Below, in pieces: positions 1 to 61,090 of a stretch of 61,090 nt of DNA. Under the pieces are notes generated by a model. It was given only the letters and a program-made list of their open reading frames with translations. It searched no databases and had not been told where the DNA came from. The stretch spans positions 1 to 61,090 of IMG/VR virus record IMGVR_UViG_3300024232_000010. The stretch is one strand, 5' to 3'. The stretch's first letter is position 1; every line of letters starts with the position of its first letter. The stretch is from a virus (lineage: Duplodnaviria; Caudoviricetes). The position numbers and the translations under genes were made by a program.

Positions 1-3
1 CAG

Positions 4-327
4 TCAGGACCTCAGGGTGTCCCCGATGCTCACCTTCCATGAGGTCCTGACTGGTGCGACGATCTTGAGGGGGTGGAAGCTGTACATGTCATCGCTGACG
101 GCCACCTGGTCCAGCTGGTCAGCGGCTGGAACGGGTCGGAGAATCGCAGCCTGCGCCGGCGTGTTACCCGCGGAAGGAAGGGTAAGGGCCGTGATAGTGG
201 CAGCGAACGCGGCAGCGTACGCCATTGTGCGTTTCACTCGGGATGCCTCCTTGTTGGGTCCCGAAGCGAAACGTACTACCGCTGCCGCGTCGCTGTCACC
301 GGAATGTGATGAATCGTTTTGATTCAC
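4..327 (-). CDS. Putative secreted protein ending in what looks like the start of a LysM domain (possibly truncated)
   Basis: Signal-peptide-like stretch (MAYAAAFAATITALTLPS...AQAA). The ORF ends WKVSIGDTLRS*, resembling the LysM 'xVxxGDTL' start, at the window edge. Confidence 0.4.
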   Translation of the reverse strand: MNQNDSSHSGDSDAAAVVRFASGPNKEASRVKRTMAYAAAFAATITALTLPSAGNTPAQAAILRPVPAADQLDQVAVSDDMYSFHPLKIVAPVRTSWKVSIGDTLRS

Positions 328-382
328 GCGATTCCGCTGGTCAGGGGGGGTGCGTGAATCAGCGCGGTTCAGTCAGGGCATG

Positions 383-412
383 AAAAAACCGCCCCCGCCG
401 AGGGCGGGGGCG
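383..412 (-). terminator. Intrinsic terminator ending the late operon
   Basis: Minus strand reads CGCCCCCGCC-ctc-GGCGGGGGCG-g-TTTTTT, just downstream of the 435 stop. Confidence 0.85.
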
Positions 413-434
413 TGCTTGTGCTAGCGGGTGAACG

Positions 435-989
435 TCATGCGGAGGTTTGCCTCCAGCCCCTGGTGACGATCCACTGTACCCAGTCTGAAGGCTGGCATCC
501 CCTGTCACCGGGCGGGTGCGCCACACCGGCTTTGCCGTAGGCGTAGGCGGCGGCTGACGAGCAGACCACGTGACCGGCGACAAGGCCGTGCCACTGCGAG
601 TCCCACCCGGGCAGGTGCATGCCGAGGTCGGCCAGGGCGTCAGCGGTGATCGACTCCCAGTCGTACGCGGTGCCGAGCAGGGCCTCCATCTGCTTGGCGA
701 TGGCCGCGCCCTGGTCAGCGGCGAGCGGCTGGTTCTGGTTGGTGATCGTCCACGGGTTTTTCAGGTAGGCGGTGGCGTCACGCCATCCCACCCCGCCTGG
801 CCGCCCCTCGATCGCCCACAGGGTCCCCTTGTCATCGGTGTGGTGGATGACAGCGACGTGGTTCTCAAGGTTGGGCTTTCCGCGGAGCGCCGCACCGAAC
901 CTGATCATCGCGGACGGGAAACCACCCGACCTGGTGACTAGCACGGTACCCGGGAGCATGACGCTCGTACCCGGGAGCATGACGCTCAT
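435..989 (-). CDS. Permuted papain-like (NlpC/P60-related, YiiX/YebB-type) amidase; possible endolysin
   Basis: His-before-Cys order (NHVAV ... AYDW ... VVCSS). ATG at 989 overlaps the upstream stop (ATGA). Lies next to holin-like genes. Confidence 0.6.
   Translation of the reverse strand: MSVMLPGTSVMLPGTVLVTRSGGFPSAMIRFGAALRGKPNLENHVAVIHHTDDKGTLWAIEGRPGGVGWRDATAYLKNPWTITNQNQPLAADQGAAIAKQMEALLGTAYDWESITADALADLGMHLPGWDSQWHGLVAGHVVCSSAAAYAYGKAGVAHPPGDRGCQPSDWVQWIVTRGWRQTSA
946..987. repeat. Perfect 21-bp tandem duplication
   Basis: gtacccgggagcatgacgctc occurs twice (946-966, 967-987), encoding SVMLPGT twice. Confidence 0.95.
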
Positions 990-1213
990 GGCTTTCCCGC
1001 CAGGGTGGCCGGGGCTGCTGCGGGAGTGGCACGGTGGGTGTGCGGGGCGAGGTACGCGGCGATGGTGTGGCCGGCCCAGGCCAGGATGAACGGCAGCGCG
1101 TCCATTACGGGCTGCGGCAAGCCGTTCTTGAACACGAACGTGACCAGAGCCCACACGACCAGGCCCGTCACGCCGCCTGCTGCCGTACCGGCTTTAACCT
1201 TGGTTTCTATCAT
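986..1213 (-). CDS. Holin-like small membrane protein
   Basis: MIETKVKAGTAAGGVTGLVVWAL..., two hydrophobic segments, next to a putative amidase. Confidence 0.6.
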   Translation of the reverse strand: MIETKVKAGTAAGGVTGLVVWALVTFVFKNGLPQPVMDALPFILAWAGHTIAAYLAPHTHRATPAAAPATLAGKP

Positions 1214-1550
1214 TTTCGCGGACTCCTTCCCTGGCGTGTACCGCGCCATCTCTCTGGGCTCGGTAGATGATCCAGGTACGCCACAATATGATCGGGGGGA
1301 TCGCGGAGATCGAGACGACTATCAGGTAGAGGAACCAGACAGATGTGATGTTGACACCGAACATCTGGTGCAGGAAAGATGGCAGCAGGGCAAGTGCCAG
1401 CGCCCCGTCCAGGGATACCAGGTTCCATCCCAGCGCCGTTTCCCACCACGGATAGAAGAAAGACACCACAACCGGGAAAGAAACCGAGGCGAGGAAACTC
1501 GCTATCACGGCTATCTGAACCCAGTCCATCAGAAAGTGCATCTGCGTCAT
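1194..1550 (-). CDS. Membrane protein with 3 hydrophobic segments (putative holin)
   Basis: Three hydrophobic segments, a PWW motif, and a lysis-cassette position. Confidence 0.55.
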   Translation of the reverse strand: MTQMHFLMDWVQIAVIASFLASVSFPVVVSFFYPWWETALGWNLVSLDGALALALLPSFLHQMFGVNITSVWFLYLIVVSISAIPPIILWRTWIIYRAQRDGAVHAREGVRENDRNQG

Positions 1551-1774
1551 TTCTCACCTTCTTTCTTATCCTTTACCTGACGCTTTCTGATGGCATCCTG
1601 GATCAGGGAGGTGATGTGGTTCTCAGCTCTTAGCTCACGTAGCGGTATGATAACTGCGACGTGCGTGTCGTCCAGGCGCTGCTGGGATATCTCACGTTCC
1701 CGCCGCGCCGCCTCCAGGTCGTGCTGCCGCCGCGTCTTGTGTTCCTGGTACCATTCGAATACGTTGAACCTCAT
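1547..1774 (-). CDS. Hypothetical protein (lysis cassette)
   Basis: 75 aa charged ORF with ATGA-type overlap to the next gene. Confidence 0.55.
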   Translation of the reverse strand: MRFNVFEWYQEHKTRRQHDLEAARREREISQQRLDDTHVAVIIPLRELRAENHITSLIQDAIRKRQVKDKKEGEK

Positions 1775-2010
1775 TCTAGCTCCCTGTGGAGCGAGGTCAT
1801 GACATCCCTGACGATCTGCCCCGTCAGAACCCCAGCGTCACCTCGTTTACGTTCCAGTTCGAGGGCCCTTTTCAGTTCCCCGATCTCTTCTTTCTTCTCA
1901 TCCATCGCCGCTTTGGTGTGGATCATCCCGGTGAGCCACAAGACAAAGAACACGACGGCTGTACCGCCAGTCCCGCCGCCAATGTAGGAGAGAATATCCC
2001 CAAGTGTCAT
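1771..2010 (-). CDS. Membrane protein with one TM segment and a coiled coil (lysis cassette)
   Basis: MTLGDILSYIGGGTGGTAVVFFVLWLTG followed by a charged helix. RBS upstream. Confidence 0.6.
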   Translation of the reverse strand: MTLGDILSYIGGGTGGTAVVFFVLWLTGMIHTKAAMDEKKEEIGELKRALELERKRGDAGVLTGQIVRDVMTSLHRELE

Positions 2011-2083
2011 ACTCTCCCGCCTCACCTTACATCGGGCACCGTCCCCTACCGCGGGCCTGCCCGTCCATTATCTACCACAACCC

Positions 2084-2389
2084 TCACGTCGGACCGCGCA
2101 CACCGGCGAGCGCGCTGTCGAAGTTGAACGTCCCTGCCTGGGTGCCCAGGCCGAAGTACACCTGGGCGACCGCGAACATGTTGTTCGCCTTGACCCAGAA
2201 CGTGGCCGCGTCCGTCGCGGACATGCCCATGGTGACAAGCGCCGCCTGCTGCGCCGCCTGGTCCGCGCCCAGCGATGCGATGAAGTTCCACAGCGACACG
2301 ATCGACCGGCACGAGTCACGCAGCGACGTTGCGCATTCGCCGAGCTTGAAGTTCATCGCGCTGATGTCAGTCGGGTTCCCCACGGCCAT
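2084..2389 (-). CDS. Hypothetical tail-associated protein
   Basis: GGAG RBS before ATG 2389; directly follows the minor tail gene. Confidence 0.6.
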   Translation of the reverse strand: MAVGNPTDISAMNFKLGECATSLRDSCRSIVSLWNFIASLGADQAAQQAALVTMGMSATDAATFWVKANNMFAVAQVYFGLGTQAGTFNFDSALAGVRGPT

Positions 2390-2400
2390 GTCAGTCTCCC

Positions 2401-5400
2401 CTACATCCGCCTGGTCAGTTTCGTACGGTAAGTCGTCAGTGTCTGCCCGGTCTGCGTCGCACCCCACGAAGCCCGGATTTCGAGGGTGTGGCTGATCGTC
2501 GGGTCCCACGAGAGGGCCTGCGCGTTGCCGCCCATCGTCCCCGAGTTCGTCGCGGTCAGGGTGGTCGCGTTCTGGTCACGCCAGATGCCCGTGGCGTCCA
2601 TGTTGGCCTGGTTGGAACCGATGTACTGCACCCGCCAGGTGACTGTGTAGGAGATGGAGATGCCCGTGCCGACGATGCTGTTGGCCAGCGTCATCGGGTT
2701 GAGCTGCGTGCCAGCGGTGCCGTAGGCCGAGCCGTCCTTGAAAAGCCGCCAGTCAAGGTTGTGGTTCGCCGCCGTGCCGAACGCCGCCGACCCCGATATC
2801 TCGACCTCCCACTCGCTGGACTGGTCGCCCTCGTTGGCTGGGATGCTCATCGTCGCTGATATCTGCCCGGGGGTGGTCGTATTCCCGACGGTGAACTGGG
2901 CGACGTTGACCGTTGACCGTTCCAGTACGGTGTCCGTGCCCTGCGCGTTGATGAACTTGGGCCGGTTCGCGATCGACGAGTAGAAGATCGAAGCACCGGT
3001 GATAGCGGACGGGACCGACGACTGGTTGTTCAGGGTGATCTGCTGGGCGAACAGCCCCTGCGGGTAGGAGTGCCCGAAGAAGTCCGTGCCGGACGCACCG
3101 GCCAGGGAGAACAGCAGGTTGGACGAGCCGTCATAGCCGAAGATAGCGTCCCTGCTGCCGTCCATCTGGACGGCGGGGACCGTGGAAGCGGTCTGCACCA
3201 GGGCACCGGTGATGGTGGTGGCATCCACGATGCCCGCCACGACGATACCAGCGGCGAGCAGGGCAGCGGTGATAGTCCCCGCGGCGATGTTGGATGCGAC
3301 GATCGTGGCTGCTGCGATCTGCGCCGCGGTGATCGTCGCAGCCTGGATGGTGGCGCTCCCGTCGAACTTGAACGGAACCCATGAGGAGCCGTTCCACTGG
3401 GAGATCAGCCCCGTAGCTGACGCGATCCAGATGTCACCCGTGTTCGGGTTCGACGGTGCGCTCACCGAGATAGTGACAGCGTTACCGCCCAGGGTGTGGA
3501 AGGTGATCCCGCTGGACAGCATCCCGGGGGTGATGGAGCCGTTCGCGATCAGCGAAGCGAGCCCCAGCGAGCCCTGCGCCTGCGATGAGACCGGGCTGCC
3601 ACCGGGTATCTGCGCTGTCTGTATGGTTCCCGGTGAGAAACCCGTCTCCCACGGTGACTCGGGGACCGTGTTGAAGCTGAACGTCCACTCGCGGGCGTTC
3701 AGTGTCTCGCTGTACCCCCAGACCAGCTGCCTGATCGTGGTGGTGGTCAGGAACGAGGGGGGGTTGGTGATCTGGAAGTAGTCACCGATGTCCGCGGTCG
3801 CGATAGCGGAGAACAGGTTAGCCGAGGATGCCCTGATCATCTTCACGGTGACAACAGGGAACCGTATCTCGTCGACAGCGCCCAGGTTCAGCAGGAAGTT
3901 AGCTATCCCCGGGCACTGGTTGTCGTTGGCAGCGTTGACGGACCGGCTATAGTTGTAGCCGTTCCCGATGCCGTTCGGGGGGTTCAGCACTGACATGGGA
4001 CCGGCGGTCAGGACGGCCTGCTGCGTGTAACCTGTCCAGTTCGACACGGTGATGTTGTTCCGGGTGAGCTGGTCGTCGTAGGCGGGGGAAAAGTCCTGGT
4101 CGACCGTGGCAGCGGAGTAGTTCAGGGTGAACTGGACCTGCTGGTTCGCCATCGACGCGTTGGTCCGGTAGCCCATGCCGAACTGGTCGCGCAGCTCGTA
4201 CAGCAGGCCGCAGTCGGTGTCCTCGATGGACTGGAAGACGTTCTGGAGCGTGTCGTCGACCTGCGGCCCCATCGGCGCGGACGAAGACGGCGCGCCGATC
4301 GTGGACGATGTGATGCCCAGCTCTCCGCACAGCCGGACGAACCTGTCAGCGGCGAATTCGCCCTGGTACCCGTTGAGCGCGTAAGCCTCCTGCACCATGG
4401 ACGTGGGAGCGCCGTGCGAGCAGGAAAGATGCCCGACTGACGTGTCGACCAGTGCCAGGGCGCGGGAGAAGATGACCTTGGTGAGCTGGCCGACGCTGCC
4501 GCTGCCCAGCGAACCGGTGATCGACTCGGTGATCCCCGAAGCGCCCGCCTTGATGATCCGCAGGGCGAAGTTCACCCCGCTGGTCAGCTCGCATGACACC
4601 AGGTACGGTGTGCCCTTGACGTTCGTGGTGGTCGTACCGGATGCGATGACAGCACCACCGGAGTTACGCAGCTGCATCAGCAGGGTGCCGGTGGCGTTGA
4701 GGTACACCTCGAACTTGGCGACCGTACCGGTGGAGTCGATCTCGATCAGGTTCCAGTTGGTGCTGCCCGAAGCGGAGTCACCCGCCGAGGGGACCGACAG
4801 CAGGAACCGGGTGACGTTGCTGCCGGTGATCGCGCTCACCGTGTCTGGGCTGCTCATGATGCTGGCAGCGGTCGGGGTGATGCTGACGTTGCTGAACCCG
4901 GCGAACGGGGCACCGATGCTGGTGATCCTGAACTTCACCCCGGGGTTGTTCGTGTCGGTGAACGCATCCCCGACGGTGAGAGAAGCGGCCTGCGCGGTCG
5001 ACGCGATGAAATACGTCCCGTCTAGGGGGCTGCCGTTCGCCGTGAACGACCACGTGCCACCCGAGGGGACGATAGCGGTGATCGACGCGGCGTTCAGGGT
5101 GGCGATGTCATCGCTGCCGGGGAACGCCGCAGCGGATGCCAGGGATATCCCCGCCTGACCGGCTACGTAGGCCATCGTCGCGTTCTGCGTGCTGGCCACC
5201 GAGCCGAACGGCACGAACACCTTCGAACCGGAACCGTCTTCGATGGGCCAGTAGGAGCGCAGGCCGATAGCGGCTGCGGTGTTGACTTTGAACCGGCGGT
5301 AGGCAGAGCCCAGCGGGGTCTGGAGCTGGGAGAGCCTGCGCCATATCCCCGAGGCGACGATGTTGACAGCCACGTCGCGCTGCGAAGCGTCCCAGTGGAC

Positions 5401-5865
5401 CGGCCATTCAGCGACCTCACCGTAGAACCGGAAGCCCGCGTAGGACACGTTCGTCGTTGACGTGACGGACAGGAAGATGCGGATCTGCGTGTTCCTGGTG
5501 ATGTTCGGGAAATATGCTCCTGACGAGAGCTTAGGGGTGAACCGGCCGTCGCGGTTGTTCACCGTCAGCGTCAGCTGCGCCGGCTGGAGCGTAGACGTCC
5601 AGTCGGTACGGCCCACGTTGGTGATCGAGATGGAGTTCCGCTGGTACACGTACTGGGTGATGTCCGTCCACACCCCGCCGAGCAGCAGGTCCACCCGCAC
5701 GCCCAGGCGTTTGCTGGGGAAAGCCAGCGAAGTTATGTTCGAGGCGGGGATCAGCGCCGCGCCCATCGCGGTGGCGAGCTGTGCGTTCACGCCCGTCCCC
5801 GTGCTGGCAGCCGCCTGCACGCCCAGGCCCGTGGCGGTAGCAAGCTGAGCCGGGGCGTTGACCAT
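2401..5865 (-). CDS. Large minor tail / tail-tip protein
   Basis: 1154 aa, directly after the tape measure. N-terminal 'WTDIT.YV...LTLTVNNRDGRF' pattern, ITA..IAA fibre-like repeats, beta-rich C-terminus. Confidence 0.8.
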   Translation of the reverse strand: MVNAPAQLATATGLGVQAAASTGTGVNAQLATAMGAALIPASNITSLAFPSKRLGVRVDLLLGGVWTDITQYVYQRNSISITNVGRTDWTSTLQPAQLTLTVNNRDGRFTPKLSSGAYFPNITRNTQIRIFLSVTSTTNVSYAGFRFYGEVAEWPVHWDASQRDVAVNIVASGIWRRLSQLQTPLGSAYRRFKVNTAAAIGLRSYWPIEDGSGSKVFVPFGSVASTQNATMAYVAGQAGISLASAAAFPGSDDIATLNAASITAIVPSGGTWSFTANGSPLDGTYFIASTAQAASLTVGDAFTDTNNPGVKFRITSIGAPFAGFSNVSITPTAASIMSSPDTVSAITGSNVTRFLLSVPSAGDSASGSTNWNLIEIDSTGTVAKFEVYLNATGTLLMQLRNSGGAVIASGTTTTNVKGTPYLVSCELTSGVNFALRIIKAGASGITESITGSLGSGSVGQLTKVIFSRALALVDTSVGHLSCSHGAPTSMVQEAYALNGYQGEFAADRFVRLCGELGITSSTIGAPSSSAPMGPQVDDTLQNVFQSIEDTDCGLLYELRDQFGMGYRTNASMANQQVQFTLNYSAATVDQDFSPAYDDQLTRNNITVSNWTGYTQQAVLTAGPMSVLNPPNGIGNGYNYSRSVNAANDNQCPGIANFLLNLGAVDEIRFPVVTVKMIRASSANLFSAIATADIGDYFQITNPPSFLTTTTIRQLVWGYSETLNAREWTFSFNTVPESPWETGFSPGTIQTAQIPGGSPVSSQAQGSLGLASLIANGSITPGMLSSGITFHTLGGNAVTISVSAPSNPNTGDIWIASATGLISQWNGSSWVPFKFDGSATIQAATITAAQIAAATIVASNIAAGTITAALLAAGIVVAGIVDATTITGALVQTASTVPAVQMDGSRDAIFGYDGSSNLLFSLAGASGTDFFGHSYPQGLFAQQITLNNQSSVPSAITGASIFYSSIANRPKFINAQGTDTVLERSTVNVAQFTVGNTTTPGQISATMSIPANEGDQSSEWEVEISGSAAFGTAANHNLDWRLFKDGSAYGTAGTQLNPMTLANSIVGTGISISYTVTWRVQYIGSNQANMDATGIWRDQNATTLTATNSGTMGGNAQALSWDPTISHTLEIRASWGATQTGQTLTTYRTKLTRRM

Positions 5866-5868
5866 CTG

Positions 5869-8800
5869 CTACTTCCTCACGAACTTGATGTTGGGCTGCC
5901 CGAACGCCACCTGAACGTCACCCGCACCCTTGACCTTGACCTTCTTCGACAGCCACGCCGTCATGAACCGGTCGAACTCGCTGCCCGACGAGTCAACCTC
6001 GAACGTGACATGCAGCGCCTGGGAACCGACCGGCTCGGGCTTCCCGGTCCCGTTGTAGGCCATCGTCAGGCCCGGGGCGAGCCAGCCGCCCCTGTCGTAC
6101 GTCTTGACCCTGCCGCCCATCGCCATGCCCAGCGGTGCGATAACCGACGACAGGAACGAACCGATCGTGTCACCCACATCACCACCGTACGTGTGGGTGA
6201 TCTTCGGCAGCGGCTTGCCGCCCGGCCCCAGCTTCCCCGCCTTCTCCAGGGCGGCGAGCTGAGCATCGGAGTATCCCAGCATCTTGCTGATCGACGCGAT
6301 GGTGTTCTTCTGCCGGTTCATCTGCGCCGTCCACTGTGCCACGTTCTTCTTCAGGCCCGGCGCGTTCCCAGCCGCTGAGATGTAGCTTTTCAGCGTCTTG
6401 TCGTTAGCTTCGAGCAGGCTGCGCCACGCACGTTCAACGACCAGCTCCGTCTTCAGCGTGTTCAGCCGCTTCTTCTCATCAGCGGCCAGCGCCGCGTAAT
6501 GAGAATGCTGCTGCCCGGTCAGCCCGGCTGCCTTGGAAAGGACCTGGTTCTTGTGCAGCAGTGCCTCCATCGCCGCGATCTGCTGGTTGACCACGATCGG
6601 CCCCCATGCCGCGCCGAACCCTCCGCCCCGGCGGCTGCGCCATGCATTCAGCCAGATCGAGCCCTCTGACGCTATCTGCTTGGGTGACAGGTGAATCACC
6701 GGCAGCCCGCCACTGGAGCTGCCAGGTGGGACGGAAACAGAACCGGGCGACGCTGGCACGGTCCCGCTGGCAGTCACGTTGATCTGACCCAGGTACTTGC
6801 GCAGGTCAGCTGCGAACAGCGGGTGCCCGCCAGGCATGGCGCTGAGTCCCTTGTCCGAAGCGACCCGCGACACCGCACGCGCAGTCGCTGCGAAGTGGTG
6901 CATCCGGGAATCTGTCAGTCCCGCACCGGAAAGAGCAGAGTAAGCGGCCAGCTCATCCTTCTGCCGGGACGCCAGGGTAGCCAGCTCACCCCGCACCGTC
7001 GCCGTCAGGTACTTCTTCGGGCCGTGCAGGAAACTCTGCGTCAGCCCCCAGTACTTGGCACGCTCGTTCGTCTGCTCGGTGGCCAGCTTCGACCGCAACC
7101 CCGAAACCGTGCCACCGCTCGCGTAGCCGACCACGCCGCCTTGCGCGTATCCGTGCCCGGAACCGATCTGCCCGGGGCCGGTACCGAAGCCCCTGCCATG
7201 CTTGCCGTAGTTCACGGCGGCGTAGATGTTCGCTAGCGGCTGCTCAGAAACGCCGTACGCGACAGGACCCGGATATCCCATCCTCGGCGCACCGTACGTG
7301 GCGTACGTGCCCGCGATGACCTGCATCAATCCTACGGACGGGTGGCCGGCGCGGGCGTTGCTGTCCCAGAGGTTCACAGCCAGCGGGTTGCCGCCGCTCT
7401 CAGTCTGCATCTGGTACAGCACGTCGAGGACGAACCCCGGGTTCAGGCCCGCCATCGCCAGAGCCTGCCTCGCCACCCCAGCCCACTGGCCGACACCAGC
7501 ACCGGGGCGGAAATTCACGTGACCCGCGCTGAAAGCCGCCGCTGCCGCAGCCGCTGACGCCTCGGCCTTCTTCAGAGAATCCCGCATCTGGGACACCATG
7601 GAATCGGTCATGGTGGTCTGGAAGTTGCCGAACATCCCGTCGATGAACTTCGGTGTCAGGTTCCCTGTCATGTGACCGATACCAGTGGACCCTGGCGCAC
7701 CGCCGTTGGCGTAACGGGCGACATACCCGCCCCTGTTGAACCCGGGGATCGCACCCCGCAGGTGGTCGACAGCGCCCGCGTTAACCAGGCGGGTAGGGAC
7801 GACAACCTCACCCTTGGACAGCCACGCGGGCACGTCATCAGCGGTCGGCCCGGTGCCGGTGCTGACGTACATGCCCATGGCGGCACCCTTGGAGATGGCG
7901 TTGGGCCCGCCTGCCCCGTTGTTCCGGTTGTTCGGGTTGTTCAGCGCCGCCTGCCGGATGGTGTAGCTGCCGTTGCCCACCATGTCGATCGCGATGTTCT
8001 TGCCGTGCAGGTTGTTGATGTGGTTCTGGAGGGTGTCAACCTCCTTCCACAGCTCGATCGCCTTCTCCCGGGACAGGTGAAGTCCCTGCATCGCCCAGTC
8101 GATGAACTTCTGCTTCGCCGGGCCGCCCGCCAGGTTACCCAGGGCATCCATCTTGGGTCCCAGCTTCGAGGTGATCTCAGTCCACAGCTCGTCCGCCTTG
8201 TCCTTCGACAGGTGCAGCCCGTTCTTCGACCAGTCCTCGAACGCCCTGCGCACGTCGGGCAGGACCTTATTCGCCTGGTTGTTGATCGCCGGGGTCAGCT
8301 TCGACTGGATCTCCTGCCACAGCTGGTCAGCTTCCTTGCGGCTGAACCCCATCTGCTGCGCGAACGCGTCGAACTCGTTGTGCGCGTCCTTGGTGTTGCC
8401 GGTCAGGTGCACCAGCTGCTGCGCCAGCGCCAGCGCGGCGTCCTGCTGCGCCTTGCTGTTCTTCTTGGAGTGGAACATGGCGTTCGCGAAATCATCGAAC
8501 GCTTTCTGCCCACCGGTCGCCTGGAGTATCGCCTGTGCCATCGCGTCGTTCAGGTTCTGGCCCAGCGCGATCGACAGGTTCTTCACGTCTTCGGTCAGGT
8601 TCGATGCGGCCGTCGTCAGCGTCTCGGTGATCTTGTCCAGTTCCTTCATCGGGTCCTGGACCTTCCCGACCCACTTCTCCAGCTCCTTCATGCTGTTCGC
8701 ACCCGGGTAGCCGCCGTGCTGCGCCAGGGCGAAAAGCACATCTTGCAGGGCCTTGCTGTGACCGGCTGCGGGGATCAGCGCCGCCACCATGTCCTGCGTG

Positions 8801-11370
8801 GCACGGGTCAGCATCTCCGTGCCCTTCTGGCCCAGCCCTGCGGCGTTGGCCAGCGTGGTCAGGTTGTCGATCTGGGTGTTCGCCGCGTCAGCGGTCGCCA
8901 GGAACGTCTGCCGCGCGTTGATCGACGCGTCGTTCAGCCCGGTCATCGAGACTTTCGCGCCCGTGGACGCCTTCGCCAGGCCCGACAGGGACGTGGAGAC
9001 CTTCCCGTTCGACTCGTTCATCTTCAGGCCGCTCGCGCCCAGAACCCGGAACAGGCCGATGGTCTGCTTCGCGAACGTCAGGAAACCAGTCTCGCCACCG
9101 GTGACGGTCTTGAAGAACGTGTCCCACGACTGGTTCAGCTGCTGGACACGTTCCTGCTGCTGGAGCGACGCGAACGAGATCGCGTTGACCGAGTTCTTCA
9201 GGATACCGCCGCGGATCGAGAGAGTCTCATAGCCGGTGACGAGGTTCTTGACCTTCTGGTACTGCACGTCGAACGAATCGGACGCCTTCACCCCGGCCAG
9301 GTCCATCAGGGCGAACGCCTGCGACACTGACAGCGCCCCGATATGCAGGTCGTTCTGGCCCCGGACCAGCACCCCCGTGGTGTGGAACAGGCGGGTCTGC
9401 TCGTCGCTCAGCTTGACGATCTCGCCCTTGAATTCGGCTACGTCGTTGCCCGTCTGGAGCATCTGCGGTCCGGCGTTCTGGAAGCCGGTGAAAGCCCTCA
9501 GCGCGTTCCACGCCGATGAGCCGATCTGCTTCAGCGCACCAGGGATGTTGCCCTTGTTGATGTCGTAGGAGATCTGGTTGAAAGCGTGACCGGCCTGGAG
9601 CGCGGAATCAGTTGCGGCCGCGAACGGCTTACCGGCACGCGCAGGAACATCAGCTATCTGCTGTTCAAGCTTCCCTATGTCGGCGCTGATATGGAGGATC
9701 GCCTGGCTCGCGGTGTCGCTGCTGAGGCCCTGCTCAAGCGCCGCTTCGAACTTCTTCGCATACCCGGTCGCCTGGGACAGCTGGTATGCCACCAGTCCCA
9801 GCCCGACCGCTGCCGCTGTCGCCCACCCGAACGGGTTGAAAAGCAGGAACTTCACGATGTTCTGGAATTTCAGCGCGCTGCCAGCCGCGGCGACCTGCGC
9901 CTCACTCAAGATTCCGAGCGACTTGGCGAACGACAGTATCGGCACGGCGACGAGCAGCTTCAGCCAGATGTACGCGCCGTGAATCGCCAGCGTCGCCGTC
10001 ACGATCGGGGCGGGCAGCTTGCTGAACGCGTCGAGCAGCCCCAGCGCACCCTGGATGAAGTCCAGCAGGAAATGCGCGATCCCCGGGTCCTTCTGGAGCA
10101 GGTTGGAGATCGCGTCACCCAGGATGCCGACGGCCTTGCCGAGCTGCTCCAGGAACTCGCGGCCCGAGTTAATGATCGCCCCGAAGTCACGCTGGTGCGA
10201 AGACCAGATGTCGATCTTAGCTATCCACGTGTCGAACAGGTTGACAACCGGTTCCATCCGCTTCAGCAGGTTGCCGGACTGCGACTGGATCAGCTGGAGG
10301 CCGCCACCGAACGCCTCGATCGTCCGCGGTGCCATCGACTTCATCAGGTCGTCGAGTTTGCCGGTCAGCGGCTTGATATCAACCCCGAGAGCAGAAGAAG
10401 CCGTCTGCACGGACTTCATCTGCGTGGCCACGTTCTTCGCGGACTCAGCCATCGCGGTGGCACCCGCTGCCAGCGCGGCGACCGACGCGGTGACGATGAT
10501 GATGGCTTCTAGCAGGCCGTCGAGGGCGATGTGCCAGATGCCGATACCCAGGATCGCCCCGTTGATCCAGCCGCCGGTCCAGATACCCTTGAACCCGGCT
10601 GCTGCGGCTGTCGCGCTCTTGGTCGTGCCGCCCATCTTCTCGGTCGCGGCTTCCAGCCCCAGCATGGCTGCTTCCGCGCCGAGCAGGCCCTTGACGTCGG
10701 CGCTGGCGGTCAGTTCTATCTTCTCGGTGTTCAGCGACGCTATGTGCGCGCGGACCGCTTCGATCTGCGCGTTGATCTCGTTGGTGCGGGCGATGAACTC
10801 GATGCCGCGGGCGTCATCGTTGAGGACCTTCAGCTCAGCTTCGATCGCGTACAGCCGGTTCAGCGCCTTGTTGATGTCCACATCGGCGCGCAGGCTGTTC
10901 AGCCGCTTGTTCAGGTGGAATGCTTCGGCTTCCAGGTCGGTGATCTTCTGCGCCGCCTTCGCGGAGTCCGCGTCGAGCTGGAGATCAGACGCCTGCCGCT
11001 GCAACTGGACGAGCTTGGATTCCTCCTTCGCTATCGCCGCGTCCAGCTTGGTGGTGTCCGCGCCGAACTTGATGTTAGAGACAGTCTTCGCCAGACCGTG
11101 CAGCTGAGCCTGGAGTTTGACAACGTTAGCCGCAGCGGCCTTAGTGTCGACGCCTGCCCGCATGTTCGCCAGGGTGTGAGACAGGGCGTCCATCCGCAGC
11201 TTCAGCGAAGCGAGAGCCCGGTCGAAATCACGGGCGTCCATCTCGGGCTTGATCTTGATATTGCCCGTGACCCCGGCCAGGGCCCGCTTCATGCCCGCTA
11301 TCGCCGAGGAACGAAAAAGAGACGCGTCGGCTTCGATGGAGACGAATGCCTCACCTAGCCGACGCGCCAC
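5869..11370 (-). CDS. Tape measure protein with lytic transglycosylase (SLT-like) domain
   Basis: 1833 aa, Ala-rich and helical, with central hydrophobic segments, ESGGNP...SVGLMQVI motif and repeated 'YAxGG' motifs. Confidence 0.93.
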   Translation of the reverse strand: MARRLGEAFVSIEADASLFRSSAIAGMKRALAGVTGNIKIKPEMDARDFDRALASLKLRMDALSHTLANMRAGVDTKAAAANVVKLQAQLHGLAKTVSNIKFGADTTKLDAAIAKEESKLVQLQRQASDLQLDADSAKAAQKITDLEAEAFHLNKRLNSLRADVDINKALNRLYAIEAELKVLNDDARGIEFIARTNEINAQIEAVRAHIASLNTEKIELTASADVKGLLGAEAAMLGLEAATEKMGGTTKSATAAAAGFKGIWTGGWINGAILGIGIWHIALDGLLEAIIIVTASVAALAAGATAMAESAKNVATQMKSVQTASSALGVDIKPLTGKLDDLMKSMAPRTIEAFGGGLQLIQSQSGNLLKRMEPVVNLFDTWIAKIDIWSSHQRDFGAIINSGREFLEQLGKAVGILGDAISNLLQKDPGIAHFLLDFIQGALGLLDAFSKLPAPIVTATLAIHGAYIWLKLLVAVPILSFAKSLGILSEAQVAAAGSALKFQNIVKFLLFNPFGWATAAAVGLGLVAYQLSQATGYAKKFEAALEQGLSSDTASQAILHISADIGKLEQQIADVPARAGKPFAAATDSALQAGHAFNQISYDINKGNIPGALKQIGSSAWNALRAFTGFQNAGPQMLQTGNDVAEFKGEIVKLSDEQTRLFHTTGVLVRGQNDLHIGALSVSQAFALMDLAGVKASDSFDVQYQKVKNLVTGYETLSIRGGILKNSVNAISFASLQQQERVQQLNQSWDTFFKTVTGGETGFLTFAKQTIGLFRVLGASGLKMNESNGKVSTSLSGLAKASTGAKVSMTGLNDASINARQTFLATADAANTQIDNLTTLANAAGLGQKGTEMLTRATQDMVAALIPAAGHSKALQDVLFALAQHGGYPGANSMKELEKWVGKVQDPMKELDKITETLTTAASNLTEDVKNLSIALGQNLNDAMAQAILQATGGQKAFDDFANAMFHSKKNSKAQQDAALALAQQLVHLTGNTKDAHNEFDAFAQQMGFSRKEADQLWQEIQSKLTPAINNQANKVLPDVRRAFEDWSKNGLHLSKDKADELWTEITSKLGPKMDALGNLAGGPAKQKFIDWAMQGLHLSREKAIELWKEVDTLQNHINNLHGKNIAIDMVGNGSYTIRQAALNNPNNRNNGAGGPNAISKGAAMGMYVSTGTGPTADDVPAWLSKGEVVVPTRLVNAGAVDHLRGAIPGFNRGGYVARYANGGAPGSTGIGHMTGNLTPKFIDGMFGNFQTTMTDSMVSQMRDSLKKAEASAAAAAAAFSAGHVNFRPGAGVGQWAGVARQALAMAGLNPGFVLDVLYQMQTESGGNPLAVNLWDSNARAGHPSVGLMQVIAGTYATYGAPRMGYPGPVAYGVSEQPLANIYAAVNYGKHGRGFGTGPGQIGSGHGYAQGGVVGYASGGTVSGLRSKLATEQTNERAKYWGLTQSFLHGPKKYLTATVRGELATLASRQKDELAAYSALSGAGLTDSRMHHFAATARAVSRVASDKGLSAMPGGHPLFAADLRKYLGQINVTASGTVPASPGSVSVPPGSSSGGLPVIHLSPKQIASEGSIWLNAWRSRRGGGFGAAWGPIVVNQQIAAMEALLHKNQVLSKAAGLTGQQHSHYAALAADEKKRLNTLKTELVVERAWRSLLEANDKTLKSYISAAGNAPGLKKNVAQWTAQMNRQKNTIASISKMLGYSDAQLAALEKAGKLGPGGKPLPKITHTYGGDVGDTIGSFLSSVIAPLGMAMGGRVKTYDRGGWLAPGLTMAYNGTGKPEPVGSQALHVTFEVDSSGSEFDRFMTAWLSKKVKVKGAGDVQVAFGQPNIKFVRK

Positions 11371-11464
11371 TACCTCACCCCTGCTTCGTGTATATGATTA
11401 CTGCCGGTGCACCCCACAGGGCCCTGGCAGGCGGCGCTACCGGAAACCAAAATTGCCTGCCCGT

Positions 11465-11911
11465 TCAGACCTGCCCCTGGAGCGACCACAGCGCGGTCGT
11501 CAGGAACGGGTAAGGCCGCGCACCGGGGTGGTTCACGTGGTAGCCGAAGTACCCGGTCGCGTAGTTGCTCAGCGACCACGGGCCGTACGAGTCGATCTGG
11601 TGGGGTTTGGTGCCCTTCTCAAGGAACAAGCCCACCATGTCAGCGGAAACCTCAGACCACGGGACGCGCGTCCCCGACGCGTGCACTGTCGGGAAGATCG
11701 ACGCCGCCGTACTTCCCGGCGGGGCCGACGTGCCAGGCCGCCCGCTCTTACCCGGTGAGCCGGTGGCCCGCTTGCGGACCTTGCCCCGCGCGAACGCGGC
11801 CGCCTTGTCGGCCAGCTCCCGCATCAGGTGAGCGACCGGGCCTTGCGGGTCGTTCAGGAAAGCGCGCACCTCAGTCTCGTTGAACCGTACCCGGACCAGC
11901 CTGAAAGACAT
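11465..11911 (-). CDS. HK97 gp10-like neck/tail component
   Basis: FLEKGTKPH...VNHPGARPYPFLTTAL pattern typical of gp10-like proteins. Confidence 0.65.
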   Translation of the reverse strand: MSFRLVRVRFNETEVRAFLNDPQGPVAHLMRELADKAAAFARGKVRKRATGSPGKSGRPGTSAPPGSTAASIFPTVHASGTRVPWSEVSADMVGLFLEKGTKPHQIDSYGPWSLSNYATGYFGYHVNHPGARPYPFLTTALWSLQGQV

Positions 11912-12190
11912 CAGATCTCACCGTCCCACTCGACACCCTGGGCTTCCAGGTGCTTCCGCAGCATCTCCTTGGCGTCGTCGCCCGAGTCCTGCTTCTCGTA
12001 CAGCTCCTCCATGAACAGCTCCCGCTGCTCCTCGTCCATCCCGTCCGTCAGGAACGTGACGGCTAGGTTGCACGCCTGCCGCGGGGTGAGGCTTTCGATC
12101 CCCCGGCCCGTTTGCCGGAGATGGCGGCCGTCGACCTCCGCGAACCGTTCCGCGATCCCTGCGTAGAGCTGGACCGCGACTCGGTAGGGC
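11911..12190 (-). CDS. Tail assembly chaperone GT extension, reached by -1 frameshift
   Basis: The -1 frame relative to 12063..12629 is open from the CGC CCT ACC site (PYRVAVQLY...) to the 11911 stop. Confidence 0.65.
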
Positions 12191-12629
12191 GCGCTGATAT
12201 CAGCTTGATCGCCTGCTCCACCACGTCGAACAGCTCGTCCGCCTCGGCCTTGCACGCCACGGCGTGCTCCTGGAACCGATCCCAGTCACCCTCGTCTGCG
12301 AACTTGCAGTCCCGCGCGGTCGCCGTGACACCCGCCGCCTTGCACCCCGGGCATTCCCCGCACGGGTCCTCGGCTTCCATGATGACATCCCGCAGGATCT
12401 CGTACATGGCCACATAGGCACGGGAGTCGTCCGCGCGCAGGTTCGCCGCGTGGCTGAACTTCAGCAGCGGCATGAGCCCGACTTTCTCCGCGACCCGGAA
12501 GTCCTGACCGGCCAGGGTGATCACCCGGTCGTGGTTGATGACCTCCCCGGACAGCTCGCGGTCCGTGGCGGTCTGAAGCTGGATCGCCGACACCTCGACA
12601 TCGGCGCGTGCTTCTTCTTCCACCTGCAC
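12063..12629 (-). CDS. Tail assembly chaperone (G)
   Basis: Follows the major tail gene and ends in RPT plus a Ser/Arg-rich tail. Confidence 0.75.
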   Translation of the reverse strand: MQVEEEARADVEVSAIQLQTATDRELSGEVINHDRVITLAGQDFRVAEKVGLMPLLKFSHAANLRADDSRAYVAMYEILRDVIMEAEDPCGECPGCKAAGVTATARDCKFADEGDWDRFQEHAVACKAEADELFDVVEQAIKLISARPTESRSSSTQGSRNGSRRSTAAISGKRAGGSKASPRGRRAT

Positions 12630-12639
12630 TCCTCACGTT

Positions 12640-12708
12640 GCTGGTTGCTGTGATGGGCCGTGTCTCTACGGCACCCCCGCCGTTTCCAGGCCCACCACAG
12701 CTTCCAGC
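12640..12708 (-). promoter_or_regulatory. Long interrupted hairpin between tail tube and chaperone genes
   Basis: GCTGG..GCTGTG.TGGGCC pairs with GGCCCA.CACAGC..CCAGC. Confidence 0.6.
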
Positions 12709-12715
12709 ACCACGA

Positions 12716-13150
12716 TCAGGTACCGGGGATACCCACAGTCGGGTACCGCACGATGGGCGACGCGGCGTTCCAGGTCGACTTCAGCGAAACGGCGGCTGCG
12801 ACACCACCGGTGACACTGTAGTCGGGAAGGATCGTCCCGAAGAAGTACTGGCCAGGGTTGGTGCCCTGGGAACCCAGCGTAGACGGGTACAGGTACATGT
12901 TGCGCGGCAGTCCGTCGGTAGCGGCGACGTAGGTCTGCGCGGTCGCGGTGTCGTAGAACCCCGAGAAGTCACCGGAGGCGTCAGGCAGACCGGCGACCCA
13001 GATCAGGTTCGGGTCACCCATCGCGGTCACGTCGACCTTGTTGACGACGAAGTTGATGGACCAGTCGGTCAGGAACGCCATCGGCGAGGCGGCCGACCCG
13101 GAGTTGACCGCAACGTACGCAATTCCGTTACGGCCGTGAATGCGTGACAC
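12716..13150 (-). CDS. Major tail (tube) protein
   Basis: 144 aa with 'WSIN...DVTAMGD...VAGLPDASGDFSGFYD'. AAGGAGG RBS. Lies upstream of the chaperones. Confidence 0.8.
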   Translation of the reverse strand: MSRIHGRNGIAYVAVNSGSAASPMAFLTDWSINFVVNKVDVTAMGDPNLIWVAGLPDASGDFSGFYDTATAQTYVAATDGLPRNMYLYPSTLGSQGTNPGQYFFGTILPDYSVTGGVAAAVSLKSTWNAASPIVRYPTVGIPGT

Positions 13151-13167
13151 TCTCGTGCCTCCTTAAG

Positions 13168-13230
13168 CTACGGACGGATCTTGTGACAGAGCCGGCTCCG
13201 TCCGCACCCGGGGGTGGCTACGGCCTCGGT
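13168..13230 (-). ncRNA. Conserved structured 5' leader, copy 1 (upstream of major tail gene)
   Basis: Near-identical to 37680-37743. Stems CACCC/GGGTG and GCGGACGGA/TCCGTCCGT. Confidence 0.75.
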
Positions 13231-13242
13231 TTCCTTATTCAA

Positions 13243-14301
13243 TTATGCGTCAAGAAGCTTCAGCAGTCGCCTAGCGTTCTCGTCGAATGTGCGGTTCTGC
13301 ACCGCCTCGCGGGCTGCTGCGCCCGCCGCTTCCCGCTCCCGGTCGTGGGCGAGCCACCAGCGGAGCTGCTCACCGGCGTCTTCGGGACCGGCAAACGTGG
13401 GAAGCATGTGGAGCAGCTCATCCCCCTCGGGGCGGGGGTCGCGGAGGTAGAACAGGCCGCACGCGGCCATCTCCACTTCGCGGGGCCCCATCGCGTAGGG
13501 CTGGACGTGGGTGTCGTCGGCTTCGTCGTACTCGCGGCGGTAGAAGTTGATGCCCGCCTTGGCGTGCCGGTACAGCTCGGCTGTCTCGGTGTTGTCCACG
13601 CACACCTCGGGGCCGTGCCCCATGAACTTGTTCAGCGGTGAATCCTCGCCCAGCTCCACCCAGCAGCCGCCCAGAAGCACGTCCAGGCCCGTCAGGTTCA
13701 TCCGTTCGAAGAACTCCACCCGCGACTTGAAACCCGTCCCGATGAACGTCAGGTCCGTCGCCAGCTCGGGGTTCAGCGGCTTGTCCCCCCGCGGGTAGTG
13801 GATGTGCGGGCGGTAGGCGTGCGGCGCGTACTCGGCGGTCACCCCCAGGGCCCGGTACTGCTCGATGTTCACCGGGTCGTTCAGCAGCGTCACGTCGCTG
13901 CACTGCGCCCGCTCCAGCTGCATCTTCTCCTGGTACGGCGACTCGGTGGTGAGCAGCACCACTTTCATCCGCCGCGACTGGAGCAGCTGGAGGATCCCCG
14001 CTGTGACGAAGAACCCCGACACGAACAGGACCACGTCCGGCCACATCGTGAAACACGCGTGGGACAGGCCCTGCATGCCCGCGCGGAACGCGTCGTCGTT
14101 GGACATCGCCCGGCGGACCAGCGGGTGACCCTCCTCATCCACCTCACCGGTGTCGATCAGCGAGTGGGCGTAGAACTGGATGCGGTCATCGGTGTTGAAC
14201 GACGCGACCTCGCAGCCCAGATTACGCAGCGCCTCCACCCAGCCGTTGTGCACGTCCGCTACGGAGAAATTGGGTCCCGGGTGGACCACCAGAATCCTCA
14301 T
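13243..14301 (-). CDS. Glycosyltransferase, CgeB-like (GT-B)
   Basis: TESPYQ, DLTFIGTG..SR, PREVEMAACG and 'NRTFDENA' motifs typical of CgeB/GT4-like proteins. Confidence 0.75.
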   Translation of the reverse strand: MRILVVHPGPNFSVADVHNGWVEALRNLGCEVASFNTDDRIQFYAHSLIDTGEVDEEGHPLVRRAMSNDDAFRAGMQGLSHACFTMWPDVVLFVSGFFVTAGILQLLQSRRMKVVLLTTESPYQEKMQLERAQCSDVTLLNDPVNIEQYRALGVTAEYAPHAYRPHIHYPRGDKPLNPELATDLTFIGTGFKSRVEFFERMNLTGLDVLLGGCWVELGEDSPLNKFMGHGPEVCVDNTETAELYRHAKAGINFYRREYDEADDTHVQPYAMGPREVEMAACGLFYLRDPRPEGDELLHMLPTFAGPEDAGEQLRWWLAHDREREAAGAAAREAVQNRTFDENARRLLKLLDA

Positions 14302-14420
14302 GTCTTCGGTCGTCTCCTTCTGCGTCTAGCCAACGACCACTCGCCGGGCCTGGACAGCTTCAACTTACGCGGGAACCACAGGCGCTGACGGATGAGCGGC
14401 TTCCATGTACGCTGTCTCAC
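14298..14420 (-). CDS. 40-aa basic micro-ORF
   Basis: MRQRTWKPLIRQRLWFPRKLKLSRPGEWSLARRRRRRPKT, with GTGA and ATGA overlaps on both sides. Confidence 0.45.
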   Translation of the reverse strand: MRQRTWKPLIRQRLWFPRKLKLSRPGEWSLARRRRRRPKT

Positions 14421-14833
14421 AGGTGCGCACCGCACTGCACGAGGAACGAAGCGCCCATGTACTGCTGCCCGGCGTATTCGATGATCCCGTACGTGGAAAC
14501 CTGGAGGACGATCGCGAACTCCACGGTGCCAGCCAGGAAAGGGTCCGCCTGGACGGCAGCGTTGACCGATTTTGAACCAGACGAGGACACGTAGTTGTTC
14601 AGGTCTTTCTGACCTGATGTGTCGTTGGCTGCTGAAAGTAGCACGATCGCGAGCAGGTTGACATTGGTCTCGCCGTCCATCGTCTGCCCGTACAGGATCG
14701 CGGGACGGTCAGGGATGACGACCACGGCGGGCGGGACGACCTGACCGGGCGCGTAGCCGGTCGCGTTCGTGACCCCGGTAGAGGTGGCGATCCGGCTAGC
14801 GAGCGCGGTTGCTATCGCGTTCAGGTCTGCCAC
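14417..14833 (-). CDS. Tail terminator / head-tail joining protein
   Basis: 138 aa; synteny and 'PPAVVV.P...SVNAAVQADPFLAG' pattern. Confidence 0.65.
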   Translation of the reverse strand: MADLNAIATALASRIATSTGVTNATGYAPGQVVPPAVVVIPDRPAILYGQTMDGETNVNLLAIVLLSAANDTSGQKDLNNYVSSSGSKSVNAAVQADPFLAGTVEFAIVLQVSTYGIIEYAGQQYMGASFLVQCGAHL

Positions 14834-15034
14834 TGGAAACCTTCACGATCGTGTGCCCGCACCGGCATTCGCCTTTTCTGCCGTAGAAAACGAAGTGGTG
14901 AACCCCGTCCTTGCGGAGCGGGCACCGCGCCGCTTTCCTGGCCATTCACCGGCCTCTGCCACCACTACGGCCGCCTTTGAGGTTGCTGACCGGTATGACC
15001 GCCGGGCAGTTCAGCGTAGTCAGCACGTTCCGCA

Positions 15035-15970
15035 TCACACACCCACCTTGCCGCGCGGCCGGCAGTACGGGCGTAGCTGCTCGTGAATCCACGGGTTCGA
15101 CTGTACTCGTATCACGCCGATGTCAGCCACCCCAGCGACTCCCCACGGTGCGTCCTTCATCTTGAACCAGTCAGCGGCGATCAGCAGCGCCGCCTGCGAC
15201 ACCACGGGAGGAACCTGGGGCCAGCCGAACACGCCGCTGATCTGCACCCGGTCCAGGTGGACATACGGCCAGATGAACGGGAAGAAGTTCGACCCGCCGA
15301 TCACCTGGACCTGCGTGTACGGCTTGGCCTCACCGGTGGCAAGCTGGTTGAACTGGTTATCGGCGATACGCAGCTGGTAGTTGACACCCTGGGTCCAGGT
15401 CTGCTCGAACACCCCGTCGCCGTCGTTGTCAACCTTCAGCGACGTCACCGACACGATGTCGTCGGTGGTGAGCAGCCACAAGCTATCCGGCTGGAACGTT
15501 CGCACGTCCGTCACGCGGAAGAAGTGACGGCCGCAGTACCGGTCGATCCACCGGGACGTGGCCAGGCACACCGATTCGATCACCGAGTCGGTCGTGGTGT
15601 CGTTCTGCCCGAGGCGGTCCTTCAGCTCCTCCGGTCCCACGTACCACCTGGCCTGGTCCAGTGCCAGGACACGCCAGGTCCCCGGCTGGACGTCAGCGGC
15701 GGCGCCGGTGCCGATCCACGCGTACGACCACAGCCCCTCGATGCCGGTCAGCGACGGTGAGCAGGCAACGTCCAGCTTGTACACACCGGCGCTGACCTTC
15801 ACGATGTCAGCCGGTGCCGCACCGCCGAAGCTGTGAGTGACCTGGCCACCGGCTGGGTCGGTGACCAGGCACGTGACTGCGGTCGGGTCGGTCGGTACAC
15901 CGCTGACCTTGAAGGTGACGTTGAGAGTCGCGAACTCGTTGGCGTTATCGAAGAAAACGTCGCTGCTCAC
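15035..15970 (-). CDS. Head-to-tail adaptor with an extra N-terminal beta-rich domain
   Basis: C-terminal 'YVGPEELKDRLG...SRWIDRYCGRHF...GWPQVP..V.QAAL' adaptor pattern, preceded by ~105 aa of beta-rich sequence. Confidence 0.7.
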   Translation of the reverse strand: MSSDVFFDNANEFATLNVTFKVSGVPTDPTAVTCLVTDPAGGQVTHSFGGAAPADIVKVSAGVYKLDVACSPSLTGIEGLWSYAWIGTGAAADVQPGTWRVLALDQARWYVGPEELKDRLGQNDTTTDSVIESVCLATSRWIDRYCGRHFFRVTDVRTFQPDSLWLLTTDDIVSVTSLKVDNDGDGVFEQTWTQGVNYQLRIADNQFNQLATGEAKPYTQVQVIGGSNFFPFIWPYVHLDRVQISGVFGWPQVPPVVSQAALLIAADWFKMKDAPWGVAGVADIGVIRVQSNPWIHEQLRPYCRPRGKVGV

Positions 15971-15979
15971 GAACCCTCC

Positions 15980-17656
15980 TCATTTCACTGACGAAACGCT
16001 ATCACGCGCCCGTGTCACCGACGATGAACTACCGCTCTTGATGGTCGACGTCTGCGACACCGAACCGTGGCCGGTGACACCATTCGCAGAGCTGTCCGTA
16101 TCGGTCACAGCCGCAGTGGCAGGGTTCTTGACGGTCACTGATGACGTAGAACGCGCAGTGACATGCGGCAGGACCGAGAATGCCTGAGCAGCGGCGACTT
16201 GACCCGCTGCGGTCGGGACCATCGCGGTCACCGCTGCGGCGTTCTTCGGCTGCGGTGAGCTGCCCGTAGCCGAAGCAGGCACAGCCAGGATGCCACGCGA
16301 AGTTGCTGGTGCCACACCCGATACGACAGCAACGACCGGGAAAACCGAAGCGGAAGCCGAGGGCTGCGGCACCGCACCCGTAGCCACCGCTGCCGGTGCG
16401 GTGATAACAAGTCCCGTCGTGAGCGACGGTGCTATCACAGTGCCCGCAGCGACGGGGATGCCGCTGAAAACCGAGATCGAAGCGGTAGCCTGCGGCGCAG
16501 AACCGGTTGCGAATGCTGGTTGCGCAACAGCCTGTACGCTCGCAGCCGCTACAGCACCACCCGTAGCTACTGGCGCGACCAGTGATAGCGAACGTGCAGC
16601 AACCGGAGCAGAAACAGCACCTGTAGCAGTGGGAGCGGCGGGTGCCGCTGATATCTGCGCGACCGGTGCCGGTGCTGTACCTGTCGCAGTGACAGCAGGC
16701 GCGTTGATGATCAGGCCAGTTGCCAGCGACGGTGCCGGTGCCGTGCCTGTGGCAACCGGGATGCCAGCTAGTACCTGCTCGGATATGACCGGCTGGGCGA
16801 CGTTGCCCGTAGCCATGGGTGCCCCGGCTTGCGGCTGGGCATTCGACAGCGGCGCGGGGGACGTGCCGGTAGCAGAAGCGGCTGGTGAGCTGAGAGCTTC
16901 AGAGGCTACTGGCTGAGACGCCGTGCCAGTGGCAGTCACGGCAGGCGCGCCGACGCCACGTGCAGGTGCCGGTGCGGAACCAGTGGCAGCAGGGATGCCA
17001 GGAATGAACGAAGGCGCTGGGACTGCCTGTGGCGCTGCGCCTGCGCCAACGGGGATACCGGCGTTGACCTGCTCGGATACGACCGGCTGCGGTGCGGTGC
17101 CCGTCGCTGTCGGGATACCAGCGTTGACAGTCAGCCCGCTGGTGATAGAAGGTGCGGTTACCGCGCCAGTAGCTACCGGCTCGCCTGGCAGCACCTGAAC
17201 GTTAGCGACAGCGGCGGCTTGACCGGTGGCAGCAGCCGCACCGGCGACAGCGCCAGGCGCGGCCACCGGTGCAGGCGCAGTTCCTGTAGCTACAGGAACG
17301 GATGCGGCAGCACTGCGCTGAGCTACAGGCTGCGGTGCTGCCCCTGTAGCGGTGGGTATCCCCGCGAAAACCGTGACCGCTACACCCGGCTGCGGGGCTG
17401 TGCCTGTCGCAACCGGTATGCCAGCTGTGACGCTTACCCCAGTCGGGACTTGCGCCGGCAAGGTGGGCGGCGGGGGCCATGCCGGTTGAGGGGAGAATCC
17501 CAGCAGCGGGTTGACCGATGCCATCGGGACCGACATCGGGAGCACCGGGCTGTACGTTCTCAGGTCCGGGAACTGCGTGGGTGTCCCGCCGCCGGACAAG
17601 GGCTGCTGCTTGCGGCGGTACCTGCGCTGGTAGGACGGCCCGCCGCGCTGGGTCAT
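15980..17656 (-). CDS. Ala/Thr/Pro-rich repeat protein (putative virion fibre), probably the 3' part of a gene starting at 18318
   Basis: About twenty imperfect ~22-aa repeats of the form VxAGIPxATGxAPxP. Confidence 0.75.
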   Translation of the reverse strand: MTQRGGPSYQRRYRRKQQPLSGGGTPTQFPDLRTYSPVLPMSVPMASVNPLLGFSPQPAWPPPPTLPAQVPTGVSVTAGIPVATGTAPQPGVAVTVFAGIPTATGAAPQPVAQRSAAASVPVATGTAPAPVAAPGAVAGAAAATGQAAAVANVQVLPGEPVATGAVTAPSITSGLTVNAGIPTATGTAPQPVVSEQVNAGIPVGAGAAPQAVPAPSFIPGIPAATGSAPAPARGVGAPAVTATGTASQPVASEALSSPAASATGTSPAPLSNAQPQAGAPMATGNVAQPVISEQVLAGIPVATGTAPAPSLATGLIINAPAVTATGTAPAPVAQISAAPAAPTATGAVSAPVAARSLSLVAPVATGGAVAAASVQAVAQPAFATGSAPQATASISVFSGIPVAAGTVIAPSLTTGLVITAPAAVATGAVPQPSASASVFPVVAVVSGVAPATSRGILAVPASATGSSPQPKNAAAVTAMVPTAAGQVAAAQAFSVLPHVTARSTSSVTVKNPATAAVTDTDSSANGVTGHGSVSQTSTIKSGSSSSVTRARDSVSSVK

Positions 17657-17691
17657 GGGCTGCGGGGTGAGAGCGGCGGCCTGGGCCAGGG

Positions 17692-18318
17692 CTACCGTTG
17701 CGCCGCCGAGGTGCCCGCCGTGCCCAGCGTCCAGGTCGAGGCGTAGGTCAGGGCACCGCTGGCCGACAGGACGAAACCGATGGCGGTCGACGCCCCGGCG
17801 GTCCCGGATGAGCCGGCTGTGAACGGGGAACCGGGGGTCAGCGTCCCGGCCCCGGTCTCGCAGAAGGTGAGCACCAGGTCCCCGGATACCGGGGCCGCCC
17901 CGAGGGCGGGGGAAGCGCTGGTCGAGGCGGATGCATTCGAGGACCCGACAGCGGCCTGGGAGACCGACCCGGACAGGCCCCGGAACACGTCCAGGGAGAA
18001 CTCGGTGTTAGCCGCGCCCGTGTACCCGGTGCAGGTAACTACCGTGCCGTCCGCGATGGCGACCGGGGTCTGGAAGATGAAGGTCTGCATCCACCGCGAC
18101 GACGCCGAGCCCAGCTCGGTCTCCAGGATCGTCGTGTATGGCGTGCCGTTAACCGCGTCCTGGACGGAGATGCCGTTGGTCACGTGGCCGGTCTGCGAAC
18201 CGGCGCAGACGACGATGACGTCGCCCGCCTGGATGCCGGTGCCGGCCGGGATCGTCGCCGTGCAGGAGGACGCTGCGGCCCCGCCGCTGATGCTCGCGGA
18301 GTTGACCCGTGTCACCAC
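17692..18318 (-). CDS. Ser/Thr/Gly-rich beta-domain structural protein (N-terminal part of a possibly split gene)
   Basis: 'GIQAGDVIVVCAG...SGDLVL' motifs. The -1 frame continues open into the 15980 ORF. Confidence 0.65.
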   Translation of the reverse strand: MVTRVNSASISGGAAASSCTATIPAGTGIQAGDVIVVCAGSQTGHVTNGISVQDAVNGTPYTTILETELGSASSRWMQTFIFQTPVAIADGTVVTCTGYTGAANTEFSLDVFRGLSGSVSQAAVGSSNASASTSASPALGAAPVSGDLVLTFCETGAGTLTPGSPFTAGSSGTAGASTAIGFVLSASGALTYASTWTLGTAGTSAAQR

Positions 18319-18364
18319 GGCCGGTCACCTCCTAGTCAGGCTGCGCGGCGGCTCCCCTCCGCTG

Positions 18365-18940
18365 TCAGTTCTCGCCGTACAGCTTCACGTACTGGGTGGT
18401 GATCGTGTTGCCGGCCGTGGCCGCTCCGAGGGTCAGGTACGGCCATAGGTAGTATTCCTGGTCGGACTGCCAGTTAGTCACCGTGTTGCCGGACCCGGCG
18501 GGGGCGAGCTGGAGATTGGTAGACCACTGGTTCGAGTCGATCGCGCCGTGCGTGACTACGGTTGACGCGTTACCCAGGCCGATCGACCGAAGACCGATCT
18601 CGCATTCCATCTTCCAGGTCCCGGTACCCGCTGTTGGGGTGACCGTGTTGGAGATGGTGGCTAGCGGTGCTGCGGCCGAGAACGCCGGCGGGGTGGCGAA
18701 CGCTGTGAACGCCAGCCCGAAGGAGAACGTAGGAACGGTGGCGGTCGCTGTGACGAAACCGCCCAGCTTGAGCTTGAGAGAGCTGGAACGCTTGCCCAGC
18801 GCTGACATGTACCCAGCCGGGACAACGATTTCTGGTGTGCCCGCCGTGATCGAAACCGCCGACGCGGAAGGTGTGGTCGTGGTGGCTGCACCGTAATACG
18901 AATGCAGCAGCTCGACCTGCGTCATCGTGATGCCGGACAT
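18365..18940 (-). CDS. Putative structural protein, paralog A
   Basis: Beta-rich; aligns by eye with 18950..19510. AGGAGG RBS. Confidence 0.65.
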   Translation of the reverse strand: MSGITMTQVELLHSYYGAATTTTPSASAVSITAGTPEIVVPAGYMSALGKRSSSLKLKLGGFVTATATVPTFSFGLAFTAFATPPAFSAAAPLATISNTVTPTAGTGTWKMECEIGLRSIGLGNASTVVTHGAIDSNQWSTNLQLAPAGSGNTVTNWQSDQEYYLWPYLTLGAATAGNTITTQYVKLYGEN

Positions 18941-18949
18941 GACCGCCTC

Positions 18950-19510
18950 CTATCCGCTTATGTTCATCGAGATGTGCTGGCAGGTCACGGACGGGGTACC
19001 GGTCGTGGAGGACAGGGTGACGCCGAGCATCAGCAGGACCGGGTTGAGGAAGTTGACCGCGACGACACGGCCGGCTGCCGTGACAGGCATGGGGAAGTTC
19101 GCCATGTCGGCGGCCAGGCCGGTGTTACCACCCCAGCTGACCTGCCCCTGCCCGACTACGGAACCGGTGGAGCCGATTCCCCGGACTTCACCTTCCCAGT
19201 CCACGATCCATGGCCATGACACAGCCGAGGCGCTGACCGCCATCGCGGGCGAGATTGCCAGCACCACCGCCGAACCGATGGAACCCTGCGTGCCCAGGTA
19301 CAGTCCGAGGGTGCAGGTCGGGGTTGCTGAGGTGGACGTGATGTTGCCGAAGGCGTTGATCCGGATGTTAGTCCCGGGGACCGGGGATACCGCGCCGAGG
19401 TTGCGCAGCGGCAGCGGGCTCGCGTCGGTCAGCGAAGCCGCCGTGGCCGCCGGGCCGTCGCTGAAAGCCATCGGCGGGACGGGTGCGCACCAGTACTGGC
19501 CTGCGGGCAT
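18950..19510 (-). CDS. Putative structural protein, paralog B
   Basis: IRINAFGNITSTSATPTCTLGLY compared with LKLKLGGFVTATATVPTFSFGLA in paralog A. Confidence 0.65.
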   Translation of the reverse strand: MPAGQYWCAPVPPMAFSDGPAATAASLTDASPLPLRNLGAVSPVPGTNIRINAFGNITSTSATPTCTLGLYLGTQGSIGSAVVLAISPAMAVSASAVSWPWIVDWEGEVRGIGSTGSVVGQGQVSWGGNTGLAADMANFPMPVTAAGRVVAVNFLNPVLLMLGVTLSSTTGTPSVTCQHISMNISG

Positions 19511-19836
19511 AACTCGCTCCCCTCCGGTGCCGGGCCGGTGCTAACTTCCTGAGCCACGGTGACCAGGACCGGCAGGGTAATACCGCGAGCCTGGCACTGG
19601 CCGTCGATGAACTGCTGGAAAAGCGCTAGGTCCTGCCAGTGCGTGTGAACCGGCAGCACGATCAGGAGCACCTCGCCGGGCTCCACGATCAGGGCACTGG
19701 CCTGTGGGGTTTCTGCCTGGTGGCCGCGCGCCCGGTTCAGGTGCTCGGTGAAGTCGGTTGCCAGGTCAGCGAACATTTCAGCCATCTCGGCCATCGAGCG
19801 GCGCGGCGTGACGCGCCCGTCAGGGATTCCTGTCAC
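19429..19836 (-). CDS. Hypothetical protein
   Basis: GTGA-coupled to the upstream gene; 'LIVEPGEVLLI' motif. Confidence 0.5.
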   Translation of the reverse strand: MTGIPDGRVTPRRSMAEMAEMFADLATDFTEHLNRARGHQAETPQASALIVEPGEVLLIVLPVHTHWQDLALFQQFIDGQCQARGITLPVLVTVAQEVSTGPAPEGSELCPQASTGAHPSRRWLSATARRPRRLR

Positions 19837-21662
19837 TGGAATTTCAGCCCCATCATCGGGATGTTATCGGCTGCTACCGCGCCAGACGGGAACCGGCCGC
19901 CCATCGCGGCGGTGCCCTGCCCGGACAGGTACCAGCCGACCGCGTTGGGTGAGCTGGCCAGCGTGGTGGGGCTCGCGCCGCCACCGCCCGTGGGCAGCAG
20001 GTTCGGCATGTACGGGCACGGGCCTTTGAGAGTGCGGATCGCGGTGGACGTGCCGGCCGTGACGAACTTGACCACCAGCCAGTACAAGCCGGGGTCGGGG
20101 GACCAGTTGAGGAATCCGTTGCTGCCGTTGCTGTTCGTGGAGGTGAACACGGCAGCCCCGGTGGTGATAGCCAGCGCGGTCCCGTTGGCCGGGTTCTGGT
20201 GGATGTACTGCGGGTAGCCGGCGTACTGGCGGTCGTCGTAGATGTTGAAGAACACCGTGGGGGCGACTGTGCCAGCCGTGGACTCCATCACCCAGTTGGT
20301 CACGACCGAGATGCCGGGGCAGACGTAGAATGGGAGCGCGAACGTGTCGCCTACTGCGATGGCGTTGCCGCCCGCCCCGTACGGGGTGCCGTTGGCTCCG
20401 CCGGCTGCCTCGGCGGTGTAGACGCGGGCAGACACAAGCGGGCGCACCGCCGGCGCCGAGGCCGGGCCGGGCGTGATCATCGAGGCGGTCGGCGTGTAGG
20501 TGTTGTTCGGCGTGCAGTTCAGTAGCGCCGACACCACCGCCGAGGCGCAGCGGACCGCGCCCCGCTCGTTCGGGTGCAGCCCGTCGAAGCAGAACGCGTT
20601 GACGTCTTTGGCCAGCGCCCCGTCCAGGTCGGCTACCTGGACCATGCCGTCGAACTCGGCAACCAGCGGGGCCAGGTAGGTGTTGAACACCTCCACGTCG
20701 GCGTCCCCGATGCCGGTCGGGTACCCGGCGTAGCCGTTGGGGCTGCTCATCAGCCGGGCTGTGTTGCACACGATGACCGGCGGCGGTTCCTTGGCTTCCA
20801 GCCACCACGAGTCGAAGTAGGCGAACGTGCCGCCCGGATCGACGGTGGTGTAGGTGATGATGATGGTCTGGCCGGCGGCCGAGGCGGGCAGGCCCACCAG
20901 CCGCTTGCATACCGGGGTGTAGGTCAGGGTAGCGGCGGGCTGGATGGCCGCCGTGTTGAACGTGGTGCCGGAGTAGGCGGTGCCGGTCAGCGCGGTGCCG
21001 GTCAGGGTGATCACGTTGGCCGTGGGCGAGCCGGCCGCGCCGGTCGGCTGGGACACGAAGCACAGCGCGATCGTCTCCCCGGCGAAATCGGACGGCAGGG
21101 TGATCGTGATCGTGGACCCGGCCGTGGACGCGAAGTAATTGCCCGGCCCGGTGCACCGTGCTGACGGGGAGGCGTTGAACGCCCACCCGGAATAGGCGAT
21201 CGACCCGCAACCGGACCACCCGGACTTCTGGGACGCGCCGAGGGTGGAGATCCGGCAGCGGGAGATGGCGAACCGCAGCGAGTGGGCGTACGCCTGGTTC
21301 TCCTGGACGGTGTTCCCGTTGTAGCCGACGTCGTTGATGCCGTACCCCAGCAGGAACGCCCCGCCGGTCCCGCCCATCCCGGAGATCGTGTACGGCGCGG
21401 TGTAGTTGATGTTCCCGCCGGCCTGCGGACCGGTGACGAGCTGCATGATCCGCCCGAACCCGGCGTCACCCTCGACGGAAAGCCTTACCCCGGCGGCGGC
21501 GTGACCCTGGTAGTTCGTGCCGACCTGCACGTCTAGCATCGACCGCAGGTAACCGTCCGCCCGTCCCATCTGCGACCGGGTACCGAACGCGAGCTGCCAG
21601 TAACTGTGACCGAAGACAGTCCAGTAGAAAGGCGAGTTAGGTGCGAAGCTGGTCTGCGGCAT
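19833..21662 (-). CDS. SGNH/GDSL esterase-domain protein, putatively virion-associated
   Basis: Block I FGHSY, block III GINDVG, block V DGLHPN. Confidence 0.7.
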   Translation of the reverse strand: MPQTSFAPNSPFYWTVFGHSYWQLAFGTRSQMGRADGYLRSMLDVQVGTNYQGHAAAGVRLSVEGDAGFGRIMQLVTGPQAGGNINYTAPYTISGMGGTGGAFLLGYGINDVGYNGNTVQENQAYAHSLRFAISRCRISTLGASQKSGWSGCGSIAYSGWAFNASPSARCTGPGNYFASTAGSTITITLPSDFAGETIALCFVSQPTGAAGSPTANVITLTGTALTGTAYSGTTFNTAAIQPAATLTYTPVCKRLVGLPASAAGQTIIITYTTVDPGGTFAYFDSWWLEAKEPPPVIVCNTARLMSSPNGYAGYPTGIGDADVEVFNTYLAPLVAEFDGMVQVADLDGALAKDVNAFCFDGLHPNERGAVRCASAVVSALLNCTPNNTYTPTASMITPGPASAPAVRPLVSARVYTAEAAGGANGTPYGAGGNAIAVGDTFALPFYVCPGISVVTNWVMESTAGTVAPTVFFNIYDDRQYAGYPQYIHQNPANGTALAITTGAAVFTSTNSNGSNGFLNWSPDPGLYWLVVKFVTAGTSTAIRTLKGPCPYMPNLLPTGGGGASPTTLASSPNAVGWYLSGQGTAAMGGRFPSGAVAADNIPMMGLKFQ

Positions 21663-22165
21663 TACACCGTGAACCGGAACACGCCGGTGGCGTCCCAGAT
21701 GATCGTCAGGTTACCAGCCGTGACGGTCTGCGTACCGCCGTAGTAGTGGAAGCACAGGCCCTGCTTCGCGACGGTACCGGCGGAAATCGTGTTGTCGTAG
21801 GTCAGGTCACCGAAGAAAGCCGCAAGGGTCACGTTTGCCACCGACACGTCAGCGGCGTCGAAAGATACCCCGATGTTGCCGCCGAGGTCAGCGGTGTACG
21901 TCTTGGTGCCGAGGGTCTGCCCGCCAGCAGCCCAGTTGGTTCCCGTGATCTCGGAGCCTGTCACCCACGTACCGGTGTTGTAGCCGGTGCTGCCCACAGC
22001 AGCGTCGCGGTCTGGGGTGACGCCAGATCCGAACAGGGCCACCAAGATCGCGTCAGCGGAAAGTCCGTTCGCGCCGTAGCCCGTCGGCTCGGTCGTCGAC
22101 CAGGCCGAGGCGGTGATGGGGTTCAGCACTGCCTGGGTGAAGATCCGGCTGTCAGTCCAGGCCAT
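21662..22165 (-). CDS. Putative structural protein, duplicate 1
   Basis: MAWTDSRIF..., strongly similar to 22591..23115. Confidence 0.75.
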   Translation of the reverse strand: MAWTDSRIFTQAVLNPITASAWSTTEPTGYGANGLSADAILVALFGSGVTPDRDAAVGSTGYNTGTWVTGSEITGTNWAAGGQTLGTKTYTADLGGNIGVSFDAADVSVANVTLAAFFGDLTYDNTISAGTVAKQGLCFHYYGGTQTVTAGNLTIIWDATGVFRFTV

Positions 22166-22274
22166 CGCCCGCCTCCTTCAGGTCCTCTGGGATCTCGTTC
22201 TTGATGGGCGCGGCAGCGGTCGCTGCGGCGCATGGCGCTTGGATCACCAGGTCTTCACCCGGTACGTCGCTCAC
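22152..22274 (-). CDS. 40-aa acidic micro-ORF
   Basis: MSDVPGEDLVIQAPCAAATAAAP...GDGLD; GTGA-coupled. Confidence 0.5.
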   Translation of the reverse strand: MSDVPGEDLVIQAPCAAATAAAPIKNEIPEDLKEAGDGLD

Positions 22275-22594
22275 AGGTACCCCCTCGCTACGGGTGAGAA
22301 CACTGCCAGGTCGGTGTGACCGTCAGCATGCTCGGTGGTCACGTTCATGTAAGGCTTGCCGTCGTCACCGGTCTTCTGGACCTCGTCCCCCAGGTAGTCC
22401 TGCCGTTCGTTCGCGACCAGCTTGCAGTCCGAACCGGCCAGGACCATGGGAGCGGTCAGCATGTGCAACCGGGGGCAGGTGTGCATCCGCGCGGAGTTCG
22501 GCGGTAGCGGCGGGGTGCGTTCCTCCGCGCCGCACTCCGGGCAGTACCAGTCCTGGTATGCGACGAGAAGAGGAACGGTCATGTTCAGCCTCAC
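22271..22594 (-). CDS. Hypothetical protein with CxxC...HxC motif
   Basis: WYCPECG...MHTCP. Confidence 0.65.
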   Translation of the reverse strand: MRLNMTVPLLVAYQDWYCPECGAEERTPPLPPNSARMHTCPRLHMLTAPMVLAGSDCKLVANERQDYLGDEVQKTGDDGKPYMNVTTEHADGHTDLAVFSPVARGYL

Positions 22595-23115
22595 ACAGTG
22601 ACGTTGAAGATCGCTGAGACAGCACCACCGCCGGGTGTCGCCCAGACTATCGTGAAGGTCCCGGCGGAAACGGACTGGGCACCGCCGAAATAGTTGTAGC
22701 AGAGACCCTGCTTAGCGACGGTGCCGCCAGTGATCGTGTTGTCGTAGACGAGGCAGCCGAACACGTTCGACAAGGTGACGTTGCCGCCACCGGAAAGGTT
22801 CGCCGCGGAGAAGCAGACCGACGAGGAACCGGCGTCGATAGCGAACGTCTTCGACGCGAGAGCGCGGCCCCCGGAAACCCAGTTGGTCACGTCGGTGACC
22901 TCGTTGGTTGTCGTCCACGTGCCCGTGTTGAAACCCGTCGAGCCGACCGCGGCCGTACGGTCAGGTGTCACGCTGTTGTTGAACAATGCGACGTTGATCG
23001 TATCACCCGAAAGGCCCGTCGCACCGTAAGAGGTAGGTTCGGTGGTTGACCAGGCCGCAGCCAGTAGCGGGTTGAGTATCGCCTGCTGGAAGATACGGCT
23101 GTCAGTCCACGCCAC
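22591..23115 (-). CDS. Putative structural protein, duplicate 2
   Basis: MAWTDSRIF...NEVTDVTNWVSGG..LASKT...GTFTIVW. Confidence 0.75.
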   Translation of the reverse strand: MAWTDSRIFQQAILNPLLAAAWSTTEPTSYGATGLSGDTINVALFNNSVTPDRTAAVGSTGFNTGTWTTTNEVTDVTNWVSGGRALASKTFAIDAGSSSVCFSAANLSGGGNVTLSNVFGCLVYDNTITGGTVAKQGLCYNYFGGAQSVSAGTFTIVWATPGGGAVSAIFNVTV

Positions 23116-23260
23116 CGTCAGGGTCCTCGACTTCCACTTGGCCAGGTATCGCTGATGCGGAAGCCAGCCCAGCCTGGGCTACCACGTGCCGTACCGGCTC
23201 CTGGGTGGTGACAGGGTTCTCACCCACATCTCCGCCGTATTCGTGCTGCACCTCGGTCAT
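23102..23260 (-). CDS. 52-aa acidic micro-ORF
   Basis: MTEVQHEYGG...DGGVD; ATGA-coupled to the methyltransferase. Confidence 0.5.
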   Translation of the reverse strand: MTEVQHEYGGDVGENPVTTQEPVRHVVAQAGLASASAIPGQVEVEDPDGGVD

Positions 23261-23793
23261 AGCTTCAGCCACACCCCGCGGCGTCCCTCTTCCCAGTCAT
23301 CGGTGATGACCAGGAACTTATCCGAGGGCGGCTTGTTCTCCAGGTTCATGCAGATCACCACCGAACCCCGGCGCATCCGCGCGTACACCATGCGTTCCAG
23401 GTCACGCTGGGTTTCCCGGTCGCGGAACGGCCGGTTGAAGAATACGATGTCCGCCTTGTTGTAAGCCGGGTAGTCGAACGCGTCGCACACCACCGCGTCC
23501 AGGCCCAGCTCCCGGGCGGCCTCCACATACTCGGGTACCCGGTCAAAACCCGTCACGTCCAGCATGTCAGCCAGCGCGTCACGGGCCAGGAGCATCTTCG
23601 TTCCAGGGCCGCAGCCGATCTCCAGGAACTTCTCACCCGGAGCCTCGGCGACCGCCTCGATCAGCAGCACCAGGTACTGGGCAACATCCGAGGGCATCCA
23701 CGGCGTGTACAGCTGCGGGACTTCGACTTTCTTCTGCCACTTGCGCTCAACCTGCCGGACCGTGTCCAGCAGTTCGCGGATCTTCGCGGTCAC
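23257..23793 (-). CDS. Class I SAM-dependent methyltransferase
   Basis: FLEIGCGPG motif I, then GFD and CDAF. Confidence 0.85.
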   Translation of the reverse strand: MTAKIRELLDTVRQVERKWQKKVEVPQLYTPWMPSDVAQYLVLLIEAVAEAPGEKFLEIGCGPGTKMLLARDALADMLDVTGFDRVPEYVEAARELGLDAVVCDAFDYPAYNKADIVFFNRPFRDRETQRDLERMVYARMRRGSVVICMNLENKPPSDKFLVITDDWEEGRRGVWLKL

Positions 23794-24002
23794 TGGTCCT
23801 CGTCCCGCTTCTCAGCCTCCCGGATCGCATCCGGGCTGACCCGCCAGTCGAACGGCTCCTCGCCACCACGGGTTTCCTCGGTCAGCTTGCGGGCCTGATC
23901 AACGGTCAGGTGCTGCTCACCACGGCAGATAATCACCGGTACCGTGTCATCGCCCGGTTCGCGAGGCCCCGCCACGTAACCGCCCTTGGCGTACTGGTTC
24001 AC
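23790..24002 (-). CDS. Small protein carrying a tape-measure-like motif
   Basis: YAKGGYVAGPREPGDDTVPVIICRGE; GTGA-coupled. Confidence 0.55.
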   Translation of the reverse strand: MNQYAKGGYVAGPREPGDDTVPVIICRGEQHLTVDQARKLTEETRGGEEPFDWRVSPDAIREAEKRDEDQ

Positions 24003-24406
24003 AGCCGGGCCCCGTACTGCTCCATCATCTCCTGCTTCGTGGCCGAAGCGACCCACTCGTCGCTGGCCCCTTTCTGCCGGGCCCACTGGGCCCACTCGGC
24101 CTTGGAGGCAGCAGGGCGCGGCGGTCCGTACTGCACCTGCACCTGCGCAGAATCGGGTTCAGCCTCGGGAGCGGTCTCCTGCACAGGAGCGGCTTCCTCT
24201 GGCATAGCCTGCGCCTGCTCGGTCTCTGCCTCGGCAGCGCGCTCATCGTCGTCCCCGCCCGGCCAGGGGCGGGCGACCTGAGCGCGGTACAGGTCTTCCG
24301 CCTCTGCGGGGCTGACCTTCAGCGGCTTGTCGTGACCCACGTCAGGCCACTGGGTTCCGTCTGCGCGCCCACCGGTGATGTGAACGAGCATCTGAACATT
24401 CGTCAT
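23999..24406 (-). CDS. Hypothetical protein with a small C-terminal helical domain (possibly head-associated)
   Basis: P..AASKAEW..WA...ATKQEM pattern; GGAGGAG RBS. Confidence 0.6.
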   Translation of the reverse strand: MTNVQMLVHITGGRADGTQWPDVGHDKPLKVSPAEAEDLYRAQVARPWPGGDDDERAAEAETEQAQAMPEEAAPVQETAPEAEPDSAQVQVQYGPPRPAASKAEWAQWARQKGASDEWVASATKQEMMEQYGARL

Positions 24407-24409
24407 CGG

Positions 24410-25450
24410 TTACTCCTCCACCAGCCATTCGGGGTGCTTGAGGCTCCAGAGCACGGTCTTCTCCAGGCTGGTCTCGAAATCGACCGGCGGTGCCCAGCCC
24501 ATGCCCATCAGCTTGGACGGGTCAAGCCCGTAGTGGGGGTCGTGTCCCGGCCTGGCGCTGTGGAAATCGACCAGCTTGTGGTTCAGCGGCTTGCCGACGA
24601 TGTTCGCGATCATCGACGCCAGGTCCAGGTTAGACACCGGGTTCGGACCGGCTATGTTGTACCGGTCGGGCAGCATGGCCGTGTCCAGGCCCACGTTCTG
24701 CGGGGTCGGGAACGCGGACGGCCGGCCACGTTCGATCAGGAACACCAGCGCGTCAGCCAGGTTCCTCGCATGCAGGTAGTGGCGGGTGCCGATGTCACCC
24801 GGCTGTCCGTAGACGCGGACGATCTCGCCACGCTGAACCTTCCCGATCGTCATCGGCACGTACTTCTCCGGGTCCTGCATCTCACCGAACAGGTTCATGC
24901 AGTTCACGATCACCACCGGCACACCGTATGCCCGCCAGTACGAGATGGCGATGGCCTCCTGTGCCGCTTTCGACGCCGAGTACGGGTTCGACGGGATAAT
25001 CGGGGCCCACTCCTTGTGCGCCTGACCCGGCACGGTCGGCCCGTACACCTCGTCGGTGGAGATGACGATGACCAGTCGCGGTTTGACCTGCCTGCACAGC
25101 TCCAGGGTGTTCAGGATGACGTCGGTGTTGTTACGCACGAACGGAACAGGGTCAGCCAGCGACCGGTCCACATGCGACTGGGACGCCATCGCGATCACCA
25201 CGTCCAGCGTGCCGATCCGCCCGATCTCACCACCGGTGAACGGCGCGGCCAGGTCGTGCGTGATCACGGTCAGCCGCTCATGCCAGCCGCTGTTCTCCGG
25301 TGCCTCTGCGAGGATCCGGGCGATACGGTCGCACCTGCCCTTGTGCCGGAAAGAATCCGTCCCGACCAGGTGCCAGTCGGTCTTGGTGAGGATGTGCTCC
25401 GTTACGTGCGAACCTATAAACCCGCCAGCACCTGTCAGTAGCACCCTCAC
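24410..25450 (-). CDS. rmlB: dTDP-glucose 4,6-dehydratase-like extended SDR
   Basis: TGAGGFIG, SHVDRS, STDEVYG, PSNPYSASK and RPGHD motifs. Confidence 0.85.
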   Translation of the reverse strand: MRVLLTGAGGFIGSHVTEHILTKTDWHLVGTDSFRHKGRCDRIARILAEAPENSGWHERLTVITHDLAAPFTGGEIGRIGTLDVVIAMASQSHVDRSLADPVPFVRNNTDVILNTLELCRQVKPRLVIVISTDEVYGPTVPGQAHKEWAPIIPSNPYSASKAAQEAIAISYWRAYGVPVVIVNCMNLFGEMQDPEKYVPMTIGKVQRGEIVRVYGQPGDIGTRHYLHARNLADALVFLIERGRPSAFPTPQNVGLDTAMLPDRYNIAGPNPVSNLDLASMIANIVGKPLNHKLVDFHSARPGHDPHYGLDPSKLMGMGWAPPVDFETSLEKTVLWSLKHPEWLVEE

Positions 25451-26460
25451 CGGCGGAACAACCCCTCGTAAGCGTCAGCCCACATTTTCCAGCCCTTCTC
25501 GATGGTGTACTCCCGGGCGCGTTCCCGCGCCGCCGCGCCCATCTTCTCACGCAGGGCATCGTCACCGGCAAGCTCAGACATGTACCTGAGCCATTCGTGG
25601 TCCTGCTTGACCAGGAAACCGGTCTCGCCGTGTACCACGAAATCCCGGTACGGGTAATAGTCAGAAGCTACCACCGGTATGCCCAGCGCCCCGTACTCCA
25701 GCGCCTTCAGCCACGACTTCGACGCGTTGAACTTCGTCGCCGTGACCGGTGCCAGGCCGATATCCCAGTCCGGTGCGGTGTAGAAACCCCGGTCATCATC
25801 GGTGACCTGCACCCACGGGGTGAAGATAGCCCGTTCACCCGCCTTGAACGTAGGACGGTAGTCCGTCGCTGCGATGCGCAGGTCCCAGCCGGGGAACCGT
25901 TTCAGGAACCGGCGGACCGGCCCCGCGATAAGGCCGACATCAGCACCATGGGAAGCGCCGCCCGTCCAGCCGACCGCTGGCCTGGCCCGCCGGTTCCGCT
26001 CAATGTCACACACCCAAGCGGGTATGTGATTCGGCAGCACGACGACGTTCGGGTTGTACTGCCGCAGCACCTCCGCCAGAGGCTCCGTAGAGCACGTGAT
26101 CAGATCAGCGACCTCCATCGCGTGCGTCGCCGCGTCGATGATGTCCGGCCGCTGCCAGAAGTTGTACGCCTGGAAGTTCTCCGGTGTCACCGAGAACACG
26201 TCGTCGTCCAGCTCGTACACCAGGCGGTTACGCGGAATCCTTGCCTCACGGAACACGTGGACGCCACCCGGCTTGTTGAACCGCTGTGCCACGATCACGT
26301 CGTGGCCTTCCATTGTCCGGGCGTTGATACCCGGGCCGTTGTCAGTATCCGCTGAGGCGAGCGTCACGTCATACCCGTGCGCCTGGAGCTGCCGCATCGG
26401 CAGGATCATCCGGTACCATCCGCACCCGGAACCACCGTCATGCCCGGCGAATATCTTCAC
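25447..26460 (-). CDS. Glycosyltransferase (GT-B, GT4-like)
   Basis: GCGWYR, YELDDD, FNASKSWLKALEYGALGIPVVAS, HGETGFLV. Confidence 0.85.
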   Translation of the reverse strand: MKIFAGHDGGSGCGWYRMILPMRQLQAHGYDVTLASADTDNGPGINARTMEGHDVIVAQRFNKPGGVHVFREARIPRNRLVYELDDDVFSVTPENFQAYNFWQRPDIIDAATHAMEVADLITCSTEPLAEVLRQYNPNVVVLPNHIPAWVCDIERNRRARPAVGWTGGASHGADVGLIAGPVRRFLKRFPGWDLRIAATDYRPTFKAGERAIFTPWVQVTDDDRGFYTAPDWDIGLAPVTATKFNASKSWLKALEYGALGIPVVASDYYPYRDFVVHGETGFLVKQDHEWLRYMSELAGDDALREKMGAAARERAREYTIEKGWKMWADAYEGLFRR

Positions 26461-26735
26461 GACGGGTCCTTACGCGCACCGTCGATCGTCCGCCGCACAT
26501 AGGACTCGTCCAGGCCAGCCCGGACACCCGCCTCAGCCAGCTTGTCCACCTCGGCGGGTGGCAGTCCGTCCTCGGCTGCTGTCTTCGCCGCCCAGAAGAA
26601 CCCCTTGTGGCGTTCACCTTCCGGCAGGCCCATGACGAAATCGGCCAGGCCGTCCGCGTTGTCAGCCACGCGTAACTGCCCGCCTTCACAGCGGCGTACC
26701 ACAGGCAGCATCCATTTACGCATCGTGTGGCTCAT
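26457..26735 (-). CDS. Hypothetical protein resembling a primase C-terminal (PriCT-like) helical domain
   Basis: GLADFV..LPEGERHKGFFWAA...AGL....VRRTIDGA. Confidence 0.5.
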   Translation of the reverse strand: MSHTMRKWMLPVVRRCEGGQLRVADNADGLADFVMGLPEGERHKGFFWAAKTAAEDGLPPAEVDKLAEAGVRAGLDESYVRRTIDGARKDPS

Positions 26736-27321
26736 AGATCCCCCACGCCAGGCAGCCCACTACGTCTTCCACACCGAACTCGTCCGCTACCTTGGTGACC
26801 TCGAAACCCGGGTGCCCCGTCTCGGCGCAGCGGCCGTAGTCGTGGAACGCGACCCAGCCGCCCGGTTTCATGACCATCAGCGCCAGGTCCAGGTCCCTGC
26901 GCACCGAGGCTTCGTCGTGCTGGCCGTCCAGGAAAGCACCGTCAACCTGGACGCCTTCCCGCCACAGGCGGGGTACTTCTTCCTCGAACCGGCCCTTGAC
27001 CGCGCGGACGTGCTTCTTAACCCCGTAGCCGAGAAGGTTCGCGTTGAACTCATCCCACGTGTCATACACACCGGCGTGGTCGTCGCCCTGGTGCCAGTCA
27101 ACTGAGTACACCATCTCGGCGACCGAAGCCATCACGATCGTGGAGAACCCGTAGAACGAGCCCAGCTCCAGCACCTTGCCACCGGTGGCGAGCCGGGCTA
27201 GCTCCGCTGCCTCGGCGGGCGTTACAGCGGTGACAAGGCCCTGCGGGAATATGACGTTACGAGTTCCAGGCACTGCGGTCCTCCAGAGTCCAGAACGAGA
27301 TGCCGCGCTCGGCGTTCTCAT
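26716..27321 (-). CDS. O-methyltransferase (Methyltransf_24-like); true start probably near 27273
   Basis: VLELGSFYGFST, FLDGQH, PGGWVAFHDY. Confidence 0.85.
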   Translation of the reverse strand: MRTPSAASRSGLWRTAVPGTRNVIFPQGLVTAVTPAEAAELARLATGGKVLELGSFYGFSTIVMASVAEMVYSVDWHQGDDHAGVYDTWDEFNANLLGYGVKKHVRAVKGRFEEEVPRLWREGVQVDGAFLDGQHDEASVRRDLDLALMVMKPGGWVAFHDYGRCAETGHPGFEVTKVADEFGVEDVVGCLAWGIYEPHDA

Positions 27322-27934
27322 GGTAATACTGCAACTCCGGTGACAGGTTGTCTAGGTCCTCGTACCACGCCAGGTGCTCAGCGATGTACGGGGTGCCGGT
27401 GCGGATCCCCTCGATTGAGAACCCGGTGTGCTCCGCGAGCGGCTGGTACACCGCTAGTGTCGTGTCGATCGGCGCGCGGTACACCGCGTCCTGGTCAAGC
27501 CACATGTGGTGCTCCCAGAACTGCCGCTCCCAGGACAGCACATGCTCCCGGTGATGGTAGGTCTCGGGTATGTTGTCTATCCGCAAACCCAGCCCGGCCT
27601 TGGGATAGTCGGACTTGTCCAGGACCTTCTCCAGGTGATCCAGCCAGTCATAAGGGCAGCTGTCAGCTGGCACCACGTCCGGGTCCGTGACGACGTACCT
27701 GTCGTCGCCGCAGAGCTTGCGGAAAGGCTCCCACGCCCACAGCTCCCGGGGGTGCCCGCCGCCCTTGCGGAGAACCTGAACCCCGTCTTTGCCCACCTGT
27801 TCCAGCCACCTCAGCGCCGGCGGGTAGGTCGAACCGTGGTCGACGATGCACACGTCAAGACCGGCCACCCCGAGGGCCTCCGCGCAGCGGGAGCCGTACG
27901 TCACCCGGTCCCGGAAGATGATGAAACCCTTCAC
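27257..27934 (-). CDS. Glycosyltransferase (GT-A, GT2-like)
   Basis: IVDHGST, VVTDPD (DxD), APIDTT, HLAWY; GTGA-coupled. Confidence 0.75.
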   Translation of the reverse strand: MKGFIIFRDRVTYGSRCAEALGVAGLDVCIVDHGSTYPPALRWLEQVGKDGVQVLRKGGGHPRELWAWEPFRKLCGDDRYVVTDPDVVPADSCPYDWLDHLEKVLDKSDYPKAGLGLRIDNIPETYHHREHVLSWERQFWEHHMWLDQDAVYRAPIDTTLAVYQPLAEHTGFSIEGIRTGTPYIAEHLAWYEDLDNLSPELQYYHENAERGISFWTLEDRSAWNS

Positions 27935-28545
27935 TGGGACACCCGGAAGCGGGACGGCCACACGTCGGACGTCTCATAGTCCACGTTGACGTACTGGATG
28001 CCAGCGTCAAGCCAACGTTCGACCAGTTCCCAGTCTTCTTTCCATGACGCCGGCCCCCACGTGCCATGCTCCAGAACCCACCGCCGGTGCATCAGCATGG
28101 GCGAACCGATGTTCCCCGGGGCCAGCGGACCCCACCCGACCGTGACCGCGTGGGCGTGGTGTGACACCATGCGGGACACGGCGAACCCCGCATCAGGAGC
28201 GGCGTCCAGCGCGGCGGCCAGCTTCGAGCAGTGATCCGGGCGCAGGCTGTCATCATCGTCGCAGTAGGTGATGTACTCACCCATCGCATACTCAAGGCCG
28301 AGCAGCCGGGCGTGATGCCCGTAATGCTCCTCGCTGTCATGCACGGCCACCTCGTAGTAGCGCGGCCCGGAACCCTGGTACCGGGCGTTGAACTCCGATG
28401 CCAGCACCGGGTCCGGCCCGTCACAGACGACAACGTGGTCGACAAGCGGGTAATCCTGCGCCTGGACAGACGGTATGCACCGGGTGAACAGCAGGTCGCG
28501 GCGCTGCCACGTCGGGGTGATCACCGAAACAGCTCTGGTTCTCAT
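27931..28545 (-). CDS. Glycosyltransferase family 2
   Basis: VSVITPTWQR, VVCDG, YCDDDD, EDWEL. Confidence 0.88.
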   Translation of the reverse strand: MRTRAVSVITPTWQRRDLLFTRCIPSVQAQDYPLVDHVVVCDGPDPVLASEFNARYQGSGPRYYEVAVHDSEEHYGHHARLLGLEYAMGEYITYCDDDDSLRPDHCSKLAAALDAAPDAGFAVSRMVSHHAHAVTVGWGPLAPGNIGSPMLMHRRWVLEHGTWGPASWKEDWELVERWLDAGIQYVNVDYETSDVWPSRFRVSQ

Positions 28546-29813
28546 GAGGACACCATATGCGTGTCGAAGAAACCGTCCTGCGCGCCCAGGTGCGAACGGA
28601 AACGGTATGTGCTGATCATCTCCTCGCGGATCTCGATCAGCTCATCCGCGGACAGGTCCGGGGTGCGGACTACCGCGTCGGTGCCGCGGTTCTTCTGCCC
28701 GTACGCGCCGAGCCCCTCCCCGGTGAACGACAGGTCTTGCGTTATCCCCTCGTCCATTTCCCGGCGCAGCTCGGTTCCCTTGTACGGGTAGTAGATCGCT
28801 ATCTGCGCGTCGTCGATACCGGACTCGCAGATGAACCGCTCAGTCTCCGCGACCGTCTTGCGATTCTCCCCCGGCAGGCCGATCATCAAGAACGCCTTTA
28901 CGGTGATCCCGTGGTCCTTGCAGTGGCGCACGCACGCGTAGTTCTGTTCCACCGTGGTCTTCTTGTCGATACGGTCCAGGATCTGCTGGGAGCCGCTCTC
29001 CGCCCCGAATGCCACCTCGACGCAACCCGCGTCCGACAGGGCGGCGGCGAACTCGTCCGTCATGAAACGGGCGTGGACGTTGCACCGGAACTTCAGGCCC
29101 GACCGTTTCAGCAGGTCCAGGTACGGCTGGCATTTACCCAGGTTGATCGCGAACAGGTCATCGAACAGGTACACGCCCCGGTAGCCCAGCTTCACGATGT
29201 CGTCCAGCTCGGCATCCGCGTTGGCCAGCGACGTCCACCGGGTCAGCGTCCGGGCGTCCTCGCAGAACTTGCACGCCATCGGGCAGCCACGCCCCAGCAT
29301 CATCGTGGTCGAGTACAGGCCCGCCAGGGTGTACTTGTAGCCGCGGAGGAAACTTGCCTCACCCAGCCGGTCCGGTGGCGGCATCTTCGCCAGCTCAGCC
29401 CTCGGGATCTGGTCGTACGACAGGCGACGAACCTTCTCACCGCTCAGGATCTGCGGCAGGACCCGCTCCCCGTCCCCGCCGACCAGGTAGTCCCAGAAGA
29501 TGGGCATGTCCCGGCCGTAATGCCGGACGTGCGGCCCGCCCGCGATGACCGTCTTGCCAGGCCACCGCATTTTGATCGCACACGCCAGGTCGTCCGCCTC
29601 GGCCCGCTGCGGGGTCATCACCGACACGCCCACCACGTCGGCATCAGCGAAGTCATCAGCACCGCTGTAGTCGTCGACCACGGCGACCTCGACGTCGGGC
29701 AACCCGGCTTTCACCGCTGACTTCAGGTACAGAAGACCCAGAGGCGGGTAGATGCGGTCGCTGTCAAGGAAAGGTGAACGGCACGAAACCAGTGTCAGCT
29801 TCACGTCCCTCAC
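28542..29813 (-). CDS. B12-binding radical SAM protein (class B methyltransferase-like)
   Basis: PPLGLLYL, GGPH, RGCPMACKFC (CxxxCxxC), GAESGSQ, MIGLPGE. Confidence 0.9.
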   Translation of the reverse strand: MRDVKLTLVSCRSPFLDSDRIYPPLGLLYLKSAVKAGLPDVEVAVVDDYSGADDFADADVVGVSVMTPQRAEADDLACAIKMRWPGKTVIAGGPHVRHYGRDMPIFWDYLVGGDGERVLPQILSGEKVRRLSYDQIPRAELAKMPPPDRLGEASFLRGYKYTLAGLYSTTMMLGRGCPMACKFCEDARTLTRWTSLANADAELDDIVKLGYRGVYLFDDLFAINLGKCQPYLDLLKRSGLKFRCNVHARFMTDEFAAALSDAGCVEVAFGAESGSQQILDRIDKKTTVEQNYACVRHCKDHGITVKAFLMIGLPGENRKTVAETERFICESGIDDAQIAIYYPYKGTELRREMDEGITQDLSFTGEGLGAYGQKNRGTDAVVRTPDLSADELIEIREEMISTYRFRSHLGAQDGFFDTHMVSS

Positions 29814-31140
29814 CGTCCTTCGCGGGGATAGGGATGATGCCGAGACCGAAGAACGGCCTGCCCTCAGCCGGTGCGGGCCGGTCAGTCTGACTGGTCCACT
29901 TCAGCCCGCGTTCCTTGCAGTACACGCCGATCGCCTCAGCGACCGGGTACTCAGGGCCGTTGACGTCTTCGTGTGCACCCGGTTCGCCGTAGGCGACCAT
30001 CTGCCCGATGGTCAGTTCCACGTCGTGCATCAGGATCACTCCGCCCGGCCTGACCCGATGACCGAACCTGCGCAGCTCAGCCAGCGTGTGCTCATACCGG
30101 TGGGATGTGTCGATGAACAAGATGTCCAGCTCACCGGGGATGAAACGGGCCGCTTCTTCGCTCATGTCGTCAGCGGACAGGAAATCCCACAGCCCGCATG
30201 CTGCCCACTCGTTCGTCGAAGGGCCCATGTCGACAGACCACACATGCCCGCCGCTGGCCGCAGCCCCCGCCAGGAACGCCGAGGTTGACTCGCCCGTGCG
30301 CGTGCCCAGCTCGGCTATCACCGGTGCGCTGTAAGAACGGGCCGCCTGCCGAAGAATCGGCATCTGCTCCTGGATGTCCGACCACGCACCGAGCCTGGCC
30401 GCGTACCCTTCTTCGAGCCAGCGGAGCGTAGCCAGCGAGTAGGTGTCTTCCGCTCGCCACAGCGTGTACGGCTCATGGTAGAAAGGCTGGTCCACGGTCC
30501 CGCCAGCACCGGCCCGCCACGCCCCGCCGCCCTCGGCGTGCGTCGAGTCTGACTCGCAGCCGGTCAGGTCGGGGCGTTCCTGGTGGACGTAGATACCCGG
30601 GTGCACCAGTGCCCCCGCGTCCCTGCCCACGTACTCGAACCAGGTGTCCAGCGCGGGCAGCGGGGCGAGACGCCCGATCGCTGACAGCGCGTCGGCGTGC
30701 ACCGCGGGGAAACAGGTCAGGCCCGGGTAGTTCCCGTTCAGGAACGCGATGCTGGCAGCGGGAAGTTCCCGCAGCATGTCGTCCCAGCCGCGGGTTTTCA
30801 TGATCGCATCATCGGACCAAGTCGCCATGATCCACTCACCCGACGACCGGTTCATCAGCTCAGCCCAGTAGTGGCCCGAACGGACGTAACCGTACCTCTC
30901 CGGTGCCTGCCACACCACGTCAGCGTTCATCAGGGCCGCTGACAGGCCCGTCTCGATGTCATCCGGGTCGTGCGCGACCAGTATCTCTATCAGCTCCGGT
31001 CGTGCCGCTGTTGTCACCAGCGACTGGAGGGAAGCCTCCAGCTTGGCAGTCCTGTTCCGGGACGGTACCGTCACTGAGATGACCCCGCTGCGCCGCAGGG
31101 CCGGGGGGCGCAGGCGCAGCGGGATCATCGGCTCACTCAC
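29764..31140 (-). CDS. Glycosyltransferase (GT-A) fused to an O-methyltransferase
   Basis: N-terminal VPSRNR...DPDD...SDD...DTW. C-terminal ELGTRTGEST...FIDTSHRY...GGVILMHD. Confidence 0.8.
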   Translation of the reverse strand: MSEPMIPLRLRPPALRRSGVISVTVPSRNRTAKLEASLQSLVTTAARPELIEILVAHDPDDIETGLSAALMNADVVWQAPERYGYVRSGHYWAELMNRSSGEWIMATWSDDAIMKTRGWDDMLRELPAASIAFLNGNYPGLTCFPAVHADALSAIGRLAPLPALDTWFEYVGRDAGALVHPGIYVHQERPDLTGCESDSTHAEGGGAWRAGAGGTVDQPFYHEPYTLWRAEDTYSLATLRWLEEGYAARLGAWSDIQEQMPILRQAARSYSAPVIAELGTRTGESTSAFLAGAAASGGHVWSVDMGPSTNEWAACGLWDFLSADDMSEEAARFIPGELDILFIDTSHRYEHTLAELRRFGHRVRPGGVILMHDVELTIGQMVAYGEPGAHEDVNGPEYPVAEAIGVYCKERGLKWTSQTDRPAPAEGRPFFGLGIIPIPAKDGEGREADTGFVPFTFP

Positions 31141-32299
31141 CGAACACCACCGGGGACGGGAGTGGCACGATGAACTTCCCCTGGTAGCCGCGTTTCCGCA
31201 GCGACACGATCAGGCTGTGCGCGATGTCCCAAGCCAGGATCAGCGCGTAAGGCGGCTGCTCGTCGAACAGCACCTGCTCATCCACGATCGGGACCTGCGT
31301 GCCAGGTATGACAGCGCCGATCTTGTCCGAACCCGCAACCTCACACGCGCACGTCAGGTACTTGCCGAGCCCGGCGAAGTTGACCAGCGGTGTCGCCCGG
31401 GTGGGTGCTGTCACCGCGTAGACAGGACCCGCCTTGACCGCCTCGTCCATCAGGGACGTGAGCTTGTTAACCATGCCCATCACGCGCACTTCCAGGTGCT
31501 GCTTCTCCTTCTGCACCACGGCGCGGAACGAACCGCCGTGCATCCCGATCCGGTTCCAGCTGACGATCATCAGGCCATGCCGGGCGAGCAGCAGGCCCAG
31601 CGAAGCGGGCGTGTAGAACCGCTGGTGCTCATGATAGATCGTGTCGATCTGGAGGCCCTCCACGACGTTGTACCAGTCCTGGTTGTCGATCAGGAACGTG
31701 CCGTGCCTGTCCAGGAGAACCTGTATCCCGTCGAGGAAGTCGTGCACGTCGTGGACGTGACCGAACACGTTCGACGCGACGATGACCTGCGCGCTGCCAT
31801 GCGACTCGCGGATCTTCCCGGCCAGCTCAGCGTTGAAATATTCCTGCACGAACTGCACGCGGGGGTCGTCGCATTTCTTCACCTGGTCGGTCGGTTCGAC
31901 CAGCAGCAGCTCCGCGTCGGGTGCTTCCACAGCGAGTGCTTTCAGCATCGTCCCGTCGTTACCGCCGATGTCAACGACAAGCGGCCTGTAATCCGCGTCC
32001 AGGGTGGGGTCAGACCAAAGCAGCGAATCCACGTACTCGGCTTGCGCAGCGAAATGCTCCCGCAGCGCCTTGGTGTTCCCGGTCGTATACGGGTAGTCCA
32101 CGGGGAACACTTCGTCCCGCGGTGCGATAAAATCGAGCTGGACGAGGGTGCAGGTGGGGCATTCCACCAGGCGGAGCGGGTAACGCTTGTTCTCACGGCC
32201 GGGGACCGCCTGCGGGGTCGGCTGTACGCCCAGGTCAAGGACGTGGCGCAGACCCCCGGAGCCGCACGACTCGCAGTGGTAGACGGGCCCGTCAGCCAT
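31133..32299 (-). CDS. NDP-sugar C-methyltransferase (TcaB9/EryBIII/NovU-like)
   Basis: Zn motif CESC...CPTC.LVQL, DIGGNDG, NVFGHV, YHEH, HGGS, ILAW, FIVPLP. Confidence 0.88.
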   Translation of the reverse strand: MADGPVYHCESCGSGGLRHVLDLGVQPTPQAVPGRENKRYPLRLVECPTCTLVQLDFIAPRDEVFPVDYPYTTGNTKALREHFAAQAEYVDSLLWSDPTLDADYRPLVVDIGGNDGTMLKALAVEAPDAELLLVEPTDQVKKCDDPRVQFVQEYFNAELAGKIRESHGSAQVIVASNVFGHVHDVHDFLDGIQVLLDRHGTFLIDNQDWYNVVEGLQIDTIYHEHQRFYTPASLGLLLARHGLMIVSWNRIGMHGGSFRAVVQKEKQHLEVRVMGMVNKLTSLMDEAVKAGPVYAVTAPTRATPLVNFAGLGKYLTCACEVAGSDKIGAVIPGTQVPIVDEQVLFDEQPPYALILAWDIAHSLIVSLRKRGYQGKFIVPLPSPVVFGE

Positions 32300-33260
32300 G
32301 ATTCTCCCGGTACCAGGCGGCTGCGCGGGCGAGCCCCTCATCGAACGGGACCTTAGGGCCGTCGTAGCCGAGGCGCATCAGCTTGCCGATGTCAGGGAGC
32401 CGGCGGGACGGTGAGCCTTTCGGCAGGATCCCCGGTTCGATCTTGATCTCCCGGCCGTAGCATTCCGCCAGGCGGTAGGCCACGTCGGCGACAGTGTGCT
32501 CGTCCATGGTGCCCATGTGGTAGATCTCAGCCCCGGCAGGCGACTTCGCGAGCAGCAGCATGAACTGGTCGATGCAGTCGTCGATCCAGCAGAACGACCG
32601 GGTTTCCTCACCGCTGCCCTGGATCGGGAACGGAACCGGTGCTGATCCTCTGCCCCACTGGGGAAGCTCGTTGAACCGCTGGCAGAACTCGGGTATCACA
32701 TGATGGGTGCCCATGTCCGGTCCGTAGATATTATGCGGGCGGACGATTATCAGCCGGTCCAGGATTCCTGTCCGCTGCCACGCCAGGGCAGCTAGCTCGC
32801 TGGCTATCTTCCCGCCACCGTAGGAGTAGCGGGGGTTCAGCGTGTCAGGAACGACCAGTGGCACGTTCTCCGGGGTGGGCCACACCGGGGGTGTCTCGTA
32901 TGCCTCCGACGAGGACACCAGGACCAGCTCCCGGCAGCCTGTCGCCCGGCACGCTTCGAGGACATTCACGATCCCCCGCAGCGCCACGTCGAGGACCTGG
33001 CGTGGCTCGGAGTAGAAAGTCTGGGTTCCCTGCATGTAAGCAAGGTGGATGACCGACTCCGCACCCTGAGCTGCGACAAGGACCGCATCGGGGTTACGCA
33101 CGTCGCCGTCGAAGACATCGCAGCGTTCCAGCCCGGCCAGGCGGCGGGAAGCACCCCGGGAGAAGTCATCCAGGACAGCTGTCTCGTGACCTTCCCTGCT
33201 GAGCCTTCGGGTCAGCGAAGACCCGATGAAACCGGCACCACCGGTGATCAGATATCTCAC
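32292..33260 (-). CDS. NAD-dependent sugar epimerase/dehydratase/reductase (extended SDR)
   Basis: TGGAGFIG, SSSEAY, YGGGK, RPHNIYGP, TRSFCWIDD. Confidence 0.88.
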   Translation of the reverse strand: MRYLITGGAGFIGSSLTRRLSREGHETAVLDDFSRGASRRLAGLERCDVFDGDVRNPDAVLVAAQGAESVIHLAYMQGTQTFYSEPRQVLDVALRGIVNVLEACRATGCRELVLVSSSEAYETPPVWPTPENVPLVVPDTLNPRYSYGGGKIASELAALAWQRTGILDRLIIVRPHNIYGPDMGTHHVIPEFCQRFNELPQWGRGSAPVPFPIQGSGEETRSFCWIDDCIDQFMLLLAKSPAGAEIYHMGTMDEHTVADVAYRLAECYGREIKIEPGILPKGSPSRRLPDIGKLMRLGYDGPKVPFDEGLARAAAWYRENHG

Positions 33261-34054
33261 GGCGTCATACTAGCGTGCCGGGGCCGGAACCAACCGGGCG
33301 GGCAGTGCCTTTCCCGTACCCACCGTGGCCACGTGTCGTCTACGTCCACGGGTATCAGTTGGTCGGTGTAACCGAAATTCCCGAACGGGTTATGTCCCTC
33401 ACGGTAGAACAGGTCGTCGCCGTTGCCGTGGTTCAGCGCGTCGTTGACCTCGGTGTGGCAGTGGGAATCCATCTTCGCCTGGATCCCCTGCTTGCCGCCC
33501 AGCCACGTCAGGTGGTGCCCAGTACCCGGCAGCTCCGGTCCTTTCGTCCACCCGTCGCGGCGCGCGGCGGCGAACGACGTGATACCGCCTACCGGGCGGG
33601 ACACGGACGTTTTCAGCGGCCTGCCCCACAGCCAGTCGACCGCGAACATGCAGCACACCATCTCGAACACGCCCGGCTGCTGGTTCAGCACTGTTTCCAG
33701 CGCCTTGCCGTTCGGGATCTCATCGACGTCCGCGAGGATGATCCAGTCGCTATCTTCAGCGTCTGTCAAACCGCGTCCGATTGCTTCGCGCTGCACCGCT
33801 TCCTTATCCATCGGCGCGGCACCCGCAGGCAGGTCATCGACAACCACGTGGACGATCTGGTCCGACCAGGCCGAGAAGCGCTCCTTGTTCTCCGCGTAGA
33901 ACAGCGGCTTGGGATGCCCCTGGTGGTCCAGGGTGGCCTCGACCAGGACGTGCGTGTACACCGGCCAGGAATCCATCTCCACCAGGCGGCATTCCAGCAT
34001 GTCCAGTTCGTCGCGGAACAGGAACGTGTCGAAAATTCTCACCCGCGCCGCCAC
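33257..34054 (-). CDS. Glycosyltransferase family 17-like (MGAT3-type)
   Basis: DTFLF.DELDML..R, LVEA...GHPKPL, QRE, DVDEIP, HLTWLGG. Confidence 0.8.
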   Translation of the reverse strand: MAARVRIFDTFLFRDELDMLECRLVEMDSWPVYTHVLVEATLDHQGHPKPLFYAENKERFSAWSDQIVHVVVDDLPAGAAPMDKEAVQREAIGRGLTDAEDSDWIILADVDEIPNGKALETVLNQQPGVFEMVCCMFAVDWLWGRPLKTSVSRPVGGITSFAAARRDGWTKGPELPGTGHHLTWLGGKQGIQAKMDSHCHTEVNDALNHGNGDDLFYREGHNPFGNFGYTDQLIPVDVDDTWPRWVRERHCPPGWFRPRHASMTP

Positions 34055-34806
34055 GCGTCGACCAGCGACCGGACCGTGCGGGTATCAGCTTGCCGCTGCC
34101 CGTTGTACCACATCTGATACGCCTGCCCGTCCGCGCCGTACCGTGAGCGGGCCTGCTCATACGTCGCGTCCATCGGTGCTGTCCCGAACGAAGGGTTGTA
34201 ATGCTTGATCGTCACATCAGGCCGGTAAGACAGGCAGCATCCCTCCGAGATGTCCTTCCACACCAGGTCCGCGTAATAGTGAGTCATCATCGGCTGGAAA
34301 ACCCACCCCAGCGCAGCGGTGATACTCGTGCTGATCACCACCGCCGTGGGCACTGCCTCACCGTGGACCGTGTCATCACCATAGGCGAAACCAGCCCCGC
34401 CCATATCCTCGATCGCACCGAGAAGCAGCGAATCCCAGCCGTGCGTCAGCGGCTCGTGGTCGTCACCGATCGAAGCGACCGCCCGGTAGCGTGACGAACG
34501 CTCCGCGGCTACCTTGTTCGTCCACCCGCCGCACGTATCCCGCGGCCCCTGCACATAGTCGAAACCGTGCTTCAACCGGTCATAGGAACTGTCGTCTTCG
34601 TCGATGCAGAACAGCAGGTCAGTCCGGGCGGTCGACCGGGCAGCGACAGCCTCAGCGATCCGCATGGCACCCTCGGGACGCCCCCGCGTGGGGGTGATGA
34701 TCAGCAGGTCGCGCACGGCTCGGGACGCCAGCCACCCGCAGTGGCAGTCGCCGCAGATGAAGCCGTGCAGCAGCAGAAAACGGCCGCACCAGAAGCAGTA
34801 GCCCAC
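34039..34806 (-). CDS. Glycosyltransferase (GT-A); start may be GTG 34716
   Basis: ITPTRGRP, DEDD, GDDH, HYYAD. Confidence 0.75.
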   Translation of the reverse strand: MGYCFWCGRFLLLHGFICGDCHCGWLASRAVRDLLIITPTRGRPEGAMRIAEAVAARSTARTDLLFCIDEDDSSYDRLKHGFDYVQGPRDTCGGWTNKVAAERSSRYRAVASIGDDHEPLTHGWDSLLLGAIEDMGGAGFAYGDDTVHGEAVPTAVVISTSITAALGWVFQPMMTHYYADLVWKDISEGCCLSYRPDVTIKHYNPSFGTAPMDATYEQARSRYGADGQAYQMWYNGQRQADTRTVRSLVDAWRRG

Positions 34807-34850
34807 ACTGTGATCCCTGGCGTTTCCCGCTCCTGGTGCGGCTCAGATTG

Positions 34851-35030
34851 TCAGGTCTGCTTCCAGCCGGAACCGGACTCGAAATCACCGGTGGCGTTGC
34901 CGTTCATGTCACACGGGCCCGAGTTCGGGTCGACCGACTTCCAGCCGGCCACCGTGCCCTCGCTGGTCGCGTCGTACGGCTGGTAAGGCAGGCTCGGGGT
35001 CCCCTGGACGTGACCGCTGGTGTCAGGCAC
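34851..35030 (-). CDS. 59-aa disordered peptide
   Basis: GGAGG RBS; MPDTSGHVQGTPSLPYQPY...GWKSV...GSGWKQT. Not in the ORF track. Confidence 0.65.
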   Translation of the reverse strand: MPDTSGHVQGTPSLPYQPYDATSEGTVAGWKSVDPNSGPCDMNGNATGDFESGSGWKQT

Positions 35031-35039
35031 TGTATCCTC

Positions 35040-35342
35040 CTAATGCGTTTTCTTCCAGGCGGGCGGAGGCGGCGAGTAAGAAGCCCCGCTGTCCGGTGCG
35101 CCGTCATCCTTCGAGCGTGAATGCCACGGGCTGGGAGGCCCGGTAGGCACCTTGATGGACTCGACCACCGGAGGTTTGTGATCCAGTTCCTCACCGGTCA
35201 GGCTCGTCGCCGGTGAGGACGGCTGCCCGCCCTTGGCGGTCATCGCCAGCTCGTTGCTGACGATCTGGTTGCCGCCCTGCTGCGAGGTCGGGGTCAGGCA
35301 GTTCACAGTTCCGCCTGGCATCAGGTCAGAAAGGTCCTGCAT
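35040..35342 (-). CDS. 100-aa Pro/Ser/Gly-rich disordered protein
   Basis: AGGAGG RBS; ends PPPPAWKKTH. Confidence 0.7.
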   Translation of the reverse strand: MQDLSDLMPGGTVNCLTPTSQQGGNQIVSNELAMTAKGGQPSSPATSLTGEELDHKPPVVESIKVPTGPPSPWHSRSKDDGAPDSGASYSPPPPAWKKTH

Positions 35343-35350
35343 GGTTCCTC

Positions 35351-35500
35351 CTACCTGGTCCGGTCGTCCTTGTAGTCGTGCCCGTTGTTCGAGTTGGCGT
35401 GGGTGGCCTTCTCCTGGCCAGGCGGGTACTGCACGGCCAGTGTGCTGCCGCCCTTAGCCGGTTCGGAACCGGGAGGGTACTGGCGGGCGACGTCGCTCAT
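35351..35500 (-). CDS. 49-aa peptide containing QYPPG twice
   Basis: MSDVARQYPPGSEPAKGGSTLAVQYPPGQEK...; ATGA-coupled. Confidence 0.6.
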   Translation of the reverse strand: MSDVARQYPPGSEPAKGGSTLAVQYPPGQEKATHANSNNGHDYKDDRTR

Positions 35501-36042
35501 CCCCGCACCGACCTTCCGCCGCGCAGCACGCGGCCGCTGCCAGGCTGGAACTTGCCGCCCGGGACCGGCTCGTTGCCCTTGATGCCGGGGAGCTGAGGGC
35601 CGCCCGTCGCGTAACCCTGGCTGTTAGCCTCGGTCGACTCACCCGGGCCGCTCAGTGTCTCGCTGGACGACTCCATCTCGTACGTGCCGGTCATGAACGA
35701 ACCGGGCCTGGTGTAGGTGACCGTGGAACCACCGCCACCGGTACCCGGCGACGTGGCAGTGCCCGGTGCGCCCGTGCTGTTGATAGCCGAGTCGGGGACG
35801 CCCGTCAGGCCGTCGACGAGCTGGCCTGCGACTACGGTCGGGTCGTTGGAATCGCCGCCACCGCCGCTCGTGCCGGGAGCACCCGTACCGGTGGGAAGAG
35901 GACCACCGAAGATGCCACCGTCACTCGCCGGTGGGTACTGGCCCGGCTCGGTCGTCGGGTCGTTGCCGCCACGGGTGCCCGAGTAGGCATCTGACTGGCC
36001 GCCGCTGTATGGCTTCTGCGACGGCTGGTTAGTACCGGCCAT
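35497..36042 (-). CDS. Gly/Ser/Thr/Pro-rich disordered protein
   Basis: AAGGAG RBS; contains QYPP and TGAPGT twice. Confidence 0.75.
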   Translation of the reverse strand: MAGTNQPSQKPYSGGQSDAYSGTRGGNDPTTEPGQYPPASDGGIFGGPLPTGTGAPGTSGGGGDSNDPTVVAGQLVDGLTGVPDSAINSTGAPGTATSPGTGGGGSTVTYTRPGSFMTGTYEMESSSETLSGPGESTEANSQGYATGGPQLPGIKGNEPVPGGKFQPGSGRVLRGGRSVRG

Positions 36043-36071
36043 GTCTGGCTCCTTACCTCATTACCTTGTAA

Positions 36072-36114
36072 CTGGCCGCACCGGCGGGGCCCGCATTCCC
36101 GCCGGTGCCGCCAG
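36072..36114 (-). terminator. Strong hairpin (terminator or processing site) after the capsid region
   Basis: CTGGC.GCACCGGCGGG pairs with CCCGCCGGTGC.GCCAG; no clear U tract. Confidence 0.55.
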
Positions 36115-36116
36115 AG

Positions 36117-36416
36117 CTACTGCCCCTGGCTTGGCAGGCCCAACCTCGCCATGCCGAACTTGCTAGCGACAGGTGAGCAGCGCGGGCACTGCATGGTGGA
36201 ACCGTCTGCGCTGTCCGAGCTGATGAAAGTCCCAGGCAGCGCGTAGTGCCCGCACGACAGGCGGGGAAGATCCCCCGTCTGCTGGCAGCGAGGGCAGATG
36301 ACCTGGCCCGTGCGCAACCGCAAGACGTCAGCGTGAGCGCCGATCCGGCGACCGCAGGACGTGCAGCGTTCTGCGGTCGCCGGGTCAGCTAGCTTCAGCT
36401 TCCGCCGGTTGCTCAC
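36117..36416 (-). CDS. Zinc-finger protein
   Basis: CTSC, CPRC, CGH, CPRC. Confidence 0.6.
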   Translation of the reverse strand: MSNRRKLKLADPATAERCTSCGRRIGAHADVLRLRTGQVICPRCQQTGDLPRLSCGHYALPGTFISSDSADGSTMQCPRCSPVASKFGMARLGLPSQGQ

Positions 36417-36419
36417 GGT

Positions 36420-37661
36420 TCAGGATGCAGCGCCGACGTACAGCTTGATCGCCCCGGTGCGGTCGACCAGTGTCCCGTCACCGCGAAGGATCGCGCGGAA
36501 CGTCACGAGGTCGGTGCCGAAAGCGAAGTCGTCGGAACGCTCGAAGCGGACCCCGCCGACTAGCCGCACGAAGTACTGCGAGAAGTCACCGAAAGCGATG
36601 GCCTTCGCCGACAGGCCCTGCGCGGGCATGAACGGGTCAGCGACCAGCGGCTTGCCAAGCAGGAGGTCGGGCGAGCCGAGCACCGCGGAAGGCTCCCAGA
36701 TGGGACGCCCCGTGGTGTCGGTGATCTTGCGGAACCCGCCGATGGTCTTGTCGGCCGCGAGCCAGTAGCAGCTGCGGGACTGGCGGTACGGCGCGATGAC
36801 GCTGTACTCCAGGTCTACCAGGTTCGCGTACGACGGGGCGCCGGAAACACCGGTCGTCGCACCGGTGACGCCGGTCGTGGCGGTTGACACGATACCCGCG
36901 GGCTGCGAGGTACCGGAGCCGTTCACGAGGTCGTTGCCGAACGCGTTACCCAGAGCGCGTCCGGCCTGCATCGCGAGGTACCCCAGAAGGTCCACGGCGG
37001 TGTCGTCGATCAGCTCGCGGGCGACCTGCAAGAGAATGCCATACTTGTAGGCCGACAGCGGCTGCATGGAGAACGTCGGGTCAGACGTCGGGATAGCGCC
37101 CGCCTGCGCCGCGGAGGCGGCGGTGGAGTGCGCGGTGGTCTTCGGCACCTGGAGCGTCTCGCCGCCACCGGTGTTCAGGACCGTGGGACCGCACTGCATC
37201 ACGCCGCTGACCTCAATGAGGTGCGCGATGAGCTGGTCGTAGAAGTCGGTCGGGATGATCGACGATGCGGTGCCCGTGGTCACCAGGGTCCGGTAGTTGA
37301 CAGGCCCGGATGCCTGACGGCGGATTTCCAGCGTGCGGGGAGCCCCGTCCTCGCCGCGAGCCCACTTGCGGACCTCAGCGGCTATGTCGGACTGGCGCTG
37401 CTCGCCGCCACCGCTCTCACGCGGGCGACCCTCAAGGTCGTTGAACGCGTCGTCTGCGGCCTTGGCCCGCTTCTCGGTGTCAAGCACCGCACCGATGCGC
37501 TGGTCGAGAGTGCGCATCTCTTCCTGCATCGCGTCCCACTTGCCCTGCTCCTCAGGGGTGAAAGCGCGGTTCTCGGCGGCTGCGTCCTCAGCGATCTTCT
37601 TCGCGTCGTTCCAGACGTTCAGCCGGCGGTCGCGAAGGCGCTTAGCGACCTCACTAGCCAT
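36420..37661 (-). CDS. Major capsid protein, HK97 fold with N-terminal delta domain
   Basis: Coiled-coil N-terminus, KYGILLQVARELIDD, LLGKP, FGDFSQYFVR, R.DG. Confidence 0.95.
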   Translation of the reverse strand: MASEVAKRLRDRRLNVWNDAKKIAEDAAAENRAFTPEEQGKWDAMQEEMRTLDQRIGAVLDTEKRAKAADDAFNDLEGRPRESGGGEQRQSDIAAEVRKWARGEDGAPRTLEIRRQASGPVNYRTLVTTGTASSIIPTDFYDQLIAHLIEVSGVMQCGPTVLNTGGGETLQVPKTTAHSTAASAAQAGAIPTSDPTFSMQPLSAYKYGILLQVARELIDDTAVDLLGYLAMQAGRALGNAFGNDLVNGSGTSQPAGIVSTATTGVTGATTGVSGAPSYANLVDLEYSVIAPYRQSRSCYWLAADKTIGGFRKITDTTGRPIWEPSAVLGSPDLLLGKPLVADPFMPAQGLSAKAIAFGDFSQYFVRLVGGVRFERSDDFAFGTDLVTFRAILRGDGTLVDRTGAIKLYVGAAS

Positions 37662-37679
37662 TCCTGGCCCTCCTGACTA

Positions 37680-37743
37680 CTACGGACGGATCTGTGATAG
37701 AACCGGCTCCGTCCGCACCCAGGAGGGTGGCTACGGCCTCGGT
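37680..37743 (-). ncRNA. Conserved structured 5' leader, copy 2 (upstream of major capsid gene)
   Basis: Near-identical to 13168-13230; sits just upstream of the AGGAGG RBS. Confidence 0.75.
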
Positions 37744-37761
37744 GGCAACTATTAAATTATC

Positions 37762-37848
37762 TTACTTACCGCACATGCGACAAGTCTTCGCGAAGTAAGG
37801 ATTGAGGTGCCCGCAGTCCGGGCACTTCCACTTACTTCTCGTCCTCAC
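37762..37848 (-). CDS. 28-aa RanBP2-type zinc-finger micro-protein
   Basis: MRTRSKWKCPDCGHLNPYFAKTCRMCGK matches W-x-C-x2-C-x3-N-x6-C-x2-C. Confidence 0.6.
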   Translation of the reverse strand: MRTRSKWKCPDCGHLNPYFAKTCRMCGK

Positions 37849-37987
37849 CCTGCTCACCCTCGGGTATCGAACCACCAGGGTTAGGGCTTCCCTCGTATTC
37901 CCTATCGGCGAACCTGATCCCCTCGGACTTCAGCTTGCCGTCCTCATCCAGGGGGCTTTCCTCGTTCGCCGGTCCGGGGGTGCTCAC
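37832..37987 (-). CDS. 51-aa acidic micro-ORF
   Basis: GTGA-coupled to the protease stop; MSTPGPANEESPLDEDGKLK... Confidence 0.5.
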   Translation of the reverse strand: MSTPGPANEESPLDEDGKLKSEGIRFADREYEGSPNPGGSIPEGEQGEDEK

Positions 37988-38994
37988 TGGTCCGCGTACG
38001 GGTCTTCGGCGTTGTCCAGCAGGTCCAGCAGGGCCAGCGCGCCCGTTAGGGTCTTCTTGCGCTCCTGCTGCTGCTTGGCCTGCCGCGCCGGTCCGATGTT
38101 GTCGGTCCTCTTGAAGAACTCCATCGCCCGGTTCTCCGCCAGCCTCTCCCGGACCTCGTCCGGTTCGGCCTGCACCCACTCCGACAGAGAGCGGACAGCG
38201 CCGTCCATCGAACGGGCCGCCGCCGTCGCATCCGGGTACGCCGGGTCGAGCACGGGGGCCACGTCGATCAGCTGAACGGCGTGCAGGGTGCGCATCGGGT
38301 AGTCGAACTCGCTGACACCCCACTCGTCACCGCCGGGGAACACGCGGAAAGCGAACGAGCTGTGCCGGATGTCACCGCGCTGCACGTACTCCAGGACGTC
38401 CCGCCGTGAGTCCGGTGGGATCACGTCGTACATCAGGCCAGTGTCATCGACGGACAGGCTCAGCGTCCGCGCGTACGTGGTCCCGAGCAGCGCATCGTCC
38501 TTGTGGTTGTACCGGCACACCACATCCGGCCAGCCCTCCTGCTTGGACTCGTCGAACGCGTTCCGGTTGACCTGCTCGACGAAACCGCCAAGCCGGCGCG
38601 ACAGCTTACCGAAGCACGCCGCGTAACCCCAGATGTGCGCGGGACCCTCCTTGCCCACCGGGTCGCTGCGCAGTTCCAGCGGGAACCGGATGAACCGCCG
38701 CTCAGGGAAAGCCTCCGGGTCCGGCTCCATGCCGCCGAAAGCACGCTGCACAGCGGTCGGCTTGATGCCGAACTTCCGCGCAGCCGCCATGATCTTCGGC
38801 ATGGCCATCTTGCCGAACGGCGACTGCGAGGCACGAGACAGTGCGTTCCGTGCGTGGGCCTCGTCGTGCACGGGGAAATGCCGCTTGCTCCGGGGCGTGG
38901 TCCGGCCCTGCGCGTCCTTCATGCCTCCGCTTTCGATGAAAGCGAAAGCGCTGTCCGGCAAATCGTTGATCGCCTGACTGGACAATTCAGCCAT
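37984..38994 (-). CDS. HK97-family prohead protease with an extra N-terminal domain
   Basis: GYAACF, YNH, RGDIRHSSFAF, DVAPV..PAY. N-terminal 'LPDSAFA...RHFPVHDEAHARNALSR' domain. Confidence 0.92.
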   Translation of the reverse strand: MAELSSQAINDLPDSAFAFIESGGMKDAQGRTTPRSKRHFPVHDEAHARNALSRASQSPFGKMAMPKIMAAARKFGIKPTAVQRAFGGMEPDPEAFPERRFIRFPLELRSDPVGKEGPAHIWGYAACFGKLSRRLGGFVEQVNRNAFDESKQEGWPDVVCRYNHKDDALLGTTYARTLSLSVDDTGLMYDVIPPDSRRDVLEYVQRGDIRHSSFAFRVFPGGDEWGVSEFDYPMRTLHAVQLIDVAPVLDPAYPDATAAARSMDGAVRSLSEWVQAEPDEVRERLAENRAMEFFKRTDNIGPARQAKQQQERKKTLTGALALLDLLDNAEDPYADQ

Positions 38995-39016
38995 TGAGTT
39001 CGACCTTTCTTGCGTG

Positions 39017-39031
39017 TAAACTTAGGCCATG
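39017..39031 (+). promoter_or_regulatory. Putative leaderless promoter (-10 TAAACT-N6-ATG)
   Basis: TAAACT taggcc ATG with no RBS. Confidence 0.5.
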
Positions 39032-39583
39032 GCCAGATATATCCCCGGCAAGACCTGCCAGCAGTGCGGCGGCCTGATCCCCTGGAGGGATGGACGGTCC
39101 GCCCGTGAGAATGCGAAGTTCTGCGGCAACCACTGTAAGCTGGCTTACCAGTCAGAAAATCCTTCACGCCCACGTATTGAACGGGTGACCGTACCGTGTG
39201 CCGAGTGCGGCAAACCAGTCACCTTCCTGCCTTCGCAGCGCGGCTCGTACAAGCCGGGCCGTACCGACAACATCTACTGCGACCGTAAGTGCAAAGGTGC
39301 AGGTCACAGTAAGATCATGACAGGGCGGCGCCCAAGTAACGGCATCTATACCAGCGTAAGTACGTTCCGCTGGATCGCCCGTAAGGCTTTCTATGACCGT
39401 TGCTCACTCTGCGGCTGGGACGAGGCCCCGTGCGACGTGGCCCACATCGTCAGCCGCAAGGATGGCGGTACGGACGATCTGGAGAACGTGACGATGCTGT
39501 GCCCGAACCACCACCGCATGTACGACTGCGGACTGATCACACAGGATCAAGTCAGGCAGAATCGCTTCAGGGTCCTCAGGTGA
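39029..39583 (+). CDS. HNH endonuclease with N-terminal Cys-rich repeats
   Basis: CSLCG..DVAHIVSRKDGGTDDLENVTMLCPNHHRMYD. Confidence 0.9.
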   Translation: MARYIPGKTCQQCGGLIPWRDGRSARENAKFCGNHCKLAYQSENPSRPRIERVTVPCAECGKPVTFLPSQRGSYKPGRTDNIYCDRKCKGAGHSKIMTGRRPSNGIYTSVSTFRWIARKAFYDRCSLCGWDEAPCDVAHIVSRKDGGTDDLENVTMLCPNHHRMYDCGLITQDQVRQNRFRVLR

Positions 39584-39792
39584 GGTGGTCTTGGCGTAAG
39601 AGCCGCGAACCCCGCGAACGCTGGTATGTGCAGTTCGAGGAAGGTGGCCACGTCTACACCTATATGCGGACGTACAGCGATTTCTGCCGAATCATGCAGG
39701 ACCGGCATACGGGCGGCGATGATCCACCCTTTGCCATCTGGGTCGTACGGAAGGGCGAACGCTGTCGTGTAACAATCCGCCTAGAACCCTAG
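39580..39792 (+). CDS. Hypothetical protein
   Basis: GTGA-coupled to the HNH gene; MRWSWRKSREPRERWYVQF... Confidence 0.5.
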   Translation: MRWSWRKSREPRERWYVQFEEGGHVYTYMRTYSDFCRIMQDRHTGGDDPPFAIWVVRKGERCRVTIRLEP

Positions 39793-41411
39793 TGCCGCCC
39801 GTTGCCGTTGCCGTTGGCGCTTGCTGGCGGGATCCACGGGCCCACGAACTCGGGGCCCAGGGCCTCGTCGCGTTCCGCCTGGCGGACCGCGGCGACGATC
39901 TTGTCAAGTACGGGCTGCGGTAGCCCGTACGTGCCGTCTTCGCTGCTGCGGACGGACAGCATGTCCTTCACGATCTGCTGCAAGACGTTCGGTGGCTGGA
40001 AGCTGCCACCCGGCCCGCCGCTGCTGACATCCGCGCCCGCGCCACCCGGGACGTTCACAGCAGGGGGGGCGTTCTGCGCGCCCACGCCCTGCGCCTGGCC
40101 CGCACCCGGTGGCAGCCCGGAAGGTTCCTGGTTCGCGGCGAGAGACTGGAGGTACTCGTATAGCAGGCGCTGCTCCAGCGTGACCTGCGGCAGCAGCTCG
40201 TTCGGGATGGCCCGCACCGACCGGGCCATTGCCACGATCGCTTCCAGCGGGATGTTGTCCTTACCCGTCCCGTTCGCCAGCGGCTCCAGGTCCTCGGTGT
40301 CGCGCATCTCGTCGATCGGCTTGAACCCGATCTCCCGCCACGTCTTGTAGATCTGCGCCCGCTCCTGAAGGTCCGTCTTCAGCAGCGCATCAGAGTTGAA
40401 CCGGGCGAACCGCCGCTGCGGCAAGATAGTGAAGAACGCCGTCTCCAGCCGGACCATCCACGGGCGCAGCGACTCGATGATCTGAAGCGCCGACTGCATC
40501 GTGGTGGAATAGGTCAGGGAATCGCCGCGCTTGCCGCCCACCCGGTCCGGTGGCAGGCCGTAAACGGCGGCGAGCTGCGTGGCGTTCATCTGCATCGCCT
40601 CGATGAACTGCGCCTCCGACGGGGGGACTGTTACCGGGTGGTAGTCCCAGTCGCGGCCGTACACCAGCGGTTCGCGGCGTCGGATCGAGGTGTTCAGCAT
40701 CGCCCGGATCTCCGACGCGTCATCCGGGTTGATCTCGATCTCGTTGTTCTTGAACGTGCCGGGCGGGAAGCCGCCCGCCTTGAACCAGTCCGTTCCGTAC
40801 CGGGTGGCTTCGATGCCGTTCAGGATCGTGATCGCGAACGCGCGCAGCGGGGAGATCCCCTCGGTCCTGCCGGGCAGGCTGAAAGCCTTGATGTGGAAGT
40901 ATTCCTCGCGGCGCATCAGCCGCCCGTAGAAGTACACGCGGGTGCGCAGCGGGTTGAACGGCCCGATCTCGTCGTCGATGACGGTGACCATTTCCGGTGG
41001 CATCCACTGGATCTGCTGCGGGTAACCGTATCCGTCGCGGGACAGCACGTAACCCCACGCATTGCCGTGCAGCAGCAGCGACGTCAGGCACTCGTACAGC
41101 CAGTCCATCAGATTGGTGCCCGGTGCGGGGTCGTCGAAAATCGACGGGCCCTCCCACCGCTTCTGGTGGCCGTCCGGTGTCTTGATGTACAGCTTCAGCG
41201 GCAGGGAAGAGATGTACTCTGCGATCAGCCGCACGCACGCGTACAGGGGCACCAGGCGCAGCCCCTCATCCACCCCGTACATGGAACGGGTGGGGTGCAG
41301 CGGCCCGCCTGTGTCGAACCTGGTGTACGGACTGTCCCAGGGTCGCCAGGGCACTCCTGCTATGGTGCGCTGCTCGTTTCGGCTTTCACGTACCCGGTCG
41401 ACAAGGCCCAT
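39789..41411 (-). CDS. Portal protein (HK97 family)
   Basis: YACVRLIAE..SSLPL, SLLLHGNA, GISPL, EAQFIE, YGLPP. RBS before ATG 41411. Confidence 0.95.
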   Translation of the reverse strand: MGLVDRVRESRNEQRTIAGVPWRPWDSPYTRFDTGGPLHPTRSMYGVDEGLRLVPLYACVRLIAEYISSLPLKLYIKTPDGHQKRWEGPSIFDDPAPGTNLMDWLYECLTSLLLHGNAWGYVLSRDGYGYPQQIQWMPPEMVTVIDDEIGPFNPLRTRVYFYGRLMRREEYFHIKAFSLPGRTEGISPLRAFAITILNGIEATRYGTDWFKAGGFPPGTFKNNEIEINPDDASEIRAMLNTSIRRREPLVYGRDWDYHPVTVPPSEAQFIEAMQMNATQLAAVYGLPPDRVGGKRGDSLTYSTTMQSALQIIESLRPWMVRLETAFFTILPQRRFARFNSDALLKTDLQERAQIYKTWREIGFKPIDEMRDTEDLEPLANGTGKDNIPLEAIVAMARSVRAIPNELLPQVTLEQRLLYEYLQSLAANQEPSGLPPGAGQAQGVGAQNAPPAVNVPGGAGADVSSGGPGGSFQPPNVLQQIVKDMLSVRSSEDGTYGLPQPVLDKIVAAVRQAERDEALGPEFVGPWIPPASANGNGNGRH

Positions 41412-41521
41412 GCGGTCCCTTCCCTCCGGGTAGAAGTTTGTTATACTCATGATGCTCAGTGACCTGAGCACGGGCTGGTCCTCAATAAGCCATTACGCGC
41501 CCAAACGGGGCTGGCCCGCAC

Positions 41522-41615
41522 GCCCCCGCCTGTACAGGTACGCACGTATCCGCTGGCAGCTTTTAAACTGGCAGGTCTGGAACGGGTGCGGTCCGCCGTC
41601 AAAAGCGGAGGGGGC
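41522..41615 (-). ncRNA. Candidate multibranch structured RNA upstream of portal
   Basis: GCCCCC/GGGGGC encloses TCCGC/GCGGA, CGCAC/GTGCG and CCTG/CAGG helices. Confidence 0.4.
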
Positions 41616-41616
41616 A

Positions 41617-41928
41617 CTACTGTTCGATCAGCGTCCCGCCCGGTCCCGGGCGGGTCCTGACGGGAGGAGCTGGCTTGTCCTGCGACACCTGGACGTGAGC
41701 GCCGCTCCGGTATCCGTACCGGACGGCTAGCGCGCAGAACACCAAGGCCCGCCACGAAGCGCCGAACACCCAGCCGACCGCGAAGAACACCGCGGTAATG
41801 ACCGTCGCGGCTGTCTCACCCGGGCGCACCCGGGAAGCATGCTCGGAGATCTCCTGCCGGGGAAGCGCGTCCAGCCGGGACTTGTGCCCGTTGACCGCGG
41901 GGAACTGCTGGGTTTCCGCTGTCATCAC
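41617..41928 (-). CDS. Small membrane protein
   Basis: Hydrophobic central segment. Confidence 0.65.
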   Translation of the reverse strand: MMTAETQQFPAVNGHKSRLDALPRQEISEHASRVRPGETAATVITAVFFAVGWVFGASWRALVFCALAVRYGYRSGAHVQVSQDKPAPPVRTRPGPGGTLIEQ

Positions 41929-42806
41929 AGCCCCTTATCGGTCAGCCACCGCTGGGCGGCCTTGGAAACCTGCCCGTTGCCGCCGACGTGGTGCAGCTTG
42001 ACCCACGGGTGGAGCACCGTCGCGAACGTCACGTCCGCTGAGGCCGGTGTAGGTGGCACGGGGACGGGGACAGGAGCGGGGGCTGACAGGGGCAGCGAGA
42101 CGGTGGCGTCGCCCTGCTCGCCCAGCAGCCGGTCCAGGGTGTCGAAGCTGTAGCTGAACGAACCGCTGGCACCCCATCCGGTACCCCACGAGTTGTCGAA
42201 GTGGAGCAGCTTGCGGTCCATGTCCTTGCCCCGGCACAGGTATTCGTGGCCGCCGCGGATGCCCGCACCCGGGCTGACCGCCACCAGGCCGCTGCTGTCG
42301 GGGCTGTCCATCGAGTCGTACCAGTTGGAGCCGATACCGACCGGGCCGTCTTCCAGCGCGTCCAGCACGTCGTTCAGGGTGAAGCAGTGCAGGTAACCCG
42401 AGATGAGCCCCAGCTTCTTCGCGACCTGCGCTGCGGAGGGACCCGACGAGCCGTTGTCGTTCGGCGGGTAGGGGCCGTCACCGTCGATCGTCTCAGCACC
42501 GGAGTAGATCTTGTACCCCAGGCTGCCGTCCAGCGCCGGGTGGCCGGCGGGTAGTGCGTCGAAGACGGGACCGGTGCCGAGCGCGCCGACCTGCTCGAAC
42601 CCGGTGCAGGCACCTACCTGCCCCTGGTCCAGGATCGGGATGTGCCGTGGCCACATCTGGCTGTTCAGCTTGCGCCCCGTGGCACGCCACGGGAAGGCCC
42701 GGTTCCGGGAGTCGTGGTAAAGGTTACGGCCGAGCGGCAGCGGGTGGCTGCCCGGCGCTGGGTCCCACGGAATGGTCCCACGCGTCGTGGTCCAGCTGGT
42801 GATCAT
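41925..42806 (-). CDS. Papain-like cysteine peptidase (C1-like)
   Basis: DQGQVGACTGF, GGHE, NSWGTGWG. Confidence 0.85.
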   Translation of the reverse strand: MITSWTTTRGTIPWDPAPGSHPLPLGRNLYHDSRNRAFPWRATGRKLNSQMWPRHIPILDQGQVGACTGFEQVGALGTGPVFDALPAGHPALDGSLGYKIYSGAETIDGDGPYPPNDNGSSGPSAAQVAKKLGLISGYLHCFTLNDVLDALEDGPVGIGSNWYDSMDSPDSSGLVAVSPGAGIRGGHEYLCRGKDMDRKLLHFDNSWGTGWGASGSFSYSFDTLDRLLGEQGDATVSLPLSAPAPVPVPVPPTPASADVTFATVLHPWVKLHHVGGNGQVSKAAQRWLTDKGL

Positions 42807-43066
42807 TTCGCCCTCTCGCGGTACTCGACCCCGTGAACTTCGATGTCCGGGTTGTACCTCACGGTATCAGGGCGGCTGAAAACCTGGAATGGAAGGTTCA
42901 GGCAGCGGAACCACACCGCGGTCACTTCCCCGGTCTTAGGGTCGATCTCGATGTCCAGTCGGTCAGTTCCGTGGATAGTGCCGCCGTCTCCGTAGTAGAA
43001 GTTACCGTCACCGCCGGCCAGGGACTGCTTCAGCCGAAAGATGTCTTCGGGGCCCATCTCCGGCAT
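42803..43066 (-). CDS. Hypothetical protein
   Basis: GGAGG RBS; ATGA overlap with the next gene. Confidence 0.6.
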   Translation of the reverse strand: MPEMGPEDIFRLKQSLAGGDGNFYYGDGGTIHGTDRLDIEIDPKTGEVTAVWFRCLNLPFQVFSRPDTVRYNPDIEVHGVEYRERAK

Positions 43067-43076
43067 AGCGCCCTCC

Positions 43077-44651
43077 CTAGCCGAGGCTCCTGAGCGGGTT
43101 GTAGCTGCGGCGCAGGCGGTTGAAAGCCCAGTACGCCAGGGTCGCCGAGGTCAGCGGGGTGATATCGGACGCCGTGTTCTTCCGCGACCAGCCGCGCATC
43201 CCGTCGCCCACGTCCCGTGTCTCAGCCCGGGCCAGCGCCGACCGCAGGTACGGTGCCTCGTCGCGTCCCAGTTGCCCGATGGTCTTGTCGCGGATCGCGG
43301 TGACCATCAGCGTGAACGCCTGCGCCTCTTCGGATGCCCCGGCCTTGAGGAATTCCAGTCCCTGGTTCTCCCCGTCGTCGATGAGAGCCGAAGCGGGAGC
43401 GGTCTTCGGGACGGCGATCCCCAGCGGACGCCACTTACGGCGCAGCTCCAGCAGCATCGGCACGACCCAGCCGGTGCCGGGCCGGAACCCGTTCGACGGT
43501 GTTTCCACGATGACCAGCCCGTCGGAGGGACGCTGCCACGCAACGGATATGCACGCGGAGTTCAGGTCGGGAGTGACATCCACCCCGAAGCAGACGGGTG
43601 TGACAGCACCGCCGAATACCTGCGTCTCGCACGCATTCCACTGGTCCTCGGTGACGACCAGCCAGCCTTCCTCATCGGTGGGCCAGTGGCCCGCGCCCAG
43701 CCGCTCGACGTTGAACGCGTCCTCGGGCATCGAGTCGAGTTCCCACGCGATGTGCTCCAGCGTGATCCGGTAGCCCAGCGCCGGGTTGGCCTTCGCCCAC
43801 GAATGCGGGTCGTCCCGGTCGTCATGCTGGTCGCAGACGATGTACTGGTTCGCCCGGCGTCCGTAGCGCATGTCACGGTGGCACATCTCGTTGTGCGGGC
43901 GGATCGACCACTCGAAATAGGCCAGCCGCTCGTCATCACCGCGGATTCCACGCCGCCGCACAGACGCCAGCTGCGTGGAGTCAGGCAGGCCCGCCGATGC
44001 GAGGTACCACAGCTGGGGGTTCGGCACGGCCGACATGGTAGGCATCGAAGCGCCCACCTGGTCGGTTGTGAGGATCATCGCCTCGTCCCACACCAGGCAG
44101 TTACACGTGAAAGACCGGCCTGAACCACGGGACCGGGCGAGGAACCGCAGGCGCGGGGCGACCGACTTGCGGATCAGCCTGGCGTTCGGGCCGAAGATCA
44201 GCGCCGGTTTGGGCCGCAGCGTGACCGCTTCCTCACCGTGGGACGTGATGATCGACTTGACCCGGCGGTCGAGTTCCTCGCAGCCCTTGATCCTGTCCCG
44301 CAGCCGCAGGAAATGCTCGTTCGACGCCTTGAACTCGTGCGCGGTGTGGATGATCAGCGGCTCTGAAAGCTGGAACAGGCCGAACAGCTCCCGGCCCTCC
44401 ACGGTGGCGTTCTTGCCGTTCTGCCGGGCGAGGACCTCCGCTACTTCCTTCGCCGCCCAGGTGCCGTTCTGCCGGGTGCCCAGCGAGTCTTTCAGCGTCT
44501 CCGCCTGCCACGGGTCGAACTCGAACCCGACAGAGGTGCAGAACTCGATGCATTCGCGGCCCGTCGCGTCCGAATGGTAGTCGGGCACCGACCGGATGCG
44601 GGGGTGCTGAACCCCGAAGACGGGGGATTCGCTGAATGCGGGCATCGCCAT
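43077..44651 (-). CDS. terL: Terminase large subunit
   Basis: PWQ, ARQNGKN (Walker A), LVWDEA (Walker B), ANPALG, GVDV, DITPL. Confidence 0.95.
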   Translation of the reverse strand: MAMPAFSESPVFGVQHPRIRSVPDYHSDATGRECIEFCTSVGFEFDPWQAETLKDSLGTRQNGTWAAKEVAEVLARQNGKNATVEGRELFGLFQLSEPLIIHTAHEFKASNEHFLRLRDRIKGCEELDRRVKSIITSHGEEAVTLRPKPALIFGPNARLIRKSVAPRLRFLARSRGSGRSFTCNCLVWDEAMILTTDQVGASMPTMSAVPNPQLWYLASAGLPDSTQLASVRRRGIRGDDERLAYFEWSIRPHNEMCHRDMRYGRRANQYIVCDQHDDRDDPHSWAKANPALGYRITLEHIAWELDSMPEDAFNVERLGAGHWPTDEEGWLVVTEDQWNACETQVFGGAVTPVCFGVDVTPDLNSACISVAWQRPSDGLVIVETPSNGFRPGTGWVVPMLLELRRKWRPLGIAVPKTAPASALIDDGENQGLEFLKAGASEEAQAFTLMVTAIRDKTIGQLGRDEAPYLRSALARAETRDVGDGMRGWSRKNTASDITPLTSATLAYWAFNRLRRSYNPLRSLG

Positions 44652-44652
44652 G

Positions 44653-44817
44653 CTAGTCTTCTTCTTCGCACCCGCTCATCATCGCGATGATGACGGCGAT
44701 GAGGATGCGCAACGCCTCGTTGCGGGTGAAACCCGCATCGACGTAGGCCATGAACATCTCGTGCTGCTGCACGACTCCTGCTTGCAGCTGGGTCAGCGGT
44801 TCCTCGGGGCTGGCCAT
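44653..44817 (-). CDS. 54-aa hypothetical protein
   Basis: MASPEEPL...HEMFMAYVDAGFTRNEAL; TGATG-coupled. Confidence 0.55.
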   Translation of the reverse strand: MASPEEPLTQLQAGVVQQHEMFMAYVDAGFTRNEALRILIAVIIAMMSGCEEED

Positions 44818-45101
44818 CAGCCGTGCTCGCGCATCAGCCGTTCCTCACGGCGTCGTTGAAGCTCATCTATCTTGTCTCCTTCAGCTCCTGGCGGTGCCAT
44901 CTCGCGGAGCTGGACCGAGCATAGCCGAAGCTCCCGGAGTATCTGGGCGAGGTCTCGCGGCTCCAGGTGCCGGGCGTCCGCTTCGGCTGCCAGGGTGAGC
45001 ATGGCCTGGGCGACCGTGCCGGTGGAGACTGATTCCGGGAAAGTCCTGAGGTCCCTGCGGACTGCCCGTTCGACAGGGCCTATCTTGCGTCGTGCAGGCA
45101 T
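44817..45101 (-). CDS. terS: Terminase small subunit (putative)
   Basis: Upstream of terL; helical, ends DKIDELQRRREER. Confidence 0.7.
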   Translation of the reverse strand: MPARRKIGPVERAVRRDLRTFPESVSTGTVAQAMLTLAAEADARHLEPRDLAQILRELRLCSVQLREMAPPGAEGDKIDELQRRREERLMREHG

Positions 45102-45163
45102 AACCTGAGCCTCCCCTGATACACTGTCAGCACGCGAGAGTGCCAACCTGGAAGGGCATAGTC

Positions 45164-45526
45164 ATGCGTGACTACGACCAGTACCTAACTGAGCTGCGAC
45201 GACGAGGTTACATCACCCGGCGCAGCCTGGGCACGGGCCACCTGAAGATATTCGACCAGCACGGGTGCCTGGTGGGCGTGCATTCGGGGAACGGCGGCAG
45301 CGACCGGCGGGGCCTGCTGAACCTCAAGGCCGATATCCGCCGACATCAGTGCCTAGCCGGTGAAAAGCAAGGCGAGCATGTACAGCGCGAGGCCCGCAGC
45401 GACGAACGTCGCCCAGATCGCACGCGGGGTGACTACCCATGCCACGACCGCGGCCACGGCGAACAGCAGGAAAGCCAGCAGAATCAGGAACCCGTGTACG
45501 CCGCTGACGGCGAAGCCGCTCGCTAG
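45164..45526 (+). CDS. HicA-like small protein
   Basis: GHLKIFD..G..V.V......SDRR...NLKADIRR pattern. The C-terminal part overlaps an antisense gene. Confidence 0.45.
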   Translation: MRDYDQYLTELRRRGYITRRSLGTGHLKIFDQHGCLVGVHSGNGGSDRRGLLNLKADIRRHQCLAGEKQGEHVQREARSDERRPDRTRGDYPCHDRGHGEQQESQQNQEPVYAADGEAAR

Positions 45527-45547
45527 CGGTGCTAGTGACGTGTGCAT
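45353..45547 (-). CDS. Small 2-TM membrane protein
   Basis: Strongly hydrophobic 64 aa; GAGG RBS. Confidence 0.6.
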   Translation of the reverse strand: MHTSLAPLASGFAVSGVHGFLILLAFLLFAVAAVVAWVVTPRAIWATFVAAGLALYMLALLFTG

Positions 45548-45582
45548 GGTGACCTCATTACCCGCATAGAAGGGAACGTAAC

Positions 45583-45951
45583 ATGACGGTCAGTGTCTCC
45601 GGGCGGCTGCCTGATGGAGACGGCAACGGTCTTAACGCGGTCTTGTCCGACCTGATCCGCGACCCGAAGAAACTCCACGTCTGCATAGCCATCCTGGACG
45701 GGAAGAAAGTCACGACCGACGCCGATTCGGGTGAGACGGTCCCGACCGCTCGCATCCGCCGGATCGAGGTCCTGCTCGACGAGGATGACATGAGGGTCGC
45801 GGAGAACCTGATGCGGCGCGCCCTGGACCGCCGTACCGGACGTGAAGCACTGCCGTATGACCTGGAGGAAGAAATCAGGGCCGCGTTCCCCGGGAAGGTC
45901 GAAGACTACACCGATGACGAGCCAGGGCAGACTGGTCCAACGCCAGAATAA
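45583..45951 (+). CDS. Hypothetical phage protein
   Basis: Protein-like composition; RBS present. Confidence 0.7.
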   Translation: MTVSVSGRLPDGDGNGLNAVLSDLIRDPKKLHVCIAILDGKKVTTDADSGETVPTARIRRIEVLLDEDDMRVAENLMRRALDRRTGREALPYDLEEEIRAAFPGKVEDYTDDEPGQTGPTPE

Positions 45952-46077
45952 CTGATAGAAAAAACAAGCGCAACAGGGAGAGTCCATTGTCGCCAGATGA
46001 GAACCGGGCCGCGAGGATGCGTGATGCCAGCCTGCTGATGGCCGCTTACCTGGGTGCCCGGGCCAAGATGACGCCGC

Positions 46078-46791
46078 GTGACGCCTACGCCGCGGCGGTC
46101 AAGTGGGTGGCTGCCTACAACGGCTACCTGGCGGTGTGCTCCCGGCGGGAGTAGTGTTAGCGGCATCGGGGAGGCGGCCTTGAAGCATCCGAAGCATGCA
46201 GAGACTAAGGCGCAGCATGCCGCTTCGGTGAATTGGGCTAAAGCCGGACGTGCGGCGCAGGCGCGCAAGCGCGCGTTCGAGAAAGCGCATGGCTTGCCGA
46301 CGCGGACGAAGGCTCAGACGCAGGCGTCGCTGAAGTGGGCGGCTGCTGGCCGTTCCGCGCAGGCCCGCAGCCGGCAGGGGCTCCAGCCGGTAGCGAGGCA
46401 GAAGCCGGCGCTGGCGCTGCCGGGTTACGGTATTCATGATCTGCCGGTATGCGCGGCGGTCGCGGTGTCCGAGCACCTGGCCGCGGCCACTGGTGCTATC
46501 GCATCCGATGCCGGTATCCTGTCACTGGTTGACGGCCTGGGTGGCGGCTGCCTCGCTGATTACCTGGAGGCAGCCGCCACGGACGGCCTGGGCGGTGTGC
46601 GGCTGGCGGGGTTCTGGCCGTGTGACCCGGACATGTTCGTGCCGGGTCTTGTGTACGGGGTGCGGTTCCGGCAGGGTTATCACGCGGTGCTGTCGCACCC
46701 GTCGGGGATGATCTCATGGGGCATGCTCATGCCTGTTACTGGAGTGCCAGTTGAGGCATGGCACCTTGAGTGGGACACTCAGCTGTCCTAA
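46078..46791 (+). CDS. Hypothetical protein with duplicated basic helix and possible Cys/His peptidase-like C-terminus (start uncertain)
   Basis: TKAQ..AS..WA.AGR.AQAR twice; PVCAA...YHAVL...ISWG. Confidence 0.5.
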   Translation: MTPTPRRSSGWLPTTATWRCAPGGSSVSGIGEAALKHPKHAETKAQHAASVNWAKAGRAAQARKRAFEKAHGLPTRTKAQTQASLKWAAAGRSAQARSRQGLQPVARQKPALALPGYGIHDLPVCAAVAVSEHLAAATGAIASDAGILSLVDGLGGGCLADYLEAAATDGLGGVRLAGFWPCDPDMFVPGLVYGVRFRQGYHAVLSHPSGMISWGMLMPVTGVPVEAWHLEWDTQLS

Positions 46792-46872
46792 CTGCGACAT
46801 GCATAGTACAATAAGAGTATGGCAAACATGCTGCCATACCATCCACCCATGTCCTGAGCCAAGAAGGAAACC

Positions 46873-47226
46873 ATGCCCGCTTACGCCAAGATCAAGAAGA
46901 ACGAACTCATGGACGTGCTGACCGCGAACCGCGACAGTCACCGCACCAAGTTCCTCGCCGCGCAGGAAGCCTACCGCGCCCGCGTCATCGAGATGCTGGA
47001 CCAGCGACTGGCCGACGCACGCGCAGGACGCAGCATCGACCTCGCGTTCCGGCTGCCGGTACCCGAGGACCACACCGCCGACTACGACCGCGAGCTGCGC
47101 ATGCTCGAAATGGAAGTCGAGGAGACAGTTACCCTTGACAGCCGCCTGTTCGACCAGCTGGTCATGGACAACTGGTCGTGGAGCGCGGTTTTCGCCGCGA
47201 CGAACTCGGTTTACGCGGTGGAGTAA
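46873..47226 (+). CDS. Hypothetical phage protein
   Basis: AAGGA RBS; P.DHT.DYDR...ML...FDQLVMD.W.W pattern. Confidence 0.75.
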   Translation: MPAYAKIKKNELMDVLTANRDSHRTKFLAAQEAYRARVIEMLDQRLADARAGRSIDLAFRLPVPEDHTADYDRELRMLEMEVEETVTLDSRLFDQLVMDNWSWSAVFAATNSVYAVE

Positions 47227-47484
47227 ATGGCCAACCCCCATTCACCGCTGACGAAGATCAGGGCCCGCCTGGCGACATGGCTCGAACCCTACCCGGATAG
47301 GGGCGAGGCGTGGTGCGTCAACTGCGCGCTCAACGGCGGGCGGACCCTGATCGTGCCCGCGACCGGTCACGCTCGTCATGTCATGCAGCATCGTGACGAA
47401 CAGGGCATGCGGAGCGCTGTGAGCATCCGGGTTAGCTGGGGGTCTGCCGGGCCCCATCTCTGCGACGAACAGGACGACGACTGA
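47227..47484 (+). CDS. Hypothetical protein
   Basis: Coupled ORF with CxxC and HxxxH. Confidence 0.55.
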   Translation: MANPHSPLTKIRARLATWLEPYPDRGEAWCVNCALNGGRTLIVPATGHARHVMQHRDEQGMRSAVSIRVSWGSAGPHLCDEQDDD

Positions 47485-48794
47485 TGCCCAGCGGGCGCGC
47501 CATCGTGATACGCGGCAACGCACGTCACCTGCCGTTGCCGGATGAAAGCGTGGACCTGATCGTCACGTCCCCCCCGTACTACTCGCTGCGGTCCTACACC
47601 GACCAGGGCAGGCATTACGACGGGCAGATCGGCGCGGAACCCACCCCGAAGCAGTACATCGAATCGCTGATGGAATGCACCCGGGAATGGGCGCGGGTAC
47701 TCAAGCCGTCCGGTTCGATCTTCGTGAACCTGGGGGACACGCACTCGTCCGTGCAGGGAGTGCGGGAGAACCACGACCAGAACCTGTCCGGTAAGCGCAA
47801 GTCACGCGGCGAGGGGAAAGGGTTCGCCAAGTCGGGGCCCGCCGTGTGGGGTGTCCCGTCGAAGTCCCTGATCGGGGTGCCGTGGCGGTACGCTCTGGCG
47901 TGCATCGACGAGGGCCTGATCGTACGGCGTGACATCATCTGGTCCAAGCCGAACGGCATCCCCGAATCGGTGGATGACCGGGTGCGGACATCCCACGAGT
48001 ACATCTTCCACATCGTCAAGGCCCGCCGGTACTTCACCGGGGTCGATGAGATCCGCGAACCCCACAACTCTGAGTCGTTCGCGCGGTTCGCACCAGGCCG
48101 GGCGCTTCCTGGCAGGCGACCAGCGGAAATCTACAACGGCAAACCGGCGCAGACACTAGGGCTGGAAAAGGCCCTGCACCCCGCCGGTCGGCTGCCCGGC
48201 TCGGTGTGGACGATCCCCGTGCAGCCGCTGATCGGCCCGGCGTGCCGCCTGGTGTGGGACGGACGGACGATCTGCTGGTTCAGCACGTGGGAAGAGGGTG
48301 AGCGTCACATGCGGATCCTCGCCCGCGACGCGTGGATGTGGGCTGGCGTGGCCGGTCGTCCGAGCCTGCGACCCGAAGTTGAGCATTACGCGGCGTTCCC
48401 GATGGAGCTGCCACGGCGGATCATCCAGGGGTTCAGCCCGACCGGTATCTGCACCCAGTGCGGGCAGGGCAGGCGTCCCTTCGTGGACCGGGAACGTCAC
48501 CACGCCAACACTGATGTTTCCGTCATCAGCTATGAGTGCGACTGCGAGACGCCTGAAGCGCCCACCCGGCCCGCCGTGGTTCTGGACCCTTTCGGCGGGA
48601 CAGGCTGCGCCACGTTGGTCGCCGCTTCGATGGGACGCATCGGCATCAGCAACGACTACTCCCATTCCTACTCGCGGTTCGCCCGCTGGCGGACCACGAG
48701 CAGCACTGAGCGGGCCAAGGCCATGCAGGTCCGCAAGCCGCCACCCCCGCCCGACCCGCGGCAGGGGACGCTGTTCGACCTCAGTGAGGTATAG
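47484..48794 (+). CDS. DNA N4-cytosine/N6-adenine methyltransferase (beta class)
   Basis: TSPPY near the N-terminus, IIWSKPN, H.AAFP, LDPFGGTG near the C-terminus. Confidence 0.92.
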   Translation: MPSGRAIVIRGNARHLPLPDESVDLIVTSPPYYSLRSYTDQGRHYDGQIGAEPTPKQYIESLMECTREWARVLKPSGSIFVNLGDTHSSVQGVRENHDQNLSGKRKSRGEGKGFAKSGPAVWGVPSKSLIGVPWRYALACIDEGLIVRRDIIWSKPNGIPESVDDRVRTSHEYIFHIVKARRYFTGVDEIREPHNSESFARFAPGRALPGRRPAEIYNGKPAQTLGLEKALHPAGRLPGSVWTIPVQPLIGPACRLVWDGRTICWFSTWEEGERHMRILARDAWMWAGVAGRPSLRPEVEHYAAFPMELPRRIIQGFSPTGICTQCGQGRRPFVDRERHHANTDVSVISYECDCETPEAPTRPAVVLDPFGGTGCATLVAASMGRIGISNDYSHSYSRFARWRTTSSTERAKAMQVRKPPPPPDPRQGTLFDLSEV

Positions 48795-48796
48795 CA

Positions 48797-49252
48797 ATGA
48801 TCAAGCCCCGCAAGACACCGTGCGCGTCGTGCCCGTACCGGTGTGACGTTCCATCCGGTGTGTGGTCCGAAGATGAGTACCGGAAGCTGGAAACCTACGA
48901 CGGCGGCACGGCCGAGCAGGCCATGAAAGGCGCGCTCGGCGTGTTCGCCTGCCACCAGGGCGGCAACGAGATCTGCGCCGGTTGGGCTGCCGTCCACGGG
49001 AACCGCGACAACTTCGCGCTCCGCATGGCTCACCTGATGGACCCGCACGTAGATGTCGGTGCGGTCATCGAGTACACCACCGATGTTCCCGTGTTCGCCA
49101 GCGGCAAGCAGGCCGCTGATCACGGGCGCAGGGAGATAGAGCAACCGGGCTCAGCAGCCCGGGAAGCGGTCGGGAAGATCGCGAGAGTAAGGCAGATGCG
49201 GGGTCAGCCCGTGACATACTCGGGCTCCTCGCAGACCGGAAGGGGAAAGTAA
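48797..49252 (+). CDS. Conserved Cys-motif protein (DUF6283-like)
   Basis: PCASCPYR.DVPSGVW...EY.KL..YD, FACHQ, CAGW. Confidence 0.7.
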   Translation: MIKPRKTPCASCPYRCDVPSGVWSEDEYRKLETYDGGTAEQAMKGALGVFACHQGGNEICAGWAAVHGNRDNFALRMAHLMDPHVDVGAVIEYTTDVPVFASGKQAADHGRREIEQPGSAAREAVGKIARVRQMRGQPVTYSGSSQTGRGK

Positions 49253-49393
49253 ATGTCACTGTCGACGATCATCATCGTCGGGTTCCTGTTCATGCTCGCC
49301 GTCCTGGGTCACACCTTGTGGCACGGAGCTGAGGTCGCCATCTTCAACTTCGTCGTGCAGGCTTTCACCGGCGCTCACGTGACCGGCTGAGCC

Positions 49394-49585
49394 GTGAACG
49401 GGTTCGAAGTACACGAGTACGTGATGCGCCCGTACCTCACGTTCTACGACGAGCGCGGCGACGTTATCGACAAGATCCTGCTCACACCGGACAAGGTAGC
49501 CATCCCGCTGCAAGCCACGTATCTGACGTACGAAATGGACGTCAGGCAGGCTGATAAGAGCGAGGACGATGGCGACGTTCGATGA
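49394..49585 (+). CDS. Hypothetical protein
   Basis: Protein-like ORF in a plus-strand array. Confidence 0.5.
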   Translation: MNGFEVHEYVMRPYLTFYDERGDVIDKILLTPDKVAIPLQATYLTYEMDVRQADKSEDDGDVR

Positions 49586-49820
49586 GCTGTACCCGGACGC
49601 GCCGCTGTGGTTCCAGCCGCCGCACGGCGAAGACGACGACGGCGCGGCGAAGTGCCCCACTACAGGGCCGTGCTGGAACTGCGGCACCCCCACGGCGTAC
49701 GTGGACCTGGACTTCGAGGGTCACCTTTGCTCCGAGGCGTGCCGTGACGTCAAGTGGGACGAGTACTTCCAGGCGCTGAGGCAAGGAGCCGGTGACGGTG
49801 ATCCACCACCTTATCTATGA
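49569..49820 (+). CDS. Hypothetical zinc-binding protein
   Basis: CWNC...CSEAC. Confidence 0.55.
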   Translation: MATFDELYPDAPLWFQPPHGEDDDGAAKCPTTGPCWNCGTPTAYVDLDFEGHLCSEACRDVKWDEYFQALRQGAGDGDPPPYL

Positions 49821-49977
49821 GGCAGGCCGGTACCACGGAAGCGGCGGCGGGTACGCACTGACCCTGTTCTTCCGGTGGCTGTGGCACGAGATCGGCTGGT
49901 GGTCTATGTTCATCATCGGGCCCCTGACCGGGCTAGGTCTGTGGGGCATGTGGAACGACAGCGGAGAGGATCAGTAA
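49792..49977 (+). CDS. Small membrane protein
   Basis: Trp-rich and hydrophobic. Confidence 0.5.
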   Translation: MTVIHHLIYEAGRYHGSGGGYALTLFFRWLWHEIGWWSMFIIGPLTGLGLWGMWNDSGEDQ

Positions 49978-50105
49978 TGGCGGGACTCAACTGCCCGGTA
50001 TGCAACAAGCCTGTCAAGCAGGTCAAGCACAAGTCGGGCATGCACACCGCGTGCGAACGACGGCTCAAGAAGAACCGCAAGGTCAAGATGCCGAGCGGGA
50101 CCTGA
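49977..50105 (+). CDS. Micro zinc-finger protein
   Basis: MAGLNCPVC...MHTAC; TAATG-coupled. Confidence 0.55.
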   Translation: MAGLNCPVCNKPVKQVKHKSGMHTACERRLKKNRKVKMPSGT

Positions 50106-50206
50106 TGCCCAGCGGGGTCACGTGGGGGAACCACGGCCCTCACTGCCACGGGAGTTACTGCTGCGAATGCAACGCCTGCCACGGGCCGAAGCCGGGAGCG
50201 AAGTGA
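50105..50206 (+). CDS. Cys/His-rich micro-protein
   Basis: HGPHCHGSYCCECNACH; TGATG-coupled. Confidence 0.45.
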   Translation: MPSGVTWGNHGPHCHGSYCCECNACHGPKPGAK

Positions 50207-50220
50207 TGGAGCCGATAGAG

Positions 50221-50296
50221 TGGTAGCGGGGACGAGATTCGAACTCGTGCTTGAAGCTTATGAGGCTCCCGAGGTACCTAGCTCCTCCACCCCGCG
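50221..50296 (-). tRNA. tRNA-Met (CAT), initiator-like
   Basis: Full cloverleaf: acceptor CGCGGGG/CCCCGCT, D stem GAGG/CCTC, anticodon arm GGAGC-CTCATAA-GCTTC, T arm ACGAG-TTCGAAT-CTCGT, encoded CCA. Confidence 0.93.
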
Positions 50297-50355
50297 GCGT
50301 GTCCGGGCCTGTTACTGCTACCCCGCACGGGCGGCCCGGACAGGTATCAGTGTAG

Positions 50356-50412
50356 TGGCGGGGGACTCGGGGTTCAACCCCATCCGGGAGCACGGAGTTC
50401 GCGCGGTCCCCC
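50356..50412 (-). ncRNA. Short tRNA-like element
   Basis: GGGGGAC...GGGGTTGAACCCC..GTCCCCC-GCCA, 57 nt, with no normal D or anticodon arm. Confidence 0.4.
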
Positions 50413-50482
50413 GGGCCTGCCCGCTGATCATGGCAGGCAGTGCTCCGTCCGCTGGTGATCCTATCAGGCGTAGGCTGGGATG

Positions 50483-50749
50483 ATGGCTGGCAGGAAAGTC
50501 GTGTTCAACATACGCGTGTCGGAGGAAACAGCTCAGGCCATCGACCATGCGCGTGGCGGCCAGTCCCGCGCGGGCTGGGTGAGCGACCTGATCGACGCGG
50601 CGCTCGCGGCTGGTGGTGACCCGCCGGTGGAGTACCGGTCAGGGTCGCAGCGCAAGCGCGCGGAGGCAGCTGGCGGTAAGTGCCCGCATCCGCGCGCCCG
50701 GGTGATCAAGGGTTTCTGTTACGCGTGCGGCATGCCAGCCGCTATCTGA
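50483..50749 (+). CDS. Ribbon-helix-helix DNA-binding protein with C-terminal zinc ribbon
   Basis: VFNIRVSEETAQAIDHARGGQSRAGWV; CPH...CYAC. Confidence 0.7.
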   Translation: MAGRKVVFNIRVSEETAQAIDHARGGQSRAGWVSDLIDAALAAGGDPPVEYRSGSQRKRAEAAGGKCPHPRARVIKGFCYACGMPAAI

Positions 50750-50778
50750 ATGACCACATGAAAACGGGTGTTCCTCCT

Positions 50779-50898
50779 TTCCGCCCGGGCGGAACCCCGG
50801 GGATACCACCGTGCAGGAACAGGGTAGACAGAGGCCCTGTAGCCGTGCGGGCGTTTGGCGACGCCCCGGCCTCGCACCACGCGGCAGGTCCCCGGGTT
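50779..50898. ncRNA. Candidate multibranch structured RNA
   Basis: AACCCCGGGGA/TCCCCGGGTT encloses ACAGGG/CCCTGT and GTGCG..GGCGT/ACGCC..CGCAC, preceded by the palindrome TTCCGCCCGGGCGGAA. Confidence 0.45.
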
Positions 50899-50925
50899 AT
50901 CCGCTGTATCTCACCGAGGAGAAAG

Positions 50926-51084
50926 ATGAGCAGACCACGCGGGGAGTGCCCTAGGGGCGGTCCTCACGAACCGTTTTATGCCACGGCCGGGACTTTCACC
51001 CTCAAGACGAATAAGACCGGCGGTGTGCGCACCAGGGGCCGCCCGAAGGCGCTGAGGTGCAAGAAATGCCGGAAAAAGCTGTGA
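50926..51084 (+). CDS. Small basic Cys-containing protein
   Basis: GAGGAG RBS before ATG 50926. Confidence 0.55.
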   Translation: MSRPRGECPRGGPHEPFYATAGTFTLKTNKTGGVRTRGRPKALRCKKCRKKL

Positions 51085-51197
51085 TCCCGGGCTGGCCGTG
51101 GAAGTGCAGGCGGTGCAAGGATTCGCGGACGATCTGGAACGGGAAGAAAGTCGTGCGCTGCCCAGACTGCAAAAAGAGTACAAAGAGAGCACGCTAG
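51081..51197 (+). CDS. 38-aa zinc-ribbon micro-protein
   Basis: WKCRRC...VRCPDC; GTGA-coupled. Confidence 0.55.
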   Translation: MIPGWPWKCRRCKDSRTIWNGKKVVRCPDCKKSTKRAR

Positions 51198-51232
51198 TGG
51201 TACACTAGGTCTGGAAGGGAGACTTACAGGCC

Positions 51233-51676
51233 ATGTGCAACCCAATCACCACCAATCACCCGGAGCTGCTCCTCGAAAAGGGCGTCCACCTGGGCTATGA
51301 GTGGGAAGTCACGTCCAACCGCATGGGCTACCGATGCGGCTACGTCCGCGTCCCCGCGGGTCACCCGTGGCACGGTAAGGACTACGACGACGTGGACCCC
51401 CACCCGGAGGTCCATGGCGGGCTCACGTTCGCGGAGTCCGACACCGACTGCGGCAAGGGCGGTGAAGACAACGCCTGGTGGCTCGGGTTCGACTGCGCAC
51501 ACGCCGGTGACGCACCCGACCCTGACCTGCCCGGTTCCGATACCATGCACCGGTACGGACTGCCCACTTACGGTACGGTCAGGAACGCCGGGTACGTAGC
51601 CGGGCAGTGCCGCCATCTCGCCGAGCAGGCCGCACAGGCCGCTGCATCGGCCGGTTACTACAACTGGGAAAACTAG
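51233..51676 (+). CDS. Conserved hypothetical phage protein
   Basis: CGYV.VP..HPWHG...VHGGLTF...WW.GFDCAH motif. Confidence 0.75.
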   Translation: MCNPITTNHPELLLEKGVHLGYEWEVTSNRMGYRCGYVRVPAGHPWHGKDYDDVDPHPEVHGGLTFAESDTDCGKGGEDNAWWLGFDCAHAGDAPDPDLPGSDTMHRYGLPTYGTVRNAGYVAGQCRHLAEQAAQAAASAGYYNWEN

Positions 51677-51756
51677 GAAGGAGCGCCTTATGCGCAGCTG
51701 GGAGCCCCTGACAGGCAGGTAACGCCTAGTCAGGGAAGGGAGGTGAACACCTCCCC

Positions 51757-51909
51757 ATGCCACCGCACAAGGGCGGCAAGAAGAACCGCAAGTGGAACCG
51801 CAACCGGATCAAGTGCGCGAAGTACGCCGCTGAGCACCGCAGGGTCAAGAACAACCCGGCCCGCACGCAGCGTGCCAAGGAGCGTACCCCGCACTACCGG
51901 AAGCGCTGA
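51757..51909 (+). CDS. 50-aa very basic peptide
   Basis: MPPHKGGKKNRKWNRNRIKCAKYAAEHRRVKNNPARTQRAKERTPHYRKR; GGAGGTG RBS inside a hairpin. Confidence 0.6.
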   Translation: MPPHKGGKKNRKWNRNRIKCAKYAAEHRRVKNNPARTQRAKERTPHYRKR

Positions 51910-51923
51910 CAACATCACAAGCC

Positions 51924-51963
51924 GGGGGCGGCCCGAAATCAACCGGTGGGCCGCCCCCTTTTT
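51924..51963 (+). terminator. Intrinsic terminator
   Basis: GGGGGCGGCCC-13 nt-GGGCCGCCCCC-TTTTT. Confidence 0.85.
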
Positions 51964-51992
51964 CATCACCGTCCGGGTGTAAAACGGGAATC

Positions 51993-52208
51993 ATGCCACG
52001 ACGCGACTGGAACACACCGTCCGCACACTCTCAGAAGCCGCACCACGCCAAGATGCACTCTCCCGCCCGCGGTGCGGGGCACGACAAGAAACTGCGTTCC
52101 GCTAAGCGCAGCCACGGCGACCGCCGTGCTTCCTGCCCGTTCTGCGGGCACCCGACAATCGACGTATCACGGCACCGCAGGATCAACCACAGCGACTGGG
52201 GGCGGTGA
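51993..52208 (+). CDS. Small basic protein with C2H2-like motif
   Basis: CPFC...HRRINH. Confidence 0.5.
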   Translation: MPRRDWNTPSAHSQKPHHAKMHSPARGAGHDKKLRSAKRSHGDRRASCPFCGHPTIDVSRHRRINHSDWGR

Positions 52209-52209
52209 C

Positions 52210-52632
52210 ATGCGGATCCTGGTCACGGGTTCCCGCAAGTGGATGTACCGGTCTGTGCTGGCTTTGAAGCTGGCTGAGGCTGCCGCCGGTGTACCGCCCG
52301 GTGAGGTCACCGTGGTGCACGGCAATAACGGCAACGCGGACCTGATGGCCGATAGTGAGGCGCGCCTGCTCGGGTTTCACGTGGAACCGCACGACGCGCA
52401 CTGGGAAGCTCCCTGCATCCAGTACTGCCAGCCGGGTCACCGCCGCCGCCACGAGAACGGGCGCGAGTACTGCCCGGCAGCTGGGAACTACCGCAATCAG
52501 GAGATGGTGGACGCGGGCGCGGACATCTGCCTGGCGTTCTACCAGCCGAAAGCGGCGAATATCGGTACAAACGACTGCGTGAACCGGTGTATCCGCGCCG
52601 GTATCAAGGTCAAGGCGTACGGAAAGGAATAG
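52210..52632 (+). CDS. SLOG-family protein (DUF2493/YspA-like)
   Basis: MRILVTGSR.W, VVHG...AD, RNQEMVDAGAD.CLAF, GT..C. Confidence 0.8.
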   Translation: MRILVTGSRKWMYRSVLALKLAEAAAGVPPGEVTVVHGNNGNADLMADSEARLLGFHVEPHDAHWEAPCIQYCQPGHRRRHENGREYCPAAGNYRNQEMVDAGADICLAFYQPKAANIGTNDCVNRCIRAGIKVKAYGKE

Positions 52633-52634
52633 CC

Positions 52635-52766
52635 ATGGAAGCCATCAGGTGGGCTAAGGACCGGGTGTGCCGGCGCTGCCGGAGGTCGAAGCCGGGGCAC
52701 AGTGCGTGCAGCTCACGGAACTGCGTGTGCCCATGCCGCTGGAATTACGGGAACGTCCCGCGCTAA
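52635..52766 (+). CDS. Cys-rich micro-protein
   Basis: CRRC...H..C...C.C.C; AAGGA RBS. Confidence 0.5.
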   Translation: MEAIRWAKDRVCRRCRRSKPGHSACSSRNCVCPCRWNYGNVPR

Positions 52767-52801
52767 GGAAGTCGCCATGATCACTAGGATGAGGAGTAGC
52801 C

Positions 52802-53146
52802 GTGGGTTCCATGCTCACCTTCGAGGGGGCGAGGGCGACGATGTGCGTCGCCAGCTCGTCTCACAGCCCGGTGCCGCTGCGGTTTGTCTGGCATCATATC
52901 CAGCCGCAGGAGGCGGGCGGGAAGACGGTGCCGGAGAACCTGGCGCAGCTGTGCGATTCTTGTCATTACACGATCCACCGGCTGATGTGGATCATGGCGC
53001 AGATCGCACTCGGCCAGACGGTCACCCCGGAGCAGCAAAAGCAGGTCACCACCCCGCCGCGGCGCGCCCAGCTCGTGCTGGCCGGGAAAGGATATGAGGC
53101 ATGCCGGGCAGCCGGAACCATCGGGAAAATCCCCAACGAGGGCTGA
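52802..53146 (+). CDS. HNH endonuclease
   Basis: WHHIQPQEAGG....NLAQLCDSCHYTIH. Confidence 0.8.
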   Translation: MGSMLTFEGARATMCVASSSHSPVPLRFVWHHIQPQEAGGKTVPENLAQLCDSCHYTIHRLMWIMAQIALGQTVTPEQQKQVTTPPRRAQLVLAGKGYEACRAAGTIGKIPNEG

Positions 53147-53586
53147 CATGCTCCGCTTGCGGTGACCTGGTACAGCACCATTATGACGGCGGGTGCGCAC
53201 GTTGCCCCTGCCGGATACCGCAAACTGAGGCAGAATACAGGAAAGTGCTGAGGGACGCGACCATGACCAGGGAAGAGTTCGAGAGCTACTGGGCTGGTAA
53301 TTCCGGCATCAGTGTCGATCAGATGCACCAGGTGGGGCTTCGCGCTGAGGAATGCGACTGCGGCGAAGACCTGTGCCCGGGCTGGTCGGTCGACTGGGAT
53401 CACCGGAAGGGGGAGGTGAGCCGTGGCTAAGTACACGTGCGTCAAGTGCGGGCGGAAGCTGAAGCTGCTGGAGATCCTGTACTGCCGCAAGTGCAGGAGG
53501 GAAGCGCAGCAGAAGTTACCTGTAAGGGCTGGAAAGAGAGCCCCGGAAACAGCGGTTACCTCATACAGCAGTGGTACAATAGTGGT

Positions 53587-53835
53587 ATGACAGCTCAGAT
53601 ACCGGGGCTCACCCCGGAAATGGCCGAAGCTGCACGTGACGTACTCGCGCTCGTACGCGCCGAGATGACCGGCGACCGCGAAGCCACCGCAGTTATCATC
53701 GGCCCGCTCGACGCCAACCACGCCAAGATGCTGCTCATACTCACCGCATCCCTCACGGCACGCGTCTTGAAATCCCGCGGCGGCGACGACATCGAGGAAT
53801 ACCTCGCCAGCTTCGCCCGCACCCACCTGACATAG
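53587..53835 (+). CDS. Hypothetical protein (probably leaderless)
   Basis: TACAAT-N6-ATG. Confidence 0.6.
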   Translation: MTAQIPGLTPEMAEAARDVLALVRAEMTGDREATAVIIGPLDANHAKMLLILTASLTARVLKSRGGDDIEEYLASFARTHLT

Positions 53836-54223
53836 GAGAGCCGTGGACAGGGAAACCGAGATGCGGCTCCGCAGGCTCGCGGTCAAATGGGTATCCAGCG
53901 CCCGGCACCCGATGCGGGTGAACCGCCCCGAGGAACGCGACCTGCTGATGAGATGCGCCGCCGAGCTTCAGCAGGAACTCCACGCTGAGCGCACCCGGAT
54001 GACTGGCCCGCGCCGGTCGTGCTGCCCCACTCAGCCAGGCGACAGCCACCTCGGCACGTGCGAGAAGAACATATGACGCACTGGCTGACTACGTTCGACC
54101 CCGACGACGGGGAACCCACCGGTTCGCTGTGCCACTGTGACATCGACGCCGACCACGACGGGGCAGGGAACATCATGGATCCCCTGTTCCCGCTTGAAAC
54201 ATCACAGGAAACGAAAGAACCAG

Positions 54224-54616
54224 ATGACTGAGACGTTCGCCTATGACCTGCTCCGCCGCGGCGCGGAGCAGGTCGTGATCAAGCCGCGCGGGCATTCGAT
54301 GGAACCCGTGATCATGGACCGGCAGCAGGTCACCATCACCGCGCTGCACGACGATGACGTGCTGGCCGTAGGTGATGTCGTGCTCGCCCGGGTCAGAGGG
54401 AACATCTACCTGCACAAGATAACCGCGATCGACGGTAACCGCATCCAGATCTCCAACAACCACGGGCACGTCAACGGCTGGACACACCGGGACAGGATCG
54501 CGGGCATCGCCTGTCTGTGCTCCTGCTGCGGCCACAAATGCAACCCTGGCACCCGGGGGCGACGATGCGGGGTCTGCGGGCACAGGTGCAGCGGGAAAAC
54601 GGGAGGGATGGCATGA
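54224..54616 (+). CDS. S24/S26-family serine peptidase-like protein
   Basis: GHSMEP (catalytic Ser), GDVVL, LHKI (catalytic Lys), NNHG.VNGW. Confidence 0.75.
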   Translation: MTETFAYDLLRRGAEQVVIKPRGHSMEPVIMDRQQVTITALHDDDVLAVGDVVLARVRGNIYLHKITAIDGNRIQISNNHGHVNGWTHRDRIAGIACLCSCCGHKCNPGTRGRRCGVCGHRCSGKTGGMA

Positions 54617-54825
54617 TCGTCGTAAGAACGAGCAACGGCGAGTTCAACGTCCAGGCTGACACGTGGGAGAACGACGGTGACGGCGACCTGGAGTGCCTCG
54701 ACAAAGACGGCGACGTGGTGGCGACTTTCCCGCGCGGCTACTGGTGCGCCGTGTACGAGTCCGGTGCGGTCACGCAGCGGACCTCAGCATTCCAAGCACC
54801 CCGAGCACTGGAGGACCCCACGTGA
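54613..54825 (+). CDS. Hypothetical protein
   Basis: ATGA-coupled; VVATFPRGYW. Confidence 0.55.
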   Translation: MIVVRTSNGEFNVQADTWENDGDGDLECLDKDGDVVATFPRGYWCAVYESGAVTQRTSAFQAPRALEDPT

Positions 54826-55967
54826 GCCTGCTGCCAGCGTCCGCGTTCCCGCTTCAGACCGTAGCGAACAACATCACCGGTGCTGACGGGCAGAACTACC
54901 GGCTGTGCGGGGTGAACTGGCCGGGAGCGCACCAGGACAACCGGGTCCCCGCCGGGCTTGACAAGCTGAACCGTGCGGATATCATCGGGCGGATCGTGTC
55001 GTGGGGACTGAACCACGTCCGGTTCCCGCTCGCCACCGGGACGGTCCTGAACAAGGACGGCACCCCGTACACCGGCCTCATCGACCCCGCACGGGTCGCC
55101 GCGAACCCCGACCTGGCAGGCATGACACCTTGGCAGCTCTACCAGCAGCTCGTAGCCGACATGAACGCCGCCGGCCTGTACGTCATCATCAACAAGCACC
55201 TCAACTATCCCGGCTGGTGCTGTAGCAACGACGACAAGAACGGGTTCTGGTACAACGACAACTGGCCGTCATCTACGTTCACCGGCTTGTGGATCACTAT
55301 CGGCACCGCGTACGCGAACAATCCCATGGTCGGGTTCGACCTGCACAACGAACCCCGCTCGGCTGTGATCGGCGGTTCGACGCTCACCCCTTCGTGGGGT
55401 GACGGCAACGGTGCGACGGACTTCCAGCAGATGTACCAGAACACCATCGGCCGGATCCGGTCGGCTGTCGCCGCGACCGGCAGCACCCTCAAGCACCTGG
55501 CGTTCTGCGAGGGCCTGAACTACGCGTCCGACCTCACCGGGTGGCTGGCCCACCCAGTGACCGGTGTAAATATCGTCCCGTCGATGCACGACTACTCGTG
55601 GTTCCACAAGAACCCCGACGGCTCCCAGCAGTCCGCATCCCAGTACAACGCTGCGATGGACAACAAGGGCGGGTTCCTGGTCACGAACGTCACCGCACCG
55701 GTGTGGATCGGCGAGTTCGGCGTCGACCTGGGTACCCGCACGAACATGACCAGCGGTTTCATGTCGAACTTCCTGGCCTACGCTAACACCCGGCACCTGC
55801 ACTGGTGCTGGTGGTCGCTGTCCGCGCAGACCGTCCTGGGTACCGAGCCTTCCACCAACGTGGTCAAGGCACCGGACGGGAACCGGGAAGCGTTCGGCCT
55901 GATGAGCGGTCAGGACTGGAAAGGCAGCAACAGCGAGATGATCACCCTGCTCCAGGGGATCATGTGA
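54822..55967 (+). CDS. Glycoside hydrolase family 5 (cellulase clan)
   Basis: GVNWPG, NHVR, HNEP (acid/base), HDY, WIGEFG (nucleophile), WCWW. Confidence 0.9.
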   Translation: MSLLPASAFPLQTVANNITGADGQNYRLCGVNWPGAHQDNRVPAGLDKLNRADIIGRIVSWGLNHVRFPLATGTVLNKDGTPYTGLIDPARVAANPDLAGMTPWQLYQQLVADMNAAGLYVIINKHLNYPGWCCSNDDKNGFWYNDNWPSSTFTGLWITIGTAYANNPMVGFDLHNEPRSAVIGGSTLTPSWGDGNGATDFQQMYQNTIGRIRSAVAATGSTLKHLAFCEGLNYASDLTGWLAHPVTGVNIVPSMHDYSWFHKNPDGSQQSASQYNAAMDNKGGFLVTNVTAPVWIGEFGVDLGTRTNMTSGFMSNFLAYANTRHLHWCWWSLSAQTVLGTEPSTNVVKAPDGNREAFGLMSGQDWKGSNSEMITLLQGIM

Positions 55968-56073
55968 TGATGCGCGACAGCACCAAGATCAGGGCCGTGT
56001 GGTGCCTAGTCGGCGCGATCTGTGTCATCGCCGTGGTCGTCATGATCATCACCATCAGCCTGGCGAGGTGACA

Positions 56074-56442
56074 ATGGCAACGGACCTAACCGGTGAAGAA
56101 GTCATGCGTCTCCTCGAACTAGCCGACAAGGTAGTGATCTGGACCGGGCAGGACACCCTCAAAACCGGCTCAGCCGGTTATGCGGCGCTCGTCGCTGCCC
56201 GGTACGAGTATTACAAGGCCAGGATCGACTTGCTCGCCGCCCATGGCCACCAGCTCAACGCCCTCCAGACCGGCGGTTGCACATGCGGCTGGCGCGACAA
56301 GGACCACAAGATCAGCCCGTCCTGCATGTACCATTACGCCGCCCAGCTACAGCCAGAAAACCACAACATCCCATGGAACTGTCCCACCTACTACGACGGG
56401 TGCAACTGTGAAGATACGCCTCGGCCGGCACCAGGACCGTAA
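56074..56442 (+). CDS. Hypothetical protein with Cys-rich C-terminus
   Basis: GAGG RBS; CTCG...CPTYYDGCNC. Confidence 0.55.
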   Translation: MATDLTGEEVMRLLELADKVVIWTGQDTLKTGSAGYAALVAARYEYYKARIDLLAAHGHQLNALQTGGCTCGWRDKDHKISPSCMYHYAAQLQPENHNIPWNCPTYYDGCNCEDTPRPAPGP

Positions 56443-56600
56443 CCTGTATGTCCAGCTCGGAGACGAACCATCCGACGAAGACGAGTACCTCGGGGTGATC
56501 TTCGACCCCACCCGGGCGAAGTTCATCGTCGAGATACTCAACGGGGAACGCCCCCCGTTCGACCGCCCGTAATACCCGTACCGTACCGAGAGAGAGCACC

Positions 56601-57011
56601 GTGCAAGTTATAACCGTCACCCCGCAGCTCCAGCGTGTCATCGACCGCGCCTACCCGGGTCTGCCGCCACGCCAGCAGGCCAACAAGGTCCGCGACCTCC
56701 TGTTCGACGTCCTGCTCGGCATGGCGGAGAAAACGCCAGCCGCAGATGTGCCGCCCATGCCTGCGGCGACGAGAGCCGAGGCGGCCACCAAGATCGCGAA
56801 CCGGATCGCGAAGATGGCACCGGCGATCGACGACCAGAACTGGGTGAAACTCGAAGCGTTCATCGAACAGGCAAAGATGGCGGGCCTGTGGGACAACCCC
56901 GCCGAGCTGCGCCTGGTCGCCCGCCTCAACGATCCCTTCGACGGGGCAGAAAACGAGCACCGGGTGCAGAACAGCCGGATCACCGCGTACTTCCGCCGCC
57001 TGGCCGCCTGA
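56601..57011 (+). CDS. Hypothetical protein
   Basis: Protein-like composition. Confidence 0.6.
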   Translation: MQVITVTPQLQRVIDRAYPGLPPRQQANKVRDLLFDVLLGMAEKTPAADVPPMPAATRAEAATKIANRIAKMAPAIDDQNWVKLEAFIEQAKMAGLWDNPAELRLVARLNDPFDGAENEHRVQNSRITAYFRRLAA

Positions 57012-57326
57012 TGCTCACCATCCACATGCCCGAAGGGGACAAGGAAAAGCGGAAACGGCAGCGCCTCCGGGGGCTCGGCTACATCATCGCCGGGGTGATC
57101 ATCATGGCGTCCATTTTCCTGTCCTGGACCAGCAAGTTCTGGTTCGTTCCGATCGCTGTCGAAGCCTGGTGGCTGTGGGCCGTGTACAGCCACGACTGGG
57201 ACAAGGAGGTTCACCGGCATGGCGATTAAGCTAGGCAGCAAACCCGGCCCGAAGGACGCTCCGAAGGAGACAGACAACAGCAAGCTGTCACCCCTCGTCC
57301 ACCGCATCGGGAAGAAGAAGTAACCC

Positions 57327-57605
57327 GTGGCCAGGCACTCCACGCACCTGTGCTGGTCATGCGGGGGGAAAATCTCGCCTGAGCAGGACGAGGAACGGGT
57401 CGGCGGGCTCAAACCCCACGAGATCAGGTACCGGCACGCCGGCGAAGCGGACTGCCACGAGTACTTCACCCACATGAGCACCCGCCGCCCGGGCAGCCCC
57501 GCCGACCCCATCGGCTACCTCGACGACCAGCGGGACGAAGAAGGCCGCTACCACGCACAGTTAGGAAGGAAAAGTCAGCCCCGCGGTGCCGCACCGCGGG
57601 GCTGA
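57327..57605 (+). CDS. Hypothetical protein
   Basis: CWSC...RH...C. Confidence 0.5.
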   Translation: MARHSTHLCWSCGGKISPEQDEERVGGLKPHEIRYRHAGEADCHEYFTHMSTRRPGSPADPIGYLDDQRDEEGRYHAQLGRKSQPRGAAPRG

Positions 57606-57617
57606 CCCCACATCATC

Positions 57618-57929
57618 ATGCGATACCCCTGGAGAAACTGCACGGACAAGCCGTGCCCCTGCCACGATCCCGTCGTTTTCGGTCACCACGAACCCTGCCC
57701 CCGCTGGGAAACACGAGCAAACCTGCCCGCGCTGCCCGGGTTCCGCTCGATGGACATCAGCGCAGCGTTCGCTGACACCGCGGAAACCATGCGGCTGTAC
57801 AACCGCACCCTCGCCCACTTCAACGCGCTGCTACGCGAAACCGCCGACGCTATTTCCCAGTGTCAGTCTTCTCAGACGACGAACCGTGGGTCTTCGCCTG
57901 CGAACGGCCAGGACTACGGGCCGGCTTAG
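57618..57929 (+). CDS. Hypothetical protein
   Basis: CPC...H.PCPRW followed by a helical segment. Confidence 0.5.
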   Translation: MRYPWRNCTDKPCPCHDPVVFGHHEPCPRWETRANLPALPGFRSMDISAAFADTAETMRLYNRTLAHFNALLRETADAISQCQSSQTTNRGSSPANGQDYGPA

Positions 57930-58065
57930 CCGGGTCCTTGTCCTGGCCGTCACGCCACGTGTGACCCTGCTCGCACGACCAGACGATCTCGTCGTTCGTC
58001 GCGTCCTGGATCATCGTCCGGTTGGTGCTGCCGCAGTCAGGGCACGCGTTCGGTACGTCGCTCAC
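57850..58065 (-). CDS. Small zinc-ribbon protein
   Basis: CPDC...WSC..GH.W. Confidence 0.55.
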   Translation of the reverse strand: MSDVPNACPDCGSTNRTMIQDATNDEIVWSCEQGHTWRDGQDKDPAKPARSPGRSQAKTHGSSSEKTDTGK

Positions 58066-58385
58066 TTGCTGCCCGTCTTCGACTTACCCGAGGTGTCGTC
58101 GTGACCGGCCTTCACGTTCGCGTTCTGACCGGTGCCCTCACGGGCCTGCTCCTCGCGGACCGCGTGGTCCCGCAGCGCCGTGTCACCCGCAGCCTCGTCG
58201 CCGCGCGCCGCGGCACCCAGCTGCGAGTCATCCCGGCCCGCAGCGTCGGTCACCGGCTGCCCCGCCAGCTCCTGCGCCAGCGTCTCCCCCTCGATCTGCG
58301 TCACCGGGCGAGGATCACCCTCGTCGTGCAGCCGCTGAGCCTCAGCCATCCGCTCCTCGTACGTCATCTCCGAGAACTTACCCAT
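58062..58385 (-). CDS. Hydrophilic hypothetical protein
   Basis: GAAGGGG RBS; acidic and disordered. Confidence 0.6.
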   Translation of the reverse strand: MGKFSEMTYEERMAEAQRLHDEGDPRPVTQIEGETLAQELAGQPVTDAAGRDDSQLGAAARGDEAAGDTALRDHAVREEQAREGTGQNANVKAGHDDTSGKSKTGSK

Positions 58386-58505
58386 TACGAGTGCCCCTTC
58401 CAGGCGAAACGACCCGGCCCACCCCCTAATCTACCCACCGGGCCACCATGAAACCGCCACCCCGGAAAGCGATCCTCTTTTATGCCACCTGCGGAAACGT
58501 GGCAC

Positions 58506-59102
58506 TCAGAAGTGGTGCAGGCAACCGGCGCTGTTCGCGACGTTCAGCCAGAACTGGCTCCCGTTCGTGCTCCCGGTGATCTTCAGCCCGCCCAGGCCGC
58601 CGTTCCAGTTACTGGACCAGTGCGCGTTCCAGTAGCCGTCGGCGCTCTGGCATGCGGTCGCCCGCGCCACGAAGATCGTGCCGAAAGCACCACCCTGCCC
58701 GGTGTTCGGGTTATTGCACGTCGTCAGCCCCGCGTGGGCGTCACCGGAAGAACCGTTCAGGTCACCCACGCACTGCCCGTTACCGTAGCGGAGCTGGACG
58801 ATGAGGAACCCGGACGGGATGCCAGCGATCGGGCAGCCGTTCGTGGTCAGTGCAGTACCGGACTCGCACCGGTTGAAAACCTCCTGCTCGGAGAAGTTCT
58901 CGTTACTGGTGCCAGGGCCCTCGGCCTTGACGTAAGGCCCGCCGTTCCACGCGTTCAGGCACGGGAACTCCGGGCTGAACGAAGGGCTGGCCTGGCAGAT
59001 CTCCTGCTGAACCGCCCACGACGGTGCGGCAACCGTCACGGCCACCCCAGCGGAAGCCACCAGAACCGCCACGAGCGGGATAATCCTGAGTAGTCTCTTC
59101 AT
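58506..59102 (-). CDS. Secreted Cys-containing protein
   Basis: Signal peptide MKRLLRIIPLVAVLVASAGVAV...SWA; TATGGT-N6-ATG. Confidence 0.7.
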   Translation of the reverse strand: MKRLLRIIPLVAVLVASAGVAVTVAAPSWAVQQEICQASPSFSPEFPCLNAWNGGPYVKAEGPGTSNENFSEQEVFNRCESGTALTTNGCPIAGIPSGFLIVQLRYGNGQCVGDLNGSSGDAHAGLTTCNNPNTGQGGAFGTIFVARATACQSADGYWNAHWSSNWNGGLGGLKITGSTNGSQFWLNVANSAGCLHHF

Positions 59103-59141
59103 GCCCCGACCATACACAGTTAGTACACGAAAGGACAGTGG

Positions 59142-59618
59142 GTGAACTTCTTCCGCTGGTGCGACCAGCGCCGCGGCTGGTTCGCAGCAGCCGGCGCGGT
59201 GATCGTCATCGCCGCACTCAGCCTCGCCGCCGCCACCTGGGTGCAACGCCACACCACCACCGTGGCCAAGCCAGGCGGAGGGCAGAAACAAGCCACCGCC
59301 ACGCACACGCACGCCACCAGGAACGCCCAGGCGACCACCCCCTACCAAGCACCCACCCCCCCGCACCAGACGGCCGTACAGAGCACCACAGCGAGCCCGC
59401 GCCCTTTCCCCGCAAGCCCCCGCCACACCGCCACGATCACAGTCACCGCCTCCGCGACCGCAGCCACGGCAACCACCACCACACCCAGCGCCACCCCGGG
59501 CAGCACAACCGCATCCCCCGAACCCGACCCAACCCCCACCGAACCATCCCCAACCCAGCCAGAACCCACCGAACCTAGCCCAAGCAGCCCGCAACCCACC
59601 CAGACAGGCACGACATGA
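59142..59618 (+). CDS. Membrane-anchored Thr/Pro-rich protein
   Basis: One TM segment followed by a T/P/S-rich stalk with PTEPS repeats. Confidence 0.65.
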   Translation: MNFFRWCDQRRGWFAAAGAVIVIAALSLAAATWVQRHTTTVAKPGGGQKQATATHTHATRNAQATTPYQAPTPPHQTAVQSTTASPRPFPASPRHTATITVTASATAATATTTTPSATPGSTTASPEPDPTPTEPSPTQPEPTEPSPSSPQPTQTGTT

Positions 59619-59869
59619 TCGGCACCGTCGTCGTAGACGGCTACACCTACCAGATCACCCACATCATCCTCCGCGAAAGCTACCTCGTCATCCAAGCCTG
59701 GCACCACGGGCCCGTCCGACCCTGCACCGGCGAACCCGCCGCGGTCTTCGGCGAAGACGGCATCGGCATCTGCCAGTCCTGGCTCACCACCATCACCCCA
59801 CGCGAAGCCGCCTGCGACAATGTAGGCATCGAACTCAGGATCAAGATGGTCCACATGGAGACGATATGA
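59615..59869 (+). CDS. Hypothetical protein
   Basis: ATGA-coupled. Confidence 0.55.
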   Translation: MIGTVVVDGYTYQITHIILRESYLVIQAWHHGPVRPCTGEPAAVFGEDGIGICQSWLTTITPREAACDNVGIELRIKMVHMETI

Positions 59870-59882
59870 ACAAGCGCGACGG

Positions 59883-60191
59883 ATGGACCTGCCCCAGCTG
59901 CGGGCTCCGCAACGCACCCTCGATCCCATCATGCGCCAACTGCGGCACCCTCCGCCCCGCCAGGTAACCATGTGCGGCAACAACCGGTGCATCTACTACG
60001 GCTGCGACGCATGCTCCCTGCGACTCACCGGCGACATCATCCACGCCCACCGAGACGAATGCGACTGCACCAACGAGATCAACGCCGAATTCTGCTCACC
60101 CGCATGCCTCACCGACTACCAGACCTGGGACCCCTGCGACTGCGGCCACGACAACCCCTGGCAGACACGGAACGGGCCAAGCACCAAATGA
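59883..60191 (+). CDS. Cys-rich hypothetical protein
   Basis: CDAC...FCSPAC. Confidence 0.5.
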   Translation: MDLPQLRAPQRTLDPIMRQLRHPPPRQVTMCGNNRCIYYGCDACSLRLTGDIIHAHRDECDCTNEINAEFCSPACLTDYQTWDPCDCGHDNPWQTRNGPSTK

Positions 60192-60380
60192 CACCCCTGC
60201 CCACCGAACACGAAATCCTCGAACTCGGCACCCGCGCAGCGTTCTGGCTCGCCGCCGCAGACAGCGACCCCGCCTTCATGCTGGCCATGCACCAGCTCCT
60301 CGCCGCACCACCACGCAAGAAGACGAGCCCCGCAGACTACGGCGTCACCAGTACCAGATCGAACCCACCAGAGGTGTAAC

Positions 60381-60617
60381 TTGAACTGCACAGCGAAAAT
60401 CCGACCGTTCCCCAACCCCACCGAGCTGGCCTGCGAACACGACGGCACCGGCTGGCACGAACACCACGCCACCCTGCGCGACTACGCCTACCCAGGCTCA
60501 GCCACCATCATCACCTGGCACGAAGCCGACCGGCGCACCTACCGCGGCACCTGGCAGCCATGCACCGGCGAAGAATGCACCCTCCCCGCCGGGCACCCAG
60601 GACGCCACGCGACATGA
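60381..60617 (+). CDS. His/Cys-rich hypothetical protein
   Basis: C..C...H...H at both ends (CTLPAGHPGRH). Confidence 0.55.
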   Translation: MNCTAKIRPFPNPTELACEHDGTGWHEHHATLRDYAYPGSATIITWHEADRRTYRGTWQPCTGEECTLPAGHPGRHAT

Positions 60618-61090
60618 GCAGCACCGGTTCACAAGGAAATCAAGCTCGACCGCTGACAAGAGATAACCAGTACCAGCGGCGGCCAGCCACCGGATGCCCG
60701 ATCGACCCCACCAGCAGCAGGATCAGCCCGACCACCAGGCAGATGATCCCCAGCGTCCACAAGATCGAGATCCCCAGCAGGAACCCCAGGACCAGCAACA
60801 CGATACCGAGAATAATCATGACCCGCTCCTACCCTGAAACGAGCACATGAAGCCAGAAGACACGCTAACCGAAGGACGCGGACGGCCACTGCGCGAGGCA
60901 CTAGCACTCATCGCCCGCGCTGCCCTGCCTGATCCGGGTTTCGCCGAGGATATGCAAGACCTACTCGCTGATGCCGGGAAGGCTCCGGAAGAACCTTGGG
61001 CACCATAACGACCGCACCGGTGCGGGAGCGGCGGGAGCGGCGGTGGCGCGGTGGGCCGCGGATTTTTGTGCGGGGAGAGAAATCCGAGCG

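Follow-up and report, generated by a model that had tools for sequence, protein, structure and literature searches.

Late mRNAs of phages of the T7 group carry conserved leader hairpins and RNase III sites, repeated before the major capsid gene and other late genes, and these genes are highly expressed. RAT hairpins are bound by antiterminator dimers of the BglG/LicT type, and stabilisation of the hairpin by the protein excludes a rival fold, in that case a terminator. How tailed phages arrive, after transcription, at the very different quantities of their virion proteins is poorly understood. In phage Mu, as outlined in PMC6483171, the Com protein binds a short hairpin adjoining the helix that holds the mom start codon, and binding of the factor to this hairpin is thought to open the start-codon helix. 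More than 10,000 candidate structured RNAs have been reported from viral metagenomes, 'five candidates' among them being placed 5' of a major capsid protein (PMC10690425). Here we describe an RNA element, backed by covariation, that is devoted to the two virion proteins of highest abundance and is shared throughout a large clade of uncultured soil phages, whose contigs reach 210 kb. It is very likely a functional, structured leader RNA, and it probably sets the output of these two proteins.

The window analysed was the whole stretch of a 61,090-base IMG/VR virus record, estimated to be ~49% complete. An earlier note on this DNA had claimed that a leader of ~63 nt occurs in it twice on the minus strand, and both copies were indeed present, with the letters as given, at 13168-13230 and 37680-37743. 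Copy 1 precedes the major tail protein gene (12716..13150, minus strand; 144 aa, GTG start; PHROG 10528, E 7e-8) and copy 2 precedes the major capsid (head) protein gene (36420..37661, minus strand; 413 aa, ATG start; PHROG 10, E 1.5e-65). The copies differ in a loop, which is CC in copy 1 and TCCT (UCCU in the RNA) in copy 2, in C13191 versus T37702 and G13187 versus A37698, and by one extra A (13181). The 17-mer GGTGCGGACGGAGCCGG had exact matches in the window at the two copies only, and the covariance model of the element, R1, run on the whole window with filters off, scored copy 1 at 62.8 bits, copy 2 at 61.6 bits and the third-best place at 10.7 bits. Thus, from the unique 17-mer and the gap in scores, the leader repeat is not due to chance. 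Folding of single sequences was unremarkable for copy 1 (z -0.5 to -0.8) and was significant solely for the 121-nt leader of copy 2 (z -3.85).

The same note had placed an AT-rich box, ATAATT(G/T)AATA, 5' of both copies and an AGGAGG a few nt beyond their 3' ends, and each was found at both sites. Exact matches to the box numbered two in the whole window, one per copy, namely ATAATTGAATA at 13236..13246 (minus strand), a promoter candidate 5 nt upstream of the basal helix of copy 1, and ATAATTTAATA at 37750..37760 (minus strand) at copy 2. Boxes akin to it (ACAACTGAATA and similar) were present in relatives. Scanning of a 700-nt region on the gene strand gave no sigma-70-type match at the copy-1 box, and the copy-2 box overlaps a weak sigma-70-like match (TTGTCG, 16 nt, GATAAT; 37783-37756). 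AGGAGG lies 4-5 nt 3' of each copy (13158-13163 and 37669-37674). As read in the sequence, the start signals of the tail gene (13148..13163, minus strand) are the Shine-Dalgarno (SD) AGGAGG 13163-13158 and GTG 13150-13148, and those of the capsid gene (37659..37674, minus strand) are AGGAGGG 37674-37668 and ATG 37661-37659. One relative's contig, from two RNA runs that contained contigs of relatives only, spans the capsid gene into the apical hairpin of the element (37468-37725) and shows neither start nor transcription.

The earlier note had not recognised the leader as a member of any named family, and a search of Rfam 15 agreed with this, giving no match to the element. At gathering thresholds, the whole window yielded nothing but tRNA-Met (50221-50296, minus strand). 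A permissive scan (E <= 10) of 6034 bases round both copies, in which the element occupies L001 1477-1539 and L002 1478-1541, gave 6 weak matches, none of them overlapping the element. No similar DNA was found in cultured phages, and the capsid protein is < 33% identical to any cultured phage capsid. We found no description of the motif in the literature, its presence, perhaps without a name, in the supplementary catalogue of PMC10690425 being left aside. On comparative grounds, the element represents a genuine family of cis-regulatory RNAs, not named before, that belongs to virion-protein genes. Within the reach of sequence analysis, the proposal of a cis-acting RNA common to the capsid and tail genes is upheld, whereas their co-regulation by it is what we infer.

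The capsid protein had 438 relatives in viral contigs, and upstream regions were taken from the best 80 of the 438 (76-100% identity, contigs up to 210 kb). The regions upstream of these 80 capsid loci were almost wholly diverged save for two blocks, GG(C/U)CGUAGC and CGGACGGAGCC, between which lay a hairpin variable in sequence and length or, in some, just a 6-7-nt loop. One R1 match at E <= 0.01, always just 5' of the capsid start, was obtained at 77 of the 80 loci with a model trained on 45 of these same capsid-locus sequences; L018-L021, L023 and L053, which lie outside the training set, still matched. A reduced variant, recognisable by eye alone, was carried by L028, L029 and L043. The exact two-block pattern occurred in 83 stretches, and among the 80 loci listed from these, 64 were capsid leaders by a peptide test, 4 were capsid leaders by eye (L005, L226 and two cut loci), 3 were tail leaders and 9 look like chance matches within coding sequence. 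A search of phage genomes for further copies had been suggested along with the leader, and the element does recur 5' of capsid and tail genes elsewhere.

The capsids of the element-bearing clade are most like those of actinobacterial prophages (50-67% identity). Since capsid relatives in bacterial genomes (27-67% identity) were mostly from prophages of Streptomyces and other Actinomycetota, the likely host phylum is Actinomycetota. None of 55 actinobacterial prophage capsid loci (27-67% identical) carried the element at E < 0.1, nor did any have a weak match at the capsid start, and the element is therefore confined to one clade. Prophage loci L271, L272, L273, L279, L288 and L297 carry another motif, roughly GGCAGGGCGCCACCCACCTCGC, 40-120 nt 5' of the capsid start and sometimes doubled, the capsids of those prophages being 50-62% identical. 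Locus L270 retains a ACAACTGAATA box, followed by the GGCAGGGCGCCACCCACCTCGC-like prophage motif.

Comparison of the leaders revealed that the conserved unit of the element is a bulged hairpin, predicted to have a fold different from that drawn in the earlier note. It consists, in order, of a short covarying basal helix (P1a); the pairings GG/CC and CCGU/ACGG with an invariant bulged AG between them on the 3' strand; an AGC/CGG internal loop; and an apical hairpin (P2), which is variable and dispensable. Assigned by the family structure, the core hairpin of copy 1 is the R1 match at 13191..13230 (minus strand). Its P1a pairs ACCG 13230-13227 with CGG 13194-13192, with A13230 opposite C13191 (A.C); the 5' strand continues as GG 13225-13224, CCGU 13223-13220 and AGC 13219-13217; P2 is formed by CACCC 13216-13212, the loop CC and GGGUG 13209-13205; and the 3' strand returns as CGG 13204-13202, ACGG 13201-13198, the bulged AG 13197-13196 and CC 13195-13194. 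The core hairpin of copy 2 is likewise the R1 match at 37702..37743 (minus strand), where P1a pairs ACCG 37743-37740 with CGGU 37705-37702; GG 37738-37737, CCGU 37736-37733 and AGC 37732-37730 make up the 5' strand; CACCC 37729-37725, the loop UCCU and GGGUG 37720-37716 form P2; and CGG 37715-37713, ACGG 37712-37709, the bulged AG 37708-37707 and CC 37706-37705 make up the 3' strand. Among the stems listed in the earlier note, GGC/GCC and CACCC/GGGTG are part of the conserved structure, whereas the long stem GCGGACGGA/TCCGTCCGT and TCT/AGA are limited to the window clade. What had been taken for a bulged GCCGG is instead the 3' strand of the covarying basal helix P1a.

While the flanks of these leaders have wholly diverged, about 20 nt, among them the unpaired AG and AGC/CGG, show little or no variation. 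Common to all variants are P1a and GG..CC / GG-AG-CC with its bulged AG, and where tail variants have additional nucleotides on one strand, the other strand has additional ones to match. The core strands read G-CCGU-AG-C and G-ACGG-AG-C, a near two-fold symmetry that would suit a dimeric binder.

Covariation among homologues, a check that the earlier note had called for, was clear. The alignment held 45 non-redundant capsid-leader sequences, from which RNAalifold unaided predicted two helices, P1a and CCGU/ACGG. The full structure, which adds to these helices the G-C pairs across the bulged AG, one C-G pair and P2, was paired in 91.7% of 611 cells, as compared to 25-47% with partners slid, and 9 of its 14 pairs had changed on both sides; none of 500 shuffles attained such values. 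Since the sequences share ancestry, such shuffle counts, and the permutation counts given below, are not probabilities. The tail-leader set, in an alignment fitted to the model, was 93.5% paired with 10 of 14 pairs changed on both sides. Compensatory changes included C-G to U-A in L087, G-C to A-U (CCAU/AUGG) independently in L023 and L101, and G-C to U-A in P1a of L024, L030 and L036; core pairs are thus kept by compensation within the window clade too (L023; L024, L030, L036). G.U pairs made up 51 of the 611 cells, where the opposite strand would give A.C mismatches, and the conserved blocks stand 6 to ~37 nt apart with a covarying hairpin between them. The G.U pairs and the variable spacing argue for an RNA on the sense strand and not a double-stranded DNA site. 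The very high identity of both blocks and the conserved AT-rich box adjoining them would also suit a site acting at the DNA level, whether an operator, part of a phage promoter or a single-stranded-DNA hairpin promoter. Such a role is, however, highly improbable in view of the varying block spacing, the compensatory changes that retain pairing, the strand-specific G.U cells and a downstream strand that pairs with the start codon.

Other structures were tried on the same leaders and rejected. An extended P1 (AUCUGC/GCAGAU), competing with the start-codon helix in distant capsid leaders, was 58.9% paired, which equals the value obtained with partners slid by 2. A kink-turn is a three-nucleotide bulge followed by tandem sheared G.A pairs; CCGU and ACGG, which would be needed for this bulge and the G.A pairs, are Watson-Crick paired with compensations (L087, L023, L101). 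Likeness to a tRNA, to group II domain V or to a tetraloop receptor, judged by eye, did not fit the covarying pairs and had no Rfam match.

All 10 whole related records had an R1 match, in 1-4 places each, the lowest-scoring matches (L106, L107, L118) looking like chance in coding sequence. A second copy stood directly 5' of the tail-gene homologue in G001 (61.9 bits), G003, G006 and G009, ~85 nt upstream of it in G005 and ~1 kb upstream in G004; the tail copy of G003 is a minimal form without the AGC/P2/CGG part. Between element and tail start in G004 (L100, ~500-1500) lies ~1 kb in which neither a convincing ORF nor an Rfam match was seen. The tail gene of G005 (L105) is interrupted, with two Rfam group I intron matches at 730-1014 and 1149-1413 (minus strand; 54.7 and 55.6 bits against a gathering score of 50), a short way past the MSRIHG start. 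Further copies of the element precede functionally unassigned genes of the virion region, including that for a conserved Cys-rich protein and a gene adjoining a minor tail protein. In G004, G006 and G009, a longer leader of ~180 nt (L104, L115, L116), which opens with a core-like CGUAGC-hairpin-CGGACGG, lies upstream of the Cys-rich protein (CPGC..FLEC.CP) and a 145-157-aa protein.

The tail protein had 154 relatives in viral contigs, and the best 80 of the 154 loci gave 55 distinct upstream regions. In 22 of these 55 tail leaders, a match (E <= 0.03) had its end no more than 100 nt from the tail start; several more held variants of the element visible by eye, and the R1 model detected no element in 33 of the 55. 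Since some tail genes follow the upstream (glycosyltransferase-like) gene directly, the element is dispensable there. Among tail loci L155-L191, many leaders of the distant clade show, by eye, a two-block promoter-like motif 30-70 nt 5' of the element, roughly GTTCATAAAC, 8-10 nt, GTTAC.CTGGT, which is unlike the AT-rich box of the window clade.

An element that lies directly 3' of a promoter-like box, heads long same-strand gene arrays and recurs two to four times per genome at the head of virion gene blocks might be a promoter-proximal antitermination element over long late operons, acting on RNA polymerase directly or via a hairpin-binding protein. This is clearly improbable. In every capsid case and most tail cases examined, the element ends 15-68 nt from the start codon, and the segment that follows it pairs with and tracks its own ribosome site, which antitermination would not need; moreover, the two 700-nt regions scanned on the gene strand held no terminator-like site.

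In the window clade, the core is followed by a clade-specific 3' extension, at 13190 down to 13168 (13168..13190, minus strand) in copy 1 and 37680..37701 (minus strand) in copy 2. The strand UCCGUCCG within it (13178-13171 in copy 1; the anti-core strand at 37690-37683 in copy 2) pairs with the core's CGGACGGA, and this 'anti-core' helix CGGACGGA/UCCGUCCG is the long stem of the earlier note. Since it uses the 3' half of the core, the long stem and the CCGU/ACGG core cannot coexist. The minimum-free-energy fold of both copies is the one drawn in that note, with -36.0 kcal/mol for the tail copy 1 as compared to -21.1 kcal/mol with the core enforced, and -45.8 versus -28.3 kcal/mol for the capsid copy 2. 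Nearest-neighbour energies thus leave the conserved hairpin at a disadvantage of 15-17 kcal/mol to the rival fold in either copy, and to overcome this it would need strong stabilisation or co-transcriptional trapping. At the capsid copy, the long-stem fold extends and fully buries the SD; the closed fold so formed in copy 2, a long and irregular duplex, comprises roughly 22 pairs and is confined to the window clade. In a third type of leader (G004, G006, G009), 13-14 nt of the 3' half of the core have a perfect complement in a downstream strand. From this strand and the core compensations within the window clade, both alternative folds appear to be under selection. The mutually exclusive pairing is found in both window copies and the third leader type, and is not predicted in distant capsid leaders.

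In those distant capsid leaders, the segment after the core complements the start codon and the next codons and changes with them, as in GAUGCCAU with AUGGCAUC, GAAGGCA with UGCCUUC and GAUGGCA with UGCCAUC. These duplexes had a cognate mean of -13.3 kcal/mol versus -10.3 kcal/mol for non-cognate combinations, reached by 0 of 10000 permutations (n=36, related sequences). In the window clade, it is the 5' strand and loop of P2 that complements the SD and tracks its changes (CCCUCCU-AGGAGGG, CCCUUUC-GAAAGGG, CCCUUCC-GGAAGGG, CCUUUCC-GGAAAGG); in copy 2, the SD complements CCCUCCU at 37727-37721. The means here were -10.8 kcal/mol for cognate and -9.2 kcal/mol for non-cognate pairs, reached by 44 of 10000 permutations (n=11, related sequences). 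Many tail leaders have a GGCUCC(C) 3' of the core that pairs, by eye, with the SD. Tail leaders free of the element likewise hold the SD in a small hairpin; the occluding helix is therefore a general feature, to which the conserved hairpin seems to be an added 5' module. Thus, as in Com/mom, a hairpin lies directly 5' of a helix containing the SD or start codon, as indicated by the folds and by the tracking in relatives.

Constraint folding of all leaders located the core by a loose regular expression, which in many tail rows took the SD for the core, at distances of 3-7 nt, and which overlooked some true cores. With these crude core positions, some of them wrong, enforcing or blocking the core in distant capsid leaders left the predicted accessibility of the ribosome site unchanged, a negative result of little weight. 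Distant tail leaders have the order GGAGCC, GGCUCC, SD, a geometry which could equally mean that core formation closes the SD, and the sign of control is therefore not uniform.

We tentatively propose, giving it somewhat less than an even chance, that the hairpin is the recognition site of a trans-acting factor, binding of which would favour the conserved fold and keep the ribosome site accessible. The proposal draws on the analogy with Com and mom of Mu and on the anatomy of the leaders. The element would be a structured segment within the mRNA leaders of the genes for major capsid and tail tube, and of a few more virion-region genes in relatives, and would be recognised by a factor, most likely a protein, encoded by the phage or the host. 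The hairpin would directly adjoin lineage-specific helices holding the SD or start codon. In the window clade, its 3' half could pair instead with the downstream copy-cat strand UCCGUCCG, after which the P2 loop could pair with the SD, yielding a 'closed' fold of far greater stability. By holding the conserved hairpin together, a factor would then keep the ribosome site open, as Com does for Mu mom. The sequences themselves show the repeat, its conservation throughout the family, its pairing as RNA and the occluding helices; binding of such a factor, translational control and its direction (activation) are what we infer from these leaders.

The same leaders could act in mRNA stability or processing, the hairpin being a 5'-terminal stem-loop against 5'-end-dependent decay or the closed fold a substrate of the RNase III type, in which case cleavage would release the anti-SD arm and so yield the mature message. 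With 5-6 nt between the AT-rich box and P1a, transcription could start right at the foot of the hairpin. In distant capsid leaders, an A-rich stretch, seen by eye, separates a hairpin spanning the upstream stop codon from the element. Structure extends over the entire leader as far as the start codon, copy 2 in its closed form offers a long irregular duplex of roughly 22 pairs, and the genes served encode the most abundant virion proteins. We nevertheless regard a stabiliser or processing signal as rather unlikely: a simple protective stem needs no sequence identity, yet ~20 nt including AG and AGC/CGG are (near-)invariant, and the irregular duplex of about two helical turns that RNase III would require occurs only in the closed fold of the window clade and not in the conserved core.

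For recognition by a trans-acting factor, no binding factor was identified in this analysis, the sole candidate being a 37-aa zinc-ribbon ORF with four Cys at 37762-37875 (minus strand), between the protease gene and the capsid leader. It had sub-threshold Pfam matches only, and its Trp/Asn spacing is presumably RanBP2-like. A similar ORF ending in CxxCG(K/R)-stop lies 5' of the leader in L023, L028, L036 and L079. As a conserved partner, the ORF was rejected: the 10 related records gave 3 weak matches elsewhere (E 0.0095-0.065), with no match in the 4 records >= 90% complete, short proteins being hard to detect. A cognate small zinc-finger activator gene, as in Com/mom, was not found among the 10 related records.

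The factor might also be a small molecule. In a riboswitch of this kind, the conserved bulges would form the ligand pocket and the ligand would select the core over the closed fold. The element does have an aptamer-like core backed by covariation, with invariant junction and bulge nucleotides, a covarying dispensable stem, variable peripheral stems and downstream platforms that differ between lineages, and the window clade has two mutually exclusive folds. Against this stand a gene context of virion proteins and not of metabolism or transport, the absence of a match to any known class, a gap of 15-17 kcal/mol between the folds, which is large for ligand control, and the fact that no switch is predicted in distant capsid leaders, so that a riboswitch is improbable. 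If the factor were nevertheless a small molecule, it would mean a new riboswitch class in a new biological setting.

As to what such a ligand could be, the gene context offers no hint beyond the sugar-nucleotide genes nearby. The capsid and tail genes flank ~22 kb of same-strand genes for NDP-sugar epimerase/dehydratases (24410-25450, 32292-33260), glycosyltransferases (13243-14301, 25447-26460, 33257-34054), a B12-binding radical-SAM enzyme (28542-29813) and C-methyltransferases (29764-31140, 31133-32341), all on the minus strand. The block at 13243-35000 (minus strand) looks like a virion glycosylation cassette. The tail gene may have its own leader because this ~22-kb block parts it from the capsid gene. 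In some mycobacteriophages, the capsid and tail-tube subunits are the glycosylated proteins. A speculative reading, which draws on that glycosylation and nothing more, makes the hairpin the ligand-sensing aptamer of a phage-borne riboswitch gating capsid and tail-tube translation, and we hold it slightly more improbable than a riboswitch as such. If it were true, the signal could be a phage glycosylation product or a host nucleotide messenger, and the subunits would be made only when it is present.

Other features of the window were recorded in passing. An HNH endonuclease gene (39029-39583, plus strand) lies on the opposite strand between the portal (39789-41471) and protease (37984-38994) genes. 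Within a 558-aa ORF (15980-17656) without a Pfam match, the stretch 16664-17424 contains in-frame direct repeats of several families, with units of 25-77 nt and spacings in multiples of 3. The plus-strand arm at 47484-55967 encodes a DNA methylase (47484-48794), a DUF6283 protein, a SLOG-family protein, an S24 peptidase-like protein (54137-54616) and a GH5 cellulase-family protein (54693-55967).

The hairpin, 40 nt long and with a bulge that does not vary, offers a mutable handle for testing whether virion stoichiometry is controlled after transcription, as well as bait for the factor that would read it. Among described systems, com/mom of Mu, as far as the outline in PMC6483171 goes, shares with it a short hairpin in a late-gene leader directly 5' of the helix that holds the start signals, and in the window, too, a small zinc-ribbon ORF closely precedes the capsid leader. 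The two differ in that sequence and fold are unrelated, the element here serves at least two genes per genome, the zinc-ribbon ORF lacks conservation in genomes that carry the element, and binding is putative. Phages of the T7 group also have repeated, conserved leader hairpins ahead of the major capsid gene; in contrast, the present element has invariant unpaired nucleotides across diverged phages, a dispensable apical stem and, in the window clade, a rival pairing that buries the ribosome site. Among the phage candidates of PMC10690425, motifs such as those associated with GP20 are, by their description, similarly structured and placed 5' of phage structural genes in data of the IMG/VR type; the motif described here is absent from Rfam 15. 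Small hairpin-aptamer riboswitches resemble the element in having a conserved core, covarying peripheral helices and lineage-specific platforms that include SD sequestration, whereas the element matches no Rfam class and lies in the context of virion genes. Finally, RAT hairpins are likewise imperfect hairpins with two internal irregularities, a near two-fold symmetry and a rival fold. In RAT the rival fold is a terminator, whereas that of the present element hides the ribosome site.
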